A stretch of 64,000 nt of DNA from positions 1 through 64,000 of the forward strand of contig CAJNOH010000675.1 in assembly GCA_905250005.1 (NCBI GenBank), read 5' to 3'. The notes beneath the pieces are model-generated. The model saw only the letters and a list, made by a program, of their open reading frames with translations, did no database searches and was not told where the DNA came from. Both the position numbers and the translations under genes were made by a program. Origin of the DNA: Rotaria sordida. Taxonomy: Eukaryota. Positions 1-64,000 of this stretch are shown piece after piece (positions within the stretch are counted from its first letter, which is position 1; the number at the start of each line of letters is the position of its first letter).

Positions 1-2334
1 CGTTATGTGCATTCCTGGTTATTCATCGGAAGATGGAATCTGTATTGCAAGCCGAGCCAGTGAACATCGCAAAAAAAATTCTTGTTAGACTGTGGTAGAT
101 AACATTCTTCGCGATCATACTATGAACCTTATGTCTGTCTGTGTGCTTCTCGAAGATCTTCATCTTCATGTGCGCCATTATTTGAACGTGTGCGAGTATC
201 CCGATGAAAGTCAAACACAAGTAAAGTCTAGAGAATGATGCAACAGGTAAAGGCAAACTATAAATAAGATGACGATGAGCTTTAACAAACGGAAATCGTG
301 CCTTTTGATTACCCAGAAAATTTCGAAAACATCTTCAAAAGGCCGGAAAATCGTCGGAATATACATCAACAGCCAGAGATCACGATAATAGCAAAGCAGA
401 TTCTTTCAGCTATATCATACATAAAGAATATCATCATAGATTGAGTCGACATTTGACATGTTTAGTAAAACATGAATTTATACATGAAGAAGGACGTATA
501 GAACAATGTGGAAGAACTATTGTGACAATTATTACACAATATTATAAAATGATTATAGAACGATCATAAGTTTTGTGAAACATTTGTTTTTTGTTCGTTC
601 AAATAAAGTTTTCGACGCAATCCCTATTGAACTAAGAAGTGAAGTACAGCGAAGTTGTTTTTCTGGTTCTCGAAGACCTTTCTATATTGAACCGTATAAA
701 ACTACAGTTATTCACAAAAACCGACGATTATTGCTTCGATTAACCTTTTAGCTGCGGGTGAGGAGAAAGCAGCAGAAGCTTCAGTCTTGAAGTCTCACGA
801 AGTGTTGCATAGCCTAAAGCCGGAGAGATCAGTCTGCGATTGAAGCAACGATAAACTATGCGTATTCTTTACAATTAGATGGAAAGAGAAGTCAAAAATA
901 ACTAAAATTATGATTAAGACCCCTGAAAAAATTGAGCGTCGTCGAAAAATCATTTTTTCAGAAAAGGCATGGTGGGATAGCACTTTTATAATAACTCTGA
1001 CTTTAAGTAATGTCCTTCTTAAAAGCGAGATGTTTGCCATAAAAGACGATTTTCTATCTAAAAATATTGTTTTTATCGAAAAAAGTCGATTTTTCTTACG
1101 GCAGTTGTTCGGCGATGCATCTTCTATAGTATTCTATCACAGCACGAGATAAAGTCAAATTTCTTTTTTCTTGTTTAAAAATTTACTTGTCCGAAAAAAA
1201 TAATTTTCTTTGAACAAACTTTGACTTTTTTCATAAAATTTCTCAGCTTTCGTGTAAAACTATTTTTTAACTTCGTGTAAAAGCAAAAAAAATTTTCAAC
1301 TGAGTTGATTAAATGTCGTTGTAGAGATACGATAAACACCAAAAAAGGAGTATTAGAAATGCACTAAGAACAAGATATAAAGTTAAAATATCTTTGTATA
1401 TATTATTAGATATACCTCAATGTTAGCACAAAGTTTCAAGACAATATAATGCTTTATTAATGAAACGATTATACAGTTGAGTAACAGTCATAATTTTCTC
1501 ATAATTTGTTAAAATAATAGATATTAACAATCTCGAAAAATGAAATATAACTTAAAAATTTCTAGAAAACAATTATTATACCCGTTATCTAGTATACTAT
1601 TATTAGGTCGTTGGTTTCAAAGATACTTTTTTATAAACGAAATCGGTACTGTTTTTTTTCCGTATTTTCTAATCGGAATCAATGGTTTAGTTGCGAATGC
1701 ATGTACATCAGTATAATTCTTGAATCAACTAAAACTCGAAATATAGGTCTTCCTTTCAAGCACATCCGCGATTTATGTCTTTGGTAAACATGTGTATTTC
1801 AGTATGCGTATTCAATGATAAGGAAATTTAAATGTTGAAATTCTTTGTTTACTGAATCTCTTTCTTGTCTAGAAATCAGATATCGATTATTACATAAGAA
1901 AGAAGCAACTCATCATTACAAATATTTCTCTATACACTTTGAAAATTTCTTAAGCAAAAATATTTCAGAACTACATGAAATTATTATATCTTTATACTTT
2001 CACTGTTGTGTTGTAATATGGTGTGTCATTCAAGGCTCTTGCGTTCTTTCTCTAATTCACTCTCTTCAACCCTTCTGTTCTTTTTCTTCTTCTTATTTAC
2101 GACATGAATCAACCTCATTCGGTTATTATTGTAGGTTAGTCGTGCAATGTTTGACATAAACTAATACTGATGTCATTTCACAATCGAGTTGAAAATTGTT
2201 GTTTTTTTTTTTTGTCTCATATAACCCTCTCTATTATAGAGCACCTTTTTTTTTTTTAATCGAATATTAGCATACATAAAAGGACTTCTTATTCTTACAG
2301 ATTCGTCGTTTTTAATAACAAGAAAAAAAAAACC

Positions 2335-2359
2335 ATGGCCGATTCAAAAGTTACTGGTG
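2335..2359 (+). CDS. MVP: major vault protein paralog A, exon 1/14 (start ATG 2335)
   Basis: ATG GCC GAT TCA AAA GTT ACT GGT G then GTAAGA donor at 2360. Joins phase-1 to exon 2, giving [28 protein letters not shown], the conserved MVP N-terminus (human [18 protein letters not shown]). Confidence 0.8.
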
Positions 2360-2418
2360 GTAAGATACATCATTGATTATTATTTAGGTTTTTTTTAATT
2401 TTATAATTGTATATTTAG

Positions 2419-2560
2419 TATACCGAATTCCTCCTTTCTATTATTTACATGTACTTGATCAAAATACAAATGTAACTCGACTTGAAGTAGGTCCAAAAAC
2501 TTTTGTTAAACAAGATCATGAAAAAGTTATACTTGGACCTGAACGCATGTTAATTATACC
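2419..2560 (+). CDS. MVP: major vault protein paralog A, exon 2
   Basis: Acceptor AG at 2417-2418 and donor GTATGT at 2561. Encodes [47 protein letters not shown], strongly MVP-like. Confidence 0.88.
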
Positions 2561-2634
2561 GTATGTTTAAAATTAGTTTTTATAATTTTTATAGTATTTA
2601 TTCATTTTTTTTTACTATATTATAATCTATATAG

Positions 2635-2918
2635 TCCACGTCATTATGCTGTTATTGAAAATCCAGCTGTTCGAGATAAAAATGGCAAAGTTGTTATAGA
2701 TAGAAATGGTCAAGTTAAATTACTTCATTCAGATGTTGATATTCGTTTTGCACAAGAACCATTTCCACTTTATCCAGGAGAAATTCTTAAACAAGCTGTA
2801 ACACCATTAAAAGTTATTGAACCTAATTGTGCTTTACGTCTTCGTGCTGTTCTTGATTTTATTAATGATCAAGATGAACAAATTCGAGCTGGTGATGAAT
2901 TTCTTTTTCAAGGACCTG
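2635..2918 (+). CDS. MVP: major vault protein paralog A, exon 3
   Basis: Acceptor tatag|TCCACG and donor GTATAA at 2919. Encodes PRHYAVIENPAVRDKNGKVVIDRNGQVKLLHSDVDIRFAQEPFPLYPGEILKQAVTPLKVIEPNCALRLRAVLDFINDQDEQIRAGDEFLFQGPG, matching human MVP repeats 1-2. Confidence 0.88.
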
Positions 2919-2977
2919 GTATAAAATAATTCTATATGTAATAATCATTTGCAAAATCTTATCTTATTTTTTAATAG

Positions 2978-3204
2978 GAACATATTTTCCACGTAAAGAA
3001 GTTAGTGTTGAAGAACAAGTTAAAGCTGTTATTCTTAAACCTAATGAAGCTGTTCGTTTACGTGCTAAAAAAGAAATGACAGATCGAGATGGTATCGAAC
3101 GAGAAACTGGTGAAGAATGGCTTAATCGAACCGTTGGTTCCTATTTGCCATTAGCCTATGAAGAAGTTGTCTCGACTGTCACAGCTTATGTACTTACTGA
3201 TAAA
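2978..3204 (+). CDS. MVP: major vault protein paralog A, exon 4
   Basis: Encodes [75 protein letters not shown]. Phase is consistent and the donor is GTATGA at 3205. Confidence 0.88.
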
Positions 3205-3260
3205 GTATGATATTTTTTAATCTATAAGATATCATTATAATCATATATTTATGTTTTCAG

Positions 3261-3386
3261 AAAGCTCTTCATGTTCGTGCATTACGTACATTTACTGATG
3301 CATTCAAACGTAGACGTCTTCATGGAGAAGAATGGTTAGTATATGTAAATGATGCTGAAACATATATCCCTGATGTATATGAAGAA
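3261..3386 (+). CDS. MVP: major vault protein paralog A, exon 5
   Basis: Encodes KALHVRALRTFTDAFKRRRLHGEEWLVYVNDAETYIPDVYEE; the donor is GTAGGT at 3387. Confidence 0.85.
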
Positions 3387-3476
3387 GTAGGTTAACTTTT
3401 TTTGTTTGTTTGTTTGTTTGTTTGTTTTGTCGAATAGAAAGAAAAAGAAACTTAATAAAATAATATTTACACATAG

Positions 3477-3587
3477 GTTGTTGGTGTTGTAACAGTAACA
3501 GTATTAAATTCTCGTCAATATTGTGTTATTCTTGATCCAGTTGATTCCGATGGTAAACCTCAACTTGGAAGGAAAAAACTTGTTAAA
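3477..3587 (+). CDS. MVP: major vault protein paralog A, exon 6
   Basis: Encodes [37 protein letters not shown] (human [24 protein letters not shown]); the donor is GTATAA at 3588. Confidence 0.85.
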
Positions 3588-3648
3588 GTATAAATAAAAT
3601 TAGATTTTATATAAATAGAAAAAAACAAAGAAACTTTTTTTTTTTCAG

Positions 3649-3771
3649 GGTGAAAAAACATTTTTTCTTCAACCTGGTGAAAAATTAGCTAAAGGTATTC
3701 AAGATGTATATGTTCTTGAAGAAGATGAAGGTCTTATTCTTCGTTGTACAGAATCATTTAAAGAAGATGGA
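3649..3771 (+). CDS. MVP: major vault protein paralog A, exon 7
   Basis: Encodes [41 protein letters not shown] (human [26 protein letters not shown]); the donor is GTAAGT at 3772. Confidence 0.88.
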
Positions 3772-3831
3772 GTAAGTTTTATTATTTTTTTTCGAAAAAC
3801 AAAAAAAAAAAATTCTTTTCTATTCAAATAG

Positions 3832-4419
3832 AAAGTTTTACGTAATCCTGGTGATCGTTGGATGGTTCGAGGTCCAAAAGATTATATACCAGCTGTTGAA
3901 GCAGAAGTTGTTCTACGACGTAAAGCTATTCCATTAGATATTAATGAAGGAATTTATGTTCGTGATGTTAAAACTGGTAAAATACGTTCAGTTATTGGTA
4001 GTACATATTTATTAACTGAAAATGAAGAACTTTGGGAAAAAGATTTACCAACACAAGTTGAACAATTACTTGTATTAGATGCAAGACATTTTGAAGATAA
4101 ATCTAATACATCATATGTTATTCCACCAAGAGATAAATCAAAAGTTGTTAATTATCGTGTACCACATAATGCTGCTGTACAAATATATGATTTTAAATCT
4201 AAAAAATCACGTATTGTTTTTGGTCCTGAACTTGTTATACTTGGACCAGATGAACAATTTACAGTATTAAATTTATCTGGTGAAAAACCTAAAGTACCAA
4301 ATAAAATTCGAGCAATATGTCTTTTAATGGGACCAGAATTTTCAAGTGATATTGTTACTATTGAATCAAGTGATCATGCTCGTCTTTCACTTAGACTTTC
4401 ATATAATTGGCATTTTGAC
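3832..4419 (+). CDS. MVP: major vault protein paralog A, exon 8
   Basis: Contains track ORF 3862-4431, including [27 protein letters not shown]...[42 protein letters not shown]...[16 protein letters not shown]. The donor is GTAAGA at 4420. Confidence 0.9.
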
Positions 4420-4484
4420 GTAAGAAAATAAAATAAAAAGATTTTATTTGATTTTAACATATTTAATTTCTTTTTTTCTTCAAG

Positions 4485-4799
4485 GTTAAAGATCGTAATG
4501 ATATTAAAGAAGTTGCAAAACTTTTTTCTGTTCCTGATTTTATTGGAGATTTTTGTAAAGCTGTTGCTGCAAAAATTCGTGGTGCTGTTGCTGGTATTTC
4601 ATTTGATGATTTTCATAAGAATTCAGCAAAAATTATTCGTGCATCTGTATTTGGTCTTGATGAAAATAAACGTGTTAATAATCGTCTTTTATTTCCACAA
4701 AATAGTTTAGTTTTAACTTCAATTGATATTCAAAGTGTTGAACCAGTTGATCAACGAACACGTGATGCACTTCAAAAGAGTGTTCAATTAGCTATTGAA
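4485..4799 (+). CDS. MVP: major vault protein paralog A, exon 9
   Basis: Encodes [64 protein letters not shown]...[23 protein letters not shown], the shoulder domain, nearly identical to human MVP. Confidence 0.9.
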
Positions 4800-4855
4800 G
4801 TAAGAAGATCAATCAATTGATATTTTATTATAACTAATATAAATGAATTCTTTAG

Positions 4856-4887
4856 ATTACAACAAATTCTCAAGAAGCTCAAGCAAA
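4856..4887 (+). CDS. MVP: major vault protein paralog A, exon 10 (micro-exon)
   Basis: Encodes [11 protein letters not shown] (human [11 protein letters not shown]). Flanked by acceptor tttag| and donor GTAAGA at 4888. Confidence 0.8.
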
Positions 4888-4949
4888 GTAAGAAAATAAT
4901 TTGATAGAAATATAATAAAATAAATAATTATTTTTAAATATTCTTTTAG

Positions 4950-5023
4950 ACATACAGCTTCAAGAATAGAACAAGAAGCAAAAGGTCATTTAGAAAGACA
5001 AAAGATTGCTGATGAAGCTGAAG
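4950..5023 (+). CDS. MVP: major vault protein paralog A, exon 11
   Basis: Encodes (K)HTASRIEQEAKGHLERQKIADEAE (human [26 protein letters not shown]). Confidence 0.85.
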
Positions 5024-5089
5024 GTAAAATTTATTTTTCTTGTTTAAAGAATTTTTTTTATACGATGTTTTTTTTTTGTTTTTGTTTAG

Positions 5090-5224
5090 CCGAAAAGGAA
5101 CGTCGAAAGTTATTACAACTTCAAGCTGACTCATCAGCTGTTGAATCAACTGGTCAATCACGTGCTGAAGCTCAATCAAGAGCTGAAGCTGCTAAAATTG
5201 AGGGTGAATCTGCTGTTGAACAAG
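5090..5224 (+). CDS. MVP: major vault protein paralog A, exon 12
   Basis: Encodes [45 protein letters not shown], the cap-helix domain. Confidence 0.88.
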
Positions 5225-5287
5225 GTAAAAATAAATATTATTTATTATTACATCGTAAATTAATTTTGTTTTTTTTTTTCATATTAG

Positions 5288-5511
5288 CTACACTTCGTTC
5301 TAAAGCAGCAAAAATCGAAGCTGATATTGAACTTTATCGTTTAACACAAGCACGTGAATTAGAATTAAATTATTCAAAAATGACAGCTGATCTAGAAATT
5401 GATAAAGCTAAACGATTAGCTGAAGTTGAAATAAACGAATTTAAAGAACATGTTAGTGCTATTGGACCAAAAACAATTCAAGCTATTGCTACTAGTGGAC
5501 CAGATAATCAA
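5288..5511 (+). CDS. MVP: major vault protein paralog A, exon 13
   Basis: Encodes ATLRSKAAKIEADIELYRLTQARELELNYSKMTADLEIDKAKRLAEVEINEFKEHVSAIGPKTIQAIATSGPDNQ. Confidence 0.88.
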
Positions 5512-5560
5512 GTAAATTTTCTATTTTTGTTTAATAAAAAAAAACTTTCATTATTTTTAG

Positions 5561-5680
5561 GTTAAACTTCTTCAAGCTCTTGGTATTAAATCAACATTAA
5601 TTACGGATGGACGTAGTCCAATTAATCTTTTTAATACAGCTGTTGATTTAGTTGGATCAACAACTGTACAACAACATTAA
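5561..5680 (+). CDS. MVP: major vault protein paralog A, exon 14 (stop TAA 5678-5680)
   Basis: Encodes [39 protein letters not shown] (human [27 protein letters not shown]). An AATAAA lies about 150 nt downstream. Confidence 0.88.
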
Positions 5681-6915
5681 GCACTCACGTACGATAAAAC
5701 AAATTAAAATAATATTGACTTGAGTGCAGTCAGATTTTAAAAAACAAACCCGAACACTCTATTATCACATTTATTTGGTTTTATGTATTTGTATAACGTA
5801 TAGAAATTTTTTTTTTATCATAATTATCAACAATAAAATATCATAAGAATTAGTATTCTTTGACAAAAAAAAAAATAAGCAATTCAAACTGACTAAATTT
5901 GCACTTGAAAATAGCATTAGTTTCAAGGTAAAAGAAAATTATAATCGTTATTTTTAATCAAAGAAAATAAATGCATAATCATTCGAAATGACTATCTATT
6001 GACAGGTAACATAAAACATAAAAGCAGTTAGTAAACAAAAATAAGAAAAACAAATGACCTTGTATTTATAAAGGAAAAATTGAAATATTGTCAAGTGCAA
6101 AAAACACATATGTCACATAAAAATTTTATTATCCTTATTCAAGGTAAAATGCATTAACCTACGAAAAAAAAAATTTTTAGTACTATCAAGATGACATTAA
6201 ATTACGAAATAAGATATCATCCCGTCGGTTCCGATGCAAACAAATATCAAAAAACATAGAGAGAAAAAAAAAATTGTCCCAATCGAAACTAAAGATTACA
6301 GTTTAAATCCACAAAATCAAATATTCATGAATTTTTTTTACATATGATACAAATCCATTTTTCTAGACCGAAACCAAAAAAATAAATCTCTGTGCTTCAC
6401 ATCTTTAATCGTACGACTATTAAGACAAGAACCAAGTCATTTAACTCAAATCATCCTTCACAAAATTCCTACCGGTAAACTATGGCTGTTAGCAAAAACA
6501 AAAGAAACAACAAAGAATGCCTACTACACTTATGTCGTGGGAGGCAACAACGGAAACTTCAGATTTGAACTTCTATGAATCGACATGAGCAAAACAATAT
6601 AAAGTTCCTCTCAAGTTTTACACGATTATAAAAAGTATCGTTCCCAATGAAAAAGTATTGATCGTGATCCTAGAACCATCTTGCCTATATCTACCTATGA
6701 AATTTTTTTTTTTAATATTTATCATATAATTTTATCGACATCTTCATAAAACTTTTAACTTTAGAATAGAAAATTAAATTGATATAAAATTGTTCATTAT
6801 ATTTATTATTCTTACATAAGTATTTTAAAAAGAAATCAAACTAAGTGTATATAAAAATATAACGCCAACACACATATGAATAAAGGACGAATTAATTTTT
6901 CGAATGTTTTTTTAT

Positions 6916-7316
6916 CTATTCATTGTCTTCGACATGATAATTGTTTGAAGCTGTTGTTGATGATCGTAATGTTTTATTTGTATTTCCAGTTAAACCACCT
7001 AAAAGACCTTGTCCAAATCCCATAAGATTAATTGGTGTACGACCATCAGTAACTAACATTGATTGAAGACCAAGTGCTTGTAAAAGTTTAACTTGTGTAT
7101 CGGGACCAGATGTAGCAATAGCTTGTATTGTTGATGGACCAATTGATTCAACTTGTAATTTAAATTTATCTGTTTCAATTCTTGACATTTCAGATTTTTT
7201 ATTTATTTCTAATTCATTTTGTTCACGTAAAAATTTAATTTCAGCTTCACGTGCTAATTTTAAACGTGATAATTCAGCTTCAGCTTCAATTCGTGTTGCT
7301 TCAGATTTAAGACGAG
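6916..7316 (-). CDS. MVP: major vault protein paralog B, exon 9 (stop TAG 6918-6916)
   Basis: Encodes [108 protein letters not shown]...HVEDNE*, track ORF 6916-7326. Confidence 0.88.
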
Positions 7317-7364
7317 CTATATTCAAAAGAAAGAAAAAATTTATGTTTTTTTTTTAGACATTTA

Positions 7365-7367
7365 ATA

Positions 7368-7390
<23 letters not shown>
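7365..7390. repeat. (AT)n microsatellite followed by T-run, in MVP-B intron 8
   Basis: atatatatatatatatatatatatat followed by 21 T. Confidence 0.9.
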
Positions 7391-7398
<8 letters not shown>

Positions 7399-7405
7399 TT
7401 TGTAC

Positions 7406-7646
7406 CTTGATCAACAGCAGCTTCTCCTTCAATTCGAGCTGATTCAGCACGACTTTGTGCTTCAGCTTTAGCTTGACCTGTTGATTCAACAGCAGCTGAT
7501 AAAGCTTGTAAGTCAAGAAGTTGTCTTCGAACTTCTTCAGCTTCAGCTTCATCTTTAATACGTTGACGTTCTAATAAACCTTTAGCTTCTTGTTCACGAC
7601 GTGAAGCTTCATGTTTAGCTGCAGCTTCTTGTGAATTTGTTGTTAT
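7406..7646 (-). CDS. MVP: major vault protein paralog B, exon 8
   Basis: Encodes [80 protein letters not shown]. The downstream intron contains a (TA)n run. Confidence 0.85.
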
Positions 7647-7711
7647 CTAAAGAATTCATTCGTGTTTTTTTATTTATTTATTTATAATCAATTGAATATT
7701 TATTATCTTAC

Positions 7712-8040
7712 TTCAATAGCTAATTGAACACTCTTTTGAAGTGCATCACGTGTACGTTGATCAACTGGTTCAACACTTTGAATATCAATTGATGTAATAA
7801 CGAGATTATTTTGTGGAAAAACAAATTGATCTCGTATACGTTGATTAGCATCGAGACCAAATACAGATGCACGAATAATTTGAGCGGAATTCTTATGAAA
7901 ATCATCAAATTGTGTTCCAGCAACAGCACCACGAACACGTGATGCAATAGCTTTAGCTGCATCACCAACAAAATCAGGAACTGAAAAAAGTTTTGCAGCT
8001 TCTTTTTCATCTTTTATATCATTAACTTCGAAATGCCAAT
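7712..8040 (-). CDS. MVP: major vault protein paralog B, exon 7
   Basis: Encodes [110 protein letters not shown]. Confidence 0.88.
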
Positions 8041-8102
8041 CTAATTAAATAAATGAAAAAAGGACATAAAAAAAATTTTTAAAAATTCAAAAATAAATTT
8101 AC

Positions 8103-8695
8103 TATATGAAAGTTGAAGTGAAAGACGAGCATGATCAGCTGTTTCAATAACAATAACATCAGTAAAAAAATCTGGACCAAGAAGTAAACAAAGTGTTTGA
8201 ATTTGATTTGGTTTTTTTGGTACAGTACCACTCAATGAAAGTAATGTAAAATGTTCATCAGGACCAAGCATAACAAGTTCAGGACCAAAAATAATACGTG
8301 CTTTTTTAGATTTAAAATCATATATTTGTACACAAGCATTATGTGGTACACGATAAGTAATTAATTTTGATTTATCACGTTTTGTTGTACTTGATTTTGA
8401 ACTTGTTGCTTGTGTAGTTGTTGTTGTTTGTTGTTGTTGTTGAGATTTATCTGATACTTGATTACGTGTTGGAACATTTCGTTCAGCTAATGGATCACGT
8501 GTAAGTAAATCTTCAACTTGTTTAGGTAATTCTTTTTGCCAAAGTTCTTCATCTTGTGTTAACATATAAGTTTCACCAATAACAGCTCGTACACGACCTG
8601 TTTTTATATCACGTACATAAATACCTTCATTTTCATCTAAAGGCATTGCTTTTCGACGTGTAACAACTTCAACTTGTGTTGGAGGAATATATTCA
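8103..8695 (-). CDS. MVP: major vault protein paralog B, exon 6 (contains Q/T/S-rich insertion)
   Basis: Encodes [57 protein letters not shown]...[76 protein letters not shown]...[12 protein letters not shown], track ORF 8041-8763. Confidence 0.88.
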
Positions 8696-8753
8696 CTATA
8701 ATAAAAATAAATAAATAAATAAAAATTCTTGATATTAAAAATCAATCTCTTAC

Positions 8754-8938
8754 GTTGGACCACGAATCATCCATCGATCACCAGGATTTCGATCTGTACC
8801 AGCTTGTTCATCAGTAAATGCTTCAATACATTTAAGAATAACACCTTCATCTTCACCTAATATATAAACATCTTGAATACCATTTTCAAGTTTTTCACCT
8901 GGTTGAAGAAAAAATGATTTTTCACCAACAATAAGTTT
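8754..8938 (-). CDS. MVP: major vault protein paralog B, exon 5
   Basis: Encodes [62 protein letters not shown]; the donor is GTAAGA. Confidence 0.85.
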
Positions 8939-9182
8939 CTAAAAACAAACAAAAAAAACGATATAATGACTATTGCTAATCAATCAAAGATTGTTTCTTA
9001 TTGATTTAGAGATATAAATCAATCGGTTAAGCCACTGTGGTTGTCGTACACCACAAAAATAGATATTTGATTTTTCTCTTTTTAAATTCTCGATGTCTCA
9101 ATTTAATCATCATCTCTTTCTGTAATAACTCAATATTTCTTTTAGATCATATTTCATAAAATAAAATTTAATTATGACAAAC

Positions 9183-9449
9183 CTTTTTTCCTAATTGTGG
9201 TTTTCCATTAGCAACTGGATCAAGAATAACACAATATTGACGTGAATTAAGTGTTATTACATCAACAACAGCAACTAATTGTTCATAAACACTAAGTGTA
9301 TGTGTTTCAGTATCATTAAGTGTAACAAGCCATTCTTCACCATTCATACGTTTTTTACCAAAATCATCTGTAAAAGTTTTTAATGCACGTAAATGAAGAG
9401 CTTTTTTATCTGTTAAAACATGTGCATTTTCAACAGTGACAACTGTTTC
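9183..9449 (-). CDS. MVP: major vault protein paralog B, exon 4
   Basis: Encodes [89 protein letters not shown]. This stretch is split by two extra introns in paralog A. Confidence 0.85.
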
Positions 9450-9518
9450 CTAGAAAATATTTCGATTAATAAAATAAAATAAAATATCTCGAAAAAAAAA
9501 AATAATAATTTAATTTAC

Positions 9519-9827
9519 ATATGCAAGTGGTAAATAAGCACCAGTTTTTTTCACTAACCATTCTTCACCAGTAACACGTCGTTGACCTGTACGATCAATA
9601 ATTTCTTTTTTTGCACATAAACGAATAGCTTGATTAGAACCAATAACAGTTGCACGAATTTGTTCTTCTACACTAACTTCTTTTCGTGGAATATATGTTG
9701 CTGGTCCTTCAAATAACCATTCATCACCAGCACGACGTTGTTCTTTTGTTATTTCATCATCAAAATCAAGTACAGCTTTTAAACGTAATGCTGAATTAGC
9801 TGGTACAACTTTTAAAGGGGTAACTGG
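9519..9827 (-). CDS. MVP: major vault protein paralog B, exon 3
   Basis: Encodes [103 protein letters not shown]. Matches track ORF 9510-9839. Confidence 0.88.
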
Positions 9828-9896
9828 CTGAAAAATCAAAAATAATAATAATAATAATATGAGAAAATATCGACTTGTTTTTTTTTTGTTTCATAC

Positions 9897-10065
9897 TTGA
9901 CGAAGAATTTCTCCAGGATAAAGTGGAAATGGTGATTGATCAGGTTGTGCAAGACGAATATCTAAATCAGCATGAACAAGTTTAGCTTGACCATTTACAT
10001 CATATTGAACTTCTCCAGCTTCATTACGTACAACAGGTGATTCAACAACACAATAATGACGTGGC
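9897..10065 (-). CDS. MVP: major vault protein paralog B, exon 2
   Basis: Encodes PRHYCVVESPVVRNEAGEVQYDVNGQAKLVHADLDIRLAQPDQSPFPLYPGEILRQ. Flanked by acceptor ctag| and donor GTATGA. Confidence 0.85.
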
Positions 10066-10130
10066 CTAGATAAATAATTTATAATTTCTTTTTTGTTTTG
10101 TTTTTTTTCTTTTAAAACAAATTTACGTAC

Positions 10131-10324
10131 GGTACTGTAATCATTTTTTCTGGTCCAATTGTAACTGTTTCATTGTCTTGTTTAATAAATGTTTTTGGAC
10201 CAACTTCAAGTCGTGTAACATTTGTATTTTGATCCAAAACATGTATATAATGATAAGGTGGTATACGATACAATGGACCTGCACCACTTTTATTGGCAGA
10301 TGTAGTCGAAGTTGATGGATTCAT
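10131..10324 (-). CDS. MVP: major vault protein paralog B, exon 1/9 (start ATG 10324-10322)
   Basis: Encodes [65 protein letters not shown]. The donor GTACGT is at 10130-10125 on the minus strand. Confidence 0.88.
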
Positions 10325-12380
10325 ATCGTTTGTTAAAATAATAATCTAGATGAATATGTAAAAATGAATGTCTACTTATAAACAAGAAAAAAAGAAGTGA
10401 AAAAAGAACCCGGAGACACGCACAAGATATTACATAGGTCACAGTGAAATATATTTTTACAAAGCATTGTGCAAGTTTGCCCCTTAAAAAAAAAAAAAGA
10501 GAAAAACAAAATCTATATTTTTCTCTCTTTCTGTCGTCAATGCTGTTATTGCACAACGTTTAGTTTTACTTTCACGTTAATAATAACAACGACAGAATAC
10601 ACAGACTCGTAAATATTTTATGAATCATACGACGAAAAAAACATCAATTAAAAAATGAATAATTCTGATGTTTAAATATAACACAATATCGATGAAATAT
10701 GCAAAAGGTATTAATCTTCAATGTATATATGTCTATTGATATGACAAAATTGACCTAGTTAAATGTAGAAATTTTAATAATTAAATTTTTGTATAATAAA
10801 TATCAAGTATTAGTTATTATCTTGAGAATTCCAATATTAAATTTTCTTTTTATATACTGAGAGTGCAAAACAGTACTTTATAGTTCTGTAATATTTCATC
10901 ATTCTTCAATTAATATTATAATATTAAGAGCATTACAAAAGTACTAAGATGGACAAAAAATACAAGAACAAGTTCATCAAATATTCAAAGTAGCCATCTT
11001 AATTGTTTACATAGAATTGCATCCTATTATCGATAGTATTTCTTCATTCTGTTAGAATTTATGAAATTCTTTACAGAATGATGTAATTATTCGCAATCAC
11101 TTAGATTTTACTTGATCAAGTCCAATAACCAAAAATCACATGCTATCAGATTCGAAGAATTAAATGTTAATAACATAAGTATCAAACAAAGATCTTAACA
11201 TCTTAAATTCATTGCCAACAGGCTACAAAAAGTTACTGATGTAATATTTGTGACCAACAGTTTGATCCGATTCTATATAATGAATTAAAACAAGACCAAC
11301 GGACGTAGTCAATATAAGCCAAAGAAAATAATACACAAAAGACGACATCATTTAATAAATAGAGATGAACTAGACTCCTAAGTCTAAAAAGAATTCGTCC
11401 CCACATGCTAAGCTATTACAGTTTTATTAAATTATTTTATCACTGACAAAATATTTGTGCAAAAATCAAAGTAGAGAATTTCAACCTGAAAATTTCTTCA
11501 TGAAATATTGAATATCTAAAAACAATCCAAAGTTACAAGGAAAGGTAAAAGAACCCAGCATTTTCAGGATTCGATATTTCACAGGAACAATACATTCCTT
11601 TAGACTGAAATTTTCAAGTCATTGCAAGACTCACATTGAACGATATTTTTTCAGTTGAAATTCACACTATGATTTTTCACAATTACCTTGGCAAAGATAA
11701 AAAATTTACTAAAAACTATACAAGCTAAGGAAGGTCACTGCATCAGGACGAACTACTATAGGCTTCGAATAGTCTCACCGGTGTTTACTTATTCGCAAAA
11801 TATCAGTTCGATCGACATGTCACACATAAAGACAATATAGTCGAATGCGACTGAAATTCATTATGATTTCTTCTACGGAAGTCAAAGATTTAGAAACAGC
11901 AGATATTGTATAAGATCATCTTCTGATATTTTTCGATCTAATTATTTATTTCAATTGATTGTTGCGCAAGACTCTATTCTTTTTTTTTTTCGTGGTTATT
12001 TGTAAAGATCTCTAGATTTTTATTTTCGAACATATAAGTTGACAAAAAAAAAAAAAGAAAAAATGAAAGAACCACACCGACAATTACACAAAAAAAAAGA
12101 AAACTAGCGTGATTGAACCAATAGAATAACCACACACAAATAAACAAAAGAAAAAAAAAAAAAAAAGAATGTCTAAATTAATTTTTCATAAACATCTTTT
12201 TAATCTGTTTTATTTTCTCTAAATACACAAGCTAGACGTTTTTTTTTTTTTTAGAAATAAACAAAAAGACAAAATTTCATTATGCGTTTATTCAATATGA
12301 ATTACCGCGATAACGTTAAGAATTTAGGTTTTTTTTTTTTTTTTTTTTTTTGTAAAAGAAAAAAGCAACAATAATGCATT

Positions 12381-12521
12381 TTATGCAGCTGGTGGTGCTG
12401 ATGGTTGTACCATTGGCAAATCACCATGAACACGAAATCGATATACACATGTATAATTTGGATTACCCCAATTTGATGTTACTCGAAGTTCAACATATTC
12501 AACAGTTGGTACATTAACAAG
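12381..12521 (-). CDS. SUN-domain protein, exon 7 (stop TAA 12383-12381)
   Basis: Encodes [46 protein letters not shown] (human ELRIFSNWGHPEYTCLYRFRVHGEP). An AATAAA on the minus strand lies about 100 nt downstream. Confidence 0.85.
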
Positions 12522-12572
12522 CTAAATATTAAAATTCATTTTAATATAAAAAAAAAAATTACAAAAACAAAC

Positions 12573-12668
12573 TTGAGGTTTAAATCGTTGAAGTGATGGA
12601 CCATTCTCTGCATCATAATAATATCGACCAAGAACCATACCTTCTTTATCATGTTTATCTTTTAAAGC
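12573..12668 (-). CDS. SUN-domain protein, exon 6
   Basis: Encodes ALKDKHDKEGMVLGRYYYDAENGPSLQRFKPQ. Confidence 0.75.
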
Positions 12669-12757
12669 CTAAAACAAAAAACCAATAAATTGATTTTTTC
12701 GAGAAATACAGAAAGTTTAATGTCAATATCTTTTATGAAATAATATTTTTTACTTAC

Positions 12758-12925
12758 ATAAACAGTAAAATTATTCGGTGCACTATTAATATGTCCAACA
12801 ATTGAAATAGTTTTTGATAAATGTTCAAGTACAAATTCAGTTGGTTTAACAGGTACAGCTAATTTAATAATAACACTTCCTTGATCACCTTTAAATGGAA
12901 AACATTGACCTGGCATTCGACCAGA
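12758..12925 (-). CDS. SUN-domain protein, exon 5
   Basis: Encodes SGRMPGQCFPFKGDQGSVIIKLAVPVKPTEFVLEHLSKTISIVGHINSAPNNFTVY, the SUN-domain core (human PGNCWAFKGSQGYLVVRLS...FTLEHIPKTLSPTGNISSAPKDFAVY). Confidence 0.85.
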
Positions 12926-12987
12926 CTACAAAATAATTAATATATTTCAATTAAAATTTTAAATATATATATAAATCAAAAACAAAC

Positions 12988-13106
12988 TTTTATCATTATA
13001 TCCGGTTGTTTAGACATATGTACTATAGGAATACCAAGAAATTTAACAACATTCTGGCGTGGTTCATCAGTATATTCCGTACATCTTGTATCAACAATTT
13101 TTCCAC
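12988..13106 (-). CDS. SUN-domain protein, exon 4
   Basis: Encodes GGKIVDTRCTEYTDEPRQNVVKFLGIPIVHMSKQPDIMIK (human GSILSTRCSETYETKTALLSLFGIPLWYFSQSPRVVIQ). Confidence 0.78.
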
Positions 13107-13156
13107 CTAAAAGAAATTTTATATATTTTTTTTTCTTGTGTTTCTATTTAATTTAC

Positions 13157-13229
13157 CATTAGCTTCAAGTGCATAATCAGCTTGACCAGTTTCATCAGCG
13201 GCATATTCATCAAGTAATTGTCGAATAAG
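13157..13229 (-). CDS. SUN-domain protein, exon 3
   Basis: Encodes LIRQLLDEYAADETGQADYALEANG, the start of the SUN domain (human SUN1 ...DYALESAGG). Confidence 0.75.
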
Positions 13230-13289
13230 CTAAAAGGAATAGTTTTTTGTTTTTTTTTTTTTTGACTTTCTTAATAATCATCTACTTAC

Positions 13290-13720
13290 AGCATCTAATT
13301 CTCGTTCTTGTGCAGGTTTTAATGCATGTCGACTACCAAGATATTTTTCTTTTTCATGTTTAAATTCATCCATTAAATTTTGAACTTTTTGTAAACTAGC
13401 ATCACAATATTCTTTAGCATTGTCTTTTGTTGTTTCAACAACATTATTAACACGTCCTTTAACTTGATTAACTTGTCGATGAAATGTTTTTTTTATTGTA
13501 TAATAAATATCATCAAGAAAATTCATTATCCAATCTTTTATATCAATTAACCAATGATAAAATCGTTTAAGATAATAAGAAATACGATTATATGTATTTT
13601 CACGAATAAAATTCGTTATATTTCCCATTTGTTTATTTCTATATTCTTGAAAATCTTGACAATATTCATAAGCTTTTGATTCTGGATAATGTTCAAATGA
13701 TTTACATGCCAAATAAGGAA
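13290..13720 (-). CDS. SUN-domain protein, exon 2 (coiled-coil region)
   Basis: Acceptor ttttatag| and donor GTAAGT at 13289. Encodes FPYLACKSFEHYPESKAYEY...KHEKEKYLGSRHALKPAQERELDA, phase-consistent with exon 1. Confidence 0.7.
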
Positions 13721-13989
13721 CTATAAAATAATTAAAAAAAAAAAAACAAAGAATATATTGTAGTATCCATCGGATCGAGGATAGAGGCAGTCGTCTCTCT
13801 TGCTCGCAAAATTTTCAGAGCGGGATTGAGACTACATTAACAGTTATCATTTCGTGAAGTTAAAACCGAAGAATTCAAATCAATTTTAATCTTCTGTAGG
13901 ACTAGCATTTTATTTTTATTCATTAAGATTGAGCTACTCTAAGGAAGTGACGCTTATACCCACCCTCCTCGCAGGTTTTTTTTCGCACA

Positions 13990-14425
13990 AATATTTTTTT
14001 GTCTTAGCAAAAAAAATCAATATTTTCGAGAACGAACATTTATATAGGAAAGTACTATTTAGAGGTTTCTGTAGTCGAAAGTTAGTTTTTCATGTAAAAT
14101 GAGTATGATATTCAGAATCAGCATAAAAAATTACACTAGATAGTGTATTTTTCATTGTAAAATATTTTCCATGAAAATTTGACCCGTAGGGAACCAAGGG
14201 GGAAAAATCTCATGGATAAAAGGTTGAGGGGGAGTAGGGAGTAGATTCCCATGGAAAATATTTTAGAATGAAAAGTAGACTGTCTAGTGTAATTTTTCAT
14301 GCTGATTCTGAATATCATACTCATTTCACATGAAAAACCAACCTTTGACTACAGAAACCTCTAAATAGTAGTTTCCTATATAACTGTTCGTTCTCTAAAA
14401 TATTGATTTTTTTTTGTAAGACTAA
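13990..14425. repeat. foldback (long inverted-repeat) element, ~435 bp, inside SUN gene intron 1
   Basis: The left arm 13990-14200 is the near-perfect reverse complement of the right arm 14215-14425. For example ttcatgtaaaatgagtatgatattcagaatcagcat pairs with atgctgattctgaatatcatactcatttcacatgaa. Confidence 0.8.
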
Positions 14426-14959
14426 AACTGTCCAAGATCTGATTGGGTGATTTTACATCTTCATACTACTCACAACCAAAAAATATTGAAACGAAAAGAA
14501 ACCTTTCGGGGGGATATAGCCTATGGAAACAGCGCTACTTCCTTTAATTTTTCGAAGTAAAATGAAGATATAATGCGATTGAGCGCGCGAGACGGCCACT
14601 CCGCTTCACGAAAATGCTTTTGGTGCGATGTACATCTCTGATATGTAGGTTTATAAAGGAAGACTAAGTTCTATTGCACACCGTAGACGCCGCCACCTAT
14701 TGATATCTCAGAACTTGGTAATACTTATGAAGTCTTCCTTTACATAAACACGCCTTCGGAATGTTCTAGAATAGTTTGACTTGTATTGTTTATATGTCAC
14801 TCAATGCCTTTTTCTGATGTCAAGGAAGGCTAATACTTAATGTTTTTCAGAATGTACCTAATGATTATTGAGCTTTCGTCTACGATGAATAGATGAGTAG
14901 CAAAATTTTACATTTAGTATATTTTTCTTCGAAAGAAAAAAAGAAAAGAGAATACTTAC

Positions 14960-15605
14960 AAGCATAAAGACCAAGAAGAAAAAGAAGTGGAATTAGTAAC
15001 CACCATGGTAAACTCATAAGATTATTCCATAGAAATTTGAATAGATTAATTGGTATATAAAGAAGATTTTTCATAAAACTTATTAATGTATTATCTTTAT
15101 CTTCATGAAATTTTTCATGTTTTTTTCTTGTTTCTTTTTCTTTATTATATTCTTCTTCTTCTTCTTCTTCGTCTTCTTCTTGTTCATTTTGTTGATCTTG
15201 ACTTTTTCGTTCTTTTCTTGTTAATTTATGTTGTTCAATTTGTTCATTATCATTATCACGTGGTGTTGAATGAACAGGTGCAGCACCAGTACGTCGACGA
15301 AGATTATAACCTGTTGTTTGACCATTTGTTGATGATTGAGATGATGAACGAGAAAATCCTCTACTACGATGAGATGTTGGTGAATTAAGAAGTGTTTCTG
15401 TTCCTTGTTGTTGAGTATTTTGATGCATTAAACGATCACGTATAGCTGAATATCCATTAGCTAATTGTGAACGAACATTTGACATAAATCGTGTTGGTGA
15501 TGAAAATACCGAATTTGTTGATGATCCATATGAACGATAATCACCATGTAAATCACGACGAGCCATTACTGGAACAGCATATGCACCATTTTCCGTCACA
15601 GGCAT
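14960..15605 (-). CDS. SUN-domain nuclear envelope protein, exon 1/7 (N-terminal nucleoplasmic region + TM)
   Basis: ATG at 15605-15603 gives MPVTENGAYAVPVMARRDLHG, then an acidic EEDEEEEEEEY tract and a transmembrane helix LPWWLLIPLLFLLGLYA. The GTAAGT donor is at 14959. Lies within track ORF 14880-15683; the start choice is uncertain. Confidence 0.65.
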
Positions 15606-16973
15606 ATAGGAAACACTAGAATTAAAAAAAAATTCAATAAAATTAATTACAAAACGGATGTTTATCGATATATATATATCCATACGCTATTCGAATCTAA
15701 AGTTATTTAAACTTCTATATTTTTAATTAATAGTTTTCTAGATGATTTCATATTTCGATCTTTTAGCAAACAATTTGTACGACATTGAGATTCTCATTTG
15801 TTTATGATAAATTACATCATTTGAATATTTAATATTTATTTTGGTAAGTTCAATTCTGTCAATCGTATCGTAATGGTACCTTGTTGCTTGAAGGTTAAAC
15901 CATTGTATAAAACATATCTCACGTCATGCCACTTTACATTCAAACAAAAAAAAACCATTAACAAACACTTATTGATTGTATCAAATAGCTTCGAGCAATG
16001 TACGTTTAAACTTAACAAAAAAAGAAATCGAACTTTCTTTGAGGTATTTTATTGGAATCTTGCCAAGTTTTCTTGATATTCAACTAAAAGTTGAGATTGT
16101 AAAAACAACAAGCAATTATTATCGTACTATACTTCAAACCAATCGAATTGATGATAAGAGATAACTTATATCTATTTGTGTATTACGTCATATACAATAG
16201 CCAAACAAAAAAACCAGACCTTTTCAATTATTCTAATTTCATAATTCTTTCCACTAGGTTAGTCCATCAGTTTACGCCTCAGAATACATTTGTTTACTCA
16301 TTCTCAAGTATCGGCTTTTTTCTTCTATGAATAATAATTCAAATCAAACAAAGTGAACACTCTCAAGTAAATTTTATACAAGACTGAATATATTAATGAT
16401 AATTTATATTCAAACTGTACAAATAGTTTTATTTGTTTTTTTTGTCAATAAAACACTAACCTGTGAGCATAAGTATAAGTTGTTGGTGGAAGTCCACTAA
16501 AAGAAAAATTGTTTCTAATACTTCGTTTTTTTCTTTTATAATTAAAATAATTACTCTGTAGGTGATTTTGTATTTTGAAGTACATCATAAACACTTCTAC
16601 TTGTTGTAGTATTTGATCCCATTCGTCGTTTTGTTATTGTATCTGTACGTACTTCAGTTTCAATGAACATTGGTCGACGAGTTGTTGTTACTGACGAATT
16701 AGAACCTGATGTTGTTGGTTTATTTGTTTCAATAATATCATCATCAATCAGTGTATCTGTCATAATTAATCTTCTATTTTTCTTTTCTATATAATATAGA
16801 ATAGATCTGAAATTAAAAACAGAAAAAAAAAAAGGATAAACTTCTCCTGTTTATCGTGACCTATGAAACAAAGTGAACAAAGTTCGACCGATTCGATCAT
16901 ATCGATAAATTAGAAGCAGACGAAAAAGAAAAGAAAAGAAAAGAAAAAAATTCTATCGCATGTGTATACATGA

Positions 16974-17683
16974 TTAACGTTCGAAAGAAAGAAAAGAAGA
17001 CGATGAAGTGATAAATCTATCATTTAATATATCAAGTAAAGTTAATATGATTCGTGATATAGATGAAAAATATTTTAACCATATATTTCTACATTCTATT
17101 TGCATTTGATTTCGTTGATAAATAGAAATATTTCTTAAATAATATGGTAAAAGACTTAATGATATATTTGAATAAATAATAATAATTGATTTTGACCAAT
17201 TAATTATTTCACTAAATGGAAGTATAATTAATTCATTATCATTTGTTGTTATAACAGGTATACAACCATATTGTAATGATTCAAGAAAACGATATGAATA
17301 TAAACGACGTCCACTAGGTACAAGACAAAAATATGATTGACGAAGAAGTTCAATATATTCATTTTGATCATAAGAATTATTATTATTATTATCAGTATAT
17401 TTTATAATAATATCATGATTATTATTTAAATGACGAAAAAATGTACGATGATGTTGAACATCTTCATAACTTTTACCTTTAAATGAAAGTAGAATTTTAC
17501 GTGAAGAAAAAAATTTATTTGTTAAATTTGATGGATAATCAATATGAAATAATGGAAATGTTATATCCGATAAACAATTATAATTATTATAAGTAAAACT
17601 AGTTGAAGCAAGAATATATTGTGATGGTAATATAAAATCTAATGTACGTCGATAAGAAGGCCAAGTTCCTAGAAGATAATGTA
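16974..17683 (-). CDS. exostosin-like glycosyltransferase (GT47 domain), exon 2 (stop TAA 16976-16974)
   Basis: Acceptor tccttag|. Encodes VHYLLGTWPSYRRTLDF...RKILLSFKGKSYEDV...YFCLVPSGRRLYSYRFLESLQYGCIPVITTNDNELIILPFSEIINWSKSIII, closely resembling the EXT1/2 exostosin domain ([26 protein letters not shown]...LPFSEVINW). Confidence 0.7.
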
Positions 17684-17858
17684 CTAAGGATATTTTTTTA
17701 CAATATCTTTGTCTCATCTACTATTACGAACAAAAAAAAGCTCATTATCTAACAGACTTTCGTTCAGAGGGATCGGATGACATGATTTATGATTATGTCT
17801 AAGGAGTTTCGCATGATCTATCTCAATAAAATGAAAGAACAAAAAAAAAGAAATCTAC

Positions 17859-18357
17859 CTGTATAATGATTAAATATCAAATGAATTTTATTTGGATCTG
17901 ACCATTCATGAAAAAATTTAAAACGTTGTTCAATAAAATATGTATAATAACCATTTTTTGATCGACGATCTCGATCAAGTGTATCAACAGGTGCTATATG
18001 TATACAAGCTAATGATGAATCATTTGTATAATAAGATGAATTTCGAATTATATCAAGAATAATTGAAAAAATAGGTGAACGTATATAAGTTATATTTGGA
18101 TATTCAATATTTTTATCAATATGAATAGAAAAATATTTAATATTATTTGGACATTTTAATTTCTGTGTACAATTTAATATTGTATTCGAAATATGAAATG
18201 AAGGTAATAAAATAGATTTTTCATTAGAAGACGAATCAGAAAAAAGTTGAAAAATAAGTACAATTTGTATAAAACATATAAGAATACAAATAATAGTAAG
18301 AAAAATAAAACGTTGTGATATGTTAGAAAATGATTTAATCATTGTGCAATCTATCAT
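17859..18357 (-). CDS. exostosin-like glycosyltransferase (GT47 domain), exon 1
   Basis: ATG at 18357. N-terminal type-II membrane anchor (FIFLTIICILICFIQIVLIF), then ...ACIHIAPVDTLDRD...YFIEQRFKFFHEWSDPNKIHLIFNHYT. The donor is GTAGAT at 17858. Confidence 0.7.
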
Positions 18358-18802
18358 TAATTATCTATTAACCACATAAAAATGACAGACAAAGCCGATG
18401 CCACTATCAACCAATACATAGTAACATCTTTGTCCTCTATCATTTTAATGCATTTATGCAAATATAGAGATTTTTACTGATAACTAGCGACCTCAATGAA
18501 TAGAAAATAGTGTTATTTTTTTGTTTAGTAAAATGAAAATCATGTTATCTAATTTATTATTAAGAATGAAATTTAGAAAATTTAAAATCAAAACAAATAA
18601 TTGATAAGCATCTCATGGGTTCGATGCAATAAAAAAAAATTTTCTTTTTTTCAAGTATCGACTTTGTAGTTATTTTTGTATCATAGGGTTGAGTCATTCA
18701 TATGAAAAATAATCTTAACTATCAATTGAATAAATTATTTAAATGAAATATTGAAAGAAAAAAACGAAAGTTTTTTCTCTTTTTTTTTTTTTTTCTATTA
18801 TA
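18358..18802. promoter_or_regulatory. putative bidirectional promoter between divergent EXT-like (-) and KDM2-like (+) genes
   Basis: Only about 445 bp separates the two start codons, ATG 18357 on - and ATG 18803 on +. An AT-rich T-tract immediately precedes the KDM2 ATG. Confidence 0.35.
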
Positions 18803-18832
18803 ATGTTTTCAAATGTAGAAGGTCGTCGTTTG
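18803..18832 (+). CDS. KDM2: KDM2/JHDM1-like lysine demethylase, exon 1/13 (start)
   Basis: ATG TTT TCA AAT GTA GAA GGT CGT CGT TTG with a perfect GTAAGT donor at 18833. Spliced to exon 2 it gives MFSNVEGRRLRTRVKKNYVDDDDDE, aligning to human KDM2A SQRLRGTMRRRYEDDGISDDE. Confidence 0.6.
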
Positions 18833-20849
18833 GTAAGTAAAAGTTTTTATCAATTATATATATATGTGTAGATATATCGAGATTATTGGTAAAAATAATA
18901 TATAGAATTATTTTTGTTGATTTCAATTGGAGAAAAATAGACCAGTTAGAGAAAAAAGAAAAAAATATAATTAATATTTATAGTAAAATTCAATAAATCC
19001 TCTTAAGAATTATCGGTTTAGTTATATTTTAAATAATTAATTCAAAAAACTAATAATATTATTGCTAAATGATAAAATCATTATTTACTGTACAATAATG
19101 TTCATTTGAATTCAACAAAATAAAGTCATAAATTTCATTGTCTTAGAAGCGTCAAATCAAATGATAAAATAATAGTCAATCATCTAATTGTATAATAGAA
19201 GATCCAGGGTATTCTATTGTGTCTTATTTATTTTTATAGTTTTTAATTAAGAAGATTTTTTTTGTAAAAACTAAAACAATTTTGACGACTTGCGGAAAGA
19301 TTTTAAATGTTCAGGAACAATGTGAGTCTTGTAAAATTTTTAGCTCAAACTAATGTGTTTGCACTAGAAATTAAAAGCAGTGCATGCAAGCGTAATAACT
19401 TGACAACAACAACTGCTGGCAACCTGTGGTTTTCAACAATCAGCGAAAGAATGTATAAAAACGCTGTTTCGATTTGATGTAATTTTGATTAAAAAAAATT
19501 CGAAAATTTGCTAGAAATCTGTATAATTTGATCGAATAGAAATATGATTATATATAATATCAGACAAAAAGACATTCGAACTTCTCCCCTTTCGATTGTT
19601 GAAAGTCACAAGTCACTTGCTGTTGCCATAATCGAGTTATTGAATGTACACACTCACCTCTATTTAATTCTAGGCTATACATGTGAATTGTTCGACTTAC
19701 CAACTTTTATGACATCATATTAAAAATTAAACTAAATAAAAAGTCTAATATCCGATGTAAAATAAAGTAACCCAAAAAGTTTATTATTACCTACTAAAGT
19801 TTGAAAAAAAAAATCACCTGCAATCGACTTTAATCATAGTGTAAGATACTTAATGGTATTACAAACTCAAGTTCTTTTCTTTTTGTAAAAATAAAAGAAC
19901 TGAAGAAATAATATTAATATCGTTTTTTTTTCTTTTTCTTTCTTTTAAAAGTAATAAAAAGTAAGCATTGATTTTTATTTTTGCATGATGCTGCTAAATA
20001 AAAAAAACAAGAATTATATAAATTCGAAATTAAAATTTTACATTCAGTTAAATTTATTGCTATATAAAAATGAATCTACAAAAATTGATCGAATGATAAT
20101 TAGACAACATCAATGTAGAATGTTGTTAGTAAATTCTTCGAAAGTCTTTCAAATTTTCACTCTTGTTCTTTATCAATGCGATCATCTACAAAGCCATTTC
20201 TTTTTTTATATGTGATTGAATATGCACTGAAGTTTGACTCGATGTTCGGAAACTATTCGATTAGTTCAGATTAGAGTTAAACAGGACCGGATTTTTGCCA
20301 GTTCATCATTACACAATTGCTGTTTGCATCTAAGAATTTTCTCTATTGAAAACGGTATTTTTATGAAATTTTTGAAGTTAGAAGAATGTTTGCGAAAGAC
20401 TCAATATAGATATCTTATCTTTAACTTGACTATAAACGATTGATTATTCACTTTATAGCTCTATCGATTTCTTTTTTTGCATATCTCTCAATATAATCTA
20501 GATCAAATAATTTATTTTATTATTCTACTTAGACAGCTATCTGAATCAAGAAAAATAAATATTTACAATTTTATGTTAGATTTTTTTTATAAACTTGCTT
20601 TTTTTTTGAAATTAAGATGAAAAAATAAATTTGATTTAAATAGCTAATTTATATCGACATCGGATTCGAAAGGTTGACGCATCTTGCTATAAAATGTGAT
20701 GGTGAAAATTTCATTCCTCAGTTTTAGTTTCTAGTTCGAATTTAGGGATGACAATTTACTGTTAATTTATTTTAAATTTAAGTTGGATTTACATAAATTT
20801 TAAATTCAATTTAAATTATTATATTGATTTAAACCCATATGATGAAAAC

Positions 20850-21080
20850 CGGTGGTTAACCGCGATTTTACTGGTCCGGTTACCGGTTCCCGTCGCTACA
20901 ATTTACCGCTAAAATGAACCGGTTAACCAGTTCGCTGATTATCATTAACATTTAGTTGCTCTAAATCATCGATTTTGCTATTTTAAATAATTTTTTCTTG
21001 TATCTTCCCATGTCATAAAAGTTCTCGGAAAAAAACCGCCGGTTTTGATAAATACTGCGGTTTACCGCTAAAAACTGTCC
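20850..21080. other. cluster of ACCGGTT / CCGGT palindromic motifs (GC-rich patch in KDM2 intron 1)
   Basis: gaaaaccggtggttaaccgcg, ggtccggttaccggttcccg, gaaccggttaaccagttcgc, aaaccgccggttttg, gcggtttaccgc, ctgtccggtgtttacg all occur within about 230 bp. CpG is otherwise rare in this window. Confidence 0.5.
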
Positions 21081-21550
21081 GGTGTTTACGATATGAGAAT
21101 AAATTTACAAAATTGATTTTTGGATTTATCAAACTTTCGTAAATGTAAAATGATCACCCTTAGTCCGAATTTCTACACGTAAATATTCAATTCCTTTTCG
21201 CCAGATTTTTGCCAATTTGACTGTAAAATTCATCCGCCCGGTTGCTGGCTGGAGAGAAAAAAAGCTGTCCAGTTCCAACTCTGGTTCAGACAGCGTTGGG
21301 GTATTTGCTCAAGCTTTTCTTGACGTCCATGGACAATCATGGAAGTACGCTAAGGTTCGGTAGAAACCACACATACGACCAATTTTTGCTTTCCTATTAA
21401 ATATTTTTTTTTTGTTTGTAGACATACGATGATTCAATGAATCAAATTTAAAAAGACTTTAATTATTAGTTGTAATGAATATTTTTTCTATATTTATCTA
21501 GTAAATGATGATCAATAGACAAGATATTTGATTTGTTTTTGTTTTTTTAG

Positions 21551-21701
21551 CGTACACGAGTTAAGAAGAATTATGTGGATGATGATGATGATGAGTTCTT
21601 TGAAGAAGCATTGGAAACAGGACAAAAATGGAAGATTGAAGAGAAATTAACCACGCCAGATAATTATCAAGGCAAATTTGCTGAAGAACTCACAGCTGAT
21701 G
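21551..21701 (+). CDS. KDM2: KDM2-like, exon 2
   Basis: Acceptor ttttttag| and donor GTTTGT at 21702. Encodes RTRVKKNYVDDDDDEFFEEALETGQKWKIEEKLTTPDNYQGKFAEELTAD. Confidence 0.7.
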
Positions 21702-21756
21702 GTTTGTATTTAATTAAAATTTTTTGATACATATTTATAGAATTAGTCCTGTTATT

Positions 21757-22750
21757 GAAGTAACGGGTGGCCCATAAATAATTATACTGTTAGTATTTTC
21801 GAAATTTCTACTCTATTATCGCTTTGATTAAAACACATTTTTTTATCAAAAGATAGCACTCGAAATTCTCTACAAAACCATACATAACTAGATCCTAAAA
21901 CTGTTTTAGACATTTTTGAAAAAAGATGAAAAATAAAGACATACAAAAAGCTAGAAAAATAACTGGATGGACATAATGAAAGGTCGCGCTTTGCATATAA
22001 TGTTTTCATTACTTCACCCTATTAAAAGACAAAATATACCAAAAGATGCAGCGTGAAAAGCTCTACAATTTACACAAGACCACTTATTTTATAGTTGCAC
22101 TTTTTGTTTTCAAAATGGACAAAGTTTTGAACGATCACATTTCGACCGCGCAAAAATAATATTGTTTCTTTGGTACAAGATGAAGTCATTTTTTCTTATT
22201 TCATCTTCTTATTACCTGATATGTTTTCTTAAAAACAAAATATACCAAAAGATGCAGCATGAAAAGCTCTACAATTTACAAAGAACAAATTATAAAAAGA
22301 GGAAATAAAAAAACGAAGTCATCTCGTACCAAAAAACAATATCATTTTCGCACGGTCGAAATTTGATCGCTCAAAACTTTGTCCGTTTTGAAAACAAAAA
22401 GTGCAACTATAAAATAGGTGACCTTATGTAAATTGTAGAGCTTTTCACGCTGCACCTTTTGGCATATTTTGTTTTTCTAATAGGACAAAGTAAGTGATGA
22501 AAAAATGGGATGCAAAGTGTGCCCTTTCATTATGTCCATCCCGTTATTTTTTCCAGCTTTTTGTATGTCTTTATTTTTCATCTTTTTTCAAATATATCTA
22601 AAACAGTTTTAGGATCTAGTTATATATAGTTTTGTAGAGAATTTCAAGCGCTATCTTTTGATAAAAAAATGTGTTTTAATCAAAGCGATAATAGAATAGA
22701 AATTTCGAAAATACTAACAGTATAATTATTTATGGGCCATCCGTTAATTC
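21757..22750. repeat. foldback palindromic element, ~1 kb, inside KDM2 intron 2
   Basis: gtaacgggtggcccataaataattatactgttagtattttcg... at 21757 is mirrored by ...cagtataattatttatgggccatccgttaa at 22750. The arms are almost perfectly complementary through to the centre near 22250. Confidence 0.85.
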
Positions 22751-22853
22751 TATTTTCTATTATGAATTCTATGAGAATTTTCGAAGTTACAGAAGATTTT
22801 GAAAAATATTATTTTCGAATAGACTTTTATGCATTTCTCGTCTATGAATTTAG

Positions 22854-23158
22854 AATTCAATTTATCCTATATTCAACGTACTGGTTTTCCAAATCCAATA
22901 ATTGTAAAACAACATCGTGGTTTAGGTCTTCGAGTTCCAACATCTCATTTTACAATACATGATGTTCGTTCATGTATTGGTTCTCAACGTCTTATTGATG
23001 TTGTTCATGTTGATACACAAGAATCAACACAAATGACAATGAAATCATGGACAGATTATTATGATCAATCACCAGAAAAACGTTCTCAATTATTAAATGT
23101 TATTTCTTGTGAATTTAGTCATACAAAACTTGAACAATATGTTGAATCACCATCAATT
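22854..23158 (+). CDS. KDM2: KDM2-like, exon 3
   Basis: Encodes EFNLSYIQRTGFPNPIIVKQHRGLGLRVPTSHFTIHDVRSCIGSQRLIDVVHVDTQESTQMTMKSWTDYYDQSPEKRSQLLNVISCEFSHTKLEQYVESPSI, matching human KDM2A DFNVEYIQRGGLRDPLIF...VISLEFSHTRLENMVQRPSTV. The donor is GTTAGT. Confidence 0.82.
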
Positions 23159-23210
23159 GTTAGTTAATAATTGAAATTTGATGATAAAAATTTTCTTTAT
23201 TTTTTCTAAG

Positions 23211-23323
23211 GTACGTGACATTGATTGGGTATCAAATACTTGGCCTAAATATTGGTTAGATATTCAAGCACAATATCAAAATAATCTCAAACAAGAACAT
23301 ATGTATTATCCAAAAACTCGAAA
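23211..23323 (+). CDS. KDM2: KDM2-like, exon 4
   Basis: Encodes VRDIDWVSNTWPKYWLDIQAQYQNNLKQEHMYYPKTRK (human VDFIDWVDNMWPRHLKE...). Confidence 0.8.
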
Positions 23324-23384
23324 GTAAAATAGAAAATTTTGTTTTTTTTTTGATTTTATCAATAATCTATTCATTCTTTTTTAG

Positions 23385-23437
23385 ATATGTTCTTATGTCA
23401 GTTGCAAAATGTTTTACTGATTTTCATATTGATATGG
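23385..23437 (+). CDS. KDM2: KDM2-like, exon 5 (JmjC start)
   Basis: Encodes YVLMSVAKCFTDFHIDMG (human YCLMSVRGCYTDFHVDFGG). Confidence 0.8.
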
Positions 23438-23495
23438 GTAATAATAATTATTATTATTGATTATTTTAATTTAATAAAAAAAAATTTTTGTTAAG

Positions 23496-23916
23496 GTGGA
23501 TCTTCTGTTTGGTATCATATATTAAAAGGAAAGAAAATATTTTGGGTATTACCACCAACTGAATCTCATTTACGTTTATATGAAGAATGGATTTTATCTG
23601 GTCAACAAAATAAATGTTTTTTTGCTGATTTATGTACGAAAAATGATTGTCAAATGATAATTCTTGAACCTGGTTGGACATTTTTTTTACCATCAGGTTG
23701 GATTCATGCTGTATATACAGTTGAAGATTCACTTGTATTTGGTGGAAATTTTTTAAATTCATTTAAAATTCCAATGCAAATAGAAGTTTGGATGATTGAA
23801 AGAAAAGTTCGAGTACCTGATCGATTTCGATATCCATATTTTATTGAAAGTATGTGGTATATTATTCAACACTATGTTTATTCTCTAACTGGTATTACAC
23901 ATATTACTGATGATTG
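23496..23916 (+). CDS. KDM2: KDM2-like, exon 6 (JmjC core)
   Basis: Encodes GSSVWYHILKGKKIFWVLPPTESHLRLYEEWILSG...[74 protein letters not shown]. Near-identical motifs to human KDM2A JmjC ([33 protein letters not shown]). The donor is GTAAGA at 23917. Confidence 0.88.
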
Positions 23917-24102
23917 GTAAGATTTAAATTTTATTTATAAAGAATATGTAAAGTAAAAAATCTCTAGGAAACTATCAGCATCTTGTTTTGTTACTAAGGA
24001 ATTCTGGCAAAAGAGTCATTCATAATAAAAACATTTTTCTTAAAACCAGGTTTTTTTTCATAATGTTAAGCATGTACCTTCAATCGAAATAGTGATTTTA
24101 AT

Positions 24103-24575
24103 AGACAATAGAGTTTTCTATCCAATACACTTTATAGCAAGATGAATAATGATAACAAGGCTCCTAAAAAGCCCGACACGGGATATTTTTCAGGTTCTAG
24201 AAGACTTTGTCTAAGCTATTTTTAAACGGTACCATCTTAAAGAGCACAAAATTCTGAGCAAAATAAAGGGTCGTCGAGTTTTCTATGAACTTCTCATAAA
24301 AAGTTACAAGCATCACAAAAATCATGAAAAAGACGTTTTTAGTCGATTTTTAAAAGAATTTCATTTTTTCATGATTTTTGTGATGCTTGTAACTTTTTAT
24401 GAGAAGGTCGTAGAAAACTCGGCGATCCCTCATTTTGCGCTCTTTAAGATGGCACCGTTCAAAAATAGCTCTGGCAAAATCTTCTAGAACCTGAAAAATA
24501 TCCCGTGTTCGGTTTTTTAAGAGCCTTGTCATCATTATTCATCTTGCTATAAAGTGTACTGAATAGAAAACTCCA
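24103..24575. repeat. foldback palindromic element, ~470 bp, inside KDM2 intron 6
   Basis: agacaatagagttttctatccaatacactttatagcaagatgaataatgataacaaggctc at 24103 is mirrored by gagccttgtcatcattattcatcttgctataaagtgtactgaatagaaaactc at 24519-24575. The internal arms stay complementary to the centre near 24340. Confidence 0.8.
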
Positions 24576-24809
24576 TTGGCTGTTAAAATCACTATTTGGA
24601 TCGAAGCTACGTGCTTAACGCTATGAAAAAAATCAAAAAAAATCGTTGTTTCTAAACTTTTTTCCATCACTTGACTTAGGGATGTGTATTATATTGGTGT
24701 AAATACTGAATAGTGAGTCACTGGAACACTGATTACAGTGACATCCGCATTCGCTACAATATTAAAACATCAACTCTATTAAAATATGCCTTTGTTTTTT
24801 TTTGTGATG

Positions 24810-24856
24810 ATGCATTCCAATGCTTAAGTATGCATTCCAATGCTTAAGTATGCATT
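24810..24856. repeat. short tandem duplication (21-nt unit x ~2.3)
   Basis: atgcattccaatgcttaagt atgcattccaatgcttaagt atgcatt. Confidence 0.8.
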
Positions 24857-25234
24857 AACTATATGAAGTCGATGATCAATAAACTGGAACTGTACAGTTC
24901 TACTTTCATTTAATCAATTTTATTTATTGATTTTTCAATTTATTAATCAACCCTATGCTCTGATCTTATACTATTTTTATCTATTTGCTAATAGATAAAC
25001 CATTCATATACGTCATTTTTTCTTACTTATCACGTACATCTTCGAAAGGTATTATTCATTTATATTAACACTCCACGAAATCATTCTCACTTGTACGTTT
25101 ACACCTTGACAAGTTTCTGTTCATTAATATTCACGAGAGAACATATCGAATTGTCAGACGTCGTTCGACTTCGCATTAAGGACTATGAATAGGTCTCGGT
25201 TGAGACTAAGAAAAGCTTAAAAATGGTTCGAGTC

Positions 25235-25565
25235 ATAGATGGTACTGGCAACGGTCCGGTCTGTTACCGGATTTAACGGCTTACTGCCAATCTGTAGATA
25301 GTTATGAGTTTAAATTTTTTACTGTTCATCATTCTTATTGGCCCTAATTGATATTGTTTATTAAATATATAATGAAGTTTTGTTGGAATTTCACGAAAAC
25401 AAATCATGCAAAAGAAAAACTTTAATACATTCGGTATTAATAATTCTATAATTTTTTGTTGTATAGCTAGAAGTAGTAATAGCGATCCGATGCTGGTACT
25501 GATTTTAAGCCGGTCGGTCTATTAATCCGATATCGGTATACCGACTGGTTCAGTCTAACTTGTCC
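25235..25565. other. second CCGGT/GCTGG-motif cluster (related to 20.85 kb and 35.8 kb patches)
   Basis: ggtactggcaacggtccggtctgttaccggatttaacggc ... gcgatccgatgctggtactgattttaagccggtcggtctattaatccgatatcggtataccgactggttcag. Confidence 0.45.
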
Positions 25566-27106
25566 AAGCCGGTTTCATCTATGCCATCGCCTACTACTAT
25601 TGAAGAATTAATGATAATTTTTATTGATAGCAAATCATTTTCGAACTGAAATTATGTCTCTAGATATGTTTTGATAGTCTTGAAAGTTTATTAAGACGAG
25701 TAATTTATATATGGGTATAAGTAAGATTAATTTCGATTTCTTTTGAAATGTTAGCATAAATTAATAAAATCTATCTTTAAAGGGCAATGTGCGTCGGCTT
25801 TTTAAGAATTGATGATGATTAAAATTCTTTGTCCTTAGTTGAATCGTTATAAATGAGCCATTGAAAATCGAACTAAAGCATTTAAATATTCAGTGGAAAA
25901 TAACTGGAAATAATAATAATAATGTGTTAAATTGTTTCATAATTACTGTAAAATTACTAAACAAAAAAAAAAAAAGAAACACTCCTTCCTTTCTATCAAT
26001 AATGATTATATCATAAATAAAAAGAAAGATTCAAAAAAAGTGAATATATATTTTATTAAACACAATTTTTCATGATTAATCAGAATAGGAACTCATTGAT
26101 TATTTGCAAACATTTATAAGTGACATATTATTAAAGAACAATTGTAAATTAGTTTTAATTCTGTTAATTTAATATCTATTCAAATATTAAGATTGTTGTT
26201 TTTTTTTCCTAAAAGTAAAGACAACTAGAAGATTTTCATCCTCGAATGAGATAATAAGGGGACACCACCTTCGTTGTGACTACAATCAAATTGATACGGT
26301 CTCAACTTAGTAAAACTTCGTACTCTCTTATATTTATGTTTGAGTTTGTTTGCTTATTAATGAAGATAATCAAAATGATATTTGAGAACAATCGGCTTAA
26401 ACGAAAAGGAAAAAAAAAAAAGAATTTTTAATAATATTTTAAAGATATCATATAAAATTTTAGACCTAGATTTCGAATATATCCAATTGAACTTTCACTT
26501 AATTTTGTTAGCAATTAAGATTGAATCAACTTAGATTTCAAATTATTTTCGAAACTATAGAATTACATAGGAAAGAACAATTCTGATAGTATCATCTGCT
26601 AACATCATACTTCCGAATAAGTAAAAATAAAAAGAGAATATTAGAGAACATCGAGGATTTTAGTACCTATATAAAATTTTTATTATATTTGTGAAGTTAA
26701 TTAGCTACAATTTATCATATCAAACAACTATCAATGAAGTGCTTATAATTAACAAAAGAACTTTTTTTTTTTTTTTTAGAGTCAAAAGGTTTTTTTGCAA
26801 TTCTGTTTCTTTTTAAAGTAAGTTTCCGGAATGTATAATTTTGAAAGTAGAGGACCACCTTTATAGAAAAAAACAAAAACATCACATTTTAATACAATGA
26901 AATTTCAATAACAACAACGACTACTCTAAGAGTTTGATCAATAATGAAAAGATAATTGTCTTGACCGATAAAATAATCCAGAGACAGATATTTTGATTGA
27001 AACATATGTAAATATTATTGACATTATCAAACGATTTTTTTTCTTTTAATAAAAATAATTATTATTAAATAGTGGGGAGGTTTTTTTTTTATAATCTTTC
27101 TTTTAG

Positions 27107-27174
27107 TTTGGAATATGCACAAAAGCAACAAGAAACAGATGGAATAAATCCAACGACGCCAATCAATCTTTCAG
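27107..27174 (+). CDS. KDM2: KDM2-like, exon 7 (small exon inside repeat-rich region)
   Basis: Open frame (C)LEYAQKQQETDGINPTTPINLS, roughly human HLTKEFQKESLS. Phase matches exons 6 and 8. Acceptor ttcttttag| and donor GTAAAG. This exon is less certain. Confidence 0.45.
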
Positions 27175-27318
27175 GTAAAGATAAATGTAACAATCTATTA
27201 ATATAAATTCTAACAAGAATTAAGAAGATATATGATTGATTTTTAATTTGTTCCGTTTCATTCAATTTATTAAGTAATATTATCAATAGATAACAAAACA
27301 TCAATTACCTCCGCCTCG

Positions 27319-27339
27319 CTCTCTCTCTCTCTCCTCTCT
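27319..27339. repeat. (CT)n microsatellite
   Basis: ctctctctctctctcctctct. Confidence 0.85.
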
Positions 27340-27732
27340 TATGTACATTTTAGTTTGACGTTTTTCTCTATTCCATGCACACACGCATACGTTTATAAGA
27401 TGATGTTGTTAGTAGGCCTTTTAACGCTGTATCGATTATTGATGTAGAACAGATTTTTTTTTTTTTTTTTTTTTGATTTAGTCATAGAATGAGTGGGTGC
27501 GAACGATAATTACTTATTCCAAGTACTTGATCGTTCGATCGCCGTCATCAACACTTTGATCTGTCTTGTATATATGCATATATAACTTATGAAAATGTTG
27601 CTTAATCGTTAAAAAAAATCAAACATGTTAATTTGAAGACTGCAATCCGAGATAATCGAATTAGTAGTATTCTGTTCTAACGTCAATTAAGCTAGAAAGT
27701 TTATTTTTAACATTGTTCAAACAATAAAATAA

Positions 27733-27735
<3 letters not shown>

Positions 27736-27763
<28 letters not shown>
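27736..27763. repeat. (AT)n microsatellite
   Basis: tatatatatatatatatatatatatata. Confidence 0.9.
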
Positions 27764-27766
<3 letters not shown>

Positions 27767-30058
27767 TTGCTTCTTTTTTTTTTTTTATTTTATTTTAACG
27801 AACACAATTGTATATTATGAATAAAAGTTAATCGGAAAGTATTGTTATTCTTATTGACGAGAAAAAAAAAGACAGAAAGAGAAAGAGAGAGAGAGAGAAA
27901 AAGAATAAAGAAAAGTTTTGACTTAAATTAGCATTGCTTTGATTTCCACAACATTTCCTTTACTAATTTTTCCGGTATTTGATCTTTTTTACAAAATGCA
28001 TACAAGCGAAAAAGTAAATATGAATAATAATAATAACAATAATAGAAAATAGATTTTTGAACTAAATTTTATGCAAAAAAACAAAAATTAGACATTAGTT
28101 AGATATAAGTGAATTAGAAATGAAATTGTCTTTTTGCATAATCAATGGATGTATATGGAAATAGAAAAAAAAAAAGAAAAAGAAAAAGAAAAAAAGAGAA
28201 ACTGAATTTTCTCTTGAACTACGCTCTCTTATTCATCATCAGTTGTCGTTCATCGATTTCGTCAAGTGTAAGAGGAGAGCGTGCATCTTTTCTTGTCAAG
28301 CATGCTTCTTTCTCATGATGTCAATTATTGATTTTAGATGTCTTCCTTTTCGAATTATTCCGGAACGGATCTGCTCTTCTCTTCCTTCTTCTTTTTTTTT
28401 TTTTTTTTTTTTGTATATTTATATGTATGTAATATAGAAAGCATTTGTCTTATGATAACAAACATAGAAGTATCTATGTCACTTGTCTACAAATGAATAT
28501 TGTTTTGCGTACAAAACTATGTATATCTATATTTGACCTTAATGTTGAGGTTTATATAAAATGTGTTATAATATCAATGTATGTTGACCTATATTCATAT
28601 ATGATAACTAAGTATTTGATCGTGTTCTTTCAAAATATTGAAGAAGAGAAAAAAGAGAAAGTCATTTTTGATCATGTTCGTACTTGAATAAGAAAACTCT
28701 AGAGGTAATATTTGGTATTTTATATTGAGAAGCGTGCAATTATTTAAGATAATCTGATAATAGTCTCTCTGGGTATAGAATGATGAAGAAGAGAGAATAA
28801 GATGGTGATCATAATGATTTTTTTTGCTGTTACTGCTTCCTGCATATGCGAGTGCGTTTTACACTGTCTCAGGAGACAAATGAATAGTACGTAAAGGCGT
28901 GTTGTCGTCAGCATCTACTATCATCACCAGCATGTTGAATGATTTGCTATGTTGATAATAACACCATTGCTATCGTCATCTTTCTCTAGTGCTAACAAAG
29001 ATATAGAGATGTATATATATATATATATGTCTATGTAAAACCATTGTTTGAGAGCAATGTGTGTATCCGATCGAATAAGTCAGATTTGGTAAGAAGCTTT
29101 TCAAGGATTTTTCTTCTTTCTTTTCTTTATATTGACTAAATAAAAAAAAAATGTATCGATTAACTTTGTGAATAATTGTCATTCAGTTGTATTGAGAAGA
29201 AAGAAACAAAAGAAAAGAATTTCTTTCTTTTTTTTTTTTTTTTTTTTTTTTATATCGTTCATTCAACCGAAAATAATCGACAACGAAATACGATATTTAT
29301 TTTCTTCATTCATTTTAAGAATTTTCTTATTATGATTACATATTAGAAATCGTTTTTCTTTTTTTTTTGTTCTTATTTAGAAAATTTTTAAATATAAGAA
29401 TTTGATGTATTTACTTTGAGAGAAATAGAATATATAAAAAGAATGAGAAAAAAATAAAATAGTTCATTTTTTTGGATTGATTATTTAATTTTATTCATTT
29501 AAACATGTCCCTAACAGTAAAATTCAATCATTATCATGTTCTTTCTTATTATTTAATGTTGTCATATTGATCTGTAAAACTTCTTTTCTTTCTTCTCTTA
29601 TCCTATATTCATTTTATTACTCAAACACAAATACTTTGTCGTTATGATTTGTCTGGTTTATCTTATATTGACAATCTCAAACATTACTAAAAAGAAAAGA
29701 AAGCAAAAGAGAATCAACATAAATGAGAACATAGATTTTTGTTGTTAATTTTTTCTTTACATATATATATATATATATGCGTGTTTGAAAAGAAAGAAAT
29801 GTTTGTATTTGCTAATTAATAAATGAAATCTTTCTGTTTCTTGGACAACAACTACGCACACATTTATTATAAATTTTCAAAAGTGGGCATAGGTTGCACT
29901 TGTAAACATATAAGCATAGAAAGACCATCAATTTTAAATTCTTATTTGAAATGACAGAAGAAGAAAAAAAATAAAAAAGAAAAAAGGGAAAAAAAAGAAG
30001 AGAATAATTAATGCGTACTACCGCTATTACAACCTGATCATTCGACGTTCTCATTTTT

Positions 30059-30081
30059 CTCTCTCTCTCTCTCTCTCTCTG
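30059..30081. repeat. (CT)n microsatellite
   Basis: ctctctctctctctctctctct. Confidence 0.9.
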
Positions 30082-30248
30082 TTCTCACTCGTCAATCACT
30101 TTCTCTCGCTTGTGCAATCACACACACACATACAATCATAATAATATGTTCTCGCTACACATACAACGCGCGCTTATGCCTTGTTCTTTGTTCAAAATTT
30201 TCCTTCCCTCTTTTTCTATGTTATTGCTGTCTTCTGATCATTCAAAGA

Positions 30249-30250
30249 AA

Positions 30251-30282
<32 letters not shown>

Positions 30283-30283
30283 T
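30249..30283. repeat. (GA)n microsatellite
   Basis: aagagagagagagagagagagagagagaaagag. Confidence 0.9.
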
Positions 30284-30774
30284 AGAAGAAAAGAAATCTG
30301 TGTGCAAATTACTCAAATCTTTTATGAATGAACGCATAAGGGCGAAAAAGGGAAAACTCGTTGTTTCCATACACTCGTCATTTTCTCTTCTCTCTCTCTC
30401 TCTCTTATTATTCATTGCTCCTATTTATTCTTACTTGTATTGATTGTCTTGAGTTTTAGAATTCTGTAAAAAGAAATAAAAAAAACAAACATACAAACTA
30501 CTATAACTGTAATCGAATAGGCTATACACAGGTAGAAATATATATTTGTCAATTAGAACATCTCGTCTTTTTTTTTTCTTGCAAAACATCATGTTATGTT
30601 TCATTTCTTTAATATGCTCATTTATTACTTACTACTTTTCTTCGTATTTTTTCGAGAGGTCTATTGTTATTCTGTTCAAATGATGAACAGTAAGAAGGAA
30701 GCCTTTCTTTTTTTTTTTTTTTGTTTCATTCCCTTTCTGTCTCTATTACATGGGTACAATAAATTTGTCTTTAG

Positions 30775-30983
30775 ATCTGAAACCTTGTCGAACAAGTCGA
30801 TTGTTGCTAGTGAACAATAATAATAATAATAATAATAATAAAGACATTGAACAGCAACATCAACATTTGACTCGATTTGAACTAGACGGTCTACAAACAT
30901 TATGTTCTCTCTTACGCAAATTAAAAGACAAATCGATCCCGGAAGATCTTATTCAACCACAACAACTTTTAGAATCAATGGAG
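30775..30983 (+). CDS. KDM2: KDM2-like, exon 8
   Basis: Encodes DLKPCRTSRLLLVNNNNNNNNNKDIEQQHQHLTRFELDGLQTLCSLLRKLKDKSIPEDLIQPQQLLESME, matching human HLTHFELEGLRCLVDKLESLP. The donor is GTAAAT. Confidence 0.7.
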
Positions 30984-31340
30984 GTAAATTAAAATAGAAG
31001 TTTTTTTTTTTTTTTCTTTTTTAGTGTTTCTATACGGAAAGAAAATCGTTTCCAAGAAAGAGAGAAAAAGAAAAACATTTATAAAGATTGTTATTTGATT
31101 CTTTGTATATGTAGGAAAATCTATCATTTATATCTTATCTATTTTTAATAATTTTTTTATTTAAAAATCTGATCAATAAAAAAAAAAAAAAGAAAAATGT
31201 CTATATATCCTATGAAAAAAGACATTTACACAAATAAAAAAAAAAGTCATTTGACCTCTCATTCTTTCTTTTTGTATTTCTTCTTCGTTTTTTTGAAACC
31301 TTGTATCATAATATAAATATAATCTAATCTTTAATCGTAG

Positions 31341-31454
31341 CGTCTTCTTATTGATCATGCTTCTGATGATTCTCAATTATCAATAACTGGTCAATCGATA
31401 ATTCATTATAACTATAATCATCAATATTCATTTGATACAACAACTAACAATCAA
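31341..31454 (+). CDS. KDM2: KDM2-like, exon 9
   Basis: Encodes RLLIDHASDDSQLSITGQSIIHYNYNHQYSFDTTTNNQ (human ILLEELANSDPKLALTGVPIV). Acceptor tcgtag| and donor GTAAGC. Confidence 0.65.
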
Positions 31455-31617
31455 GTAAGCTAAAAAATAACAAATAACGTAGACATACATGTACATAAAG
31501 TCGGCGGAGCTCTAAATAAACTATTACAAAAGTCATGTTAATTTAAATGTTATTTTTTTTTTCTTTTTGTTATTCTTTTCATTTGTGATATAATATATAC
31601 TTCTTTATATATTTAAG

Positions 31618-32003
31618 AACGAAACGGAGACTTTTCGAGGCATTAAACGTAAAAATCCTGATAATAATAATATGCAACAATCATCATTTCATCATCATCA
31701 ACATCATCAACATCATCAACATCTTCATCCTTCTCATCAATATGATACATTATCAATGCAACAACCAACTACAAATGTTGTTACATTACATCCATCAACA
31801 ACTGTTTTATTAAGTGGACCATTAGCTAGTTCAAATTCATCAAATTATTATCCTACACCTCATCCTCCCCCTCCTCCTCCTCCTCCACAACAACAACATT
31901 ATGCTAATAATTATAATCAATATAATCCAACAAAATCACCAACACAACAACATTATCCAACAGATAAAAATACGACTGCAAAAGACCGACATAAACGTGT
32001 TCG
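31618..32003 (+). CDS. KDM2: KDM2-like, exon 10 (His/Pro/Gln-rich linker)
   Basis: Overlaps track ORF 31672-32025. Encodes NETETFRGIKRKNPDNNNMQQSSFHHHQHHQHHQHLHP...PPPPPPPPQQQHY...DRHKRVR. The donor is GTATAT at 32004. Confidence 0.7.
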
Positions 32004-32069
32004 GTATATTTCAAAATTTGAATAATATATATTTTAAATCGATGTTTTCTTTTTTTATTTTGTTATTAG

Positions 32070-32331
32070 ATGTAAACAATGTGAACCATGTTGTCGAGAT
32101 GATTGTTCTGAATGTGTACATTGTAAAGATATGCCAAAATTTGGTGGTGTTGGAAAAATGAAACAATGTTGTTTAACAAAACAATGTATTGCACCAATAT
32201 TACCATCAACAGCAACATGTCAAATTTGTTTAAAAAAGAAAGGTTCAAGAAAATTATCACAATTAAAACCAGAAGAAATACTTTATGAATGTGAACGTTG
32301 TATGGAAATTCATCATTTACCATGTTTTCAT
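32070..32331 (+). CDS. KDM2: KDM2-like, exon 11 (CXXC zinc finger + start of PHD)
   Basis: Encodes RCKQCEPCCRDDCSECVHCKDMPKFGGVGKMKQCCLTKQCIAPILPSTATCQICLKKKGS...LYECERCMEIHHLPCFH, matching human [42 protein letters not shown]. Confidence 0.85.
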
Positions 32332-32398
32332 GTATGTTTATAATTTATTTGAAAACAAAAAAAAAAAGAAAAATAATTTTTGTTTTGAAAATTCTTAG

Positions 32399-32746
32399 AC
32401 TTCTCAGTCTGATACATCTACAAATGAAGGTGTATTTAGTGATGATATACCTGAAACATGGTTATGTCCAAAATGTATTACAGCTAATACACCTGAACCT
32501 CCATTGTATAAATTACGACCTATTGTTCGACGAACATTAGTTACAACAAATAAAGGTAAAAATGGACTTATTGAATTACCATATTCAGATCCTTCACAAC
32601 AACAACATCATATTTTACAACAACAACAACAACAACAACAACAGCAACAGCAACAGCAACAACATTATCATATGTATGGAGCAAATGTAAATACGAATTT
32701 ACATTATACAGATTCGTATGAAATTATGGAAAATGAAGCAAAAAAA
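32399..32746 (+). CDS. KDM2: KDM2-like, exon 12 (PHD finger end, polyQ)
   Basis: Encodes TSQSDTSTNEGVFSDDIPETWLCPKCITANTPEPPLYKLRPIVRRTLVTTNKGKNGLIELPYSDPSQQQHHILQQQQQQQQQQQQQQHYHMYGANVN...NEAKK. A GTGAGA donor follows at 32747. Alternatively the ORF may read through to the stop at 32764. Confidence 0.7.
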
Positions 32747-32807
32747 GTGAGAGAAAATATTTGATGATTATTTTTAAAATTATGTTTGTTTTTTTTTTAT
32801 TTTTAAG

Positions 32808-32972
32808 CGTCGTCTTTATGCAAGTATGTATACAACAAATGGAAATATTGATTCATCTGGTATAACAACCAATCCATCGTCAACAATGAGTAATAATCTT
32901 GTTGCTCTTGATGATCTTTCACAATCATTGAATGATTCGGATTTATATATTCCACAAATGTTTGCTGTTTAA
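32808..32972 (+). CDS. KDM2: KDM2-like, putative terminal exon 13 (stop TAA 32970-32972)
   Basis: A strong polypyrimidine acceptor precedes an open frame RRLYASMYTTNGNIDSSGITTNPSSTMSNNLVALDDLSQSLNDSDLYIPQMFAV*. No F-box or LRR is encoded downstream. Confidence 0.45.
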   Translation, partial: RRLYASMYTTNGNIDSSGITTNPSSTMSNNLVALDDLSQSLNDSDLYIPQMFAV

Positions 32973-33984
32973 TAAATTTCCTCTTTTTTTTTTTCTTCTT
33001 CTTCTGTCTCTCTCTCTTTTGCTTGTGATAGTTATCATTCATTCCTCTTTTTCAAAATCAGGCTACGAGCAGATACCCCGGTGTATGTGCATGAAGTATA
33101 AAAAAAAAAAAAAAGAGACAAACATAGAGAGAGAGGGAAATCGTGTATTTGCTTTTCATTTTTATTTACTATTCATTGTTTTGTTTTTTTTTTTTTCGTC
33201 AGTCATTTCTGTCTCGTCTTTTTTTTTTTTTCTTCTGTACTTATAACTTGTTCAGTTTTTCAAGATAAAGACAGATGGAGAAACAACATATTTAAATTTT
33301 AAGATGTCAAAATGAATATATAATTTGACACGCAATAACATTATTCATTGATAAAAAAAAAAAAAAATTTGTTTTATTTGTTTGACTGAACTTTCATTTA
33401 AAATGCATTGTTTAAACATTTTCCTTACTTTTTTGTTTCTTTTTCTCCTTCAAAGACAAAAAAAAAAAATTTAATCAATGATTAATTATCAAAATCTAGT
33501 TATGTTGATTCACAAAAAAAAAAGAAAAAATTTAAAAGAAGATAAAAAAAAAAACCCATTGATTGGCAATTTTATTGCACTAAAGTATATTTGTTTTTGA
33601 ATATTTCATATGACATTTATTGACAGAGATATAATTGATTTTTTTTTATATTCTACTAAAAAAAAAAAAAAAAAAAAAAAAAGGAAGAAGAAAATCGTTC
33701 TTTCATGTTCTTTCATCTAAATTAGAAGTACTTTTAACGTTAATGTGTATTCAATTAAATCTCGAACTCTTGACAGTCAATTAAACAATAGATATTCTAT
33801 ATCTTTTACTTAATTCAAATGAAATTATTTCAATGAGCTACTAAATTTTAATAAAATGTAAACAAAAGAAATCTAGTTTATACAGTGAAATGATAGAATT
33901 TTTTTGTCAAATGAATGTTTATTAATAAAAATATTGTTCATTGTACTTTTATGATATTTTATTTTTAATGATGCCGATACATCT

Positions 33985-34221
33985 TCAAAAATGTGTTATT
34001 ATTTGGCCAATATCTTTATAACCATAAGCATTTTGTGCCAACATTGAACATTGTTGTTGAGAATAACATAAATATGGTGATGTTTGTTGTCGTCCGGGAT
34101 AATATAATTGTTGAGAATATAATGAATTAAATGTTGGATGTCGTTGTTTTTGTTGTTGTTGTTGATAACAATTAGGAAAACAATTATTATTATAACATGA
34201 ATAGGTTGAACATTGTTGGGA
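33985..34221 (-). CDS. small Q/C/Y-rich protein, exon 2 (stop TGA)
   Basis: Acceptor ttttag|. Encodes SQQCSTYSCYNNNCFPNCYQQQQKQRHPTFNSLYSQQLYYPGRQQTSPYLCYSQQQCSMLAQNAYGYKDIGQIITHF*. Followed by AATAAA. Confidence 0.35.
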   Translation of the reverse strand, partial: SQQCSTYSCYNNNCFPNCYQQQQQKQRHPTFNSLYSQQLYYPGRQQTSPYLCYSQQQCSMLAQNAYGYKDIGQIITHF

Positions 34222-34270
34222 CTAAAATAAATTTCAATTATAATATTTTCATATTAAACAAAATTTTTAC

Positions 34271-34315
34271 TTGTGGTAAAAGACTAGAACATTGTTGTTG
34301 TGGAAAGAATTGCAT
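34271..34315 (-). CDS. small Q/C/Y-rich protein, exon 1
   Basis: ATG at 34315-34313 gives MQFFPQQQCSSLLPQ, then a GTAAAA donor. The composition matches exon 2. Confidence 0.35.
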
Positions 34316-37300
34316 TGTTTGATGTATAATATGTATATGATACAGAAATGTTTTTTTATAATAAAAATATTGCCTTTATATAGTCGAACTTTGATAATTA
34401 TTATATGAAAATGATAAGGTCAAAGGTTATTTTTTTATTGCTATTAGCAATTTCACTTTTTATCAAATAAAATATATTAATCATGATGTTCGATATTAAG
34501 TGTGAGAACAATCTTTAATATATACACATATATGAATTTGATATAATTGAGTGAGATAAAAATCTCTGATAAAGTATTGATGACACATTTTTTGACAAAA
34601 AGACGAAACAAATGATCATGACAAAAAATTTAAGATAAATAAGAAATTTATTTTATGTGTTAATGAATAATAGAAATCACGAGCAAATATTAAAAATAAC
34701 ATTGTTTACATAATTGAAATATTCAAATCAATCGTGCAGAACGATCATATGACACAAAAAAAAAAATTGTTATTTTAGTACATTCATATGATTTATATAT
34801 TTCTCATCTTTATTTTTTCTTCCTTTATTTAATTGATTATTTCATATTTAAATAATTAACTAACAATTAAAAGAAAATTCAATGAAATTAGATACTTGAC
34901 ATATTATTCAAATTTAAAATATATTTTATTGATATTAAAAAATATTGTAATGAGAAATAAATACTTCTAAGAACTTGAAAATGGCAAAAAATATTATAAT
35001 AGACATGATCGAAAAATATAGAAAATGTCCTAAAATTTAAAATCACTTTGCAATATGAGATGCTATCTACCAATCAATTCAATACCTTCTCTACAACTAA
35101 CACTAACTGTAGGTCTGGACAGAAGGTCAGCTTGAGTTTACCGTACAAACTAATTAACCAGAAGAACAGATACATAGCACAACACATTCAGCATGCTATC
35201 GAAAAGGTGATCTGATGAAGGAATACATGTAACTGTTAATTATCGATTGAAATTATATATTTCTTGTAAATAGGAATCAGTGGGAATAGAAAAATTATGA
35301 AAGAACTTCTCTCCATAGATCTTTCTAGTGGAGTTATTAGTTTTTGTCTATAACTAGATCTCTTGTTCTTCAGTATATCCGTAAAAGTTTTAGTCGAAGC
35401 AGATGGTTTCTTCTCGATATATAGATTATTGAAGAAAAATTGACTTTATGACTTTCTGTGTGGTATATGATTGTTGTATTGAATATTCAATATTTCGAGA
35501 AGGAAATATTCGATTTGATTGAAGCTTTTAGAATATGTTAAAGATCAAGAAACTTATGAGTAAAAATTGAAGTGAAAACTCATTGTTTATATCTTGTCTA
35601 AGCTGAAAATCCGATAAAACAGTCATAACTCTTCATAAGGAAGATCTATGGAGAGAAATCTTTTTAGAATTTTTCTAGTCTCACTGAGTTTTACTTAGGC
35701 GATTACTAGTTGAATACGTTGTCTCATCAGTCATATGGATCCTATTATGACTGATTCAACTCATGTGATTCAAACAGGACAAAAACTGCTGCTAAACCGT
35801 TCGGTATAATGTGCGCTGGACCAGTTGTATTTGCCAGTAGTAATAAAAAGACCATCGGTATGCTGGCAATAAGCCAAACATAGTCCGATACTTAAACAGC
35901 CCAGCTATGTTCAGATTTCTGTGAAACGAAAATTACCAACACATAAGAAGTCTAATTTTCTAAAAAACTTTCATAATTACTAATCCATAAGAAATAAATT
36001 CTCAGAAAATTACAGGAATTTCTTTAATATTCATATAGATAAATGAAGTTATAAGTCTATGAAATATAGAAGCTCATATCCCGAACGCTGAAACTCCGAA
36101 ATGTTTCACAACATTCTTATAAGTCAGTAATTAGAGGACACCTTTAGAAATTACATTCTTAAATGTTGACAATTCTCAAACGATCGGTCATTCAATTGTG
36201 GTATACCGATAGTTCTTCGTCATTTATTAGTCGCCTATTGTAAATCTGAAGTGTATTATTCAATAGGACTGTAACAGCAAATGCTTTATTCGCATCTCGA
36301 TTATTATCTGTACTGAGTTCAGTTTTATTTTTAATATAAAAAATAAAAGAAAACTCCTGTCGGATGTGAATAATCAAAATGTACAATAAATTTTCCTTGT
36401 TGACTTGAAGCATTCGATAGAAAATCTAAGAAAAATGAATTCAATGTAAAACAGCTATTGAATAAACACTCATTACTAATCATAAAGTAAAAGCATTATA
36501 ATAAATTATATAAAAATCAAACAAAGAAATTTTTATTTCTTCGCTAATGTTGTTTTTTTGGGTAATTAGATAAAATATCTCTATCGAAAAATTATATCAT
36601 TTTGCGATGTTTTATTCAATTCAATGTTTTCTTTCTTTTCTGCTAAATTCTGTTTAATACATAACAATAGAAATCTTGTGAAATATACCAGATGGTAGAG
36701 TAAATTAAGATTAAATAAATATATTCAATCTATTATATTAATTTTCTATGCAATAATATTTTGAATTCAATATGTCTTAAGATTTAGTTAATTATGAAAA
36801 GATATTAAACACAAGAAAAACTCTTGATGCTTTTGAAATATTAACAACAATGAGAACGAATAATGATTTATATATGACAAACACAAGTTTCTGAGAATGA
36901 ATGATTAAAATAAAAAAAAACAAACATAGAATCACTTCAAAATTCTATTCAATCTTTATACTTATAAATCAAAGGTTTTGCTTTTTTTTTCTATTGTTTG
37001 TTTTAATAACAAGCCGGAAAATTAAAACCTCACAAAAGAATTCAACGACTTTTATCTTCAATTTGTATATCATTTAATATATATTCTTTAGTTTCCGATT
37101 TTATTTTATATCGTTTGCATTTAAAGATGCAAAAACACTCGAAGTCTTAGAATAAGATACTACAATTATTTACAGTAAAATTCCTATAAAAAATAAGTTT
37201 ATTCTATTTATAAAAATAAAAATTTTTCCAGACAATTCAGTTTCATTCAAAAGAGTTATTACCTCAAAATCTCAAATTGTTTATATAGATTTGTTCAAAT

Positions 37301-39387
37301 TCAAATAGCGAGAATTTTATGTCAAATCTATTTTGGATTGAATGCATCCCATATCTAGAGATGTATAGTTTCAGTTTACTGACTACCACGAATCAGTGCA
37401 CGCTAAAGCATTGAAACACACTGCTACAAAAAGAATAGACTTTGATAGAGTTAATATCTTAATGTTGCAGCAAACACGGATGTCAGTGTAATCGGTGACT
37501 CATTGTTTAGTATTGACACTAATACTAAACATTTCTACCACTATCTACGCTTGTTCAATCAAGATGGAAAATAAATATATTAGTTTTTTTTTAGGCTAGT
37601 ATTTATTTGAACAATAATAATATTGGAATGGGCAATAATTAAAATACAATTTAGCAATAAAAAAACAAACTTTATTTGAGTAATTTTATATTCTTAAATG
37701 TGCAATAATTAAGTCGTTTAGTAGAAGTAGTAATTTCATATTTTAACAATAAAACTACATTATTTTATATGAATTAGAGAAATAAAAAAGTTATTTTACA
37801 ATTGAAAAAAATGAAAAAGCAATATATTATTGTGTGAATAAAGCTTTTTTTGCTTTAGATGGTCTGCCTCTTTTTATATTTTATTTTATAAAAATGGAAA
37901 AATACGTATTTGTATCTATAAATGAATTCATATTGCCCTTTGTTAACAGGTGATTGATCTAACAGATCAATACTGAACTACTGCTTTGTCACAGAAACGG
38001 TAACTATATATATATATGAATGAGCCAGAAAAAAACCAAATATCCTAGAAAGAAAACATGACGAAGAAGGGAATATACCTGAACAACATCAAGAGAAGAG
38101 AAATATTCAAGTGAGAGAAAGAAAACAAAAGATATATGTATATATCGGAGTTGATTTCAAAAATTCGGTACCCTTTTAAAGGTGACTGATTGAATTTAAA
38201 GGTCAACTAGTTGATTTTGAAATATTTTAAAGTCAATTTCGACATATATGTGTCGTACTTGCTATCTGTACGACATCATAGACATGAAAAAGATATATAA
38301 ACGAGTCACGCTATAACGCCCTTTTTATATAAAATCTACCTTATATAAAATTTACTTTTAATTTAAATAAATTATTGTTCATTCAGTATAATTATTGCTC
38401 ATTCCATATAATTATTGCTAAATTTCATTACTGCTCATTTTATTTTGTTTTATTGCTAAATATCATTATTGCTCAATTAAATATAAGTATTTTTTTTTTG
38501 TATATTCATGTATAAAGTCAAATTAGTTGAATATAATTCTTACTATTAAGTACACTGATTTTTTTTCTACAACAGAAATTAGAAATTCAGTGCCTAAAGA
38601 TCTTTAGTTATCGGATAGAAATTTTTTATTCTCTAAGGTAATAATTGAAAGTTATCTTGAGACGCTATAAGTGTATACTTTATGAAATAAGATCTAAAAG
38701 AAGTGTTGACACTTTAGAAGTAAGAATTTGAATGTCCTCCACAGACACTAGTCAGAAGTTATTCGAAATCGTATATCAATAATGTCTCATTCTAATATAT
38801 GGATTAATTTCTTATTGCATTTTAGAAGGATTAAGTAAAAAGAATGACGAAGAAGTCTGTCCTAAAATAGATAGAAGAAAACAATTTCTCTGTGATTAGC
38901 AATAACAGCTGCATTGTGTTTCACATATTCATCTCATAGGATTTGCACTAACAGCTTTTTCATATTTGTCAATAGGTTAAAGTTTCTGATTGAGGTCAAA
39001 CATTTTTCGTATGAAAAACAAAATAAGTTTTGAACAAACTTCTATGATTAATAGAAAAAAAATAAACCCATTTGAATTAATCGAAGCGAAGATATTCAGA
39101 TTTTTTTTTCTATATCGTAGTGTTATTTATGACCTACGGTGAGAGAGAGAGAGAGAGAAAAAAAAATAAAATTCAAAAATCTATTAATTATTGAGAGACT
39201 AGAAAAAAAAAACTCGAGAGAAATTCATATTAAAGTTTTCTCTTTTTCCATTTTAGCATCATTCAATACTTCATCCAATAATCAATTATCATCCCTATTA
39301 CATAAATAAACAGGTTAAAAAACATATATTTTACTAAAAAAACTAAAACAAACATATTTATTAAATCAATTTAAATTTTTAGTACTT

Positions 39388-39675
39388 ATGCATACAACAT
39401 TGATGAATACATTTTTATGTTTTTTCATCGTTATTATTAGTATAACATTTTTATCGAGTGCATTACTTGAAAATGATGAATATTCTCTTGCTGATAATGA
39501 TTGGATGGATTTTAATAGTTATTATCCAACATATAAATTTGATACTCGTGCAGTTAACTCACGATTTTGGAAACGTCTACCAGAACGTCATTTTTGGAAA
39601 CGATCACTTATTGAATCAAAAATGAACAATAATGATATGGTTAAATCTATTTTTAAACAACAAGACAAACATTAA
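39388..39675 (+). CDS. candidate secreted peptide precursor (RFW/HFW peptides flanked by KR)
   Basis: Track ORF. ATG, then a hydrophobic signal peptide FLCFFIVIISITFLSSALL, then ...AVNSRFWKRLPERHFWKRS... with two dibasic KR sites after an aromatic-W motif. Confidence 0.45.
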   Translation: MHTTLMNTFLCFFIVIISITFLSSALLENDEYSLADNDWMDFNSYYPTYKFDTRAVNSRFWKRLPERHFWKRSLIESKMNNNDMVKSIFKQQDKH

Positions 39676-40139
39676 ATTATAGAGAGAAAAAAAGAAAAAC
39701 AATAGCATTTTTTTTTTGTTTTTGTTTTTCTTTATTCAATAGACTCAATGATGCAATACTTCACCGAAGACATTAGTCTATTCATTTTGAGTATAATTAA
39801 ATAAAAAAAAAAATAAATAAAAGTAAGAACAGTTACACATACACACACAAAAAAAAATGAATTCTTGTCATTAGCTATCGATAATGTCATACAATCCATA
39901 GGGATATTCTTTGTATTATTACTGAAGCTATTAACTATCAATTGTAAAGAAAGACAATAAGAAGAATATATGACGTAGGTAATAATTCATTTAAATCATT
40001 CTTTTTTCTTTTTTTTTTGAACATTTATTCATGCATATAATAAATAAGAATCTATAACAATACATTGTCAGAAACAAAACAAAAAAGAGACAAATGTTAA
40101 TAATTGATTAATTTAGATTGAAGATTGTTTTATTTTTCA

Positions 40140-40568
40140 TTAAACAATGTGTACTGATAAAAGTGAAATCTCATCTAGACGAGAAATTTGATAGTTATTA
40201 TCCTGAATTTGTTCATGATTTGAATATTTATTTAACATATGATGTTTATAATTAGTGGATTTACCACATTGATTTTTTATATAGCTTGAACGCTTAGAGT
40301 TATGATCAATATCTGGTAATCGTTGACGAGAAGAGTCTCTACGAGAGATTGAATTTTGTTTGTTAACATCAGTAGTTCGATAAAGATGACGTATTTTAAT
40401 AATAAAATGCATGCACAATAATAATACAAATAAAACAGTTGTAACTATACCAATAATAAAAAGCAATTGACGTAAAGAATCATTCGATAATAATAATATT
40501 TCAGATGACTGTAAATGATCAACAGACAAGCGACGTTGTATATTTCTATACAATACTGTTGAAGTCAT
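40140..40568 (-). CDS. hypothetical single-pass membrane protein
   Basis: Track ORF of 142 aa with a true ATG. Has a central TM helix LLFIIGIVTTVLFVLLLCMHFII followed by a basic/Ser-rich tail. No recognisable homolog. Confidence 0.35.
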   Translation of the reverse strand: MTSTVLYRNIQRRLSVDHLQSSEILLLSNDSLRQLLFIIGIVTTVLFVLLLCMHFIIKIRHLYRTTDVNKQNSISRRDSSRQRLPDIDHNSKRSSYIKNQCGKSTNYKHHMLNKYSNHEQIQDNNYQISRLDEISLLSVHIV

Positions 40569-40826
40569 TTTCTAAAAAATATTAATAAAAATCAAATATC
40601 TATTAAACTAAAATTTAAAAATAAAAATAAAAAATGAATTTATTGAATTTTTGTTTTTCTTCTCTTATACAGTTACATATATATATATTGGAATTTTTCT
40701 ACATAAAATCAAACATTGTCATTTGACACATTATTGGTCTTTAGTCATGCAAGCACTTAAAGTTTTATTTGCTTTTTTCTATGCAAACAATAGACATTTG
40801 AGTAGCATATATGAATGAACATGTCA

Positions 40827-41015
40827 TACAGGGACGTACGCAGAAATTTTTCAAGGGAGGGGGGTCCAAGTCCTCAAGGAGGAGGGTCGTAATGGAATTT
40901 TTCAAAAATTTGTACTGTAGTACTTTTTTTTACCCGTACTCCCCCACACGAAACTTTTCTTCAAGGAGAGAGGGGGCCGGAGCCCCTCGCCCCCCCCCCT
41001 CCTGCGTACGCCGCT
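40827..41015. other. GC-rich island with terminal inverted repeat ACGTACGCAG...CTGCGTACGC
   Basis: agggacgtacgcagaaatttttcaagggaggggggtcc ... gggggccggagcccctcgcccccccccctcctgcgtacgccg. The end motifs are reverse complements, and the ~190-bp core has G-runs and C-runs unusual for this genome. Confidence 0.5.
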
Positions 41016-43559
41016 GATGTCATGTATTTATATGTGTTTATGTTTATAGATTAATCAATGTGAAATTTCACATTTCTATTGAAATCATTGATTGACATAT
41101 AAAATTCAGTTATGTTCTCTCTCAGATTATAAAATATCAACATCAATAATTTAATTTTTATTTATCGAAAATAATATCATAGTGTTAATTTTAAATCAGA
41201 TCAATTACAAAAGAAAACGAAAATTTCTTTCGAACTATATTCGACATATTTTCTTGTGAAATTGTATTTTTAAATGTGTGAAATTTATTTTTTTTGTTGC
41301 TTTCTGTGTTTTACAAAATATTTTGTTAGAGATATAGTATTATAAAAATATTGTGAAATTTCATATGAATCATTTCATGTCAACTTGTAAGGAAGTTAAA
41401 GAAAAACTTAACTTAATGACGACTGATAAAGAATATGAATAAGATTTTCTTATATGAAACTAAATTTCCTGTTATTTAAATGAATTTCTAAGATGATTTG
41501 AATAGAATCTATTAATGATAATATTTCAAATGTCAACTTCTGTGAGATTTATGTTTGACTTGACGTTATGTTTTTAATTTCTATAATGGATCATATTAAG
41601 CAATATAAGTTGACAGTACGTTAACATATAAAAAATCATTGACATAAATATTACATAAAATTCTTTTAGAAGCTTCTTATTTATAGAATATTCTTTGTAA
41701 GATTTATTTTTTATTATTATGTTGATTTTATTAAGTAGAAAACATAATATTTGATTTGATGATTAAGTAATAAAATTAACTTTATTTTATCATTGTTTAT
41801 TATTAATAAGTAAGTTAATCAGTCAAGGTTATTTCTTTTGTTTTTATATAAAATAAAAATATTTGCTTTTAAAAATATCATAATATGAAGAAAGAACGTG
41901 CGATAAAAAGTTTTCTTCGATACCTGGGAGAGACCCAAGGTGTAGAAAATTGAGTTATGATTAAATACAAAATAAACTTCTAAAAAATAGTTTGAATTCA
42001 TTAGTGTTTCTTCGATTAATAAAACCAGAGTGCATTTTTTTGGTACACCAGGTTCATAATTTGACACAAAATCTGCATGTTTTAAGGATCATGAGCTGAA
42101 AATCTTAAATGACTAAGTTCGATATTATTTTTGAGCTTTTAAGACCTTAAAATCATTGTCGTTTTCTACAAGAAACCTTTAAAACTAAAAATTATGAAAA
42201 TAGACGAGCTACAAATGAATAACTCATCATAAAACTTTGTACATGTAGATATAATAGAAGATTTGTGATCTTCTATTGAAGGGAAAGTTTAAGTTATATA
42301 AATGCAGTTTCAATACCCAAAGAATGTAACTGAAACGAAGCAGATTTTTATTCTCTAAACAACATGAGAAAACGATTTGTTTGAATTGATCTTACTTTCT
42401 TCAAATCAACTACAGATAGAACAAGATCTTATTATCCAATCTGAATGTTTCTTTTTCAAAATTGTCGATTTCAGATGTTTAATAAAAGAAGTTCATAATG
42501 AATAAAAATCATTGATTACATTTTCATAGAAAGAATATGAAAAATAATTTACATCTAATATTATAATTAAATATTTTACACAGCAAAAAAAAAACACTAT
42601 CAATCAACAATTACTTCTTTTTATATTAGAAAAAAACCCAATAGATTGGTCATAGATAATTACATTGTTAGTATTTTCCCAATGTTTCCTCTGTTCTTTA
42701 CTTGATTGAAATAATCCTTTTTGTTTTCTTGTACCAAAAGATATCGTTTGAAATTCTACACAAAATCGTATATTTGATTTAATGAATATAGTATCATCCA
42801 TAATCGTACAATAAACTTAAGTACGGAATGTAAAATATTTTTTCTTGTCAATTTTGTTTTGTAGAACATTTTGTTTCATCTATTAATATTGTCTTTATTT
42901 TTATGTGACTCTAATTCATAGTTTCCAGTAGTTCATTCCATAAACTATCGTTGAACAGATTCTGTAATCAATAATTCTTCGATATGAATACATAATAATG
43001 ATCTGTAGATCCTTTTTGACACAGTCAACTTATTTTGTGCAGATTAGTCACCGTTGATTTTTTGTCTTCATGCGATTGCAGCAGTATGCGCCTATCTTTA
43101 TACAGACAATTCGCTGCTCCTTGTGATAACTACCATCAGTTTTTTTGAAAGTGTTGCATCAAAATAGGTAAATATTTTTGAAGTCTGTTTAAACTGTCAG
43201 AATTAAGATATGAACTCTTTCTAATAAATAATTTGCATTTCAAGTAGAGAACACTCTCTGTAATTGTCTATAACTAGAATTAAAAGTCATAAGCATTACG
43301 GTCGATATACCAGCAGTGATGGTGCGAATAAACATGGATATTGACATTCTTGTCTTGTGAAGTAAGCGCCGTTATATCTGTGACATATTTAGTTTTGTTC
43401 AATACGTGTGTATGAAAGACTGTGATATTGATGAAACGAGTTTTATCTACATACTATTTGTTTACTTAGAAATTAGTCCAATTAAATTACAATAAATTTT
43501 TGTTGATTCATGATCATTCTGATATTTTAGTTTTTACTATTGTTTGTATATCTTTCAAA

Positions 43560-44520
43560 TACAGGGTCGGAAAGAATATTATTCAAGGGGGGGAAACGAT
43601 ATAATCCCGAAGAGGAGGTATGATAAATTTTATACCAAATGAAAGCCCGTGAAAAATGGGGTTTATTGATGTTAAATAGTAAGGGTTATGTAAACCTTTT
43701 AATATCGAACTTAAGAAACTTTCAGAAATTTTATACATTTTTGGGAGTAGAAAAGGAAAGTGCCAGTAATTCAAAAATGGAGTAAAATGTTTTTCTTGGA
43801 TATTTTTACATAGTTCGATAGAGCTCGTCGAGCTCTACAAAACTGTATATACTAAAAATTTTTAAACAGGATCCTTGGATTGAAATTCAATGAAAGCTGT
43901 CTAAAGAAAACACCCAAAAATCGGCATTTTATGCAGCTTTTATAGAAGAAAAAAGTGGTCTGTTTTACAATAAATTCAGTTGTTTTCCATTAGTGTCCTT
44001 ATATAATATGTTTGAAAATATATTCATTCGGTGCAGTTTTTCACGCTGCATCGAATGAGTATATTTTGAAACGCCTGGGGGAGTAAAAATAACCAAAAAA
44101 GCTAATTTTATTGCAAAGTCGAGTGTTTTTCTTCAATATCAAAAATATCAGTTTTTTTGCGTTTTTTAAGATTTTCCGAATAGTTTTTTGAACTTTTTAT
44201 CACAGAAAAGTAGCTTAAAAAATTGTTAGTATATACAGTCTTGTAGAGCTCGACGAGCTCTATCGAACTATGTAAAAATATCCAAGAAAAACATTTTACT
44301 CCATTTTTAAATTACTAGCACTTTACTTTTCTACTCCCAAAAATGTATAAAATTTCTGAAAGTTTCTTAAGTTCGATATTAAAAGGTTTACATAACCCTT
44401 ACTATTTAACATCAATAAACCCCATTTTTCACGGGCTTTCATTTGGTATAAAATTTATCATACCTCCTATTCGGGATTATATCGTTACCCCCCTTGAATA
44501 ATATTCTTTCCGACCCTGTA
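43560..44520. repeat. foldback palindromic element, ~960 bp, intergenic
   Basis: acagggtcggaaagaatattattcaagggggg at 43560 is mirrored by ccccccttgaataatattctttccgaccctgt at 44488-44520. The arms are complementary throughout, and the centre carries the palindrome gagctcgtcgagctc. Confidence 0.85.
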
Positions 44521-46169
44521 TATCTTAAATATTTTTTGGATTTTATCGTGTATGATTTTGTAGAAAATTTCAAACGCTATCTTTTGATAGAAAAAAGTAT
44601 TTGAATATAGAAGAAGAATTTTTGAAAATATTAACAATGCAATTATATATGATCCATCCGATCTATATTTATATTCTGTAAACTTACACTGTACTAATAA
44701 GATTAATGAATAGATTATTGATAAAGATTTTCAAATAGATTAACCTATAAATCTAATATTATTTAACAATTTCAATCATTCGAAACTCTTATATGAATTC
44801 TACGTATAAAAATGAAACACTTCTATATTTAGCTGTTGTTAATCGTGCATAAAAAATAGAAATATAAGCGTATGAAATGATTACATTTTCTCTCAAAATC
44901 AAAAAATGTTTATATTCAAATGATGTGACATCTCACCCATCATTACAATTTTCTATCGTAAAAAATTTCTTTTCAATAAGTAATTTTTATATATATTATA
45001 TGATAGAATTTGACATATGCCGAAGAAAAAGATATAATATGAAAACGAAGAAAAATCAAAAATTGTTTTCTTTTAATTTCCTTTTTCTTTCTTCTATAAT
45101 CTTATATTTAATCAATATATTATATGAAATCGATCAGATGAACAAAACTAGACTAGACATCGTTTTATATATGAATGCTATATAAATAAAAATAAGTTAG
45201 CATTGAATGCATCCATCTTCATAAACTAAAAAACATATTCCATAGTGAACGATCAATCAGATTTTCAAGGATCTATGTTGTTGTGTTCGAGCTAAGGTGT
45301 AAAGGTTTCTAATGTTTTTTGTTTTGTGCTATCTCTTGAGATTGAGAACAATCGAATACATTAAGAAAAAAGAAAATTCTATTTCATATCATATATATCA
45401 ACCACGAAGGTAAGAAATTCTTGATCTTGCGCGCTTGTAGTTTGTATCTCACGTTTCTCATTATTGAGAATAGAGTGCATACATTCAGACTTGTTTTTCT
45501 TTTTTTTTGGTAAGTAAAGATGTAAAGTATCATCCGATGAAAAAAATTTTAATTCATAACGGACATATGTTTTTTGTTATTCATCTAATCAATAGATGAA
45601 ACGATTCGTCTACCTTTTCAATTACTTCTCTTAACTATTGGTCCATTAATCATCATCAATTTTCCATTTCTTATGTTGTGTTTTTTTTTTTTTTTATAAC
45701 ATATGTAAATCATTCATTCAATTAATCTATCGATTCATTTTACAAATATAATCATTTTGTTTTTCTTTTGCTATAAGAGATTTCAAACGAACAAATACAA
45801 ACAAAACAAAAAAAAAATCCAATCTCATTTTGTTAACACGTTCATATTCAATTGATTATTAGTACTCTAGAAAACTATATAAAGAATCAATTATTAATCT
45901 TTTCGGAGAACTAACATAAAGAACATTTATAAAAAAAAAAGAGTGTACGAAACATGTTCTACTCATATATATTATTATATCATTCATTCATTTATATTAT
46001 AACATAGTTTTCTTTTTTGTATTATCTCTAGCAAATTGTCTTTGTTTTTTTTTTTTTTTTATTTTGTTTCTTTAAACTAATGATTGATTATTATGTCTTT
46101 CTTTCATTCTAGTTCCTACTATTAACCTATCATTATCATCGTCATCTTCTTTATTTTATAATCATTAAT

Positions 46170-46511
46170 ATGAAGGCAAAATTAATATTTCTTGTTGGTC
46201 TTCTAACCGTATTGTTTTTATTTCATTTCAATACTGTTGAATCAACAATATTCACAAATAGTGATGAACCATGGGATGATACCAGTTCTGAAGATTCATA
46301 TGAATTAGATAAACGTCTTACAGCGGCTAAATTTGCTAGTGGTCTTGGCAAACGTTTAACATCAGCAAAATTTGCTAGCGGTCTTGGCAAACGTTTAGCA
46401 TCAGCAAAATTTGCTAGTGGTCTTGGCAAACGTTTAGCATCAGCTAAATTTGCTTCTGGTTTGGGTAAACGACTTGCATCAGCTAAATTTGCATCGGGAT
46501 TGGGCAAATAA
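46170..46511 (+). CDS. neuropeptide prohormone, intronless: signal peptide + acidic spacer + 5 tandem L[TA][AS]AKFASGL-G-(KR) units
   Basis: Sequence is MKAKLIFLVGLLTVLFLFHFNTVES | TIFTNSDEPWDDTSSEDSYELD KR LTAAKFASGLG KR LTSAKFASGLG KR LASAKFASGLG KR LASAKFASGLG KR LASAKFASGLG K*. Dibasic cleavage sites plus a C-terminal Gly predict five -ASGL-amide decapeptides. A TATA-like ttttataa lies at 46153-46160 and an AATAAA at 46592. Confidence 0.85.
   Translation: MKAKLIFLVGLLTVLFLFHFNTVESTIFTNSDEPWDDTSSEDSYELDKRLTAAKFASGLGKRLTSAKFASGLGKRLASAKFASGLGKRLASAKFASGLGKRLASAKFASGLGK
46313..46507 (+). repeat. 39-nt tandem repeat x5 inside neuropeptide CDS (one unit per peptide copy)
   Basis: Five nearly identical units aaacg(t/a)tta(ac/gc)atcagc(a/t)aaatttgc(t/a)(a/t)g(t/c)ggt(c/t)t(t/g)gg(c/t). 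The first unit begins aaacgtcttacagcggct. Confidence 0.85.
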
Positions 46512-46591
46512 GCAAAAATGAAAAACATTTTCTTTTTTTTTTTCCTCATGTGAATATGGACAAGCAATGGAATTATATTTCCTTCAATCAA

Positions 46592-46597
46592 AATAAA
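46592..46597 (+). promoter_or_regulatory. polyadenylation signal AATAAA of the neuropeptide gene
   Basis: AATAAA lies 81 nt after the stop codon. Confidence 0.5.
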
Positions 46598-47000
46598 AAT
46601 AGAAAAAATTTTATTGATTGTTGCTTAGTTTTGTGTAATTCATCATGCATAGGAACGCGAAATATTTAATAAAGAATGGTCTATGTGGAAGATGCATTTA
46701 CTTTTTTGTTTTTTATATTCACAACTAATTGATAGTTTCAATGATTGATTAAACCGATGACGGGTCTATATTGAAAATATCATTCATTCATTTTGAATCT
46801 TAACGACGAGGTCATCGTCTCTTCTTTATCATATATATATATATAAATATGTCCATTTTTTTTTATTTAAATGTATTCTTTCATTGGTCTTTCTCTATAA
46901 TGCATTGAACCGTAACGGTGATAGTAAATGTATGAGAGTCTATAACATTTTTATTATCGATTTTCATTGATACATACGTATAAATTAAAAAATACAACAA

Positions 47001-47294
47001 ATGTCCTATCGTTTTATATATCCAAATGGAGGAAATCCAACAATTGGTTATGGTATTGATCCAACATTTATGTCAACTGGATATCCAAATATATATAATG
47101 ATCCTCAAAGATTTTATTCACCGGAATCATATTCATCGGATAGTGATAGTAGTGATGATTATGAATATGAAGGTCGAATGATTACACGTGAAACAAAATG
47201 TCTACAAGATATAGTTCGTGCATCAACTCCACCACCGATTATTAAACGAGTTGTTGAACGAGCTCCAACACCTGAACCAGCTATGATGGAACGA
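47001..47294 (+). CDS. proline-rich repeat protein, exon 1
   Basis: ATG, then MSYRFIYPNGGNPTIGYGIDP...DSDSSDDYEYEGRMITRETKCLQDIVRASTPPPIIKRVVERAPTPEPAMMER, then a GTAAGC donor. The track ORF reads on through the intron. Confidence 0.6.
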
Positions 47295-47359
47295 GTAAGC
47301 AACAATGAAAAAGAAAAATTATATTTTCTTATTCTTTTCTATTATTATCTTATTTTCAG

Positions 47360-47484
47360 GTTATTATTCGACCACAAGCTCAGGAAATTGTTGAACGTGT
47401 TATTGAACAATCACATACACCACCACCACGTCTTATACAAAAAGAAATGCAAGAAGAAGCACCACCACCAATTGTACGAACACG
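47360..47484 (+). CDS. proline-rich repeat protein, exon 2
   Basis: Encodes VIIRPQAQEIVERVIEQSHTPPPRLIQKEMQEEAPPPIVRT(R), a repeat of the xIVERVxE..TPxP motif from exon 1. The donor is GTAATT. Confidence 0.6.
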
Positions 47485-47544
47485 GTAATTTTTTTTTTAA
47501 TCATTTTAAGTTTTATCCTAAGAAAAAAAAAATTTATTTATTAG

Positions 47545-48094
47545 TATTATTAAAGTCGATCGTCCACTTTGTAATGGTTATAATCAATCAGGTTCACCAT
47601 ATAATCAATTATCATCATTTTCTAATGATGCTAATAATAGTTATCGATCTCAATCTATTGGCGGTTCAGTTGGACGACCAGCTGTACTTCCTAATCGAAG
47701 TTTTTCATCATCATCAAGTTTTGAATATATTTCATCAAAACCTATGGCATCAGTTCCACCATCATCAACAATGATACTTATGTCTGCATCACAACAAGCA
47801 CAACCTTTTGGTATTATGCAACAACCGCAACAACAAACTATGTATCGGCCATTTCATATGCCATCATCACTTCCACCACCACCATTATCATCATCTTTTA
47901 TTCCTCAAAATTATACATATCCTGTACATCATCCTGGTATGTCATTTGGTTATCGTCCAATGATGCAACCAGGTCGAATGATTCCAAATGTTATGCCAAT
48001 GATGACAGCTATGAATACATTTGGTATACCAACAAATAATTTTCCAAATCAATCAACATTATTTAATCCAATGATTCAACCATTAGTTTATTAA
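47545..48094 (+). CDS. proline-rich repeat protein, exon 3 (stop TAA)
   Basis: Joins in frame to track ORF 47744-48094. Encodes IIKVDRPLCNGYNQSGSPYNQ...MASVPPSSTMILMSASQQAQPFGIMQQPQQQTMYRPFHMPSSLPPPPLSSSFIPQNYTYPVHHPGMSFGYRPMMQPGRMIPNVMPMMTAM...IQPLVY*. Confidence 0.6.
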
Positions 48095-48748
48095 AAAAAA
48101 TAACATCATTTGACATGAACTATACATAGTCAGATAATAGGACTATACATTTCATTCTTCCTTTTTTTTTGTTTTTTTTTTTTTGATGTATTATTATTAC
48201 TATTATAGTTCATTTGTAGAAGAATATTCATGTTCAAAAATTAGATCTTATTATAAATAAATAAAAAAAAAACTTTATGATTTTTTTTCGTTTCAATAAA
48301 AAAAATGGTTATTTATAGAATTCGTTATGAGAACAATATACTTGTTTTTTTTTGCATTTCTATTCTGATATAATGAAAGATTTTATAAGATTTCTTTAAT
48401 TAACAACTGAAAAACAAACTTCGTATTTGATGTAGAAATTGCATTATCTCATTTTTGTCCGTCATCTATAGATGTCGTTTTAGATAAAATTAAAACTAAA
48501 AAATTAAATATTTCCTATTAATTTTCAAAACATTATCTTCTAAAAATTTAATTTTATTTCATAATATTTGATTTTAATTGTCTCTGCCTCATTATTTAAT
48601 TCAATATGAGTGAATTGTTCAACGAAACAATATGGTCGTATAATCGACAACTAATATTCTTTGTTTGTTTGTTTTATTCTCTATTATATATACATTCAAA
48701 CACTCGTCTAATCTCCTTTCTCTCTATTCAATATACATTATTATAATC

Positions 48749-48815
48749 ATGCCAGCTACACGTGATGATGATGTTTATCAAGCTAAATTAGCTGAACAAG
48801 CTGAACGTTATGAAG
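48749..48815 (+). CDS. YWHAE: 14-3-3 epsilon, exon 1/5
   Basis: Encodes [22 protein letters not shown] (human [22 protein letters not shown]). The donor is GTAAAA. Confidence 0.88.
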
Positions 48816-48887
48816 GTAAAAAAATAAAATAAAATAAATTTGATTAATTAGAAAAATATTAAATAAAATTTATAATTTAAAAAATAG

Positions 48888-49087
48888 AAATGGTTGATTC
48901 TATGAAACGAGTAGCAAAAATGGATCAAGAATTAACAGTTGAAGAACGTAATTTATTATCTGTTGCTTATAAAAATTTAATTGGTGCACGACGAGCATCA
49001 TGGCGTATAATTACAAATATTGAAAGTAAAGAAGAAACTAAAGCAGGAAATAGTAAAACTGCATTAACTAAAAAATATCGTTCTCAG
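48888..49087 (+). CDS. YWHAE: 14-3-3 epsilon, exon 2
   Basis: Encodes [67 protein letters not shown]. The donor is GTTTGT. Confidence 0.9.
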
Positions 49088-49150
49088 GTTTGTTATTAAA
49101 TATAATAGATTTTTTTTGTTTTTATTTTTATATCGAATTATAATTTAAAG

Positions 49151-49477
49151 GTTGAAAAAGAATTACGTGATATATGTCAAGATATTCTTGATTTACTTGA
49201 TAAACATCTTTTACCAAATGCAGCATCAGGTGAAAGTAAAGTATTTTACTTAAAAATGAAAGGTGATTATCATCGATATAAAGCTGAATTTGCTACACAA
49301 GATGATCGTAAAGAAGCTGCTGAAAGTTCTCTTATTGCATATACAAAAGCTAATGATATAGCACAAAATGAATTACCACCAACACATCCAATAAGACTTG
49401 GTTTAGCATTAAATTTTTCGGTATTTTATTATGAAATTTTAAATACACCAGAACGTGCTTGTCGATTAGCTAAACAA
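49151..49477 (+). CDS. YWHAE: 14-3-3 epsilon, exon 3
   Basis: Encodes [109 protein letters not shown], near-identical to vertebrate 14-3-3 epsilon. Confidence 0.92.
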
Positions 49478-49539
49478 GTAAGAATTTGTTTTTTTGTTTT
49501 ATTTGTAATATTTTACAAAATTTAATTTAATCTTTTTAG

Positions 49540-49594
49540 GCTTTCGATGATGCAATTGCTGAATTGGATACACTTAATGAAGATACATATAAAG
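49540..49594 (+). CDS. YWHAE: 14-3-3 epsilon, exon 4
   Basis: Encodes AFDDAIAELDTLNEDTYK. Confidence 0.88.
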
Positions 49595-49651
49595 GTTTGA
49601 ATAAAAAAATAAAACTTTTTTCTTTATGTTTTTTTTTCTTTCTTTAAATAG

Positions 49652-49770
49652 ATTCAACATTGATTATGCAACTTTTACGTGACAATCTCACATTGTGGAC
49701 AACCGATATGCCTGGTGATAATGATAATGGCCAGAATGAAGTACAAGATGTTGATGATGAACAAAAGTGA
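49652..49770 (+). CDS. YWHAE: 14-3-3 epsilon, exon 5 (stop TGA 49768-49770)
   Basis: Encodes [39 protein letters not shown]. The total is 255 codons, the same length as 14-3-3 epsilon. Confidence 0.9.
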
Positions 49771-52700
49771 ATGAATTTTATGTTTAAAAAACAGAAAAAA
49801 AAAATAAAAACAAAATTCCTTTTTCTTTTTTTTTGTTTCGTTTCAATCTCTCACATTTCTTTTTTTTTTTTTCATTTATTATAAACAACAAAAACTTCTT
49901 TTTTTTTCTTTTGTGTGTATTCTAATGTGAATCTCTTTCTATATATTGTAAAACGACGAGTGTGAGAATGATGATGATGATGATTTAATTGAAACAAACG
50001 ATTCGTGACGAGTAGACATGATTAGTCAGGAAATCTTCTCGTCTAATTCTTTTTTTTTTCTTTCTTGCTCTTCACACGCACATAAATACACATTCCTAAT
50101 TTATCTTTCAATTGACAAATCTTTTATGCGATTATGTACACTTTCTGCACATCAACATAAATCTTCGTCTTTTCGTTTTGTCTTCATGTATTCCAATATA
50201 TATATATATATATATAAATAAATGAGTGTGTCGCTATGTTATCACCAATGCTTTGCAGTTATCACATTCAATTTTCGTTTTTCTATTGAATAAAATACAA
50301 TAAAAAGAAAAACATATATATATATATATATATAGGACTGATCAAAAATAAAAGAACAACTTAGTTTTGATTATGATCTACTAAAAGTTTTCTATACGAA
50401 ATGTTTATAGATGAGGACTATAAGAAAAAGGTTTGCGCAAAAACCCAAATATAATAGTTTTCAGGTGCCCGAAGACTACGTGAAAATTAGTTTGTTAAGG
50501 GTATGAACAAAATGAGAGGTTACCACGTTTTTCACGGTCTTTCCTTCGAAAGTTATAACCATTATCAAAGAAAATTCAATTTTTTGTTTTTGTATTTTTG
50601 ACTGGAACTGTATATGAAAAGAATTACTTGAGAAATATTTTCGATTGGAACCTGAATTCCCAACGGGTCTACTTTTCGTAGGCTGGATCAAATGTTTTAT
50701 CCAAATTTTGGACGATTTAAAAGTCCACCGATTTTCAGAGGACTTCTGCTCTTCGACTCCCACACTATATAAAACACTGGCTAAATCTGTTCATGTATTA
50801 TTTGTTTCTAATATACTAATACACATTTCAAAAAAGAAAAAGGATGTATATTTTTTGAATAAATTTTGATAGAAACTAGATAGAGAGATTTGGTTTTCAC
50901 TGTTTAAAAGAGGAGATGAAACTGCATTGAATAGTCTATATCAGATTTTTCTGAGAAATATTCTCAGAGTCTCTCGTCAATTTTTTCATGATAATATGTA
51001 TAACTCATGATTGGCTAAAGCTTACAACATCGGACTTACAGAATTTATAGAACATCAGTTAACGATTCTAGTGCATTCTTGAAAATTGGGATCGTAAAAG
51101 TTTTATATTAAATAATCTTTTGTATTTAACAAACTTGATGGTAGACTCTGAGGAAACTTGTTTACAAAAAAAATCTGATATAGACGATTCGATGCGGTTT
51201 CATCTCTTCTGTTAAACGATGAAAACCGAACTTCTCTAACTAGTTTCTATCAAAAGTTATTCAAAACATATCCATCCTTTTTCTTTTTTTGAAATGGATA
51301 TTAGTATTATGATGGTAATTGAATGAAAACAGAAGGCTTTCTTTAGAAAATGACATAACTTTACGAAAGACTTATTGATTTAAGCAGATTCTAGTCCTTT
51401 CCGGACATCAAAATTTCAGACTTTTCCAGCCGTTACATAGCTTGAAGTGTCGTTTGATTGTTGAGCTTATGTAGAAAAATTTTAATTTACTTTTGTTAAT
51501 ATCAATTTTCTTCATAGAAATTTCGAAGTTTTCACTCAGATATTGCAACTAATACCGCTGAAACTTTTTCCGAGACATCTTTGAATAAATTAGGATAGGC
51601 TTTTTTTCTTTTTCTCGAAAAATATGATACTGATGAATTTTGACAGATCTTACAAAGAACATGGTTTTTTTTCATAGGACTTTGAAAAATTTGTCTCTCC
51701 TCAGCCAACAATTCAATTAATAGACGGTGGTTTTTTTTCTGTGTTGAAAATTTAAATGAATAAACTCAATAGTCTATTTGAACCTCTGATGTAAACCTTT
51801 TCCCATAATAGAAAACCTCCATTAGTGAATTAATTTCTCGCAAAATTGAAATTTTAATTAGTATATTCACACTAAAAAAAAAATGTGTAATGTTTTGATT
51901 TTTTGAACTAACAAATTCTCAAAATAGTTTTAACTCTTTCGAAAAGAAAAAAAAAATGAAATATGATTACTGTAAAGAAAATAAATTCTCTAAATAGAAC
52001 TCATTGTCTTTTTAAATAATCGATCGATTGGATTTTAGTTTTCAATAAACAGAAATCGATATTACAAAAGAAAAAAAAAAAAAAAGCTCATTATCTATCT
52101 ATAACATCTCTTTATAGACAATAGCTAATCTGAGTCATTCAATTCCAAGTGAAGTATCTTCTTGCATAAACTCAAGTTCACTTTACTTATCAATTGAAGC
52201 AATTAACACATCATATTTCTTTTTATATCAACTGACGGCTGTTCTTATGATGTAATTATTGTGTTCTATGGAAAAAAAAAAAATTAATCTTCTGATATTA
52301 TCATCGATAGGATTCTTCTTTTCTTATCAGAAAATATCATCTATTAAGTTTTTCTTTTTTCTTTAAAATTTATTTTAAATAAATTAGTTGATTATAGTAT
52401 TTTAAAAAATATTCTTTTTCTATTTTACCATTATGTTAATTAAACAAATAATAAAATGAAATACTTTTAAAAATTTCGAATTTATTGACCTGTGAAAATC
52501 ACTTTATATCAGTCAAGTGAATCGATTCTTATCTTTTTTGCTTTTCATATGTTCAGGTCATACAAGCATATGCAATTTAGATCGATAAAACCGCTATTTG
52601 CTTTCTATTCATCATCTTTTTTTTCTATCATATTGTTAATAATCTATCCTTGAATGATGATTATTCTTTCTCATTCCTAATATTCATCATATCAAATAAC

Positions 52701-55700
52701 TACATATGTTCAAAAATGTATATTTGTCTATGCCAATATTATAATAACTTAAAATAAAATGTATAAATAAATATATATATATATATGTAAATATGTATTC
52801 GTTTGATATTGACTAATATGAAAAAAAAAAAACTAAATCTTACACATGTAAAATTGTTCATAAGGCTAAAAATATAGTCGACATTCATAAGAAAAAAAGT
52901 CTATCTATATAATCGTCGTTATTGTCTTTCAGTGACATTTTGTCTAGTTTGTACACGACTCCAGGCAACCTATGTTTGACTACTATCATCGTAAGCGACC
53001 TCCCGCTATTATTAACATCGGAAGCGCAATATATCTCAAATGTTAGGCGATTACATATGTGTATATGTCGAAATAAACGGTGTTATAAATAATTACATCA
53101 ATTATCATAGACGTATATATATATATATATATATATCGATTAAAACAAACCGCTTTGTCAAATCAATGTAATAAAGAAAAGCATTTAAATAATCGTTTTA
53201 AAACGTGCCTTGATACAGTTGAGTCAAGCGTATAAAAATCGATTTATAAATTACATGAATAAAACAAAAAAGAAAAAGAAATTGTCAAGAAATAAGTCAA
53301 AATTTGTTTACAAGAAAATTTTACTAGTAAGTTAATATTATTATTATTATTATTATTATTAACTGTATGCCATGACAAGAAAAATTTATCATATACTAAC
53401 AAATTTCAAAATTAATCCATCTTCAAAAAATGTTGCATGCAATGTCGCGACGATGAGATCGAACTCAATTGACTACAAACTTTAATGATCTAACAGCACG
53501 CTATGCCAGTAGTGCTACTGTCATATGCACTCTTGAGATATTTGAGAAGAAGAAAAAAAAATAAAAATGGGTGTGTATATATACATGCCACTCGAACATC
53601 AATGATTGAACAGCACAGTAGGGCAGCCAAAAGAAAGAGAGATGAGAGAACGGAAGAAGAAGGAGAAGGAGAAGGGAACTATGTTAAAAAAAAATCATCT
53701 TCCTTTGTATGTCAGTCATTCTATTAAGATACAATAGAAATATGAATATATATATATATATATTATAAAATAATCAAATGTATGTCTCAAATGTATTTAC
53801 ATTTTAATAGTAAATACACATGCAATTGTCTTTGTACGATTGATTAGATGTGTGACGAGAAAAAGTAAGTTTGCTTGAATAGAAGTTTTGAACATATGTT
53901 CTTTATTCTTTTACTATCAAAAAATAATTGTCAGAAGAAGAAGGTATTATTAATAGAAGTTATACATTGCTTCTTCTGTAAATTTTTTCTTTTAAGCGGA
54001 TCCAATTAATAGGAAAAGAAAGAGGTCAAGTGGAATATGATAGTGAATAGGTTTGAACAGGTGGACTCATTAGATTATTTGTGTTATGTTTTAGTATAGT
54101 GGAAGATGATGAAGTGTGTTTGTCTAATTTGAAAAGATCGGCTTTTTTTTTGTTGCTAGTAACGCTTAAATGTAATAAAAGTGAAGAGGGTGTTTTTATT
54201 CTATAAATATATATGTAAGTACTGTTTAATTTATAATGAACAATCAGCTGTTTTAGTTCTTTTTTTTCTGTGTATATTTAGAATTGTTAATCATTCATCT
54301 TTTTTTATTTTATTTATTTAACACAAATCTTATTGACAAGGTCATTATTGACATATTTGATGGTGCAAGAAGTTTAATTAAGAAAGGAAATAGATGTAGA
54401 ATCTTTTTCTTTTCTATTTTCTTTTTTTTACCAGAATGGAATATAGATACATATACCCTGGAGTGTTTATATTCGTGTTTCTTTTTTTATCATATTAAAT
54501 CATTGAAAAATTCATATATATTGTCGATTATCTTTTTTCATTGAGATGTATGTTGTATCGTTTATTTATACATTGACCACACGTCATTTATAAGTGTAGC
54601 CTTAGAAAAGTTAGCAATAGTCACCATTTGCCTTGCCTACTTTATAATTGAAAAGTTTCGATTTAATTCATTTTATCTCAATTGTTATGAATGAGCCTTT
54701 TACATTAAGAGTAAAAGTGAATGGTCATTTAATGACATCGGGCAAGTTGACATATACATATAATGTATATCAGTATGTAAAAGAAAAAAAAATGAATTGA
54801 GGTCAAGCAGATGGTTAAGACGGAAATTGTGGTTATTATTTTTTTTTTGTTTTTGAGAATGAATAATTATTGAAAAAAGTGTTAAAAAAGTATAATGATA
54901 ACTTCAAAAGAATGAACAGTTCTTTTGAGATTAATCATTAACACAGCTGTAGTCACGCTTTATATACTTGCATTTGAAATTGAGCTGAATATATATGTAT
55001 ACGTTTTTTTTCTTATTTCTTCTATGTTAGATGAAGAACAACTATTCAAGAGGGAATTATCTTTCGTTTCACTTCATTTCTCTATTTGCTTATTTCACAT
55101 CTCTTATGTTGATGTTTTTATGTTAATCATCACATACATACATATTTATTGACAGCAATGTTTGCTTCTTTTATCATAGAATCTGATGAAATATCATCCG
55201 TTCATAATCATAAGCCTCATTTATATCGTCTAGTAGAATAACAAGAAGAAAAAAAAATGTCAGCTTTTCTTAAATTAGATTTACTAACTGTTTCTGTCAT
55301 TAGTATTAAAGCAAATAGATAAATCTTTGAACGTCCGACATATATCTTGAACATCGATTGAATTGTATTGATAAGATAGAAAGAACAAGTCAATGTGAAT
55401 CAAGGTCGGTTGGCGCTTCTCTCTTTTTCTTTCCATCGATTAGTATCACTGATTTAAGTATACATGATGCAACCGAATACTATCGACAAGGTGTTTTCTT
55501 TTTGACTGTTTTTTTTTTAATTGTCGACATAGCTTAGTAACATTACAATTTTAGATATATTAATAAAAAAAAATCTTTTCATCATCATCTTTCTTGGTTA
55601 TTACATAAGACTATTTGAATTAATTTATATTACTATTGTATTTGTATGTAGACAACATACAAGCATGCAGCGTACGTAATTACTTTATTATAAGAGAATG

Positions 55701-55791
55701 TCGAACACTTCTATTATTCAAATACATTCAAAGATTATGTTTTTTATTTGTCTGTACAATATCTATTTGATATATATATATACATTTTCAG

Positions 55792-56616
55792 ATGATGTTT
55801 ATCTTATTCATTTTCTTTCTTATCCATAAAAGTCAATCATTAGAATGGAATTGTACTGAAACTAAACATTATCTTTTTTTGAATGATCAAATATATGAAC
55901 AGTGTACAATTACAATTGAATATATATCATTAGAACAACAACAACAACAACAACAATATAAACAAATATGTATAACACATAGTTTATCAATAAAAACTCT
56001 TCCACCAATATCATTTTTATCAAATTATACAATGCATACATTTAAAATAAATTCATGTCAATTATTAACATTAAATCAATTACCATTTTTATTACCATCA
56101 TCAGTTGAAAATCTTGATTTAAGTTATAATTTATTATCAACATTTACATTATCATTTCCATTACCATCATATCTTAAATATTTACGTCTTGATCATAATC
56201 CAAATTTAATTGATATTAATTTTGGTTATAATCATATACAACAACGTTTAATTGGTCTTAGTCTTCGTCATAATAAAAATATCAAATTAACATCTTTACC
56301 AGTATATTTAAAACAACTTGATTTAACTAATTGTAATGTATTACAATCATCAATATTATCATTATTAAAAACATTAACAAAATTAACTCATTTATCATTA
56401 GCTAATAATCAATTAACACAATTACCTATAATTGATAAAAGAATACAACTTGAATATCTTAATTTATCAAATAATAATTTGACATTTATTGAAAATGAAT
56501 GGTTACATAAATCATTAAAAATACTCGATCTTAAATATAATCAATTAGAATCACTTAAATTTTTTAATCAAATATTAAAAATAAATCAAACATTAAAACA
56601 AAATAATCATAATCAA
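55792..56616 (+). CDS. leucine-rich-repeat transmembrane receptor-like protein, exon 1 (signal peptide + LRRs)
   Basis: Track ORF. Signal peptide MMFILFIFFLIHKSQS, then repeated LxxLxLSxNxL units (LDLSYNLLSTF, LRLDHNPNL, LDLTNCNV, LSLANNQLTQLP, LNLSNNNLTFI, LDLKYNQLESL). The donor is GTAAGT at 56617. Confidence 0.8.
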
Positions 56617-57709
56617 GTAAGTATGAAATTTATCTTTTATTTTTTTTTTTTTGATTAGAAAATTTATATTAGACAACGTATATATATATATGTTGATTTG
56701 TTACTATATCATATGAAATTCAATATGAAAATAAAATTATCTATTTTTATTAATAAAATTTAAGATGATCTAGAAAACTGAATTTGTATAATTTTATTAT
56801 TAATGATGAAATCTAATCAATTCATATCTTTCTTATATAGTAAGCACTCAAGATGATTATCTTTAGTTTTCATGTATTTTATAAGATGTTTATATTGTAT
56901 AGGTCAAGTGATATAATTTTGTAAAGCATTTTTTCGAAGGATTTTTATCTAAGAAAATTTCTTCAATGTTATCCAGGAAAATAAAATGAAATTTTTCCTA
57001 GTTAATATAACTTCATAAACTTATTCATCTTAAACTGAACATTTCATTAGTTTAATCGTAGTCTCTCAAAAGAGATACTTTTTAAATAGACATTCAGCTA
57101 TTTAAGTACTTTCATAGCTATATATAGCGGCATCAACAAGACTCATTTCGTCGATGATTAATGATGCCAAATTTTGATTTTGAAAACTTTCTGGAGCATA
57201 ATTAATCATTGAAGTTCATGTAACACTAGTTCTCAGTTGATGAACAATACTCATATTTATACAAGAAGGGTGGGTGGGTGAAGTGGGGTGTGGGTGTAAT
57301 ATTGATTAATCACCCACGCACCCAAGTTCACACTCATCCGACACTCACACCCTTCATTCCACACTTCCCCCTCCCTTGCTCGAAAAGATAAGTAACATTG
57401 AAAAAAGTCGTTCATCATCAGATTAACCGCAATATCAGTTTGTTCATTACTACTGCGAATCATTAAATATTGTTTCGATTTGAACAGCTATTCATGCTGA
57501 TGTTTACGAATATCCAATGTTAAATAGACACCACAGAACTGTTTAAATAGCTATAGATGATTTAAGTAGCTACAATTTTTTTAAAATCATTTATATTAGA
57601 TAAAAATTGCATTGTCGTTTGAGAGTAAGCCTAGTTAATTCAATGATAATTTTCTTTTTAATATCTATTAATTATTAGGAAAAGATTTTTAATGAATGAA
57701 TTTTTCTAG

Positions 57710-59224
57710 ACAATAATCAATAATATTCTTCAACTTTCTTTACATGGTAATCCATTAATTTGTAATTGTTGGCTTGGTTCTATACTTTATTCATCTTCTA
57801 TCAATATTACTGATATATCTTTAATTCAATGTAATTCTCATTCAATTATGAATATATCTCAGGATAATTTTCTATGTCCATATTCTCAATATTGTGCATC
57901 TGATTGTTCTTGTTGTGATTTTGAAGCATGTGATTGTCATTCTGTATGTCCATCAGAATGTTTATGTTTACATGATAGTTTATGGTCAAATCATATTGTT
58001 CAATGTCAACAAAAAAATTTATTTGATATACATATACATTTACCTGAAACAATAACTGAACTTAATTATGAAGAAAATAATATTGAACAATTACAATCAT
58101 TTATATTTATTGGTAAAAATTTATTAATTAAATTAAATTTAGCAAGAAATAATATAAAAAATTTAACAAATGATATATTTTGTGGTGCATCAAATTTATA
58201 TGAAATTAATCTTAGTTATAATAAAAATTTAATAATAAAATTTTCATATATTAATGAATTATTTTCATGTTTAAAATATTTAAAATATATTATTTTATCA
58301 AAAGAACAAATTTATAATGATGAAGAAATTAATACTGAATGGATAATGGAATTAAATAATGATTTAATTCGTCTTATACGAATAAAACAACAATTATCTT
58401 TATCAACTTATAATCTTTCTACAATTTCAATATCTAAAAATATTTATCCATTACTTCAAACGGAAATTCAAACAACAACAACAATATTTTCTATTTATCA
58501 TCAACAATCATTAATTTCTTCAAATTTTATACAACATAATCAAACATTAATTATAATTGTGTTTTTTCTTTTATTATTTATTTTACTTTTTTTATTATTT
58601 CTTGTATTATTAGCTATATGTCGACGAAAACTTCGTCATCATTTAAAAATTGAACTTCAACGTCAACGTTCTCAACATTATTATCATCATAAAAATTTAC
58701 ATCAATCATCAATTCAAATTTCTAATAATAATAATAATAATAATAATAATGGAACAATTGGAGGAGGAGTAAATGAAAGTCTTTATGAACAATTACCATC
58801 ATTATCATCTGATAGTGAACAACCATTTTTATATAATGAAAAAAAATTAACTAATACAAATGCTCCAGCTTTACCACCATATCCACCTACATTTCGTCGA
58901 TATCATTGTTGTCATTCAATAAATTCACATGAATATCAATATAGTAGAAATACTTCAACAACAACAGCAGCATGTTGTTCATCATTAAATTTACAACAAC
59001 AACATTCATGTCCAGCAGTACTAGTCTTAAGAAATCCATCATTATATACAAATCATCATGATTATTCATGTGAATTACAACAATGTTTAGTTTCAAATCA
59101 ACAAGAAAAAAATTTCATATTTGGTTGTAATAATGAAACAAATTTTATACCAACAATTCTTTGTCAATGTAATGATCATATACAAAATATTGACACATGT
59201 ACCTATCCTAATGTACACAAATAG
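57710..59224 (+). CDS. LRR transmembrane receptor-like protein, exon 2 (LRRCT Cys-cluster, TM, cytoplasmic tail; stop TAG)
   Basis: Acceptor ttttctag|. Encodes TIINNILQLSLHGNPLICNCWLGS... (the LRR C-terminal flank), joining in frame to track ORF 57848-59224. This includes the Cys-rich CPYSQYCASDCSCCDFEACDCHSVCPSECLC, a TM helix IIIVFFLLLFILLFLLFLVLLAI, and an N/Q-rich tail. No TIR domain is evident. Confidence 0.8.
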   Translation, partial: TIINNILQLSLHGNPLICNCWLGSILYSSSINITDISLIQCNSHSIMNISQDNFLCPYSQYCASDCSCCDFEACDCHSVCPSECLCLHDSLWSNHIVQCQQKNLFDIHIHLPETITELNYEENNIEQLQSFIFIGKNLLIKLNLARNNIKNLTNDIFCGASNLYEINLSYNKNLIIKFSYINELFSCLKYLKYIILSKEQIYNDEEINTEWIMELNNDLIRLIRIKQQLSLSTYNLSTISISKNIYPLLQTEIQTTTTIFSIYHQQSLISSNFIQHNQTLIIIVFFLLLFILLFLLFLVLLAICRRKLRHHLKIELQRQRSQHYYHHKNLHQSSIQISNNNNNNNNNGTIGGGVNESLYEQLPSLSSDSEQPFLYNEKKLTNTNAPALPPYPPTFRRYHCCHSINSHEYQYSRNTSTTTAACCSSLNLQQQHSCPAVLVLRNPSLYTNHHDYSCELQQCLVSNQQEKNFIFGCNNETNFIPTILCQCNDHIQNIDTCTYPNVHK

Positions 59225-61363
59225 TGATTTGTTTTCAAGGAATATGTATCAATAAAAAATAAATGATGTTTTTAATAGAAACACATGTGTAATATTTTCA
59301 TGAGAGAAGTTTTTCAATTGATAAACCGTTGTTGACTCGAGCCTATGTGCATTATGTAGACACACATGAGCTATGAATACTTTGAAAAGCTGTCGTACAT
59401 TTAGTTTATTGCTGTAGAGATATTGTATTTTTACAGTGTTTTTTAAATTAATGCCGTGGCCGCCTCTTTAGTAGAGCCCATCGGGTCCGAATCATAAGAA
59501 AACTTTGATGTATATAATAATATGCTTTGAATTTTTGTTTGTTTTATTCAAAAAATAGGAAAAAACAACAAAACTCTTTTTGACTATGATATCTAAACAT
59601 AGTTACCATTGGGTTCGGATCCTTAGAGTCAGAAATTCTAAGATCCGATTACCTCTCGGAAACATCAAGAAAATTCATTTTCGAATTTCGATTTATAATT
59701 TTGCGTAGAGATAGGACGTGGATGCCAATCTTGCTCTTGTCTTCACGCATATCTACATCCAATCTATCTTTGATTGTAACGCGGCTTTCGTCTTTTAAAC
59801 TGTTTATTATGGTTTGTCATCTGAAAAAAGTAAGTTGTAAAAAAGAATATATAACAAGTCGTATTTGTTCATTCTATCCAGACTACTGAGAAATCAGTAT
59901 ACTAATAACGGAACCTTACAGAAAGAATCACTTTCCAGAACTTATCGAAATAAAGTATATTTCAGATCTGATCAGTTCTATGCCATGTTAGTTCTTTCAA
60001 AACAAATAATTTTTATTCGGAATCATGTAAACAGCAAACAGCGACTTTTTTGGAGAGAGAAAGAAGAGAATGTCTGCTGTTGTTCAACCAGCAGCCAGTT
60101 TGAGTGATTACAATGATAAACAAGGTCGTAGAGATTTGTTTTGAGCTGTTGTAGCATTCGATCTCGCTGACAATGGATTAATTGGATGATTTCACTTAGC
60201 AGAGTTCTCAAAAAAAAAACTTGAACATATCTATCAACAGAGCTCGACTGAGTATGTTAAATGGACTGGTTTTTCTCCTCGTGGAACCGTTTTTTGAAAT
60301 ATAAAATAAAGGTATGAAACAGAACCAGATTTTGCTAGACGACATGAAATAAATATAATAATTTCTATATCTACTGGAATTTCCTAGAATAGATCGACGT
60401 TGGGCGTGAATTTGTTTTATAGATATCGATATTTTCAGAGATTTCTTAATGATGTTTGCGTTGTTAGTCTTTATTCTCTGAAAACATCTAGAAATTTCCT
60501 TTTTGGAGAGTGATAATTGTCGAATTTATCTGGCAACAACTTTCTGATGGTTCAGCAATTTCGAGATTCACTCAAACATTTCTTAGTAATATTCGAGGAA
60601 TTTTTGTAATCTTCGGTTAATTTACCTCCGCCTTCATGACAAGTTTCGGTAAATATTGTTAACTTTTGAATGTTTCTGATAAATTTCTGTACTGTATTGT
60701 TTCATAGATTCTTTTAGTATGTCTGAAATTTTCATAAAATTTGGAAATCTGAACATATCTCGTTTTCTCAGTGTTTAAATTTCAATTTGTTACAGAAATA
60801 TCGACATAACTGATTAGTTATTGAAACAAGTCGTCAAAATCGTCGATCGTTTTTGATTATTCAATAAATAATACATCGTTTTTCAACATTGGTCTCTAGA
60901 TATAATCATCTTATAGTTATGTCAGCTCGATAATTTCTAACATCTGATTCTGTTTGATGTCGATGAATACGGAGCAAAATAGAAATGTGATAAGAGAATA
61001 AATATTCTAATTGGACGGAAGTAGGTTTTTTGCATGCAAAAAAAAATTGAATAAAAGCAAATAAAGACATACAATATCGAAAATTGAGCGTGTTTCTTTA
61101 GCTGCAAATGAAACATTGCTGATATCCTAAGTGATTCATTTGGATTTAGGACGATGGAGATACGTGTTGTAACAAATATGGACATCATCCGATGATGATT
61201 CGATAGATACGTAACGAGTGTCAAATGAAAATTTGTAGGACTGCAGTCAATTCACCGTACAGTCTAATTAGTGTTGTGAATATGTAGACAATATTATTTT
61301 GTTTTGGTATAATGATATTGACATATCGATGGAGCACATATTGGAATAATTGGCTGAATAATT

Positions 61364-61666
61364 TCATGATTCTAGTAAATACTCATCTAGAGTCGAGTCG
61401 ATTGAACTCGTTGATGGAAATCGTATTGCACTACGATTGAGTTTAGTGAAAGAACTATTTAGAGTTCTATTTAGTTGATGTACATAAATATCATCATAGA
61501 AACACTTGAATGTCGGATGAGAAAGACCATTCATGAGCGAGCATCCAATGACTAAATCTAAATGTATGAAAGGTAAAAGATAACTACCAGAGTGTTTCGA
61601 ATATCTTTTAATGAAAATACAATCGCACCACGGTTCGAATCGTAAAAGATAGGCATCTTTGTACAA
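61364..61666 (-). pseudogene. decayed reverse-transcriptase fragment (retroelement relic)
   Basis: The track ORF contains RT motif A-C-like strings ...LLPFIHLDLVIGCS...NGLSHPTFKCFYDDIYVH (FYDD, roughly the YxDD catalytic motif). The surrounding 60.9-62.8 kb has higher GC and short ORFs on both strands, typical of a degraded TE. Confidence 0.35.
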
Positions 61667-63755
61667 TTCGATTTGCTACCTGCACAAGAACAACTACCAT
61701 TCATCAATGAAACTAGACTTGTGCGAAGAATGTAATATTCGTCTAAACTCGAAAAATCTGTTTTTTCAGCTTGTCATATATTGGTTTTGAAATTGATTCG
61801 CTTGAAACATATAGGAAATTAACTCATAGACATGATCTACTGCAATTAAAGCATGTTTAAGGGTGTCAGTCATTGATACGTCGATCAATGTATCAATATT
61901 TATAAAGTTATCGCTTCAATTAATATTAAACTTCTCAGCTAATTATTGGCACTAAACTGAATTAAACCACTAACCATGATGAAATATCGATAGTTTACAG
62001 CATATATATGAGGTCAGATGAGATGCCAACCAAAATTGGCCCAGGACATGTTTGTTTGTAGTAGAGAAATCAGAACATCCGCTGATAACATCACTTGATT
62101 ACAAACTTCATGAATTTCATATGAAAGCTCTATAAAATTCTTGCAATCAATAGAGATTCTCGTACAAGAACACGATAAACTGTTAGAATAATGAGTATGA
62201 AGAAATGGGCAGTAAGTCTCATTTGGTGATTTTATATACTCTTAATGACAGTGTACGACCTTGGAATCATGTGAAAAGGAAAGCGATTACGAAAGATACA
62301 ATCAATAGAGCCAGATAGATTCGTGTCGCCAAAAGTTGATATTCGACTTCATATTTTTTTCGGTGCACATTTATGAGATAAAGTTTATCTCGAACATATA
62401 GGCAATTAGTGTCCGACATGCAAGAATATTTACAATACTTCAAGATACTTGAATTCTCGAAGAATAAAGTTTGTTATTTCGTGTTCGATGACGACACAAA
62501 TGATAAATTTGGTGAATAGTCTTGATCCAAATCCATTGGTAAATAGATATTTTCATAATCGTAAAGACGCTCATCGATCAGCATCTGAACATATAATTGA
62601 TCGTAAAAGCATTGCAGTGTGGAGAAAAAAAGTCGAAAAGTTGACAATCAAGACTGAGCCCAAGAACAGTTTCATGTGAGACGAAATCCGTTTGTGCACA
62701 TGACGATGAATAGCTATAGAAGAAGCCCAACGGTTTCGGACAATAAAATATCTACTCACAAGGACAATCATAGATTTGTCGCTTCGATGTCAGCTGGAAC
62801 ATAGTGTAGGACCCATGTATTATTGATCTGTTTGGAGATCATCGCAGGATTAATTGAATTGAACGAAACGAGATGATTTTGTCAAATAATTGCTTCCGCA
62901 GGAAAGAATTTACTCCAGAGCATTGTGAAAATCTAGATAAAAAAAAACACAATGAGACTTAGTTCTTTCAGTAACGTGCTAGGGGTGGACGTGTGACATC
63001 CTTCATGTTATGGTTAATAAAAGAAATTTTTGTTTGAACTTGATTTTTCTAGTTTTTTGATACGTTAAATCGAAAACTTCATTTCAAAGACACAAGTTCG
63101 ATGATCTACAAGAATTTAAGAAAAACTTCAAAACGAAGACAAAAATTTGAAAATCTGAAAATTTTGAAAAGCATCAAAGAATCCAAAAGTTTTCTTGTGT
63201 TCTTAAAATATCAGAATGTCTTTCGCAATCTATGAAGTTAGCAGAGATGGGTCCAGCTTTCTTACTTGAACATACATTAACAATCATGTTTGAAAAAAAA
63301 TCGATGCTGTTCAAAACATCTCATTTCCGAAAGTCCTTGCAGAAAATAGTTTACTTATGGTTACACGCTTCTAAGTCTTCATGACTCTTGTCATTCTCAA
63401 TGTATTCGACAGATACTACCCTTTGTCATGAGTAGTCATTTCTTTTCACCTGTGTTATAGGAAACTTGATCGACATTCTTATCGCACCACTCTCCACTCA
63501 TCTTTCAATTCTTCCACATGAGAAATAAGCTTTAGGGAGAGACACACAATAGATGTTTGCAATGCACAAGTAAAATATTGTAATGGCCTAGAAGTTATTA
63601 GTTCTCATTTTGTTTGCTTTCGCTTTCTTTTAACATGATAAGACATGTAAAGATAACAACGATGAAATATATATATATATATATTGTTCGTTTGTTTTTG
63701 TATAAAAGAACACAGTCAAATAATAAATTATTAGTATACTACAAATCTTTCGTAT

Positions 63756-64000
63756 ATGAACAACACAATGTTAGAAAGACCAATAATAAAAACTGAATTA
63801 CCTGGTCCTAAAGCAAAACAAATAATTGATGAAGATACAAAATATGTAACACCATCGTTTATTCGTTATCCATACAAACTTGCTATAGAAAAAGCTTACG
63901 GTGTTTGGATTGAAGATACTGATGGTAATGTATTTATGGATTGTAATTCAGGCTTTGCTGTTTGTTCAACTGGTCATTGTCATCCTGAAGTTGTTGAAGC
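63756..64000 (+). CDS. class-III (PLP-dependent) aminotransferase, 5' part (continues beyond window)
   Basis: ATG at 63756. Encodes MNNTMLERPIIKTELPGPKAKQIIDEDTKYVTPSFIRYPYKLAIEKAYGVWIEDTDGNVFMDCNSGFAVCSTGHCHPEVVE. The ELPGPKAK...DxDGN...SG.AV...GH.HP pattern is characteristic of GABA/ornithine/acetylornithine-type aminotransferases. Open to the window end with no intron in the first 245 nt. Confidence 0.7.
   Translation, partial: MNNTMLERPIIKTELPGPKAKQIIDEDTKYVTPSFIRYPYKLAIEKAYGVWIEDTDGNVFMDCNSGFAVCSTGHCHPEVVE

Follow-up and report, generated by a model that had tools for sequence, protein, structure and literature searches.

A conserved convergent pair of diverged major vault protein genes in bdelloid rotifers

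The function of vaults is unclear, and most work on these particles presumes a shell built from one protein. Multi-paralogue vaults are already known from Dictyostelium, trypanosomes, and the salmon louse, and the bdelloid gene pair described here overturns nothing in that respect. [quoted passage not shown] The salmon louse, like the bdelloids, is a metazoan with several full-length paralogues (LsMVP1–3), two of them on one chromosome (PMC11219742). The locus compared with these systems lies in a 64,000-nt stretch of the Rotaria sordida assembly (GCA_905250005.1, CAJNOH010000675.1:1–64000; hereafter the window) and consists of two diverged MVP genes, MVP-A and MVP-B, that converge on a shared spacer. 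The pair is confirmed as real and old, and all bdelloids examined have retained it; the finding is solid if modest, and the genes themselves are already annotated in public assemblies.

The coding region of MVP-A runs from ATG to TAA on the plus strand (2335–5680) and encodes 841 aa in 14 coding exons (2335–2359, 2419–2560, 2635–2918, 2978–3204, 3261–3386, 3477–3587, 3649–3771, 3832–4419, 4485–4799, 4856–4887, 4950–5023, 5090–5224, 5288–5511, and 5561–5680). MVP-B lies on the minus strand (6916–10324), with its ATG at 10324 and stop codon at 6918–6916, and encodes 895 aa in nine coding exons (10324–10131, 10065–9897, 9827–9519, 9449–9183, 8938–8754, 8695–8103, 8040–7712, 7646–7406, and 7316–6916). 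Intron sizes are 49–90 nt in MVP-A and 58–89 nt in MVP-B, plus one of 244 nt, and every intron has GT-AG borders. The models were built by hand from the sequence and then re-derived with a protein-to-genome spliced dynamic-programming aligner, using annotated orthologues as guides (R. socialis P0001 for A and R. sordida P0121 for B), and the exon coordinates from the two approaches were identical for both genes. The initial annotation had described two intact, full-length, tail-to-tail paralogues with 14 and nine exons, an identity of about 60–65%, and a 1.2-kb 3′ spacer, and had allowed for frameshifts that it might have missed. This description holds throughout: the proteins are 65% identical (549/843, BLASTP), the stop codons are 1,235 bp apart, and neither re-derived model contains an internal stop or frameshift. 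The diagnostic motifs quoted in support were less exact, as one is present in both copies, two are the B versions, and another is a blend of A and B. The annotated R. sordida MVP P0121 is 99% identical to MVP-B, and no MVP fragments beyond A and B were found in the window by tblastn. An A-type protein, collinear with the product of the 14 modelled exons, is encoded by intronless environmental contigs of 2.75 kb; in the intronless contig L017, a gapless 841-aa ORF is 87% identical to MVP-A and the blastn matches stop and start at the modelled exon borders. Such a contig can be read, as indirect evidence, as a spliced transcript.

The Pfam families Vault, Vault_2, Vault_3, Vault_4, and MVP_shoulder were all recovered in both proteins, with the four repeat families well over their gathering cut-offs (Vault, 207.6 bits in A and 213.6 bits in B; cut-off 27). 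The shoulder domain (PF11978) was matched across its full profile (positions 1–118) at residues 513–631 of A (162.6 bits) and 548–666 of B (176.2 bits). In a PDB search with MVP-A as the query, residues 8–835 aligned to residues 6–851 of solved MVP chains (7pkz, 4hl8/4v60, and 11dr; E=0, about 1120 bits), and MVP-B is collinear with MVP-A through the PIN at B residue 859. Judged from these matches, both predicted proteins are confirmed as members of the major vault protein family, each with the full domain set. The order of N-terminal repeats, shoulder, cap-helix, and C-terminal region is that of rat and human MVP (PDB 4V60, 7PKR), but those are the product of one gene while the bdelloids have two diverged isoforms. 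Relative to the mammalian protein, A has a shortened C-terminus, and B differs by a longer tail rich in Gly and by a Q/T/S-rich low-complexity insertion (8385–8470, minus strand) that falls opposite a gap in the BLASTP alignment with A. A and B diverge most, at 45% identity, in the lateral-contact region that forms the second half of the cap-helix. Vault RNA and other Rfam families had no match at the gathering threshold across the whole window, and the vault partner genes TEP1 and vPARP do not lie within it; for Adineta vaga, PMC10809525 lists PARP4-like genes that contain a VIT domain.

The diverged, intact, and selectively maintained pair is found in four species of bdelloid, one of which, R. 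sordida, has it at two loci. An independent R. sordida contig (CAJNOL010001210.1) matches the window at 98.2–98.6% nucleotide identity and has the Sad1_UNC gene on its B side; the contig itself ends about 2.3 kb past the A start. In R. socialis and A. vaga the convergent pair has the same neighbours, with a TPT/EamA transporter flanking A and a SUN-domain (Sad1_UNC) gene flanking B, and Didymodactylos carnosus likewise has a convergent MVP pair, its neighbours not called. The gene order at the second, collinear locus of R. sordida is Sad1_UNC - B2 - A2 - TPT, where B2 (884 aa) is 90% identical to B and A2 (839 aa, 14 exons) is 88% identical to A. This locus would most simply be a product of bdelloid tetraploidy, in which case the A/B duplication would precede the tetraploidy. 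The number of MVP lineages in bdelloids is at least three; the third MVP of R. sordida (P0152) has no remnant of an A-like gene next to it. The view that MVP is single-copy in many animals fits the literature (PMC11219742) but is not the rule in rotifers, where several lineages and copies occur; a monogonont-like metagenome contig (L015; JGI 3300071516) contains at least four tandem copies.

The two genes differ strongly in their introns, and intron maps of eight bdelloid A and B genes against Lottia, Nematostella, and Brachionus give a direction to many of these differences. Seven ancestral metazoan positions (present in Lottia and/or Nematostella) are kept in A and one in B. The introns TDK|KALH, YEE|VVGV, and that ending a 32-nt mini-exon (4856–4887) were correctly noted in the initial annotation as specific to A, and the intron after ILRQ as specific to B. 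The three A introns are at ancestral positions common to Lottia and Nematostella and were lost in B; the mini-exon sits between a bdelloid-specific intron and an ancestral phase-2 intron lost by B. Differential loss and gain is supported by the outgroup maps, but the ILRQ intron had been taken as a gain in B and this part does not stand. That intron (ILRQ|PVTP, phase 0; B intron 2, 9828–9896, minus strand) is found at the same position and phase in Lottia, all four B genes, and the A gene of D. carnosus, and is ancestral, retained in B, and lost from the A genes of Rotaria and Adineta. The phase 0 intron QLAIE|ITTN (A intron 9, 4800–4855, plus strand; B intron 7, 7647–7711, minus strand) is present in all eight bdelloid genes and absent from Lottia, Nematostella, and Brachionus, and is on these maps a derived position common to A and B. 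Candidate gains are LAY|ETVV, GKK|KLIV, and RGP|T in B and TG|V and AE|AEK in A. B-only introns beyond the one named in the initial annotation are LAY|ETVV, RGP|T, and a shifted SY|N. Several A/B positions look ‘slid’. B intron 4 (244 nt) holds no tRNA and no meaningful repeat. For intron turnover following duplication, the pair makes a clean and compact example.

The convergent spacer (5681–6915, 1,235 bp) contains both 3′ UTRs and polyadenylation-signal-like hexamers. Compared with R. socialis, only about 150 nt by the A stop and about 75 nt by the B stop are conserved, and these stop-proximal parts look like 3′ UTRs; none of the spacer is conserved in the second R. sordida locus, D. carnosus, or A. 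vaga. The shortest spacer, in A. vaga, is 770 nt and the longest, in D. carnosus, 4,072 nt. An Rfam search of 5600–7000 at E<=1 found no ncRNA in the spacer, and ARAGORN found no tRNA. Upstream of B, two putative C/EBP-like sites on the minus strand (TTGCACAAT at 10466–10474 and TTGTGCAAT at 10548–10556, 140–230 nt before the start codon) fall within conserved blocks of the four aligned B upstream regions (the window, A. vaga, R. socialis, and the second R. sordida locus). The motif occurs six times in the whole window against 4.7 expected, which is not above chance, and the evidence for the B sites is therefore their conservation only. In the alignment of four A upstream regions, conservation spans 2036–2184 (plus strand) and includes the block TTGCGTTC…TTCTCTAATTCACTCTCT (about 2036–2069) and one-mismatch C/EBP-like sites, TCGTGCAAT (2140–2148) and TTTCACAAT (2176–2184), the latter reading ATTGCACAAT in A. 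vaga. Conservation is consistent with a regulatory function for the putative sites and for the A upstream blocks, and no exact k-mer of 8 nt or more is common to all eight A and B upstream regions.

Taken jointly, it is highly probable that MVP-A and MVP-B are functional genes from an ancient rotifer duplication, kept convergent, with diverged introns, co-expressed, and likely co-assembling. The origin would be a single inverted tandem duplication among rotifers, earlier than the split of the extant bdelloid families, after which both genes would have stayed convergent under equal purifying selection; intron drift would have left A with most of the ancestral introns while B lost most, and each would have gained a few lineage-specific positions. 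Each gene would have its own promoter, at the outer ends of the pair, and A and B may be expressed at about equal level and induced together after DNA-damaging stress. In A. vaga, FUN_011957 and FUN_011958 are both full-length MVPs with mean counts of 8758 and 8625 and log2FC of 2.55 and 2.48 at 2.5 h after X-rays (PMC10809525, Table S5), their adjacency being taken only from the consecutive identifiers, and they may be the other collinear pair; locus tag I4U23_029823, sought as FUN_029823, had no entry in the expression tables. By analogy with Dictyostelium and T. brucei, the A and B isoforms most likely co-assemble in the same shells.

The principal alternative is subfunctionalisation with both genes functional, such that A and B build separate homomeric vaults or serve different tissues or conditions. 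The A–B divergence (65% identity) is like that of either protein from mollusc or cnidarian MVPs, the lateral-contact region falls to the lowest identity of the alignment, and the C-termini and the B insertion differ in kind. Co-translational polyribosome templating, in which one mRNA gives rise to one particle (as summarised in PMC11219742), would also favour homomeric A-vaults and B-vaults. Against this, the near-equal abundance and induction of the consecutive A. vaga genes looks stoichiometric, and the far more divergent T. brucei paralogues do co-assemble (PMC12547018), so that separate vaults are possible but rather unlikely. More speculative still is that shared shells are obligate, with A/B hetero-oligomer vaults whose two subunit genes would have stayed a convergent pair since before the bdelloid radiation, would be co-induced by DNA damage, possibly via the C/EBP-like sites, and would aid the extreme tolerance of radiation and desiccation. 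Should this doubtful proposal be true, it would be the first two-subunit vault shell in a metazoan.

It is improbable that MVP-A has moved to a role outside the vault, for example as a secreted or structural protein such as the cement MVP of the salmon louse, and left B as the canonical shell. The stem branch of A is about twice that of B (0.127 and 0.066), and other metazoan MVPs are nearer to B (70–72% identity) than to A (65–67%). But A has every MVP domain, aligns along nearly its whole length to solved shells, and is no faster than B within crown bdelloids. Both genes are under purifying selection: dN/dS between R. sordida and R. socialis is 0.115 for A and 0.115 for B, values between the two R. 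sordida loci are 0.19–0.20, and the cross-species identity matrices for A and B run parallel.

The age of the duplication is constrained by its distribution. Because the pair is present in R. socialis, A. vaga, D. carnosus, and the second R. sordida locus, the sequences place the A/B duplication before crown bdelloids. The earlier proposal of an old duplication is borne out. The neighbour-joining (NJ) tree recovers the A clade and the B clade at 100% bootstrap each, with D. carnosus inside both, while the A+B grouping has 67%. The duplication may thus lie before or after the split of bdelloids from monogononts: informative sites number six for AB, seven for A+monogonont, and two for B+monogonont, and when three topologies were compared by a home-made ML calculation, one model put AB ahead by only 3.5 lnL and a second put A+monogonont ahead by 0.7. 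Synonymous sites (pS 0.37 for A vs B, 0.36 for orthologues) are saturated or compositionally constrained, and dS therefore cannot date the duplication. Bdelloids are well known for foreign genes, and A–B identity is not above A–outgroup identity, as would suit horizontal acquisition, or a much older pre-rotifer duplicate, for one copy. This is very improbable given that A, B, and monogonont MVPs form one rotifer clade at 100% bootstrap, that ten alignment columns unite these three groups against the outgroups, that the derived QLAIE|ITTN intron is common to A and B, and that A adjoins B in every bdelloid examined. A horizontally acquired gene would have its nearest kin outside Metazoa or Rotifera; for both A and B the nearest relatives are bdelloid MVPs, with the monogonont clade next. 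A pseudogene, or an assembly or annotation artefact, is scarcely credible for either copy and already effectively refuted for the coding sequence, since the A. vaga A orthologue publicly annotated as ‘partial’ (648 aa) is an intact 14-exon gene of 839 aa, both genes are intact in the window and also in the independent contig of R. sordida, and dN/dS is about 0.12. Pseudogenisation of A in A. vaga was considered and rejected, as the apparent ‘stop’ is the natural stop codon, two codons before that of the guide protein.

The ancient, functional pair favoured here can be set against other cases of MVP multiplication. The L015 array is also a local amplification in the rotifer clade, but its copies are head-to-tail, have 0–2 short introns, are recent (77–99% identical), and form one clade with Brachionus, being neither A-type nor B-type. 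Dictyostelium discoideum MvpA and MvpB are likewise two full-length paralogues. They are not known to form a convergent pair that is conserved. They are amoebozoan and the result of an independent duplication, and PMC12547018 describes them as highly similar. In the salmon louse, LsMvp2 and LsMvp3 stem from a recent duplication and are highly similar, and the genes have three exons each (PMC11219742), while A and B, with 14 and nine exons, share 65% identity and go back to an ancient duplication. Another parallel is T. brucei, in which MVP1/2/3, like A and B, are diverged full-length paralogues kept across a whole clade (PMC12547018), and in both systems one paralogue resembles ‘standard’ MVPs more than it does its own sister. 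The trypanosome paralogues are more divergent (52–58% similarity) and, by gene IDs, lie scattered, with MVP1 on chromosome 5 and MVP2 and MVP3 apart from each other on chromosome 10, and their co-assembly is experimental (PMC12547018) where that of the bdelloid proteins is inferred. Alongside these systems, the bdelloids are metazoans in which two diverged shell subunits have remained adjacent throughout the history of the clade, and provide a natural system in which to ask if animals build heteromeric shells and whether vaults have a part in DNA-damage tolerance.

The convergent arrangement of the two major-vault-protein genes, MVP-A and MVP-B, is kept by all of the bdelloids examined, with two such loci in R. 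sordida, and both genes in the window are intact, full-length and maintained by selection. The window is AT-rich (27.5% G+C), with short, GT-AG introns. Both gene models were made by hand from three-frame open segments and then derived a second, independent time by spliced protein-to-genome alignment (dynamic programming) using annotated orthologues as guides, and the exon coordinates from the two approaches were identical for each gene. MVP-A runs on the forward strand from an ATG at 2335 to a TAA at 5678-5680 (14 coding exons, 841 aa, introns of 49-90 nt), and MVP-B runs on the reverse strand from an ATG at 10324 to a stop at 6918-6916 (9 coding exons, 895 aa, introns of 58-89 nt and one of 244 nt), with a convergent spacer of 1,235 bp from stop codon to stop codon (5681-6915). 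Neither model contains an internal stop or a frameshift. The proteins share 65% identity and 81% similarity, both carry the Pfam families Vault, Vault_2, Vault_3, Vault_4 and MVP_shoulder far over the curated cut-offs, and solved vault-shell chains match MVP-A along residues 8-835 with E=0. The coordinates, exon numbers, identity between copies, spacer length and named introns in the initial annotation proved right, as did its description of two full-length intact MVPs; only the motifs it quoted slightly blended the A and B copies. Intron 4 of B (8939-9182) spans 244 nt here, but its counterparts measure 51 nt (R. socialis) and 69 nt (A. vaga); a search inside it turned up neither a tRNA nor a clear repeat. 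A (TA)n microsatellite occurs within B intron 8 (7365-7395).

MVP-B shares 99% identity with a protein of Rotaria sordida labelled 'Major vault protein' in UniProt, and MVP-A shares 90% with one of Rotaria socialis. The R. sordida contig CAJNOL010001210.1, on which convergent 895-aa and 841-aa genes are already called, matches the window at 98.2-98.6% nucleotide identity across 20 kb. The public R. sordida contig stops at position 30 of the window, and the two sequences differ by about 1.5%, which points to a different assembly, haplotype or isolate of R. sordida, or to a very close relative, as the origin of the window. A convergent pair occurs in R. socialis (841/892 aa), and MVP pairs occur in A. 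vaga (chromosome CP075497.1) and in the early-branching bdelloid Didymodactylos carnosus (861 and 864 aa). The flanking genes in R. socialis and A. vaga are a TPT/EamA transporter beside A and a Sad1_UNC (SUN-domain) gene beside B; on the R. sordida contig, Sad1_UNC and Exostosin lie on the B side. In the window, the genes on the B side are Sad1_UNC and Exostosin (GT47), at 11900-18400 on the reverse strand. The Sad1_UNC neighbour of B is common to R. sordida, R. socialis and A. vaga, and in the two Rotaria loci Exostosin lies beyond it. The public model of the A. vaga A orthologue (10001-13280 of the extracted locus; about 8.19 Mb on CP075497.1) is a 648-aa 'partial' protein. The locus itself holds an intact 14-exon gene encoding 839 aa, and the shortened protein is thus an error of the annotation. 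Elsewhere in the window, two unusually long uninterrupted forward-strand ORFs of 288 and 458 aa (55792-56658 and 57848-59224) have leucine-rich-repeat matches and probably belong to a single LRR gene or to two.

A second R. sordida locus is collinear (Sad1_UNC, B2, A2, TPT), with B2 (884 aa) 90% identical to B and A2 (839 aa, 14 exons) 88% identical to A. From this collinearity and divergence, it is most simply read as the ohnologous copy from bdelloid tetraploidy. A third R. sordida MVP belongs to the B clade and sits alone at an unrelated locus. A monogonont-like metagenome contig of 25% G+C (JGI 3300071516, Ga0620986_00212, 2962-18600) carries at least four head-to-tail MVP copies with 77-99% mutual identity, of which the full copy is without introns and two others apparently have one or two short (~60-nt) gaps. 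This array indicates that MVP amplification in rotifers extends beyond the bdelloids.

The history of the pair was examined with a neighbor-joining tree (50 sequences, 840 columns, Kimura distances, 200 bootstraps). Support was 100% for the rotifer clade, for a monogonont-like clade inside it (Brachionus and unnamed sequences) and for each of the bdelloid A and B clades. The placement of A and B inside the rotifer clade rules out horizontal acquisition, and the pair arose within rotifers as an inverted tandem. As D. carnosus is present in both the A and B clades, the tree indicates that the duplication is older than crown Bdelloidea, in keeping with the earlier suggestion of an old duplication. 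Support for A and B as sisters was only 67%. Informative-site counts were 6 for A+B, 7 for A+monogonont and 2 for B+monogonont, and in a home-made maximum likelihood comparison A+B led by 3.5 lnL with a family-specific matrix, whereas A+monogonont led by 0.7 lnL with Poisson+F. The duplication may thus fall on either side of the bdelloid-monogonont split. The stem branch of A is roughly double that of B in length (0.127 vs 0.066), and divergence of A and B runs parallel inside the crown bdelloids. Between R. sordida and R. socialis, dN/dS is 0.115 for A and 0.115 for B; between the two R. sordida loci it is 0.19-0.20. Synonymous sites are saturated or compositionally constrained, and thus the duplication could not be dated by dS.

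Exon structures were derived for A and B of four bdelloids and for Brachionus, Lottia and Nematostella, and every intron was mapped onto one protein alignment (intron positions are marked here by a slash). Brachionus has one intron and is uninformative. Seven of the 13 A introns share position and phase with Lottia and/or Nematostella: GP/GTYF (phase 1), TDK/KALH, YEE/VVGV, LVK/GEK, DG/KVLR, QEAQA/K (phase 2) and DNQ/VKLL. Only one of the eight B introns, ILRQ/PVTP, is clearly ancestral, being found also in Lottia and D. carnosus A. The initial annotation had reported three introns specific to A and the ILRQ intron specific to B, all present as described, and had proposed differential loss and gain. 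The three A introns occupy ancestral positions and were lost in B; the ILRQ intron is not a gain but an ancestral position retained by B and lost from A in the Rotaria/Adineta lineage. A shared, derived intron, QLAIE/ITTN (phase 0), is carried by each of the eight bdelloid genes, A and B alike, and by none of the outgroups, which ties A to B.

Two further introns, IIP/PRHY (phase 2; 2561-2634 in A, 10066-10130 in B) and VEQ/A (phase 1; 5225-5287 in A, 7317-7405 in B), are common to A and B of Rotaria/Adineta and missing from both D. carnosus genes, a pattern that could have arisen if each was lost twice or gained in parallel, or if gene conversion took place between the two inverted genes. The lineage-specific introns of B (LAY/ETVV, GKK/KLIV, RGP/T in phase 2 and SY/N in phase 1) and of A (TG/V in phase 1, HFD/VKD and AE/AEK in phase 1) are candidate gains or slides; GKK/KLIV sits 4 codons off the ancestral LVK/GEK site. 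Near LSYN/WHF (8041-8102 and 4420-4484; alignment columns 591-596), an intron occupies four positions or phases inside 5 codons: the W codon in phase 2 in Lottia and Nematostella, the N codon in phase 2 in both D. carnosus genes, the N codon in phase 1 in Rotaria B, and after HFD in phase 0 in Rotaria/Adineta A. It is missing from A. vaga B. Such a pattern suggests that the intron slid, or that it was repeatedly lost and gained.

Two environmental contigs, both about 2.75 kb long (JGI 3300002343 and 3300002341), each contain an uninterrupted 841-codon ORF, 87% identical to A without gaps, with about 100 nt of 5' and 130 nt of 3' flank. Their blastn matches to the window stop at the modelled exon borders, and from the ORF and these breaks we read them as putative spliced mRNA of an A orthologue. 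A polypyrimidine-CAG acceptor-like site (2290-2303) precedes the start codon of A by about 32 nt and is conserved at four loci, and a GTTAGT donor-like site lies near 2132. The 5'-UTR intron hinted at by these sites is unsupported, as a transcript-like environmental contig is collinear through the acceptor region. In A. vaga, five MVP genes are over-expressed after radiation or post-desiccation rehydration (Moris et al. 2024, PMC10809525). Two of its genes, FUN_011957 and FUN_011958, are consecutively numbered full-length MVPs, with mean counts of 8758 and 8625, log2 fold-changes of 2.55 and 2.48 at 2.5 h post X-rays, and E-values against Lottia of 2.5e-274 and 1.9e-288 (PMC10809525 Table S5). 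Their numbering makes them a putative pair of neighbours, and the E-values differ as would be expected between an A-type and a B-type gene.

Each gene would be transcribed from its own outer end, and the upstream regions of A and of B hold separate conserved blocks, with no exact 8-mer common to all eight regions. Each of the four B upstream regions compared contains two C/EBP-like sites (TTGYRCAAT; 10466-10556 in the window), one-mismatch sites lie upstream of A in three of four A regions (window blocks 2036-2184), and A. vaga A has a perfect site, ATTGCACAAT. The motif is not enriched across the whole window. As radiation induces a C/EBP gene of A. vaga, FUN_002683 (PMC10809525), C/EBP acting on these predicted sites is a candidate route of co-regulation for A and B.

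Bdelloid MVP genes are already in public annotation, and the only paper on MVP in bdelloids in the searchable literature, an A. vaga transcriptome study, leaves the pair undescribed. What is new is the recognition that a convergent A/B pair runs through the clade, together with a minimum age and an intron history for it. For the vault particle itself, the main rival to mixed A/B shells is the formation of separate homomeric A and B particles. The near-equal abundance (roughly 1:1) of the two genes in the putative A. vaga pair, combined with precedents in Dictyostelium and T. brucei, favors mixed shells as the most likely outcome, with a probability that we would place at or just short of even. 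Mixed vault shells or MVP paralogues are known from Dictyostelium, kinetoplastids and the salmon louse.

Follow-up and report, generated by a model that had tools for sequence, protein, structure and literature searches.

The window, the whole 64,000-nt stretch of Rotaria sordida DNA analyzed here, carries at 18803-32972 on the + strand what is very probably one protein-coding bdelloid rotifer gene, an ortholog of KDM2 (JHDM1/FBXL10/11) which is naturally without F-box and LRR. Thirteen + strand exons were joined into 2625 nt, corresponding to 874 codons and TAA, with zero frame breaks. No premature stop or frameshift was found across the 874 codons, and the AG...GT borders are canonical at all 13 exons. 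Every exon proposed or implied in an earlier note on this DNA was recovered on the + strand and in frame. The protein collection contains no entry for the exact 874-aa model; among database proteins, the closest are Rotaria KDM2 models (848-867 aa), which show 84-86% identity at 100% coverage and end in the same C-terminus. The exons are as follows.

18803-18832, + strand: exon 1, aa 1-10, with the ATG start and the donor GTAAGT
21551-21701, + strand: exon 2, aa 11-61, N-terminal region
22854-23158, + strand: exon 3, aa 61-162, N-terminal portion of the catalytic core; 87-93% identical to orthologs at the nucleotide level
23211-23323, + strand: exon 4, aa 163-200
23385-23437, + strand: exon 5, aa 200-218, TDFHID, which holds the 2-oxoglutarate and Fe(II) ligands T211, H214 and D216
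23496-23916, + strand: exon 6, aa 218-358, remaining JmjC (K231, H288) and the JHD helical domain
27107-27174, + strand: exon 7, aa 358-381, a 68-nt linker exon that brings exon 8 back into frame with exon 6
30775-30983, + strand: exon 8, aa 381-450, polyN and the linker helix region conserved in KDM2 (HLTRFELDGLQTL...)
31341-31454, + strand: exon 9, aa 451-488, linker block LLIDHASDDSQLSITG
31618-32003, + strand: exon 10, aa 489-617, low-complexity linker rich in His/Gln/Pro/Asn/Thr, with KDRHKRVR at its end
32070-32331, + strand: exon 11, aa 617-704, start of the PHD finger, preceded by the CXXC zinc finger with its 8 Cys, KFGG and KMKQ
32399-32746, + strand: exon 12, aa 705-820, remainder of the PHD finger, an invariant block (EPPLYKLRPIVRRTLVTTNKGKNGLIELPY) and polyQ
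32808-32972, + strand: exon 13, aa 821-874 and TAA at 32970-32972, conserved tail ...LVALDDLSQSLNDSDLYIPQMFAV

Exon 1 is the annotated start in the two Rotaria orthologs L001 and L002. Spliced to exon 2, it reads RRLRTRVKKNYVDDDD, the counterpart of which in the KDM2A alignment is QRLRGTMRRRYEDD. An exostosin gene is situated about 450 nt upstream of exon 1, head-to-head with the KDM2 gene. Exons 7 and 13 had been flagged earlier as possible weak points of the model; both turned out to be conserved, and neither their splice sites nor their frame varies. The phase of exon 7 fits both exons 6 and 8, four loci show the same AG acceptor and the same GTAA donor for it, and its identity to the orthologs is 88-92%, against about 76-83% for the surrounding introns in bulk alignments. 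Exon 8 is 92-98% identical to its orthologs and corresponds to KDM2A 450-500, a segment inside the 2YU1 crystal construct. The length of exon 10 differs among species.

Pfam analysis of the 874-aa model identified JmjC (aa 201-303), JHD (308-361), zf-CXXC (611-656) and PHD_4 (661-731). JmjC scored 24.8 bits (cutoff 24), the CXXC finger (PF02008) 35.6 bits and the PHD finger (PF16866), which directly follows it, 42.1 bits. Together with alignments to PDB chains, this agrees with the order of N-terminal region, JmjC, CXXC and PHD, as in KDM2, that had been read from the exons before. A phmmer comparison with PDB chains showed human KDM2A as the closest solved relative (E 1.7e-143). The match comprises three collinear blocks, the linker among them, and query 8 to 472 is aligned without interruption to the 2YU1 chain. 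The CXXC-PHD part matches the structures of KDM2B (4O64), FBXL19 (6ASB) and KDM2A (4BBQ). KDM2A reached 483 bits, followed by PHF8 (241, E 3e-70), KDM7 (226) and PHF2 (220); the best relatives are thus KDM2A/B, at twice the score of PHF8/KDM7, in line with the KDM2/JHDM1-type assignment of the earlier note. Among non-rotifer database matches, every top one was KDM2A/B/JHDM1. The Fe(II)/2-oxoglutarate residues T211, H214, D216, K231 and H288 are intact and aligned to KDM2A, where we take their counterparts to be T209, H212, D214, K229 and H284. The KFGG/KQ motifs of the CXXC finger, which serve CpG reading in KDM2, are intact as well. The KDM2-specific helical linker after JHD (HLTxFELxGL ... 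LALTG) is present, query 408-483 corresponding to KDM2A 450-527, and the same search reproduced the linker matches reported earlier, HLTRFELDGLQTL over HLTHFELEGLRCL and LLIDHASDDSQLSITG over LLEELANSDPKLALTG. The linker at 484-610 is composed of P (14%), T (13%), N (12%), Q (12%) and H (11%); it is His/Gln/Pro/Asn-rich as claimed, and T is also high. These features place the gene in the KDM2/JHDM1 subfamily, and its active-site residues predict H3K36me2/me1 demethylase activity.

The gene spans 14 kb because of four long introns. Introns 1, 2, 6 and 7 measure 2718, 1152, 3190 and 3600 nt and together make up 75% of the 14,170-nt span, so that their dominance, already suspected from the sequence, was confirmed; the remaining eight introns are 52-357 nt long. 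The following features were found in them.

20840-21400, no strand: CCGGT/ACCGGT-rich, G+C-richer island in intron 1, a lineage-specific insertion
21754-22753, no strand: 1-kb near-palindromic foldback in intron 2, 85% self-complementary
24052-24632, no strand: 581-nt foldback in intron 6, 83% self-complementary
27700-30700, no strand: low-complexity field in intron 7 with poly-A/T, AG/CT and TA runs

The intron 1 cluster of CCGGT noted previously is real, as 11 of the 23 matches in the window, about half, lie within 20848-21242. The island has no counterpart in the orthologous loci. Both foldback elements claimed before were found, in introns 2 and 6, and both are absent from the orthologous loci. 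Fragments related to the intron 2 foldback occur at 42651-42773 and 44520-44660. Unlike the foldbacks, the intron 7 field aligns collinearly with the introns of the orthologous loci, 76-83% of positions being identical. It had been described as a 3-kb microsatellite field; the field exists, but it consists mostly of low-complexity runs in which TRF scores short arrays only. The long introns are best explained as holding species-specific foldback/TE insertions along with an older low-complexity field.

After the PHD finger the reading frame continues for 143 codons, with a polyQ run and a Ser/Thr/Asn-rich tail. The polyQ and the short Ser/Thr end had been described correctly in the earlier note, though its count of about 120 codons was too low. 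Pfam detected no F-box or LRR in the 874-aa model, and neither an F-box (PF00646/PF12937) nor an LRR even at E<=1 in the model or its orthologs, including Brachionus; the Lingula and Dimorphilus controls of this search both scored. A profile of F-box/LRR built from 80 metazoan KDM2 C-termini also gave nothing in the six frames of the 64-kb window, where the top match (E 0.09) was an unrelated LRR gene, nor in the loci L001-L006 (five bdelloid and one Brachionus), and the rotifer KDM2 tail itself was negative. The model contains no C-terminal CC-type LRR, and the only LRR ORFs of the window (55771-59221) are LRR_4/LRR_8 of an unrelated gene. The claimed absence of F-box and LRR is therefore upheld by Pfam and by the profile, in the window and in the loci. 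Two Brachionus KDM2 models likewise lack F-box/LRR; the Brachionus contig stops 1.4 kb past the KDM2 gene. Similarity between the Brachionus and bdelloid tails was not detectable, so the short form in both is no proof of a single ancestral loss in Rotifera.

Four orthologous loci (L001, L002, L005/L006), representing three distinct taxa, were compared. All four share the 13 exons, the stop codon and the tail (...LNDSDLY[IV]PQMFAV). The stop codon and the last 25 residues are kept in all bdelloid copies, and indels in exon 13 are only multiples of 3. The dN/dS is 0.12-0.31 in exon 13, 0.02-0.08 in exon 11 and 0.30-0.53 in exon 7. It is well under 1 for all exons except the 30-nt exon 1 and, in the comparison with L001, the closest locus, exon 12, for which the number of substitutions is too small to judge. 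Collinearity with L005 ends at window position 33512, about 540 nt past the KDM2 stop, and L005 has a glycogen phosphorylase gene about 600 nt past that stop. The downstream neighbours vary between species and the KDM2 tail stays constant. The locus-wide absence, the conserved and selected stop and tail, and the early end of synteny in one species favor natural truncation, one of the alternatives raised earlier. KDM2 without F-box/LRR in rotifers is probably a lineage-specific domain loss fixed at the gene level.

The bdelloids R. sordida and A. steineri also possess a JmjC-less CXXC-PHD paralog at a separate locus (L003, L007-L009). It has lost exons 1-6, exons 7-8 are decayed and exons 9-13 are still open. 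Its exon 8 carries stops and a frameshift, and in exons 7 and 8 the reading frame, the donor and the open frame are all lost. Such decay beside intact exons 9-13 is expected if exons 7-8 serve a JmjC-containing transcript, and its occurrence where exons 1-6 are deleted argues that exons 1-13 are one gene. The existence of a stand-alone CXXC-PHD gene in both species fits, in itself, an arrangement of two independent genes, a demethylase with JmjC only (exons 1-6 or 1-7) and a protein with CXXC-PHD (exons 8 or 9-13) across a repeat-rich gap of about 7 kb. Several public Rotaria/Adineta annotations split the gene into a JmjC half of 356-360 aa and a CXXC-PHD half of 471-507 aa; however, single models of 848-867 aa exist as well for R. 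magnacalcarata, R. socialis and Silwood1. The phases of exons 6 and 8 are compatible only by way of exon 7, itself conserved together with its splice sites, and exons 8-9 correspond to KDM2A 450-517, part of the crystallised catalytic construct 2YU1. Along with the paralog, these points make two genes unlikely. Vertebrate KDM2A/B produce JmjC-less short forms from internal promoters (PMC7000146), and an internal promoter is therefore plausible here alongside the long form.

It is very unlikely that the gene is full-length, with the F-box/LRR in alternative or far 3' exons or in a split gene elsewhere and the short ORF an artefact of annotation or reading. The exon 12 donor GTGAGA is good and could in principle join another exon, and gene prediction in the KDM2 family is unstable, with split models; but the exon 12-13 junction is conserved and under selection along with the stop codon and tail, and the tail is unchanged by differing neighbours. 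The pair of LRR-containing ORFs at 55771-59221 lies on the + strand, yet it encodes ordinary LRR_4/LRR_8 repeats behind a Cys-rich cap, without F-box, and other conserved genes stand between it and KDM2. The KDM2 F-box/LRR profile remained negative through 31 kb downstream on both strands. The two missing domains, the great length of the TE-invaded introns and low-complexity expansions in the linker could also hint at a decaying, non-functional KDM2 remnant, a pseudogene with its 3' part lost. This is hardly credible for 874 codons without stop or frameshift, with intact catalytic and zinc-binding residues and a dN/dS which, compared with three other lineages, is 0.02-0.5 for almost all exons; real decay in this family is visible in the paralog exons, unlike here.

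The naturally short KDM2 shares the order of N-terminal region, JmjC, JHD, linker helices, CXXC and PHD with human KDM2A (FBXL11/JHDM1A) and KDM2B (FBXL10). Database matches to the full-length human proteins show 46-52% identity in the catalytic core, with conserved Fe/2OG ligands and KFGG/KQ. KDM2A/KDM2B are about 1160-1340 aa long and contain both F-box and LRR, whereas the rotifer protein of 874 aa contains neither and has a rotifer-specific C-terminal tail. By eye, the LxVxL HP1 motif of KDM2A (PMC5388433) is not recognisable at the equivalent place. The domain content is identical to that of human KDM2A isoform N782, an F-box/LRR-less KDM2 able to act as a functional chromatin-binding protein. 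The human short form is an alternative transcript beside the full-length one; the rotifer form has its own conserved terminal exon, and F-box/LRR exons, unlike in the human gene, were not found at the locus. The rotifer gene is probably a naturally short KDM2, comparable to N782 but fixed at the gene level. Drosophila dKDM2 (dRAF; PMC7000146, bioRxiv 10.1101/2020.03.18.997064), a single invertebrate KDM2 with JmjC/CXXC/PHD as in the rotifer, keeps F-box and LRR and is a member of a RING/PSC complex, while the module believed to provide this link is absent from the rotifer protein. The KDM2A/B short forms and FBXL19 (CXXC-PHD-F-box-LRR; PMC7000146) are JmjC-less like the bdelloid paralog. The vertebrate short forms arise from an internal promoter and keep F-box/LRR, whereas the paralog is a separate locus with exons 1-6 deleted and F-box/LRR absent. 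In the sister JmjC subfamily PHF8/KDM7/PHF2 the JmjC fold is related (E about 1e-64 to 1e-70), but the scores are half that of KDM2A, the PHD is N-terminal and CXXC is missing; in the rotifer protein CXXC-PHD follows JmjC. The fungal Jhd1 of S. cerevisiae, an H3K36 demethylase of the KDM2/JHDM1 clade, has no F-box/LRR; it possesses an N-terminal PHD and no CXXC, which is not the animal-type architecture.

Judging from the biochemistry of KDM2A/B, the CXXC-PHD module would dock the enzyme on DNA with unmodified CpG, and the JmjC domain would strip H3K36me2/me1 from neighbouring nucleosomes. In other animals the F-box/LRR module ties KDM2 to ubiquitin-ligase and Polycomb complexes, through its role in PcG and SKP1 binding (PMC7000146). 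Without it, the rotifer KDM2 would presumably lack the KDM2B mode of binding to SKP1 or to Polycomb partners of the PCGF1-BCOR type, which would leave a CpG-reading demethylase uncoupled from SCF and PRC1.1-like complexes. It may be speculated that the tail LVxLDD[LI]SxSLNDSDLY[IV]PQMFAV supplies a short linear interaction motif as replacement; speculatively, it might be read as a hydrophobic core with an acidic/Ser cluster, resembling a SUMO-interaction motif.

One further conserved feature lies downstream of the coding region.

33023-33097, + strand: conserved non-coding block, 50-125 nt past the stop, with a 35-nt core (33060-33094) that shows no variation among the loci compared

No Rfam family matched this block, which is probably a 3' UTR element. 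It is flanked by CT-rich and AG-rich stretches able to pair.

The window is AT-rich (G+C 23-33%) and eukaryotic, and KDM2 peptides are recognisable in forward-strand open frames from 18.8 to 33 kb. Exon borders were set by reading the splice sites and 13 exons were then joined. AG acceptors and GT donors were found at all 13 exons, and the total of 2625 nt encodes 874 amino acids, the TAA stop lying at 32970-32972 (+). Pfam placed the following domains in the predicted protein:

aa 201-303, JmjC (Pfam)
aa 308-361, JHD (Pfam)
aa 611-656, zf-CXXC (Pfam)
aa 661-731, PHD_4 (Pfam)

No further Pfam domain was detected in the 874-aa model. The top match among all PDB sequences was human KDM2A (7UV9 chain K, E 1.7e-143), while PHF8, KDM7 and PHF2 scored about half as high among the same sequences. 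The KDM2A alignment is composed of three collinear blocks, 8-361 (catalytic core), 408-483 (linker) and 611-737 (CXXC-PHD). The active-site residues TDFHID (T211/H214/D216), K231 and H288 are kept, and the CXXC finger possesses its eight cysteines along with KFGG and KMKQ. By orthology, the predicted protein is a KDM2/JHDM1 demethylase. The in-frame 13-exon model, the Pfam domains and the KDM2A match uphold the earlier note's description of a KDM2-type JmjC-CXXC-PHD gene without F-box or LRR, and its two short linker matches to human KDM2A were exactly recovered in the 408-483 block. Its figure of about 120 codons after the PHD finger has to be corrected to 143.

Closest of all are two bdelloid KDM2 models that cover 100% of the model, one of 848 aa from Rotaria sp. 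Silwood1 at 86% identity and one of 864 aa from Rotaria magnacalcarata at 84%. Identity falls to 40-50% in the matches that follow, which belong to mites, spiders, molluscs and vertebrates; the 874-aa model itself had no exact entry in the protein collection searched. The orthologous loci compared, L001 (Silwood1), L002 (R. magnacalcarata) and L005/L006 (labelled Adineta steineri), share their upstream neighbours, namely a major vault protein gene (not seen upstream in the Silwood1 locus), a Sad1/UNC gene and then an exostosin gene:

16974-18357 (-), exostosin (GT47) family gene, head-to-head with KDM2, about 450 nt from the KDM2 ATG

This head-to-head layout is kept in all long-form loci, implying a shared bidirectional promoter region. 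Rotaria- and Adineta-labelled loci differ from the window to much the same extent, by roughly 20-25% at the DNA level (synonymous sites, introns and neighbouring genes). Either the genera are closer at the KDM2 locus than expected or some of the species labels are unreliable. The window was accordingly assigned to a bdelloid rotifer at no finer level.

In several public annotations bdelloid KDM2 is broken in two at the 6.8-kb stretch that separates exon 6 from exon 8, giving a 356-360-aa JmjC model and a 471-507-aa CXXC-PHD model; this split was found in many deposited assemblies (annotations of loci L001-L012). The phases at the end of exon 6 (phase 2) and at the start of exon 8 (phase 1) are brought into agreement only by the 68-nt exon 7 (27107-27174). 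The AG and GTAA of this exon are invariant in four loci and its sequence is 88-92% identical, while the flanks diverge immediately. The use of exon 7, about which doubt had been expressed, is therefore favoured by its being a conserved, phase-bridging island with invariant splice sites. Exons 8-9 encode the counterpart of human KDM2A 450-517, inside the crystallised catalytic construct 2YU1. A further line of evidence came from a second kind of locus:

L003 (labelled Adineta steineri), 1504-11637, JmjC-less KDM2-derived locus, collinear with the window
L007, L008 and L009 (three Rotaria sordida assemblies), about 5800-12500, JmjC-less KDM2-derived locus, collinear with the window
L010 and L011, JmjC-less KDM2-derived locus, collinear with the window

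L003 and L007-L009 lack the counterpart of window 16832-27081, and with it KDM2 exons 1-6 as well as the exostosin gene. In these paralogs exon 7 either lacks 18 nt or carries a TGG>TAG change with the donor destroyed, and exon 8 has 2-4 in-frame stops and a frameshift. Exons 9-13 are open and strongly constrained (dN/dS 0.03 in exon 11 and 0.10 in exon 12), and the product is a CXXC-PHD protein of 480-521 aa with the same tail as the long form. Decay of exons 7-8 exactly where the JmjC exons are gone is expected if they belong to the same transcript as exons 1-6. Together, the phase fit, the conservation of exon 7 and the decay in the paralog argue for exons 1-13 as one gene. By analogy with the vertebrate KDM2 short form (PMC7000146), the intact gene may have an additional internal promoter. 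Set against the vertebrate short forms and FBXL19, the paralog is a gene-level analogue, but F-box-less. The long and JmjC-less loci looked up are from different assemblies, and it is neighbouring accession numbers alone that suggested their co-occurrence in one genome.

The ending ...LNDSDLY[I/V]PQMFAV is common to all bdelloid copies, and the TAA after it is invariant. Among these copies the indels in exon 13 are multiples of three only, and dN/dS for this exon is 0.22 against L001 (Silwood1), 0.31 against L002 (R. magnacalcarata) and 0.12 against L005 (labelled A. steineri), indicating purifying selection. Exon 13, whose use had also been doubted, is thus supported by its conserved tail, its invariant stop and dN/dS of 0.12-0.31. 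F-box and LRR were absent from the model by Pfam, and relaxing the threshold to E<=1 revealed none in the R. magnacalcarata protein or in the two proteins from Brachionus, while the positive controls, Lingula and even the compact annelid Dimorphilus, scored for them. The model therefore has neither of the two defining features of the FBXL type. For a KDM2 C-terminal profile, 80 KDM2 proteins of at least 1100 aa were taken and their final 340 residues used; the profile was searched, with all filters off, in all open frames of at least 12 codons on both window strands. It found no match in L001-L006, and its best match in the window reached only E 0.09, over a 35-residue LRR stretch at 55771-56655, in the following gene:

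55771-56655 and 57710-59221 (+), LRR_4/LRR_8 gene with a Cys-rich cap, 23 kb downstream, unrelated to KDM2

These LRR frames (55771-59221, +) were considered as the missing LRR and rejected: they consist of LRR_4/LRR_8 repeats of the ordinary kind plus a Cys-rich cap, lack an F-box, reached only E 0.09 with the profile and are separated from KDM2 by intervening conserved genes. The window stays syntenic with L005 as far as 33512, about 540 nt beyond the KDM2 stop, so any exons after the stop would need to span the synteny break. In L005 a glycogen phosphorylase gene lies about 600 nt past its KDM2 stop, and other small genes lie downstream of KDM2 in the window, L001 and L002. From the Pfam and profile negatives, the conserved tail and stop, the selection on exon 13 and the synteny break, we conclude that the KDM2 locus encodes the short form, a state dating from before the split of the compared lineages. 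A naturally truncated KDM2, put forward earlier as one alternative, is thus favoured by the stop, the tail, the constraint on exon 13 and the synteny break, and comparison with orthologs of related species showed the short ending to be common to all bdelloid copies. What the analysis shows is a predicted protein with intact JmjC, JHD, linker, CXXC and PHD, under purifying selection and without F-box or LRR.

By eye, the tail stretch '...LVALDD...PQMFAV' resembles the vertebrate stretch leading into the F-box. A vestigial F-box was unsupported, since scores of the KDM2 C-terminal profile were negative for all rotifer tails. An HP1-binding LxVxL motif as in KDM2A (PMC5388433) was also rejected, the conserved LVxL being out of motif register. 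With its hydrophobic LVxL, acidic/Ser cluster and hydrophobic C-terminus, the tail bears a speculative resemblance to a SUMO-interaction-type short linear motif. The Brachionus tail has its own IIVDSDDSDS stretch. The two Brachionus KDM2 models (994 and 1038 aa) stop without F-box or LRR and share the C-terminus ...EHIYHDDD; the Brachionus contig runs only 1.4 kb beyond the KDM2 gene. No homology was found between the bdelloid and Brachionus tails after the PHD finger, so one shared loss cannot be claimed; that the module was lost once, at the base of Rotifera, is no more than plausible.

The F-box and LRR are counted as a standard part of animal KDM2 architecture (PMC7000146). Short models occur outside rotifers as well: P0020, P0064, P0067 and P0083, from molluscs and unnamed Logan assemblies, are KDM2 models of 820-900 aa without F-box or LRR. 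A terminus like '...KRPKREVVTPRRYLD' is common to several such non-rotifer models (molluscs and unnamed), which suggests a conserved alternative short isoform in lophotrochozoans similar to human N782. The human isoform N782, with JmjC-CXXC-PHD only, is chromatin-binding and biologically active (PMC6445129). It has the same domain content as the model, but N782 is one splice form whereas here the locus encodes the short form only.

By analogy with KDM2A/B biochemistry (PMC6445129, PMC5388433, PMC7000146), the CXXC-PHD module would bind at unmodified CpG in DNA, with the JmjC domain demethylating H3K36me2/me1 close by. In KDM2B the F-box and LRR are required for CUL1/SKP1 and Polycomb interactions and anchor PRC1.1, a variant Polycomb complex, as well as SKP1 at unmethylated CpG islands (PMC7000146). 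As it lacks these domains, the rotifer enzyme should act uncoupled from CUL1/SKP1/Polycomb (PMC7000146). A wider reading combines a permanent, Rotifera-wide loss of the KDM2 F-box/LRR (bdelloids and monogononts), a cut SCF/PRC1.1-type link, bdelloid functions split over two loci and the tail as a replacement docking site; taken jointly this is tentative, and we lean slightly against it. If true, the ancient link of CpG-reading H3K36 demethylation to SCF and PRC1.1-type Polycomb complexes would have been severed. Bdelloids, at least R. sordida and A. steineri, would then have partitioned KDM2 into a long JmjC-CXXC-PHD gene and a JmjC-less paralog, the latter being the gene-level counterpart of vertebrate KDM2 short isoforms. 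Rotifers are not known to have canonical C5 DNA methylation, and N4-methylcytosine is reported for bdelloids. A lineage whose only KDM2 lacks F-box and LRR is a natural separation-of-function allele and would tell which KDM2 roles suffice alone, namely demethylation plus CpG binding. It also leads one to predict that in rotifers a PRC1.1-like pathway is either absent or recruited in another way. The JmjC-less bdelloid paralog also bears on the question, raised in PMC7000146, of demethylase-dead KDM2 forms outside vertebrates. Neither rotifer KDM2 nor F-box/LRR loss in invertebrates was the subject of any paper found in text searches of the literature. The orthologs are already public under automatic names, and as a domain loss in a known family the case is a moderate surprise to specialists.

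Eight introns are 52-357 nt long, while introns 1, 2, 6 and 7 are of 1.2-3.6 kb and account for 75% of the gene span. The CCGGT cluster and two foldbacks noticed earlier in KDM2 introns were located, together with a block after the stop:

20840-21400, intron 1, G+C-richer island dense in CCGGT/ACCGGT/AACCG, about half of the window's CCGGT matches
21754-22753, intron 2, near-palindromic foldback, 85% self-complementary
24052-24632, intron 6, near-palindromic foldback, 83% self-complementary
33023-33097 (core 33060-33094), conserved non-coding block, 50-125 nt after the KDM2 stop, conservation exceeding that of coding exons

The CCGGT island had no counterpart in the orthologous loci and both foldbacks were absent from those of other bdelloids, pointing to lineage-specific insertions. 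The island is probably an inserted element and the foldbacks are likely non-autonomous mobile elements; fragments related to the intron 2 foldback lie at 42651-42773 and 44520-44660. The 'microsatellite field' reported for intron 7 is present, but consists mostly of low-complexity A/T, AG/CT and TA runs. It aligns with orthologous introns at 76-83% identity and is therefore older than the foldbacks and the CCGGT island.

Within the block after the stop, AGGCTACGAGCAGATACCCCGGTGTATGTGCATGA is nearly unchanged in the long-form and JmjC-less loci examined, with an identical 24-nt core and one substitution outside it. UGCAUG lies inside the block, and its CT-rich and AG-rich flanks are able to pair. 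What RNAalifold predicted was mainly this CT/AG low-complexity pairing, plus a small hairpin that is invariant and shows no informative covariation. Rfam found nothing at gathering threshold in the window and only chance-level miRNA-like matches in the block. The block probably serves as a regulatory element of the 3' UTR.

Two further coding segments were observed downstream. A 14-3-3-like segment at about 48926-49189 (+) was seen in a chance tblastn alignment only. A small ORF at 39388-39675 (+) encodes 95 aa with a hydrophobic N-terminus and the repeated basic-flanked motifs RFWKR and HFWKR. It has no Pfam match; an annotated gene of 87-98 aa occupies the collinear position in L001, L002 and L003, and L007 has a possible 128-aa counterpart. 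Its product could be a secreted or neuropeptide-like precursor.

What the first reader, a model, noticed from the sequence alone, without database searches (positions are those of the whole stretch)
46170..46511. Intronless multi-copy amidated neuropeptide prohormone (5 x L[TA][AS]AKFASGL-amide)
The ORF has every hallmark of a neuropeptide precursor. It has a cleavable hydrophobic signal peptide and an acidic pro-region. Five near-identical 13-residue units follow, each ending in Gly, the amide donor, and separated by Lys-Arg dibasic sites. The last copy ends in a monobasic Gly-Lys. At the DNA level the units form a 39-nt tandem array, which means recent unit duplication. I do not recognise the predicted mature peptide LASAKFASGL-NH2 (variants LTAAKFASGL, LTSAKFASGL), so the family may be undescribed. 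The gene also carries a TATA-like box and a polyA signal, so it looks like a complete compact transcription unit.
Basis: partly seen in the sequence, partly recalled or inferred. Interest (0 to 1): 0.82.

Follow-up and report, generated by a model that had tools for sequence, protein, structure and literature searches.

The report
Rotifer allatostatin-A-like neuropeptide precursor gene
This is a small gene of the bdelloid rotifer Rotaria sordida that encodes a secreted precursor for five copies of a 10-residue amidated peptide (x-KFASGL-amide); the neuropeptide reading holds, but a 2024 preprint already catalogued the family as the rotifer allatostatin-A/buccalin-type precursor, so the finding is real but ordinary.

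Summary
Window 46170-46511 (+) is a 113-aa ORF with a signal-peptide-like N-terminus, an acidic spacer and five 13-residue units, L-x-x-A-K-F-A-S-G-L-G-K-R. The last unit ends in G-K-stop. The window is Rotaria sordida, a bdelloid rotifer and not a flatworm. The same protein is already called in public R. sordida assemblies. The locus is syntenic with the R. socialis gene that a 2024 bioRxiv preprint (NP-HMMer) lists as "Allatostatin-A_1". About 35 homologues exist across Rotaria, Adineta and Didymodactylos.

Codon evidence favours the + frame. Unit-to-unit differences are 39 synonymous against 10 non-synonymous. Ser and Leu codon families switch while the peptide stays the same. In the array, pN is 0.027 and pS is 0.308 against R. 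socialis.

The units are positional orthologues between species, so the array is old and not a recent duplication. The TATA-like motif next to the ATG is not conserved. An AATAAA 157 nt after the stop is conserved. The open antisense frame is a by-product of the repeat.

Allatostatin-A/buccalin orthology rests only on a short motif, F-A-S-G-L against Y/F-x-F-G-L. Pfam's model is sub-threshold, whole-precursor scores proved non-specific, and no receptor or peptide data exist.

Verdict: a new member of a known kind, of low interest.

The parts
46170..46511 (+). Complete single-exon coding sequence of the 113-aa prepropeptide, stop codon TAA included
   Evidence: The identical protein is called in R. 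sordida assemblies. It is syntenic with R. socialis 'Allatostatin-A_1'.
46170..46244 (+). Predicted signal peptide, residues 1-25 (MKAKLIFLVGLLTVLFLFHFNTVES), with inferred cleavage after Ser25
   Evidence: Hydropathy and the -3/-1 rule. The hydrophobic core and the V-x-S motif are conserved in 17 homologues. SignalP was not run.
46245..46310 (+). Acidic spacer (pro-region), residues 26-47
   Evidence: Residues 26-48 hold 8 Asp/Glu and 1 Lys/Arg. This is the fastest-evolving part of the protein: pN is 0.187 for signal peptide plus spacer against 0.027 for the array.
46311..46316 (+). First Lys-Arg dibasic processing site (K48 R49)
   Evidence: R49 is invariant and K48 is at least 90% conserved in 17 homologues.
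46317..46355 (+). Unit 1: LTAAKFASGL + G-K-R, predicted to give LTAAKFASGL-NH2
   Evidence: It is the positional orthologue of unit 1 in R. socialis, with 4 nt differences.
46356..46394 (+). Unit 2: LTSAKFASGL + G-K-R, predicted to give LTSAKFASGL-NH2
46395..46433 (+). Unit 3: LASAKFASGL + G-K-R, predicted to give LASAKFASGL-NH2
   Evidence: It differs by only 2 nt from unit 2, which makes these two the most similar pair.
46434..46472 (+). Unit 4: LASAKFASGL + G-K-R. Ser8 is encoded by TCT, not the AGT/AGC used in units 1-3
   Evidence: It shows 1-3 nt differences to unit 4 of the orthologues against 6-10 to other units of its own gene.
46473..46511 (+). Unit 5: LASAKFASGL + G-K-stop. It needs only carboxypeptidase and amidation, with no endoproteolytic cut
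   Evidence: The same G-K-stop ending is found in P0001-P0006 and P0022.
46072..46169 (+). Conserved upstream block. It holds TGATTGAT at 46081-46088 and a pyrimidine tract followed by AG at 46111-46112 and then TTCCTAC. It is either a spliced-leader trans-splice (or 5'-UTR intron) acceptor or an initiator. The putative 5'-UTR is 57 nt
   Evidence: Mean column identity is 77% between R. sordida, R. socialis and a metagenomic relative. The acceptor-like site is also present in a paralogue, in Adineta steineri and in A. vaga, and an acceptor-like site lies just before the ATG in D. carnosus. Its function is inferred. [quoted passage not shown]
46668..46673 (+). Probable polyadenylation signal AATAAA, 157 nt after the stop codon
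   Evidence: It is invariant in the three-species alignment and lies inside a conserved block. An AATAAA lies 67-216 nt after the stop in all seven loci examined. The nearer AATAAA at 46592-46597 is AAGAAA in R. socialis.
46223..46591 (-). Open antisense reading frame (122 codons). It is a by-product of the repeat and not a gene
   Evidence: It is also open in the orthologues at 101 and 127 codons, because the reverse complement of the unit has no stop in that frame. pN/pS is 0.50 against 0.26 for the sense frame, and substitutions fall 17/7/32 on sense codon positions 1/2/3. It has no signal peptide or processing sites.

Best explanation
The gene encodes the prepropeptide of a small amidated signalling peptide of the bdelloid rotifer Rotaria sordida. 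It is the orthologue of the R. socialis precursor catalogued as 'Allatostatin-A_1'.

Inferred mechanism:
- The 25-residue signal peptide directs the protein into the secretory pathway.
- A prohormone convertase cuts after each Lys-Arg.
- A carboxypeptidase removes the basic residues.
- Peptidylglycine alpha-amidating monooxygenase converts the exposed C-terminal Gly into an amide.

The products would be one LTAAKFASGL-NH2, one LTSAKFASGL-NH2 and three LASAKFASGL-NH2 per precursor. The peptides most likely act on a G-protein-coupled receptor. Their C-terminus (K-F-A-S-G-L-amide) fits the F-x-x-G-L/I-amide form of the buccalin/allatostatin-A family, so an allatostatin-A/galanin-type receptor is the prime candidate.

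Shown here: the gene structure, the species, orthology and synteny, and purifying selection on the peptide and its processing sites. Inferred: processing, amidation, neuronal expression and receptor type.
For: Anatomy of the ORF.

Family and conservation:
- 35 homologues with E from 1e-51 to 1e-20, and every named one is a bdelloid rotifer.
- K-F-A-S-G-L-G-K-R and the Leu after each KR are invariant or nearly so in 17 sequences from three genera. The signal peptide and spacer vary.

Selection:
- Unit-to-unit codon differences are 39 synonymous against 10 non-synonymous, and the non-synonymous ones fall only at unit positions 2-3.
- Ser8 uses AGT, AGC, TCT and TCG. Leu uses CTT, TTA and TTG.
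- Against R. socialis, dN/dS is 0.20, with array pN 0.027 and pS 0.308.
- The sense frame has the lowest pN/pS of all six frames.

Species and orthology:
- A neighbouring LRR exon is 99% identical to an R. sordida protein.
- 18.2 kb of the window aligns at 98.5% to R. sordida contig CAJOBD010001439.1. The 113-aa gene called there is identical in protein.
- The exact product is called on 9 contigs.
- About 22 kb is colinear with the R. socialis locus.

Literature:
- The NP-HMMer preprint lists these precursors as rotifer Allatostatin-A.
- Buccalins and AstA share Y/F-x-F-G-L/I-amide, also written there as F-x-x-G-L/I-amide, and amidation is critical for receptor activation (PMC12509031).

Motif:
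- Spider AstA D-R-F-A-F-G-L and bdelloid A-K-F-A-S-G-L are identical at positions -5, -4, -2 and -1.
- Monogonont L-D-K-M-K-Y-F-G-G-L and Didymodactylos L-A-N-M-K-F-A-S-G-L share L1, M4, K5, an aromatic at 6, G9 and L10.
Against: - No transcript, peptide or expression data were available, so neuronal expression and amidation are inferred.
- The strict AstA motif is not met, because Ser replaces the central Phe at -3.
- Pfam Allatostatin PF05953 gives only 12.4 bits (E 0.29) against a cut-off of 33.5.
- Whole-precursor similarity is not specific. An unrelated control with the same 13-residue period (P0099...YSEII-G-K-R) scores 42 bits, inside the 27-57 bit range of the AstA, buccalin and monogonont precursors.
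- The bdelloid profile also pulls 30 copepod MIP-like precursors.
- No bdelloid AstA-type receptor was identified here or found in the papers read.
- The preprint's authors themselves call all their rotifer peptides predictions.
Confidence: 0.6

Rival explanations
1. It is a genuine amidated neuropeptide precursor, but of a rotifer-specific family that is not orthologous to allatostatin-A/buccalin. The F-x-x-G-L-amide ending would be convergent, and the peptide would signal through another receptor.
For: - The central Phe of the AstA motif is absent, and Pfam PF05953 is sub-threshold.
- Precursor-level scores are explained by the 13-residue period plus G-K-R, as the P0099 control at 42 bits shows.
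- The profile retrieves copepod MIP-like precursors as readily as AstA precursors: 30 against 36 of the 94 hits inspected.
- No receptor evidence was found.
Against: - Four of the last five residues match chelicerate AstA, and [KR] at -6 is conserved.
- There is a graded series from mollusc-like M-D-P-M-L-F-G-G-L through monogonont M/L-D-K-M-K-Y-F-G-G-L to bdelloid L-A-N-M-K-F-A-S-G-L.
- A curated AstA HMM picked these precursors, and no other AstA candidate was listed in the four rotifer proteomes searched.
Confidence: 0.3
2. It is a secreted multi-copy peptide with a non-neuronal role, for example a gland-secreted, defensive or antimicrobial peptide. It would be processed in the same way but would not act as a neuropeptide.
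For: The architecture (signal peptide, acidic spacer, KR-flanked repeats) is shared by some multi-copy antimicrobial peptide precursors (general knowledge). No expression data were available. The peptide carries a conserved Lys.
Against: The peptide has only 10 residues and a net charge of about +2. A 7-residue C-terminus that is invariant across three genera, together with an invariant amide donor, is typical of receptor ligands and not of fast-evolving defence peptides.
Confidence: 0.07
3. It is a non-coding 39-nt minisatellite that happens to be open in one frame, or the real gene lies on the antisense strand (46223-46591).
For: The antisense frame is open for 122 codons and stays open in the orthologues.
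Against: - Synonymous codon-family switches preserve the + frame peptide.
- Substitutions are enriched at the third codon position, and the sense frame has the lowest pN/pS.
- The Met, signal peptide, KR sites and stop are conserved across genera.
- Unit number and order are stable between species.
- Gene callers predict the + strand product in several assemblies.
Confidence: 0.01

Closest known systems
Rotifer 'Allatostatin-A' precursors of the NP-HMMer preprint (bioRxiv 10.1101/2024.07.20.604414): Rotaria socialis AstA_1 (Rsoc7983) and AstA_2 (Rsoc31746), Adineta ricciae Aric33919, Didymodactylos carnosus Dcar12455 and Dcar11442
   Same: The architecture and the peptide core K-F-A-S-G-L-G-K-R are the same. 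Rsoc7983 is also 113 aa with five units and the G-K-stop ending. It is 81% identical in protein and 83.6% in DNA, and it lies in a colinear locus followed by the same unnamed gene, a 14-3-3 gene and an LRR gene.
   Different: The species differs: R. sordida was not among the four proteomes mined. There are 21 amino-acid differences, almost all in the signal peptide and spacer. The unit variants are LTAA, LTSA and LASA here, against LTSA, LVSA and LASA in R. socialis.
Arthropod allatostatin-A (Y/F-x-F-G-L/I-amide; Pfam PF05953), for example spider precursor GFY66953.1 (P0037), and Drosophila and Daphnia AstA
   Same: It is a multi-copy precursor with Gly-Lys-Arg after each copy. The C-terminal [KR]-F-A-x-G-L matches chelicerate R-F-A-F-G-L at all positions except -3.
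   Different: Ser replaces the hallmark Phe at -3. Pfam scores 12.4 bits against a cut-off of 33.5, whereas the spider control scores 50.7 bits. Unit spacing is perfectly regular with no acidic spacers between copies. The precursor is much shorter.
Molluscan buccalins (Aplysia Buc/AstA system, receptor apBuc/AstA-R; PMC12509031) and buccalin-like spiralian precursors (P0050 R-F-G-F-A-G-G-I, P0087 M-D-P-M-L-F-G-G-L, P0128 R-Y-G-F-A-G-S-L)
   Same: It has the F-x-x-G-L/I-amide ending with a small residue at -3, many tandem copies and an amidated C-terminus. Amidation is required for receptor activation in Aplysia.
   Different: It has no N-terminal Met-Asp and only five copies of near-identical peptides. 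No receptor is known in rotifers. The similarity is limited to 3-4 residues.
Monogonont rotifer AstA-like precursors (Brachionus plicatilis Bpli20339; P0064, P0089)
   Same: They belong to the same phylum and encode a decapeptide of the same length. L1, K5, an aromatic residue at 6, G9 and L10 are shared. Didymodactylos also shares Met4.
   Different: Monogononts have Y-F-G-G-L where bdelloids have F-A-S-G-L. Their copies are separated by long acidic spacers. Pairwise scores of 35-44 bits are no better than the unrelated periodic control.

Membership tests
Multi-copy amidated neuropeptide / peptide-hormone precursor (generic class) | N-terminal cleavable signal peptide | tested here: met
   The n-region is MKAK, the hydrophobic core has a mean hydropathy up to 3.05, and V-E-S sits at -3..-1. 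The feature is conserved in 17 homologues. This is a heuristic test only, because SignalP was not available.
Multi-copy amidated neuropeptide / peptide-hormone precursor (generic class) | Repeated peptide copies flanked by dibasic (Lys-Arg) convertase sites, each ending in Gly as amide donor | tested here: met
   There are five units. G-K-R follows units 1-4 and G-K-stop follows unit 5. The Gly, Lys and Arg columns are invariant or at least 90% conserved.
Multi-copy amidated neuropeptide / peptide-hormone precursor (generic class) | Purifying selection concentrated on the mature peptide and processing sites, with relaxed spacer regions | tested here: met
   Array pN is 0.027 and pS 0.308. Signal peptide plus spacer pN is 0.187 and pS 0.486. 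Unit-to-unit codon differences are 39 synonymous against 10 non-synonymous.
Multi-copy amidated neuropeptide / peptide-hormone precursor (generic class) | Expression in neurons or endocrine cells and detection of the processed amidated peptide | not testable with these tools
   No transcriptome or peptidome data were reachable. The homologue contigs examined are genomic.
Allatostatin-A / buccalin | Strict C-terminal motif Y/F-x-F-G-L/I-amide (PMC12509031) | tested here: not met
   The peptide ends F-A-S-G-L. Positions -5, -2 and -1 fit, but the Phe at -3 is Ser in every unit of every bdelloid homologue.
Allatostatin-A / buccalin | Relaxed motif F-x-x-G-L/I-amide, as used for the 19 Aplysia buccalins that activate apBuc/AstA-R | tested here: met
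   K-F-A-S-G-L followed by Gly fits this motif.
Allatostatin-A / buccalin | Match to the curated family profile (Pfam PF05953 Allatostatin) above the gathering score | tested here: not met
   The score is 12.4 bits (E 0.29) against a cut-off of 33.5. The model appears tuned to arthropods. A buccalin-like precursor scores 8.2 bits, Brachionus AstA gives no hit, and an F-G-L-rich precursor scores 32.0 bits. Only the spider control passes, at 50.7 bits.
Allatostatin-A / buccalin | Sequence relationship to AstA/buccalin precursors beyond what generic precursor features give | tested here: inconclusive
   After the bdelloids, the profile search returns 36 canonical AstA, 8 buccalin-like and 2 monogonont precursors among the 94 hits inspected. 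It also returns 30 copepod MIP-like precursors and 13 non-peptide repeats. An unrelated control with a 13-residue period scores as high as the true candidates.
Allatostatin-A / buccalin | Cognate AstA/galanin-type GPCR present in the same genome and activated by the peptide | not tested
   No verified receptor query was available. The papers read give no statement on a rotifer AstA receptor.
Myoinhibitory peptide / allatostatin-B (considered because copepod A-W-N-S-G-F-x-G-G-M precursors were strong profile hits) | Trp near the N-terminus and a C-terminal Trp-amide (W-x6-W-amide) | tested here: not met
   The predicted bdelloid peptides contain no Trp. The copepod family carries A-W-N at the start of each unit and true W...W-amide units at its C-terminal end. 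It also hits Lygus MIP at 3.7e-17.

The most novel reading that the evidence does not exclude
The bdelloid x-KFASGL-amide peptides are not allatostatin-A/buccalin orthologues. They would be a rotifer-specific neuropeptide family with its own receptor, and the 'Allatostatin-A' label in the 2024 preprint would be a motif-level coincidence driven by G-L-G-K-R and repeat periodicity.
Probability: 0.3. Interest if true: 0.35.

Novelty: new member of a known kind. Interest (0 to 1): 0.2.

Why it matters
The finding matters little beyond annotation. It gives a name to an 'unnamed protein product' of Rotaria sordida. It shows that the five-copy array and its flanking control regions are conserved in bdelloids. 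It also supplies exact peptide masses for peptidomics.

Rotifers and other Gnathifera are the least explored spiralians for peptidergic signalling. A validated AstA/buccalin-type ligand-receptor pair there would help to date the Phe-to-small-residue change at position -3 and to reconstruct the ancestral spiralian AstA system. The analysis also warns that profile hits between multi-copy amidated precursors are strongly inflated by a shared repeat period and G-K-R sites.

Tried and rejected
- **Peptide string searches.** Full-text searches for AKFASGL, FASGLamide and variants found nothing. The family appears only in a preprint's supplementary files.
- **Exact cluster look-up.** It reported the protein as absent. 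This was a false negative, because the gene-position index holds the exact product on 9 contigs.
- **Whole-precursor BLAST and HMM scores as a test of AstA orthology.** I rejected this test after an unrelated periodic control scored 42 bits.
- **The A-W-N-S-G-F-x-G-G-M precursors.** One of them has F-A-S-G-L-G-K-R. I followed them as possible relatives. They turned out to be copepod MIP/AstB-like precursors; the Tigriopus californicus one is auto-annotated 'buccalin-like'. They are not evidence of homology.
- **Bdelloid spliced leader.** I searched seven homologue contigs for the 23-nt leader as I recall it. There were no hits, and the contigs appear to be genomic.
- **Rotifer AstA receptor in the literature.** I found no statement, and the Aplysia receptor paper has no supplementary files held as text.
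- **Rfam scan of 45000-47500.** It gave only a chance-level miRNA match.
- **Second copy in the window.** There is none.
- **Structure prediction.** I did not attempt it, because a short processed precursor has no fold to compare.
Full report
**1. The observation**

Window 46170-46511 (+) is an ATG-to-TAA ORF of 113 codons. Its product is MKAKLIFLVGLLTVLFLFHFNTVES / TIFTNSDEPWDDTSSEDSYELD / KR, followed by five 13-residue units. Tandem Repeats Finder reports a 39-nt array of 4.7 copies with 88% matches and score 250 at 46311-46492.

The units lie at 46317-355, 46356-394, 46395-433, 46434-472 and 46473-511. They encode LTAAKFASGLGKR, LTSAKFASGLGKR, LASAKFASGLGKR (twice) and LASAKFASGLGK-stop. 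A degenerate DNA pattern for KFA-x-GLGK hits five times, all here, against none in 100 shuffles.

The N-terminus has a basic n-region, a hydrophobic core with mean hydropathy up to 3.05, and V-E-S before the inferred cleavage site. The spacer has 8 acidic residues and 1 basic residue. Every descriptive element of the finding is therefore correct.

**2. Whose genome this is**

The window is 27% G+C. It carries major-vault-protein, exostosin and LRR exons. The precursor's homologues are all bdelloid rotifers where they are named: Rotaria socialis, R. sordida, R. magnacalcarata, Adineta steineri, A. vaga and Didymodactylos carnosus.

A 458-aa LRR exon of the window is 99% identical to an R. sordida protein, against 82-83% to other Rotaria species. 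In addition, 18.2 kb of the window aligns at 98.5% to R. sordida contig CAJOBD010001439.1. The 113-aa gene called on that contig has one synonymous difference. The exact protein is called on nine contigs of public assemblies, although the cluster table had reported it absent. The organism is Rotaria sordida and not a flatworm.

**3. Is the + frame a real gene?**

- Among the five units, pairwise codon differences are 39 synonymous and 10 non-synonymous. All non-synonymous differences fall at the variable positions 2-3.
- Ser8 is written AGT, AGC, TCT and TCG. The two Leu residues are written CTT, TTA and TTG. The DNA has therefore diverged while the peptide stayed fixed.
- Against the R. socialis orthologue (83.6% nt identity, no gaps), substitutions fall 17/7/32 on codon positions 1/2/3. 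The sense frame has the lowest pN/pS of the six frames, 0.26.
- Overall dN/dS is 0.20. In the array, pN is 0.027 and pS is 0.308. In the signal peptide plus spacer, pN is 0.187.
- In a 17-sequence alignment, K-F-A-S-G-L-G-K-R and the Leu after each KR are invariant or nearly so.

The antisense ORF at 46223-46591 is also open in the orthologues, simply because the reverse complement of the unit lacks stops. Its pN/pS is 0.50. It is a by-product of the repeat.

**4. Orthology and age of the array**

About 22 kb of the window (36252-58000) is colinear with the R. socialis locus at 71-81% identity. In both species the gene is followed by an unnamed gene, a 14-3-3 gene and an LRR gene. The coding sequence is a single 342-nt exon in the R. 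socialis and R. sordida gene models.

Units 1, 4 and 5 are closer to the same-numbered unit in R. socialis and in a metagenomic relative (1-4 nt differences, up to 6 for unit 1) than to other units of their own gene (6-11 differences). Only units 2 and 3 are close to each other, at 2 differences.

Four- and five-copy precursors occur in Rotaria, Adineta and Didymodactylos. The array therefore predates these species splits. 'Recent unit duplication' is not supported. The near-identity of the peptides reflects selection.

**5. Flanking signals**

- **TATAAT.** The motif at 46157-46162 lies 8-13 nt before the ATG and reads TATTAT in both orthologues.
- **Motif background.** TATAAA occurs 217 times and AATAAA 350 times in the window, against 197 and 291 in shuffles. 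A bare match to either motif therefore means little.
- **Upstream block.** What is conserved is a block upstream of the ATG (46072-46169). It contains TGATTGAT at 46081-46088 and a pyrimidine tract followed by AG at 46111-46112 and then TTCCTAC. This arrangement is also found in a Rotaria paralogue, in A. steineri and in A. vaga. An acceptor-like site lies just before the ATG in D. carnosus.
- **Interpretation of the block.** Bdelloids trans-splice a 23-nt leader onto more than half of their transcripts (PMC1925144). The block therefore fits a trans-splice acceptor, but it also fits an initiator. I could not tell the two apart.
- **Poly(A) signal.** The AATAAA at 46668-46673, 157 nt past the stop, is invariant within a conserved block. 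The nearer one at 46592 is not conserved. All seven loci examined have an AATAAA 67-216 nt after the stop.

**6. What it is called in the literature**

Main-text searches for the peptide found nothing. The supplement of bioRxiv 10.1101/2024.07.20.604414 (NP-HMMer, 2024) prints R. socialis 'Allatostatin-A_1' (identical to P0002, 81% identical to this ORF) and 'A_2' (identical to P0022). It also prints the Adineta ricciae precursor, two Didymodactylos precursors (identical to P0033 and P0035) and a Brachionus AstA with K-M-K-Y-F-G-G-L-type peptides.

The authors state that before their work only an AKH-like precursor was known in rotifers, and that all their peptides remain predictions. The family is therefore described, but only in silico.

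**7. How solid is the allatostatin-A/buccalin assignment?**

The Aplysia receptor paper defines the family by Y/F-x-F-G-L/I-amide, also written there as F-x-x-G-L/I-amide. It shows that amidation is critical.

- The bdelloid ending K-F-A-S-G-L-amide meets the relaxed motif.
- It matches chelicerate R-F-A-F-G-L at every position except -3.
- It lacks the hallmark Phe.
- Pfam's Allatostatin model is sub-threshold at 12.4 bits against 33.5. The same model also misses Brachionus and buccalin-like precursors.

A profile of 17 bdelloid precursors searched against 1.84 billion representatives gave 130 hits. After the bdelloids, the 94 hits I inspected comprised:

- 36 canonical AstA precursors
- 8 buccalin-like precursors
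- 2 monogonont precursors
- 4 x-M-G-F-amide precursors
- 30 A-W-N-S-G-F-x-G-G-M precursors
- 1 unrelated S-E-I-I-amide precursor
- 13 non-peptide repeats

The A-W-N-S-G-F group turned out to be copepod MIP/AstB-like. One is Tigriopus californicus 'buccalin-like isoform X1', which ends in W...W-amide units, and the profile hits Lygus MIP.

In local BLASTP, the unrelated 13-residue-period control scored 42 bits, as high as AstA, buccalin and monogonont precursors at 27-57 bits. Wamide and FMRFamide controls without that period scored 15-19 bits. Precursor-level similarity is therefore dominated by shared period and G-K-R sites.

The AstA link rests on a 5-6 residue motif plus a plausible graded series: mollusc-like M-D-P-M-L-F-G-G-L, monogonont L-D-K-M-K-Y-F-G-G-L, Didymodactylos L-A-N-M-K-F-A-S-G-L and Rotaria L-A-S-A-K-F-A-S-G-L. 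I found no receptor evidence. I therefore treat the gene as working like an AstA/buccalin-type precursor, with family membership provisional.

**8. Mechanism**

Shown: gene structure, conservation, and selection on the peptide and its processing sites.

Inferred from established prohormone biochemistry: signal-peptide cleavage after Ser25, convertase cleavage after each Lys-Arg, carboxypeptidase trimming, and amidation of the exposed Gly. One precursor would give one LTAAKFASGL-NH2, one LTSAKFASGL-NH2 and three LASAKFASGL-NH2. Their [M+H]+ values are 977.578, 993.573 and 963.562. The fifth copy needs no endoproteolytic cut.

The invariant internal Lys could be part of the receptor pharmacophore or a minor monobasic cleavage site. 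The likely receptor is a GPCR of the AstA/galanin type. This is untested.

**9. Verdict**

This is a correct and well-described observation of a real gene. It is the R. sordida orthologue of an already catalogued rotifer AstA-like precursor. R. sordida also has a four-copy paralogue (P0009), consistent with bdelloid genome duplication. It is a new member of a known kind and of low interest. The residual open question is whether the family is truly AstA/buccalin.

Noticed in passing
window 46072-46125; L001 9900-9960; L007 ~935-1015; L015, L017 upstream of 1501: A conserved non-coding element lies upstream of the precursor gene. TGATTGAT, which I recall as resembling a PBX/HOX-type site, is followed 20-60 nt later by a pyrimidine tract, AG and TTCCTAC. 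It is shared by Rotaria orthologues, a Rotaria paralogue and Adineta. It could be a neuron-specific enhancer with an initiator, or a trans-splice acceptor.
   Followed up: partly
L017 1501-1842 (Adineta steineri CAJNOI010000030.1): The genomic ORF encodes a 113-aa, five-unit precursor. The deposited protein (P0006) has 100 aa and four units over the same 342-nt range. The gene model appears to have removed one 39-nt repeat unit as an 'intron', which is probably an annotation artefact.
   Followed up: partly
P0233, P0038-P0060 and others; L014 (SRR33369762), L013 (SRR7990546): A large, mostly unnamed family of copepod precursors carries A-W-N-S-G-F-x-G-G-[MLVI]-G-K-R and G/A-W-N-N-F-x-G-G-Y-G-K-R units. 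The Tigriopus californicus member is auto-annotated 'buccalin-like'. However, it ends in W...W-amide units and the family profile hits Lygus MIP. It therefore looks like an allatostatin-B/MIP family in which the C-terminal Trp was replaced. No paper in the library contains these peptide strings.
   Followed up: partly
window 3862-5565 (+) and 6916-8763 (-): Two major vault protein genes lie tail to tail (convergent). Both have Vault_3, Vault_4 and shoulder domains and are roughly 70% identical in protein by eye, so they are old paralogues and not a recent inverted duplication.
   Followed up: partly
The exact-sequence cluster look-up reported the 113-aa protein as absent from the collection. 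The gene-position index holds the identical product on nine contigs of NCBI R. sordida assemblies. A negative exact look-up is therefore not reliable evidence that a protein is unannotated.
   Followed up: yes
window 45799-64000 versus L011 (GCA_905332095.1): The window differs from the deposited R. sordida contig by 1.5% (180 mismatches and 48 gap openings over 18.2 kb). This fits another haplotype or isolate and not the same sequence.
   Followed up: no
P0040, P0102, P0109: Unnamed precursors carry M-D-P-N-A-F-H-M-G-F-G-K-R or F-N-P-N-K-F-Q-M-G-F-G-K-R units (x-M-G-F-amide). The first type has a buccalin-like Met-Asp start. The taxon is unknown. They may be AstA/buccalin-type peptides of another phylum.
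   Followed up: no
window 47001-48094 (+), 48749-49776 (+): Immediately downstream lie a multi-exon gene for a Pro/Gln/His-rich protein with no Pfam match (322-331 aa in the R. sordida and R. socialis annotations) and a 14-3-3 gene. Both are in conserved order in R. socialis and R. sordida.
   Followed up: no
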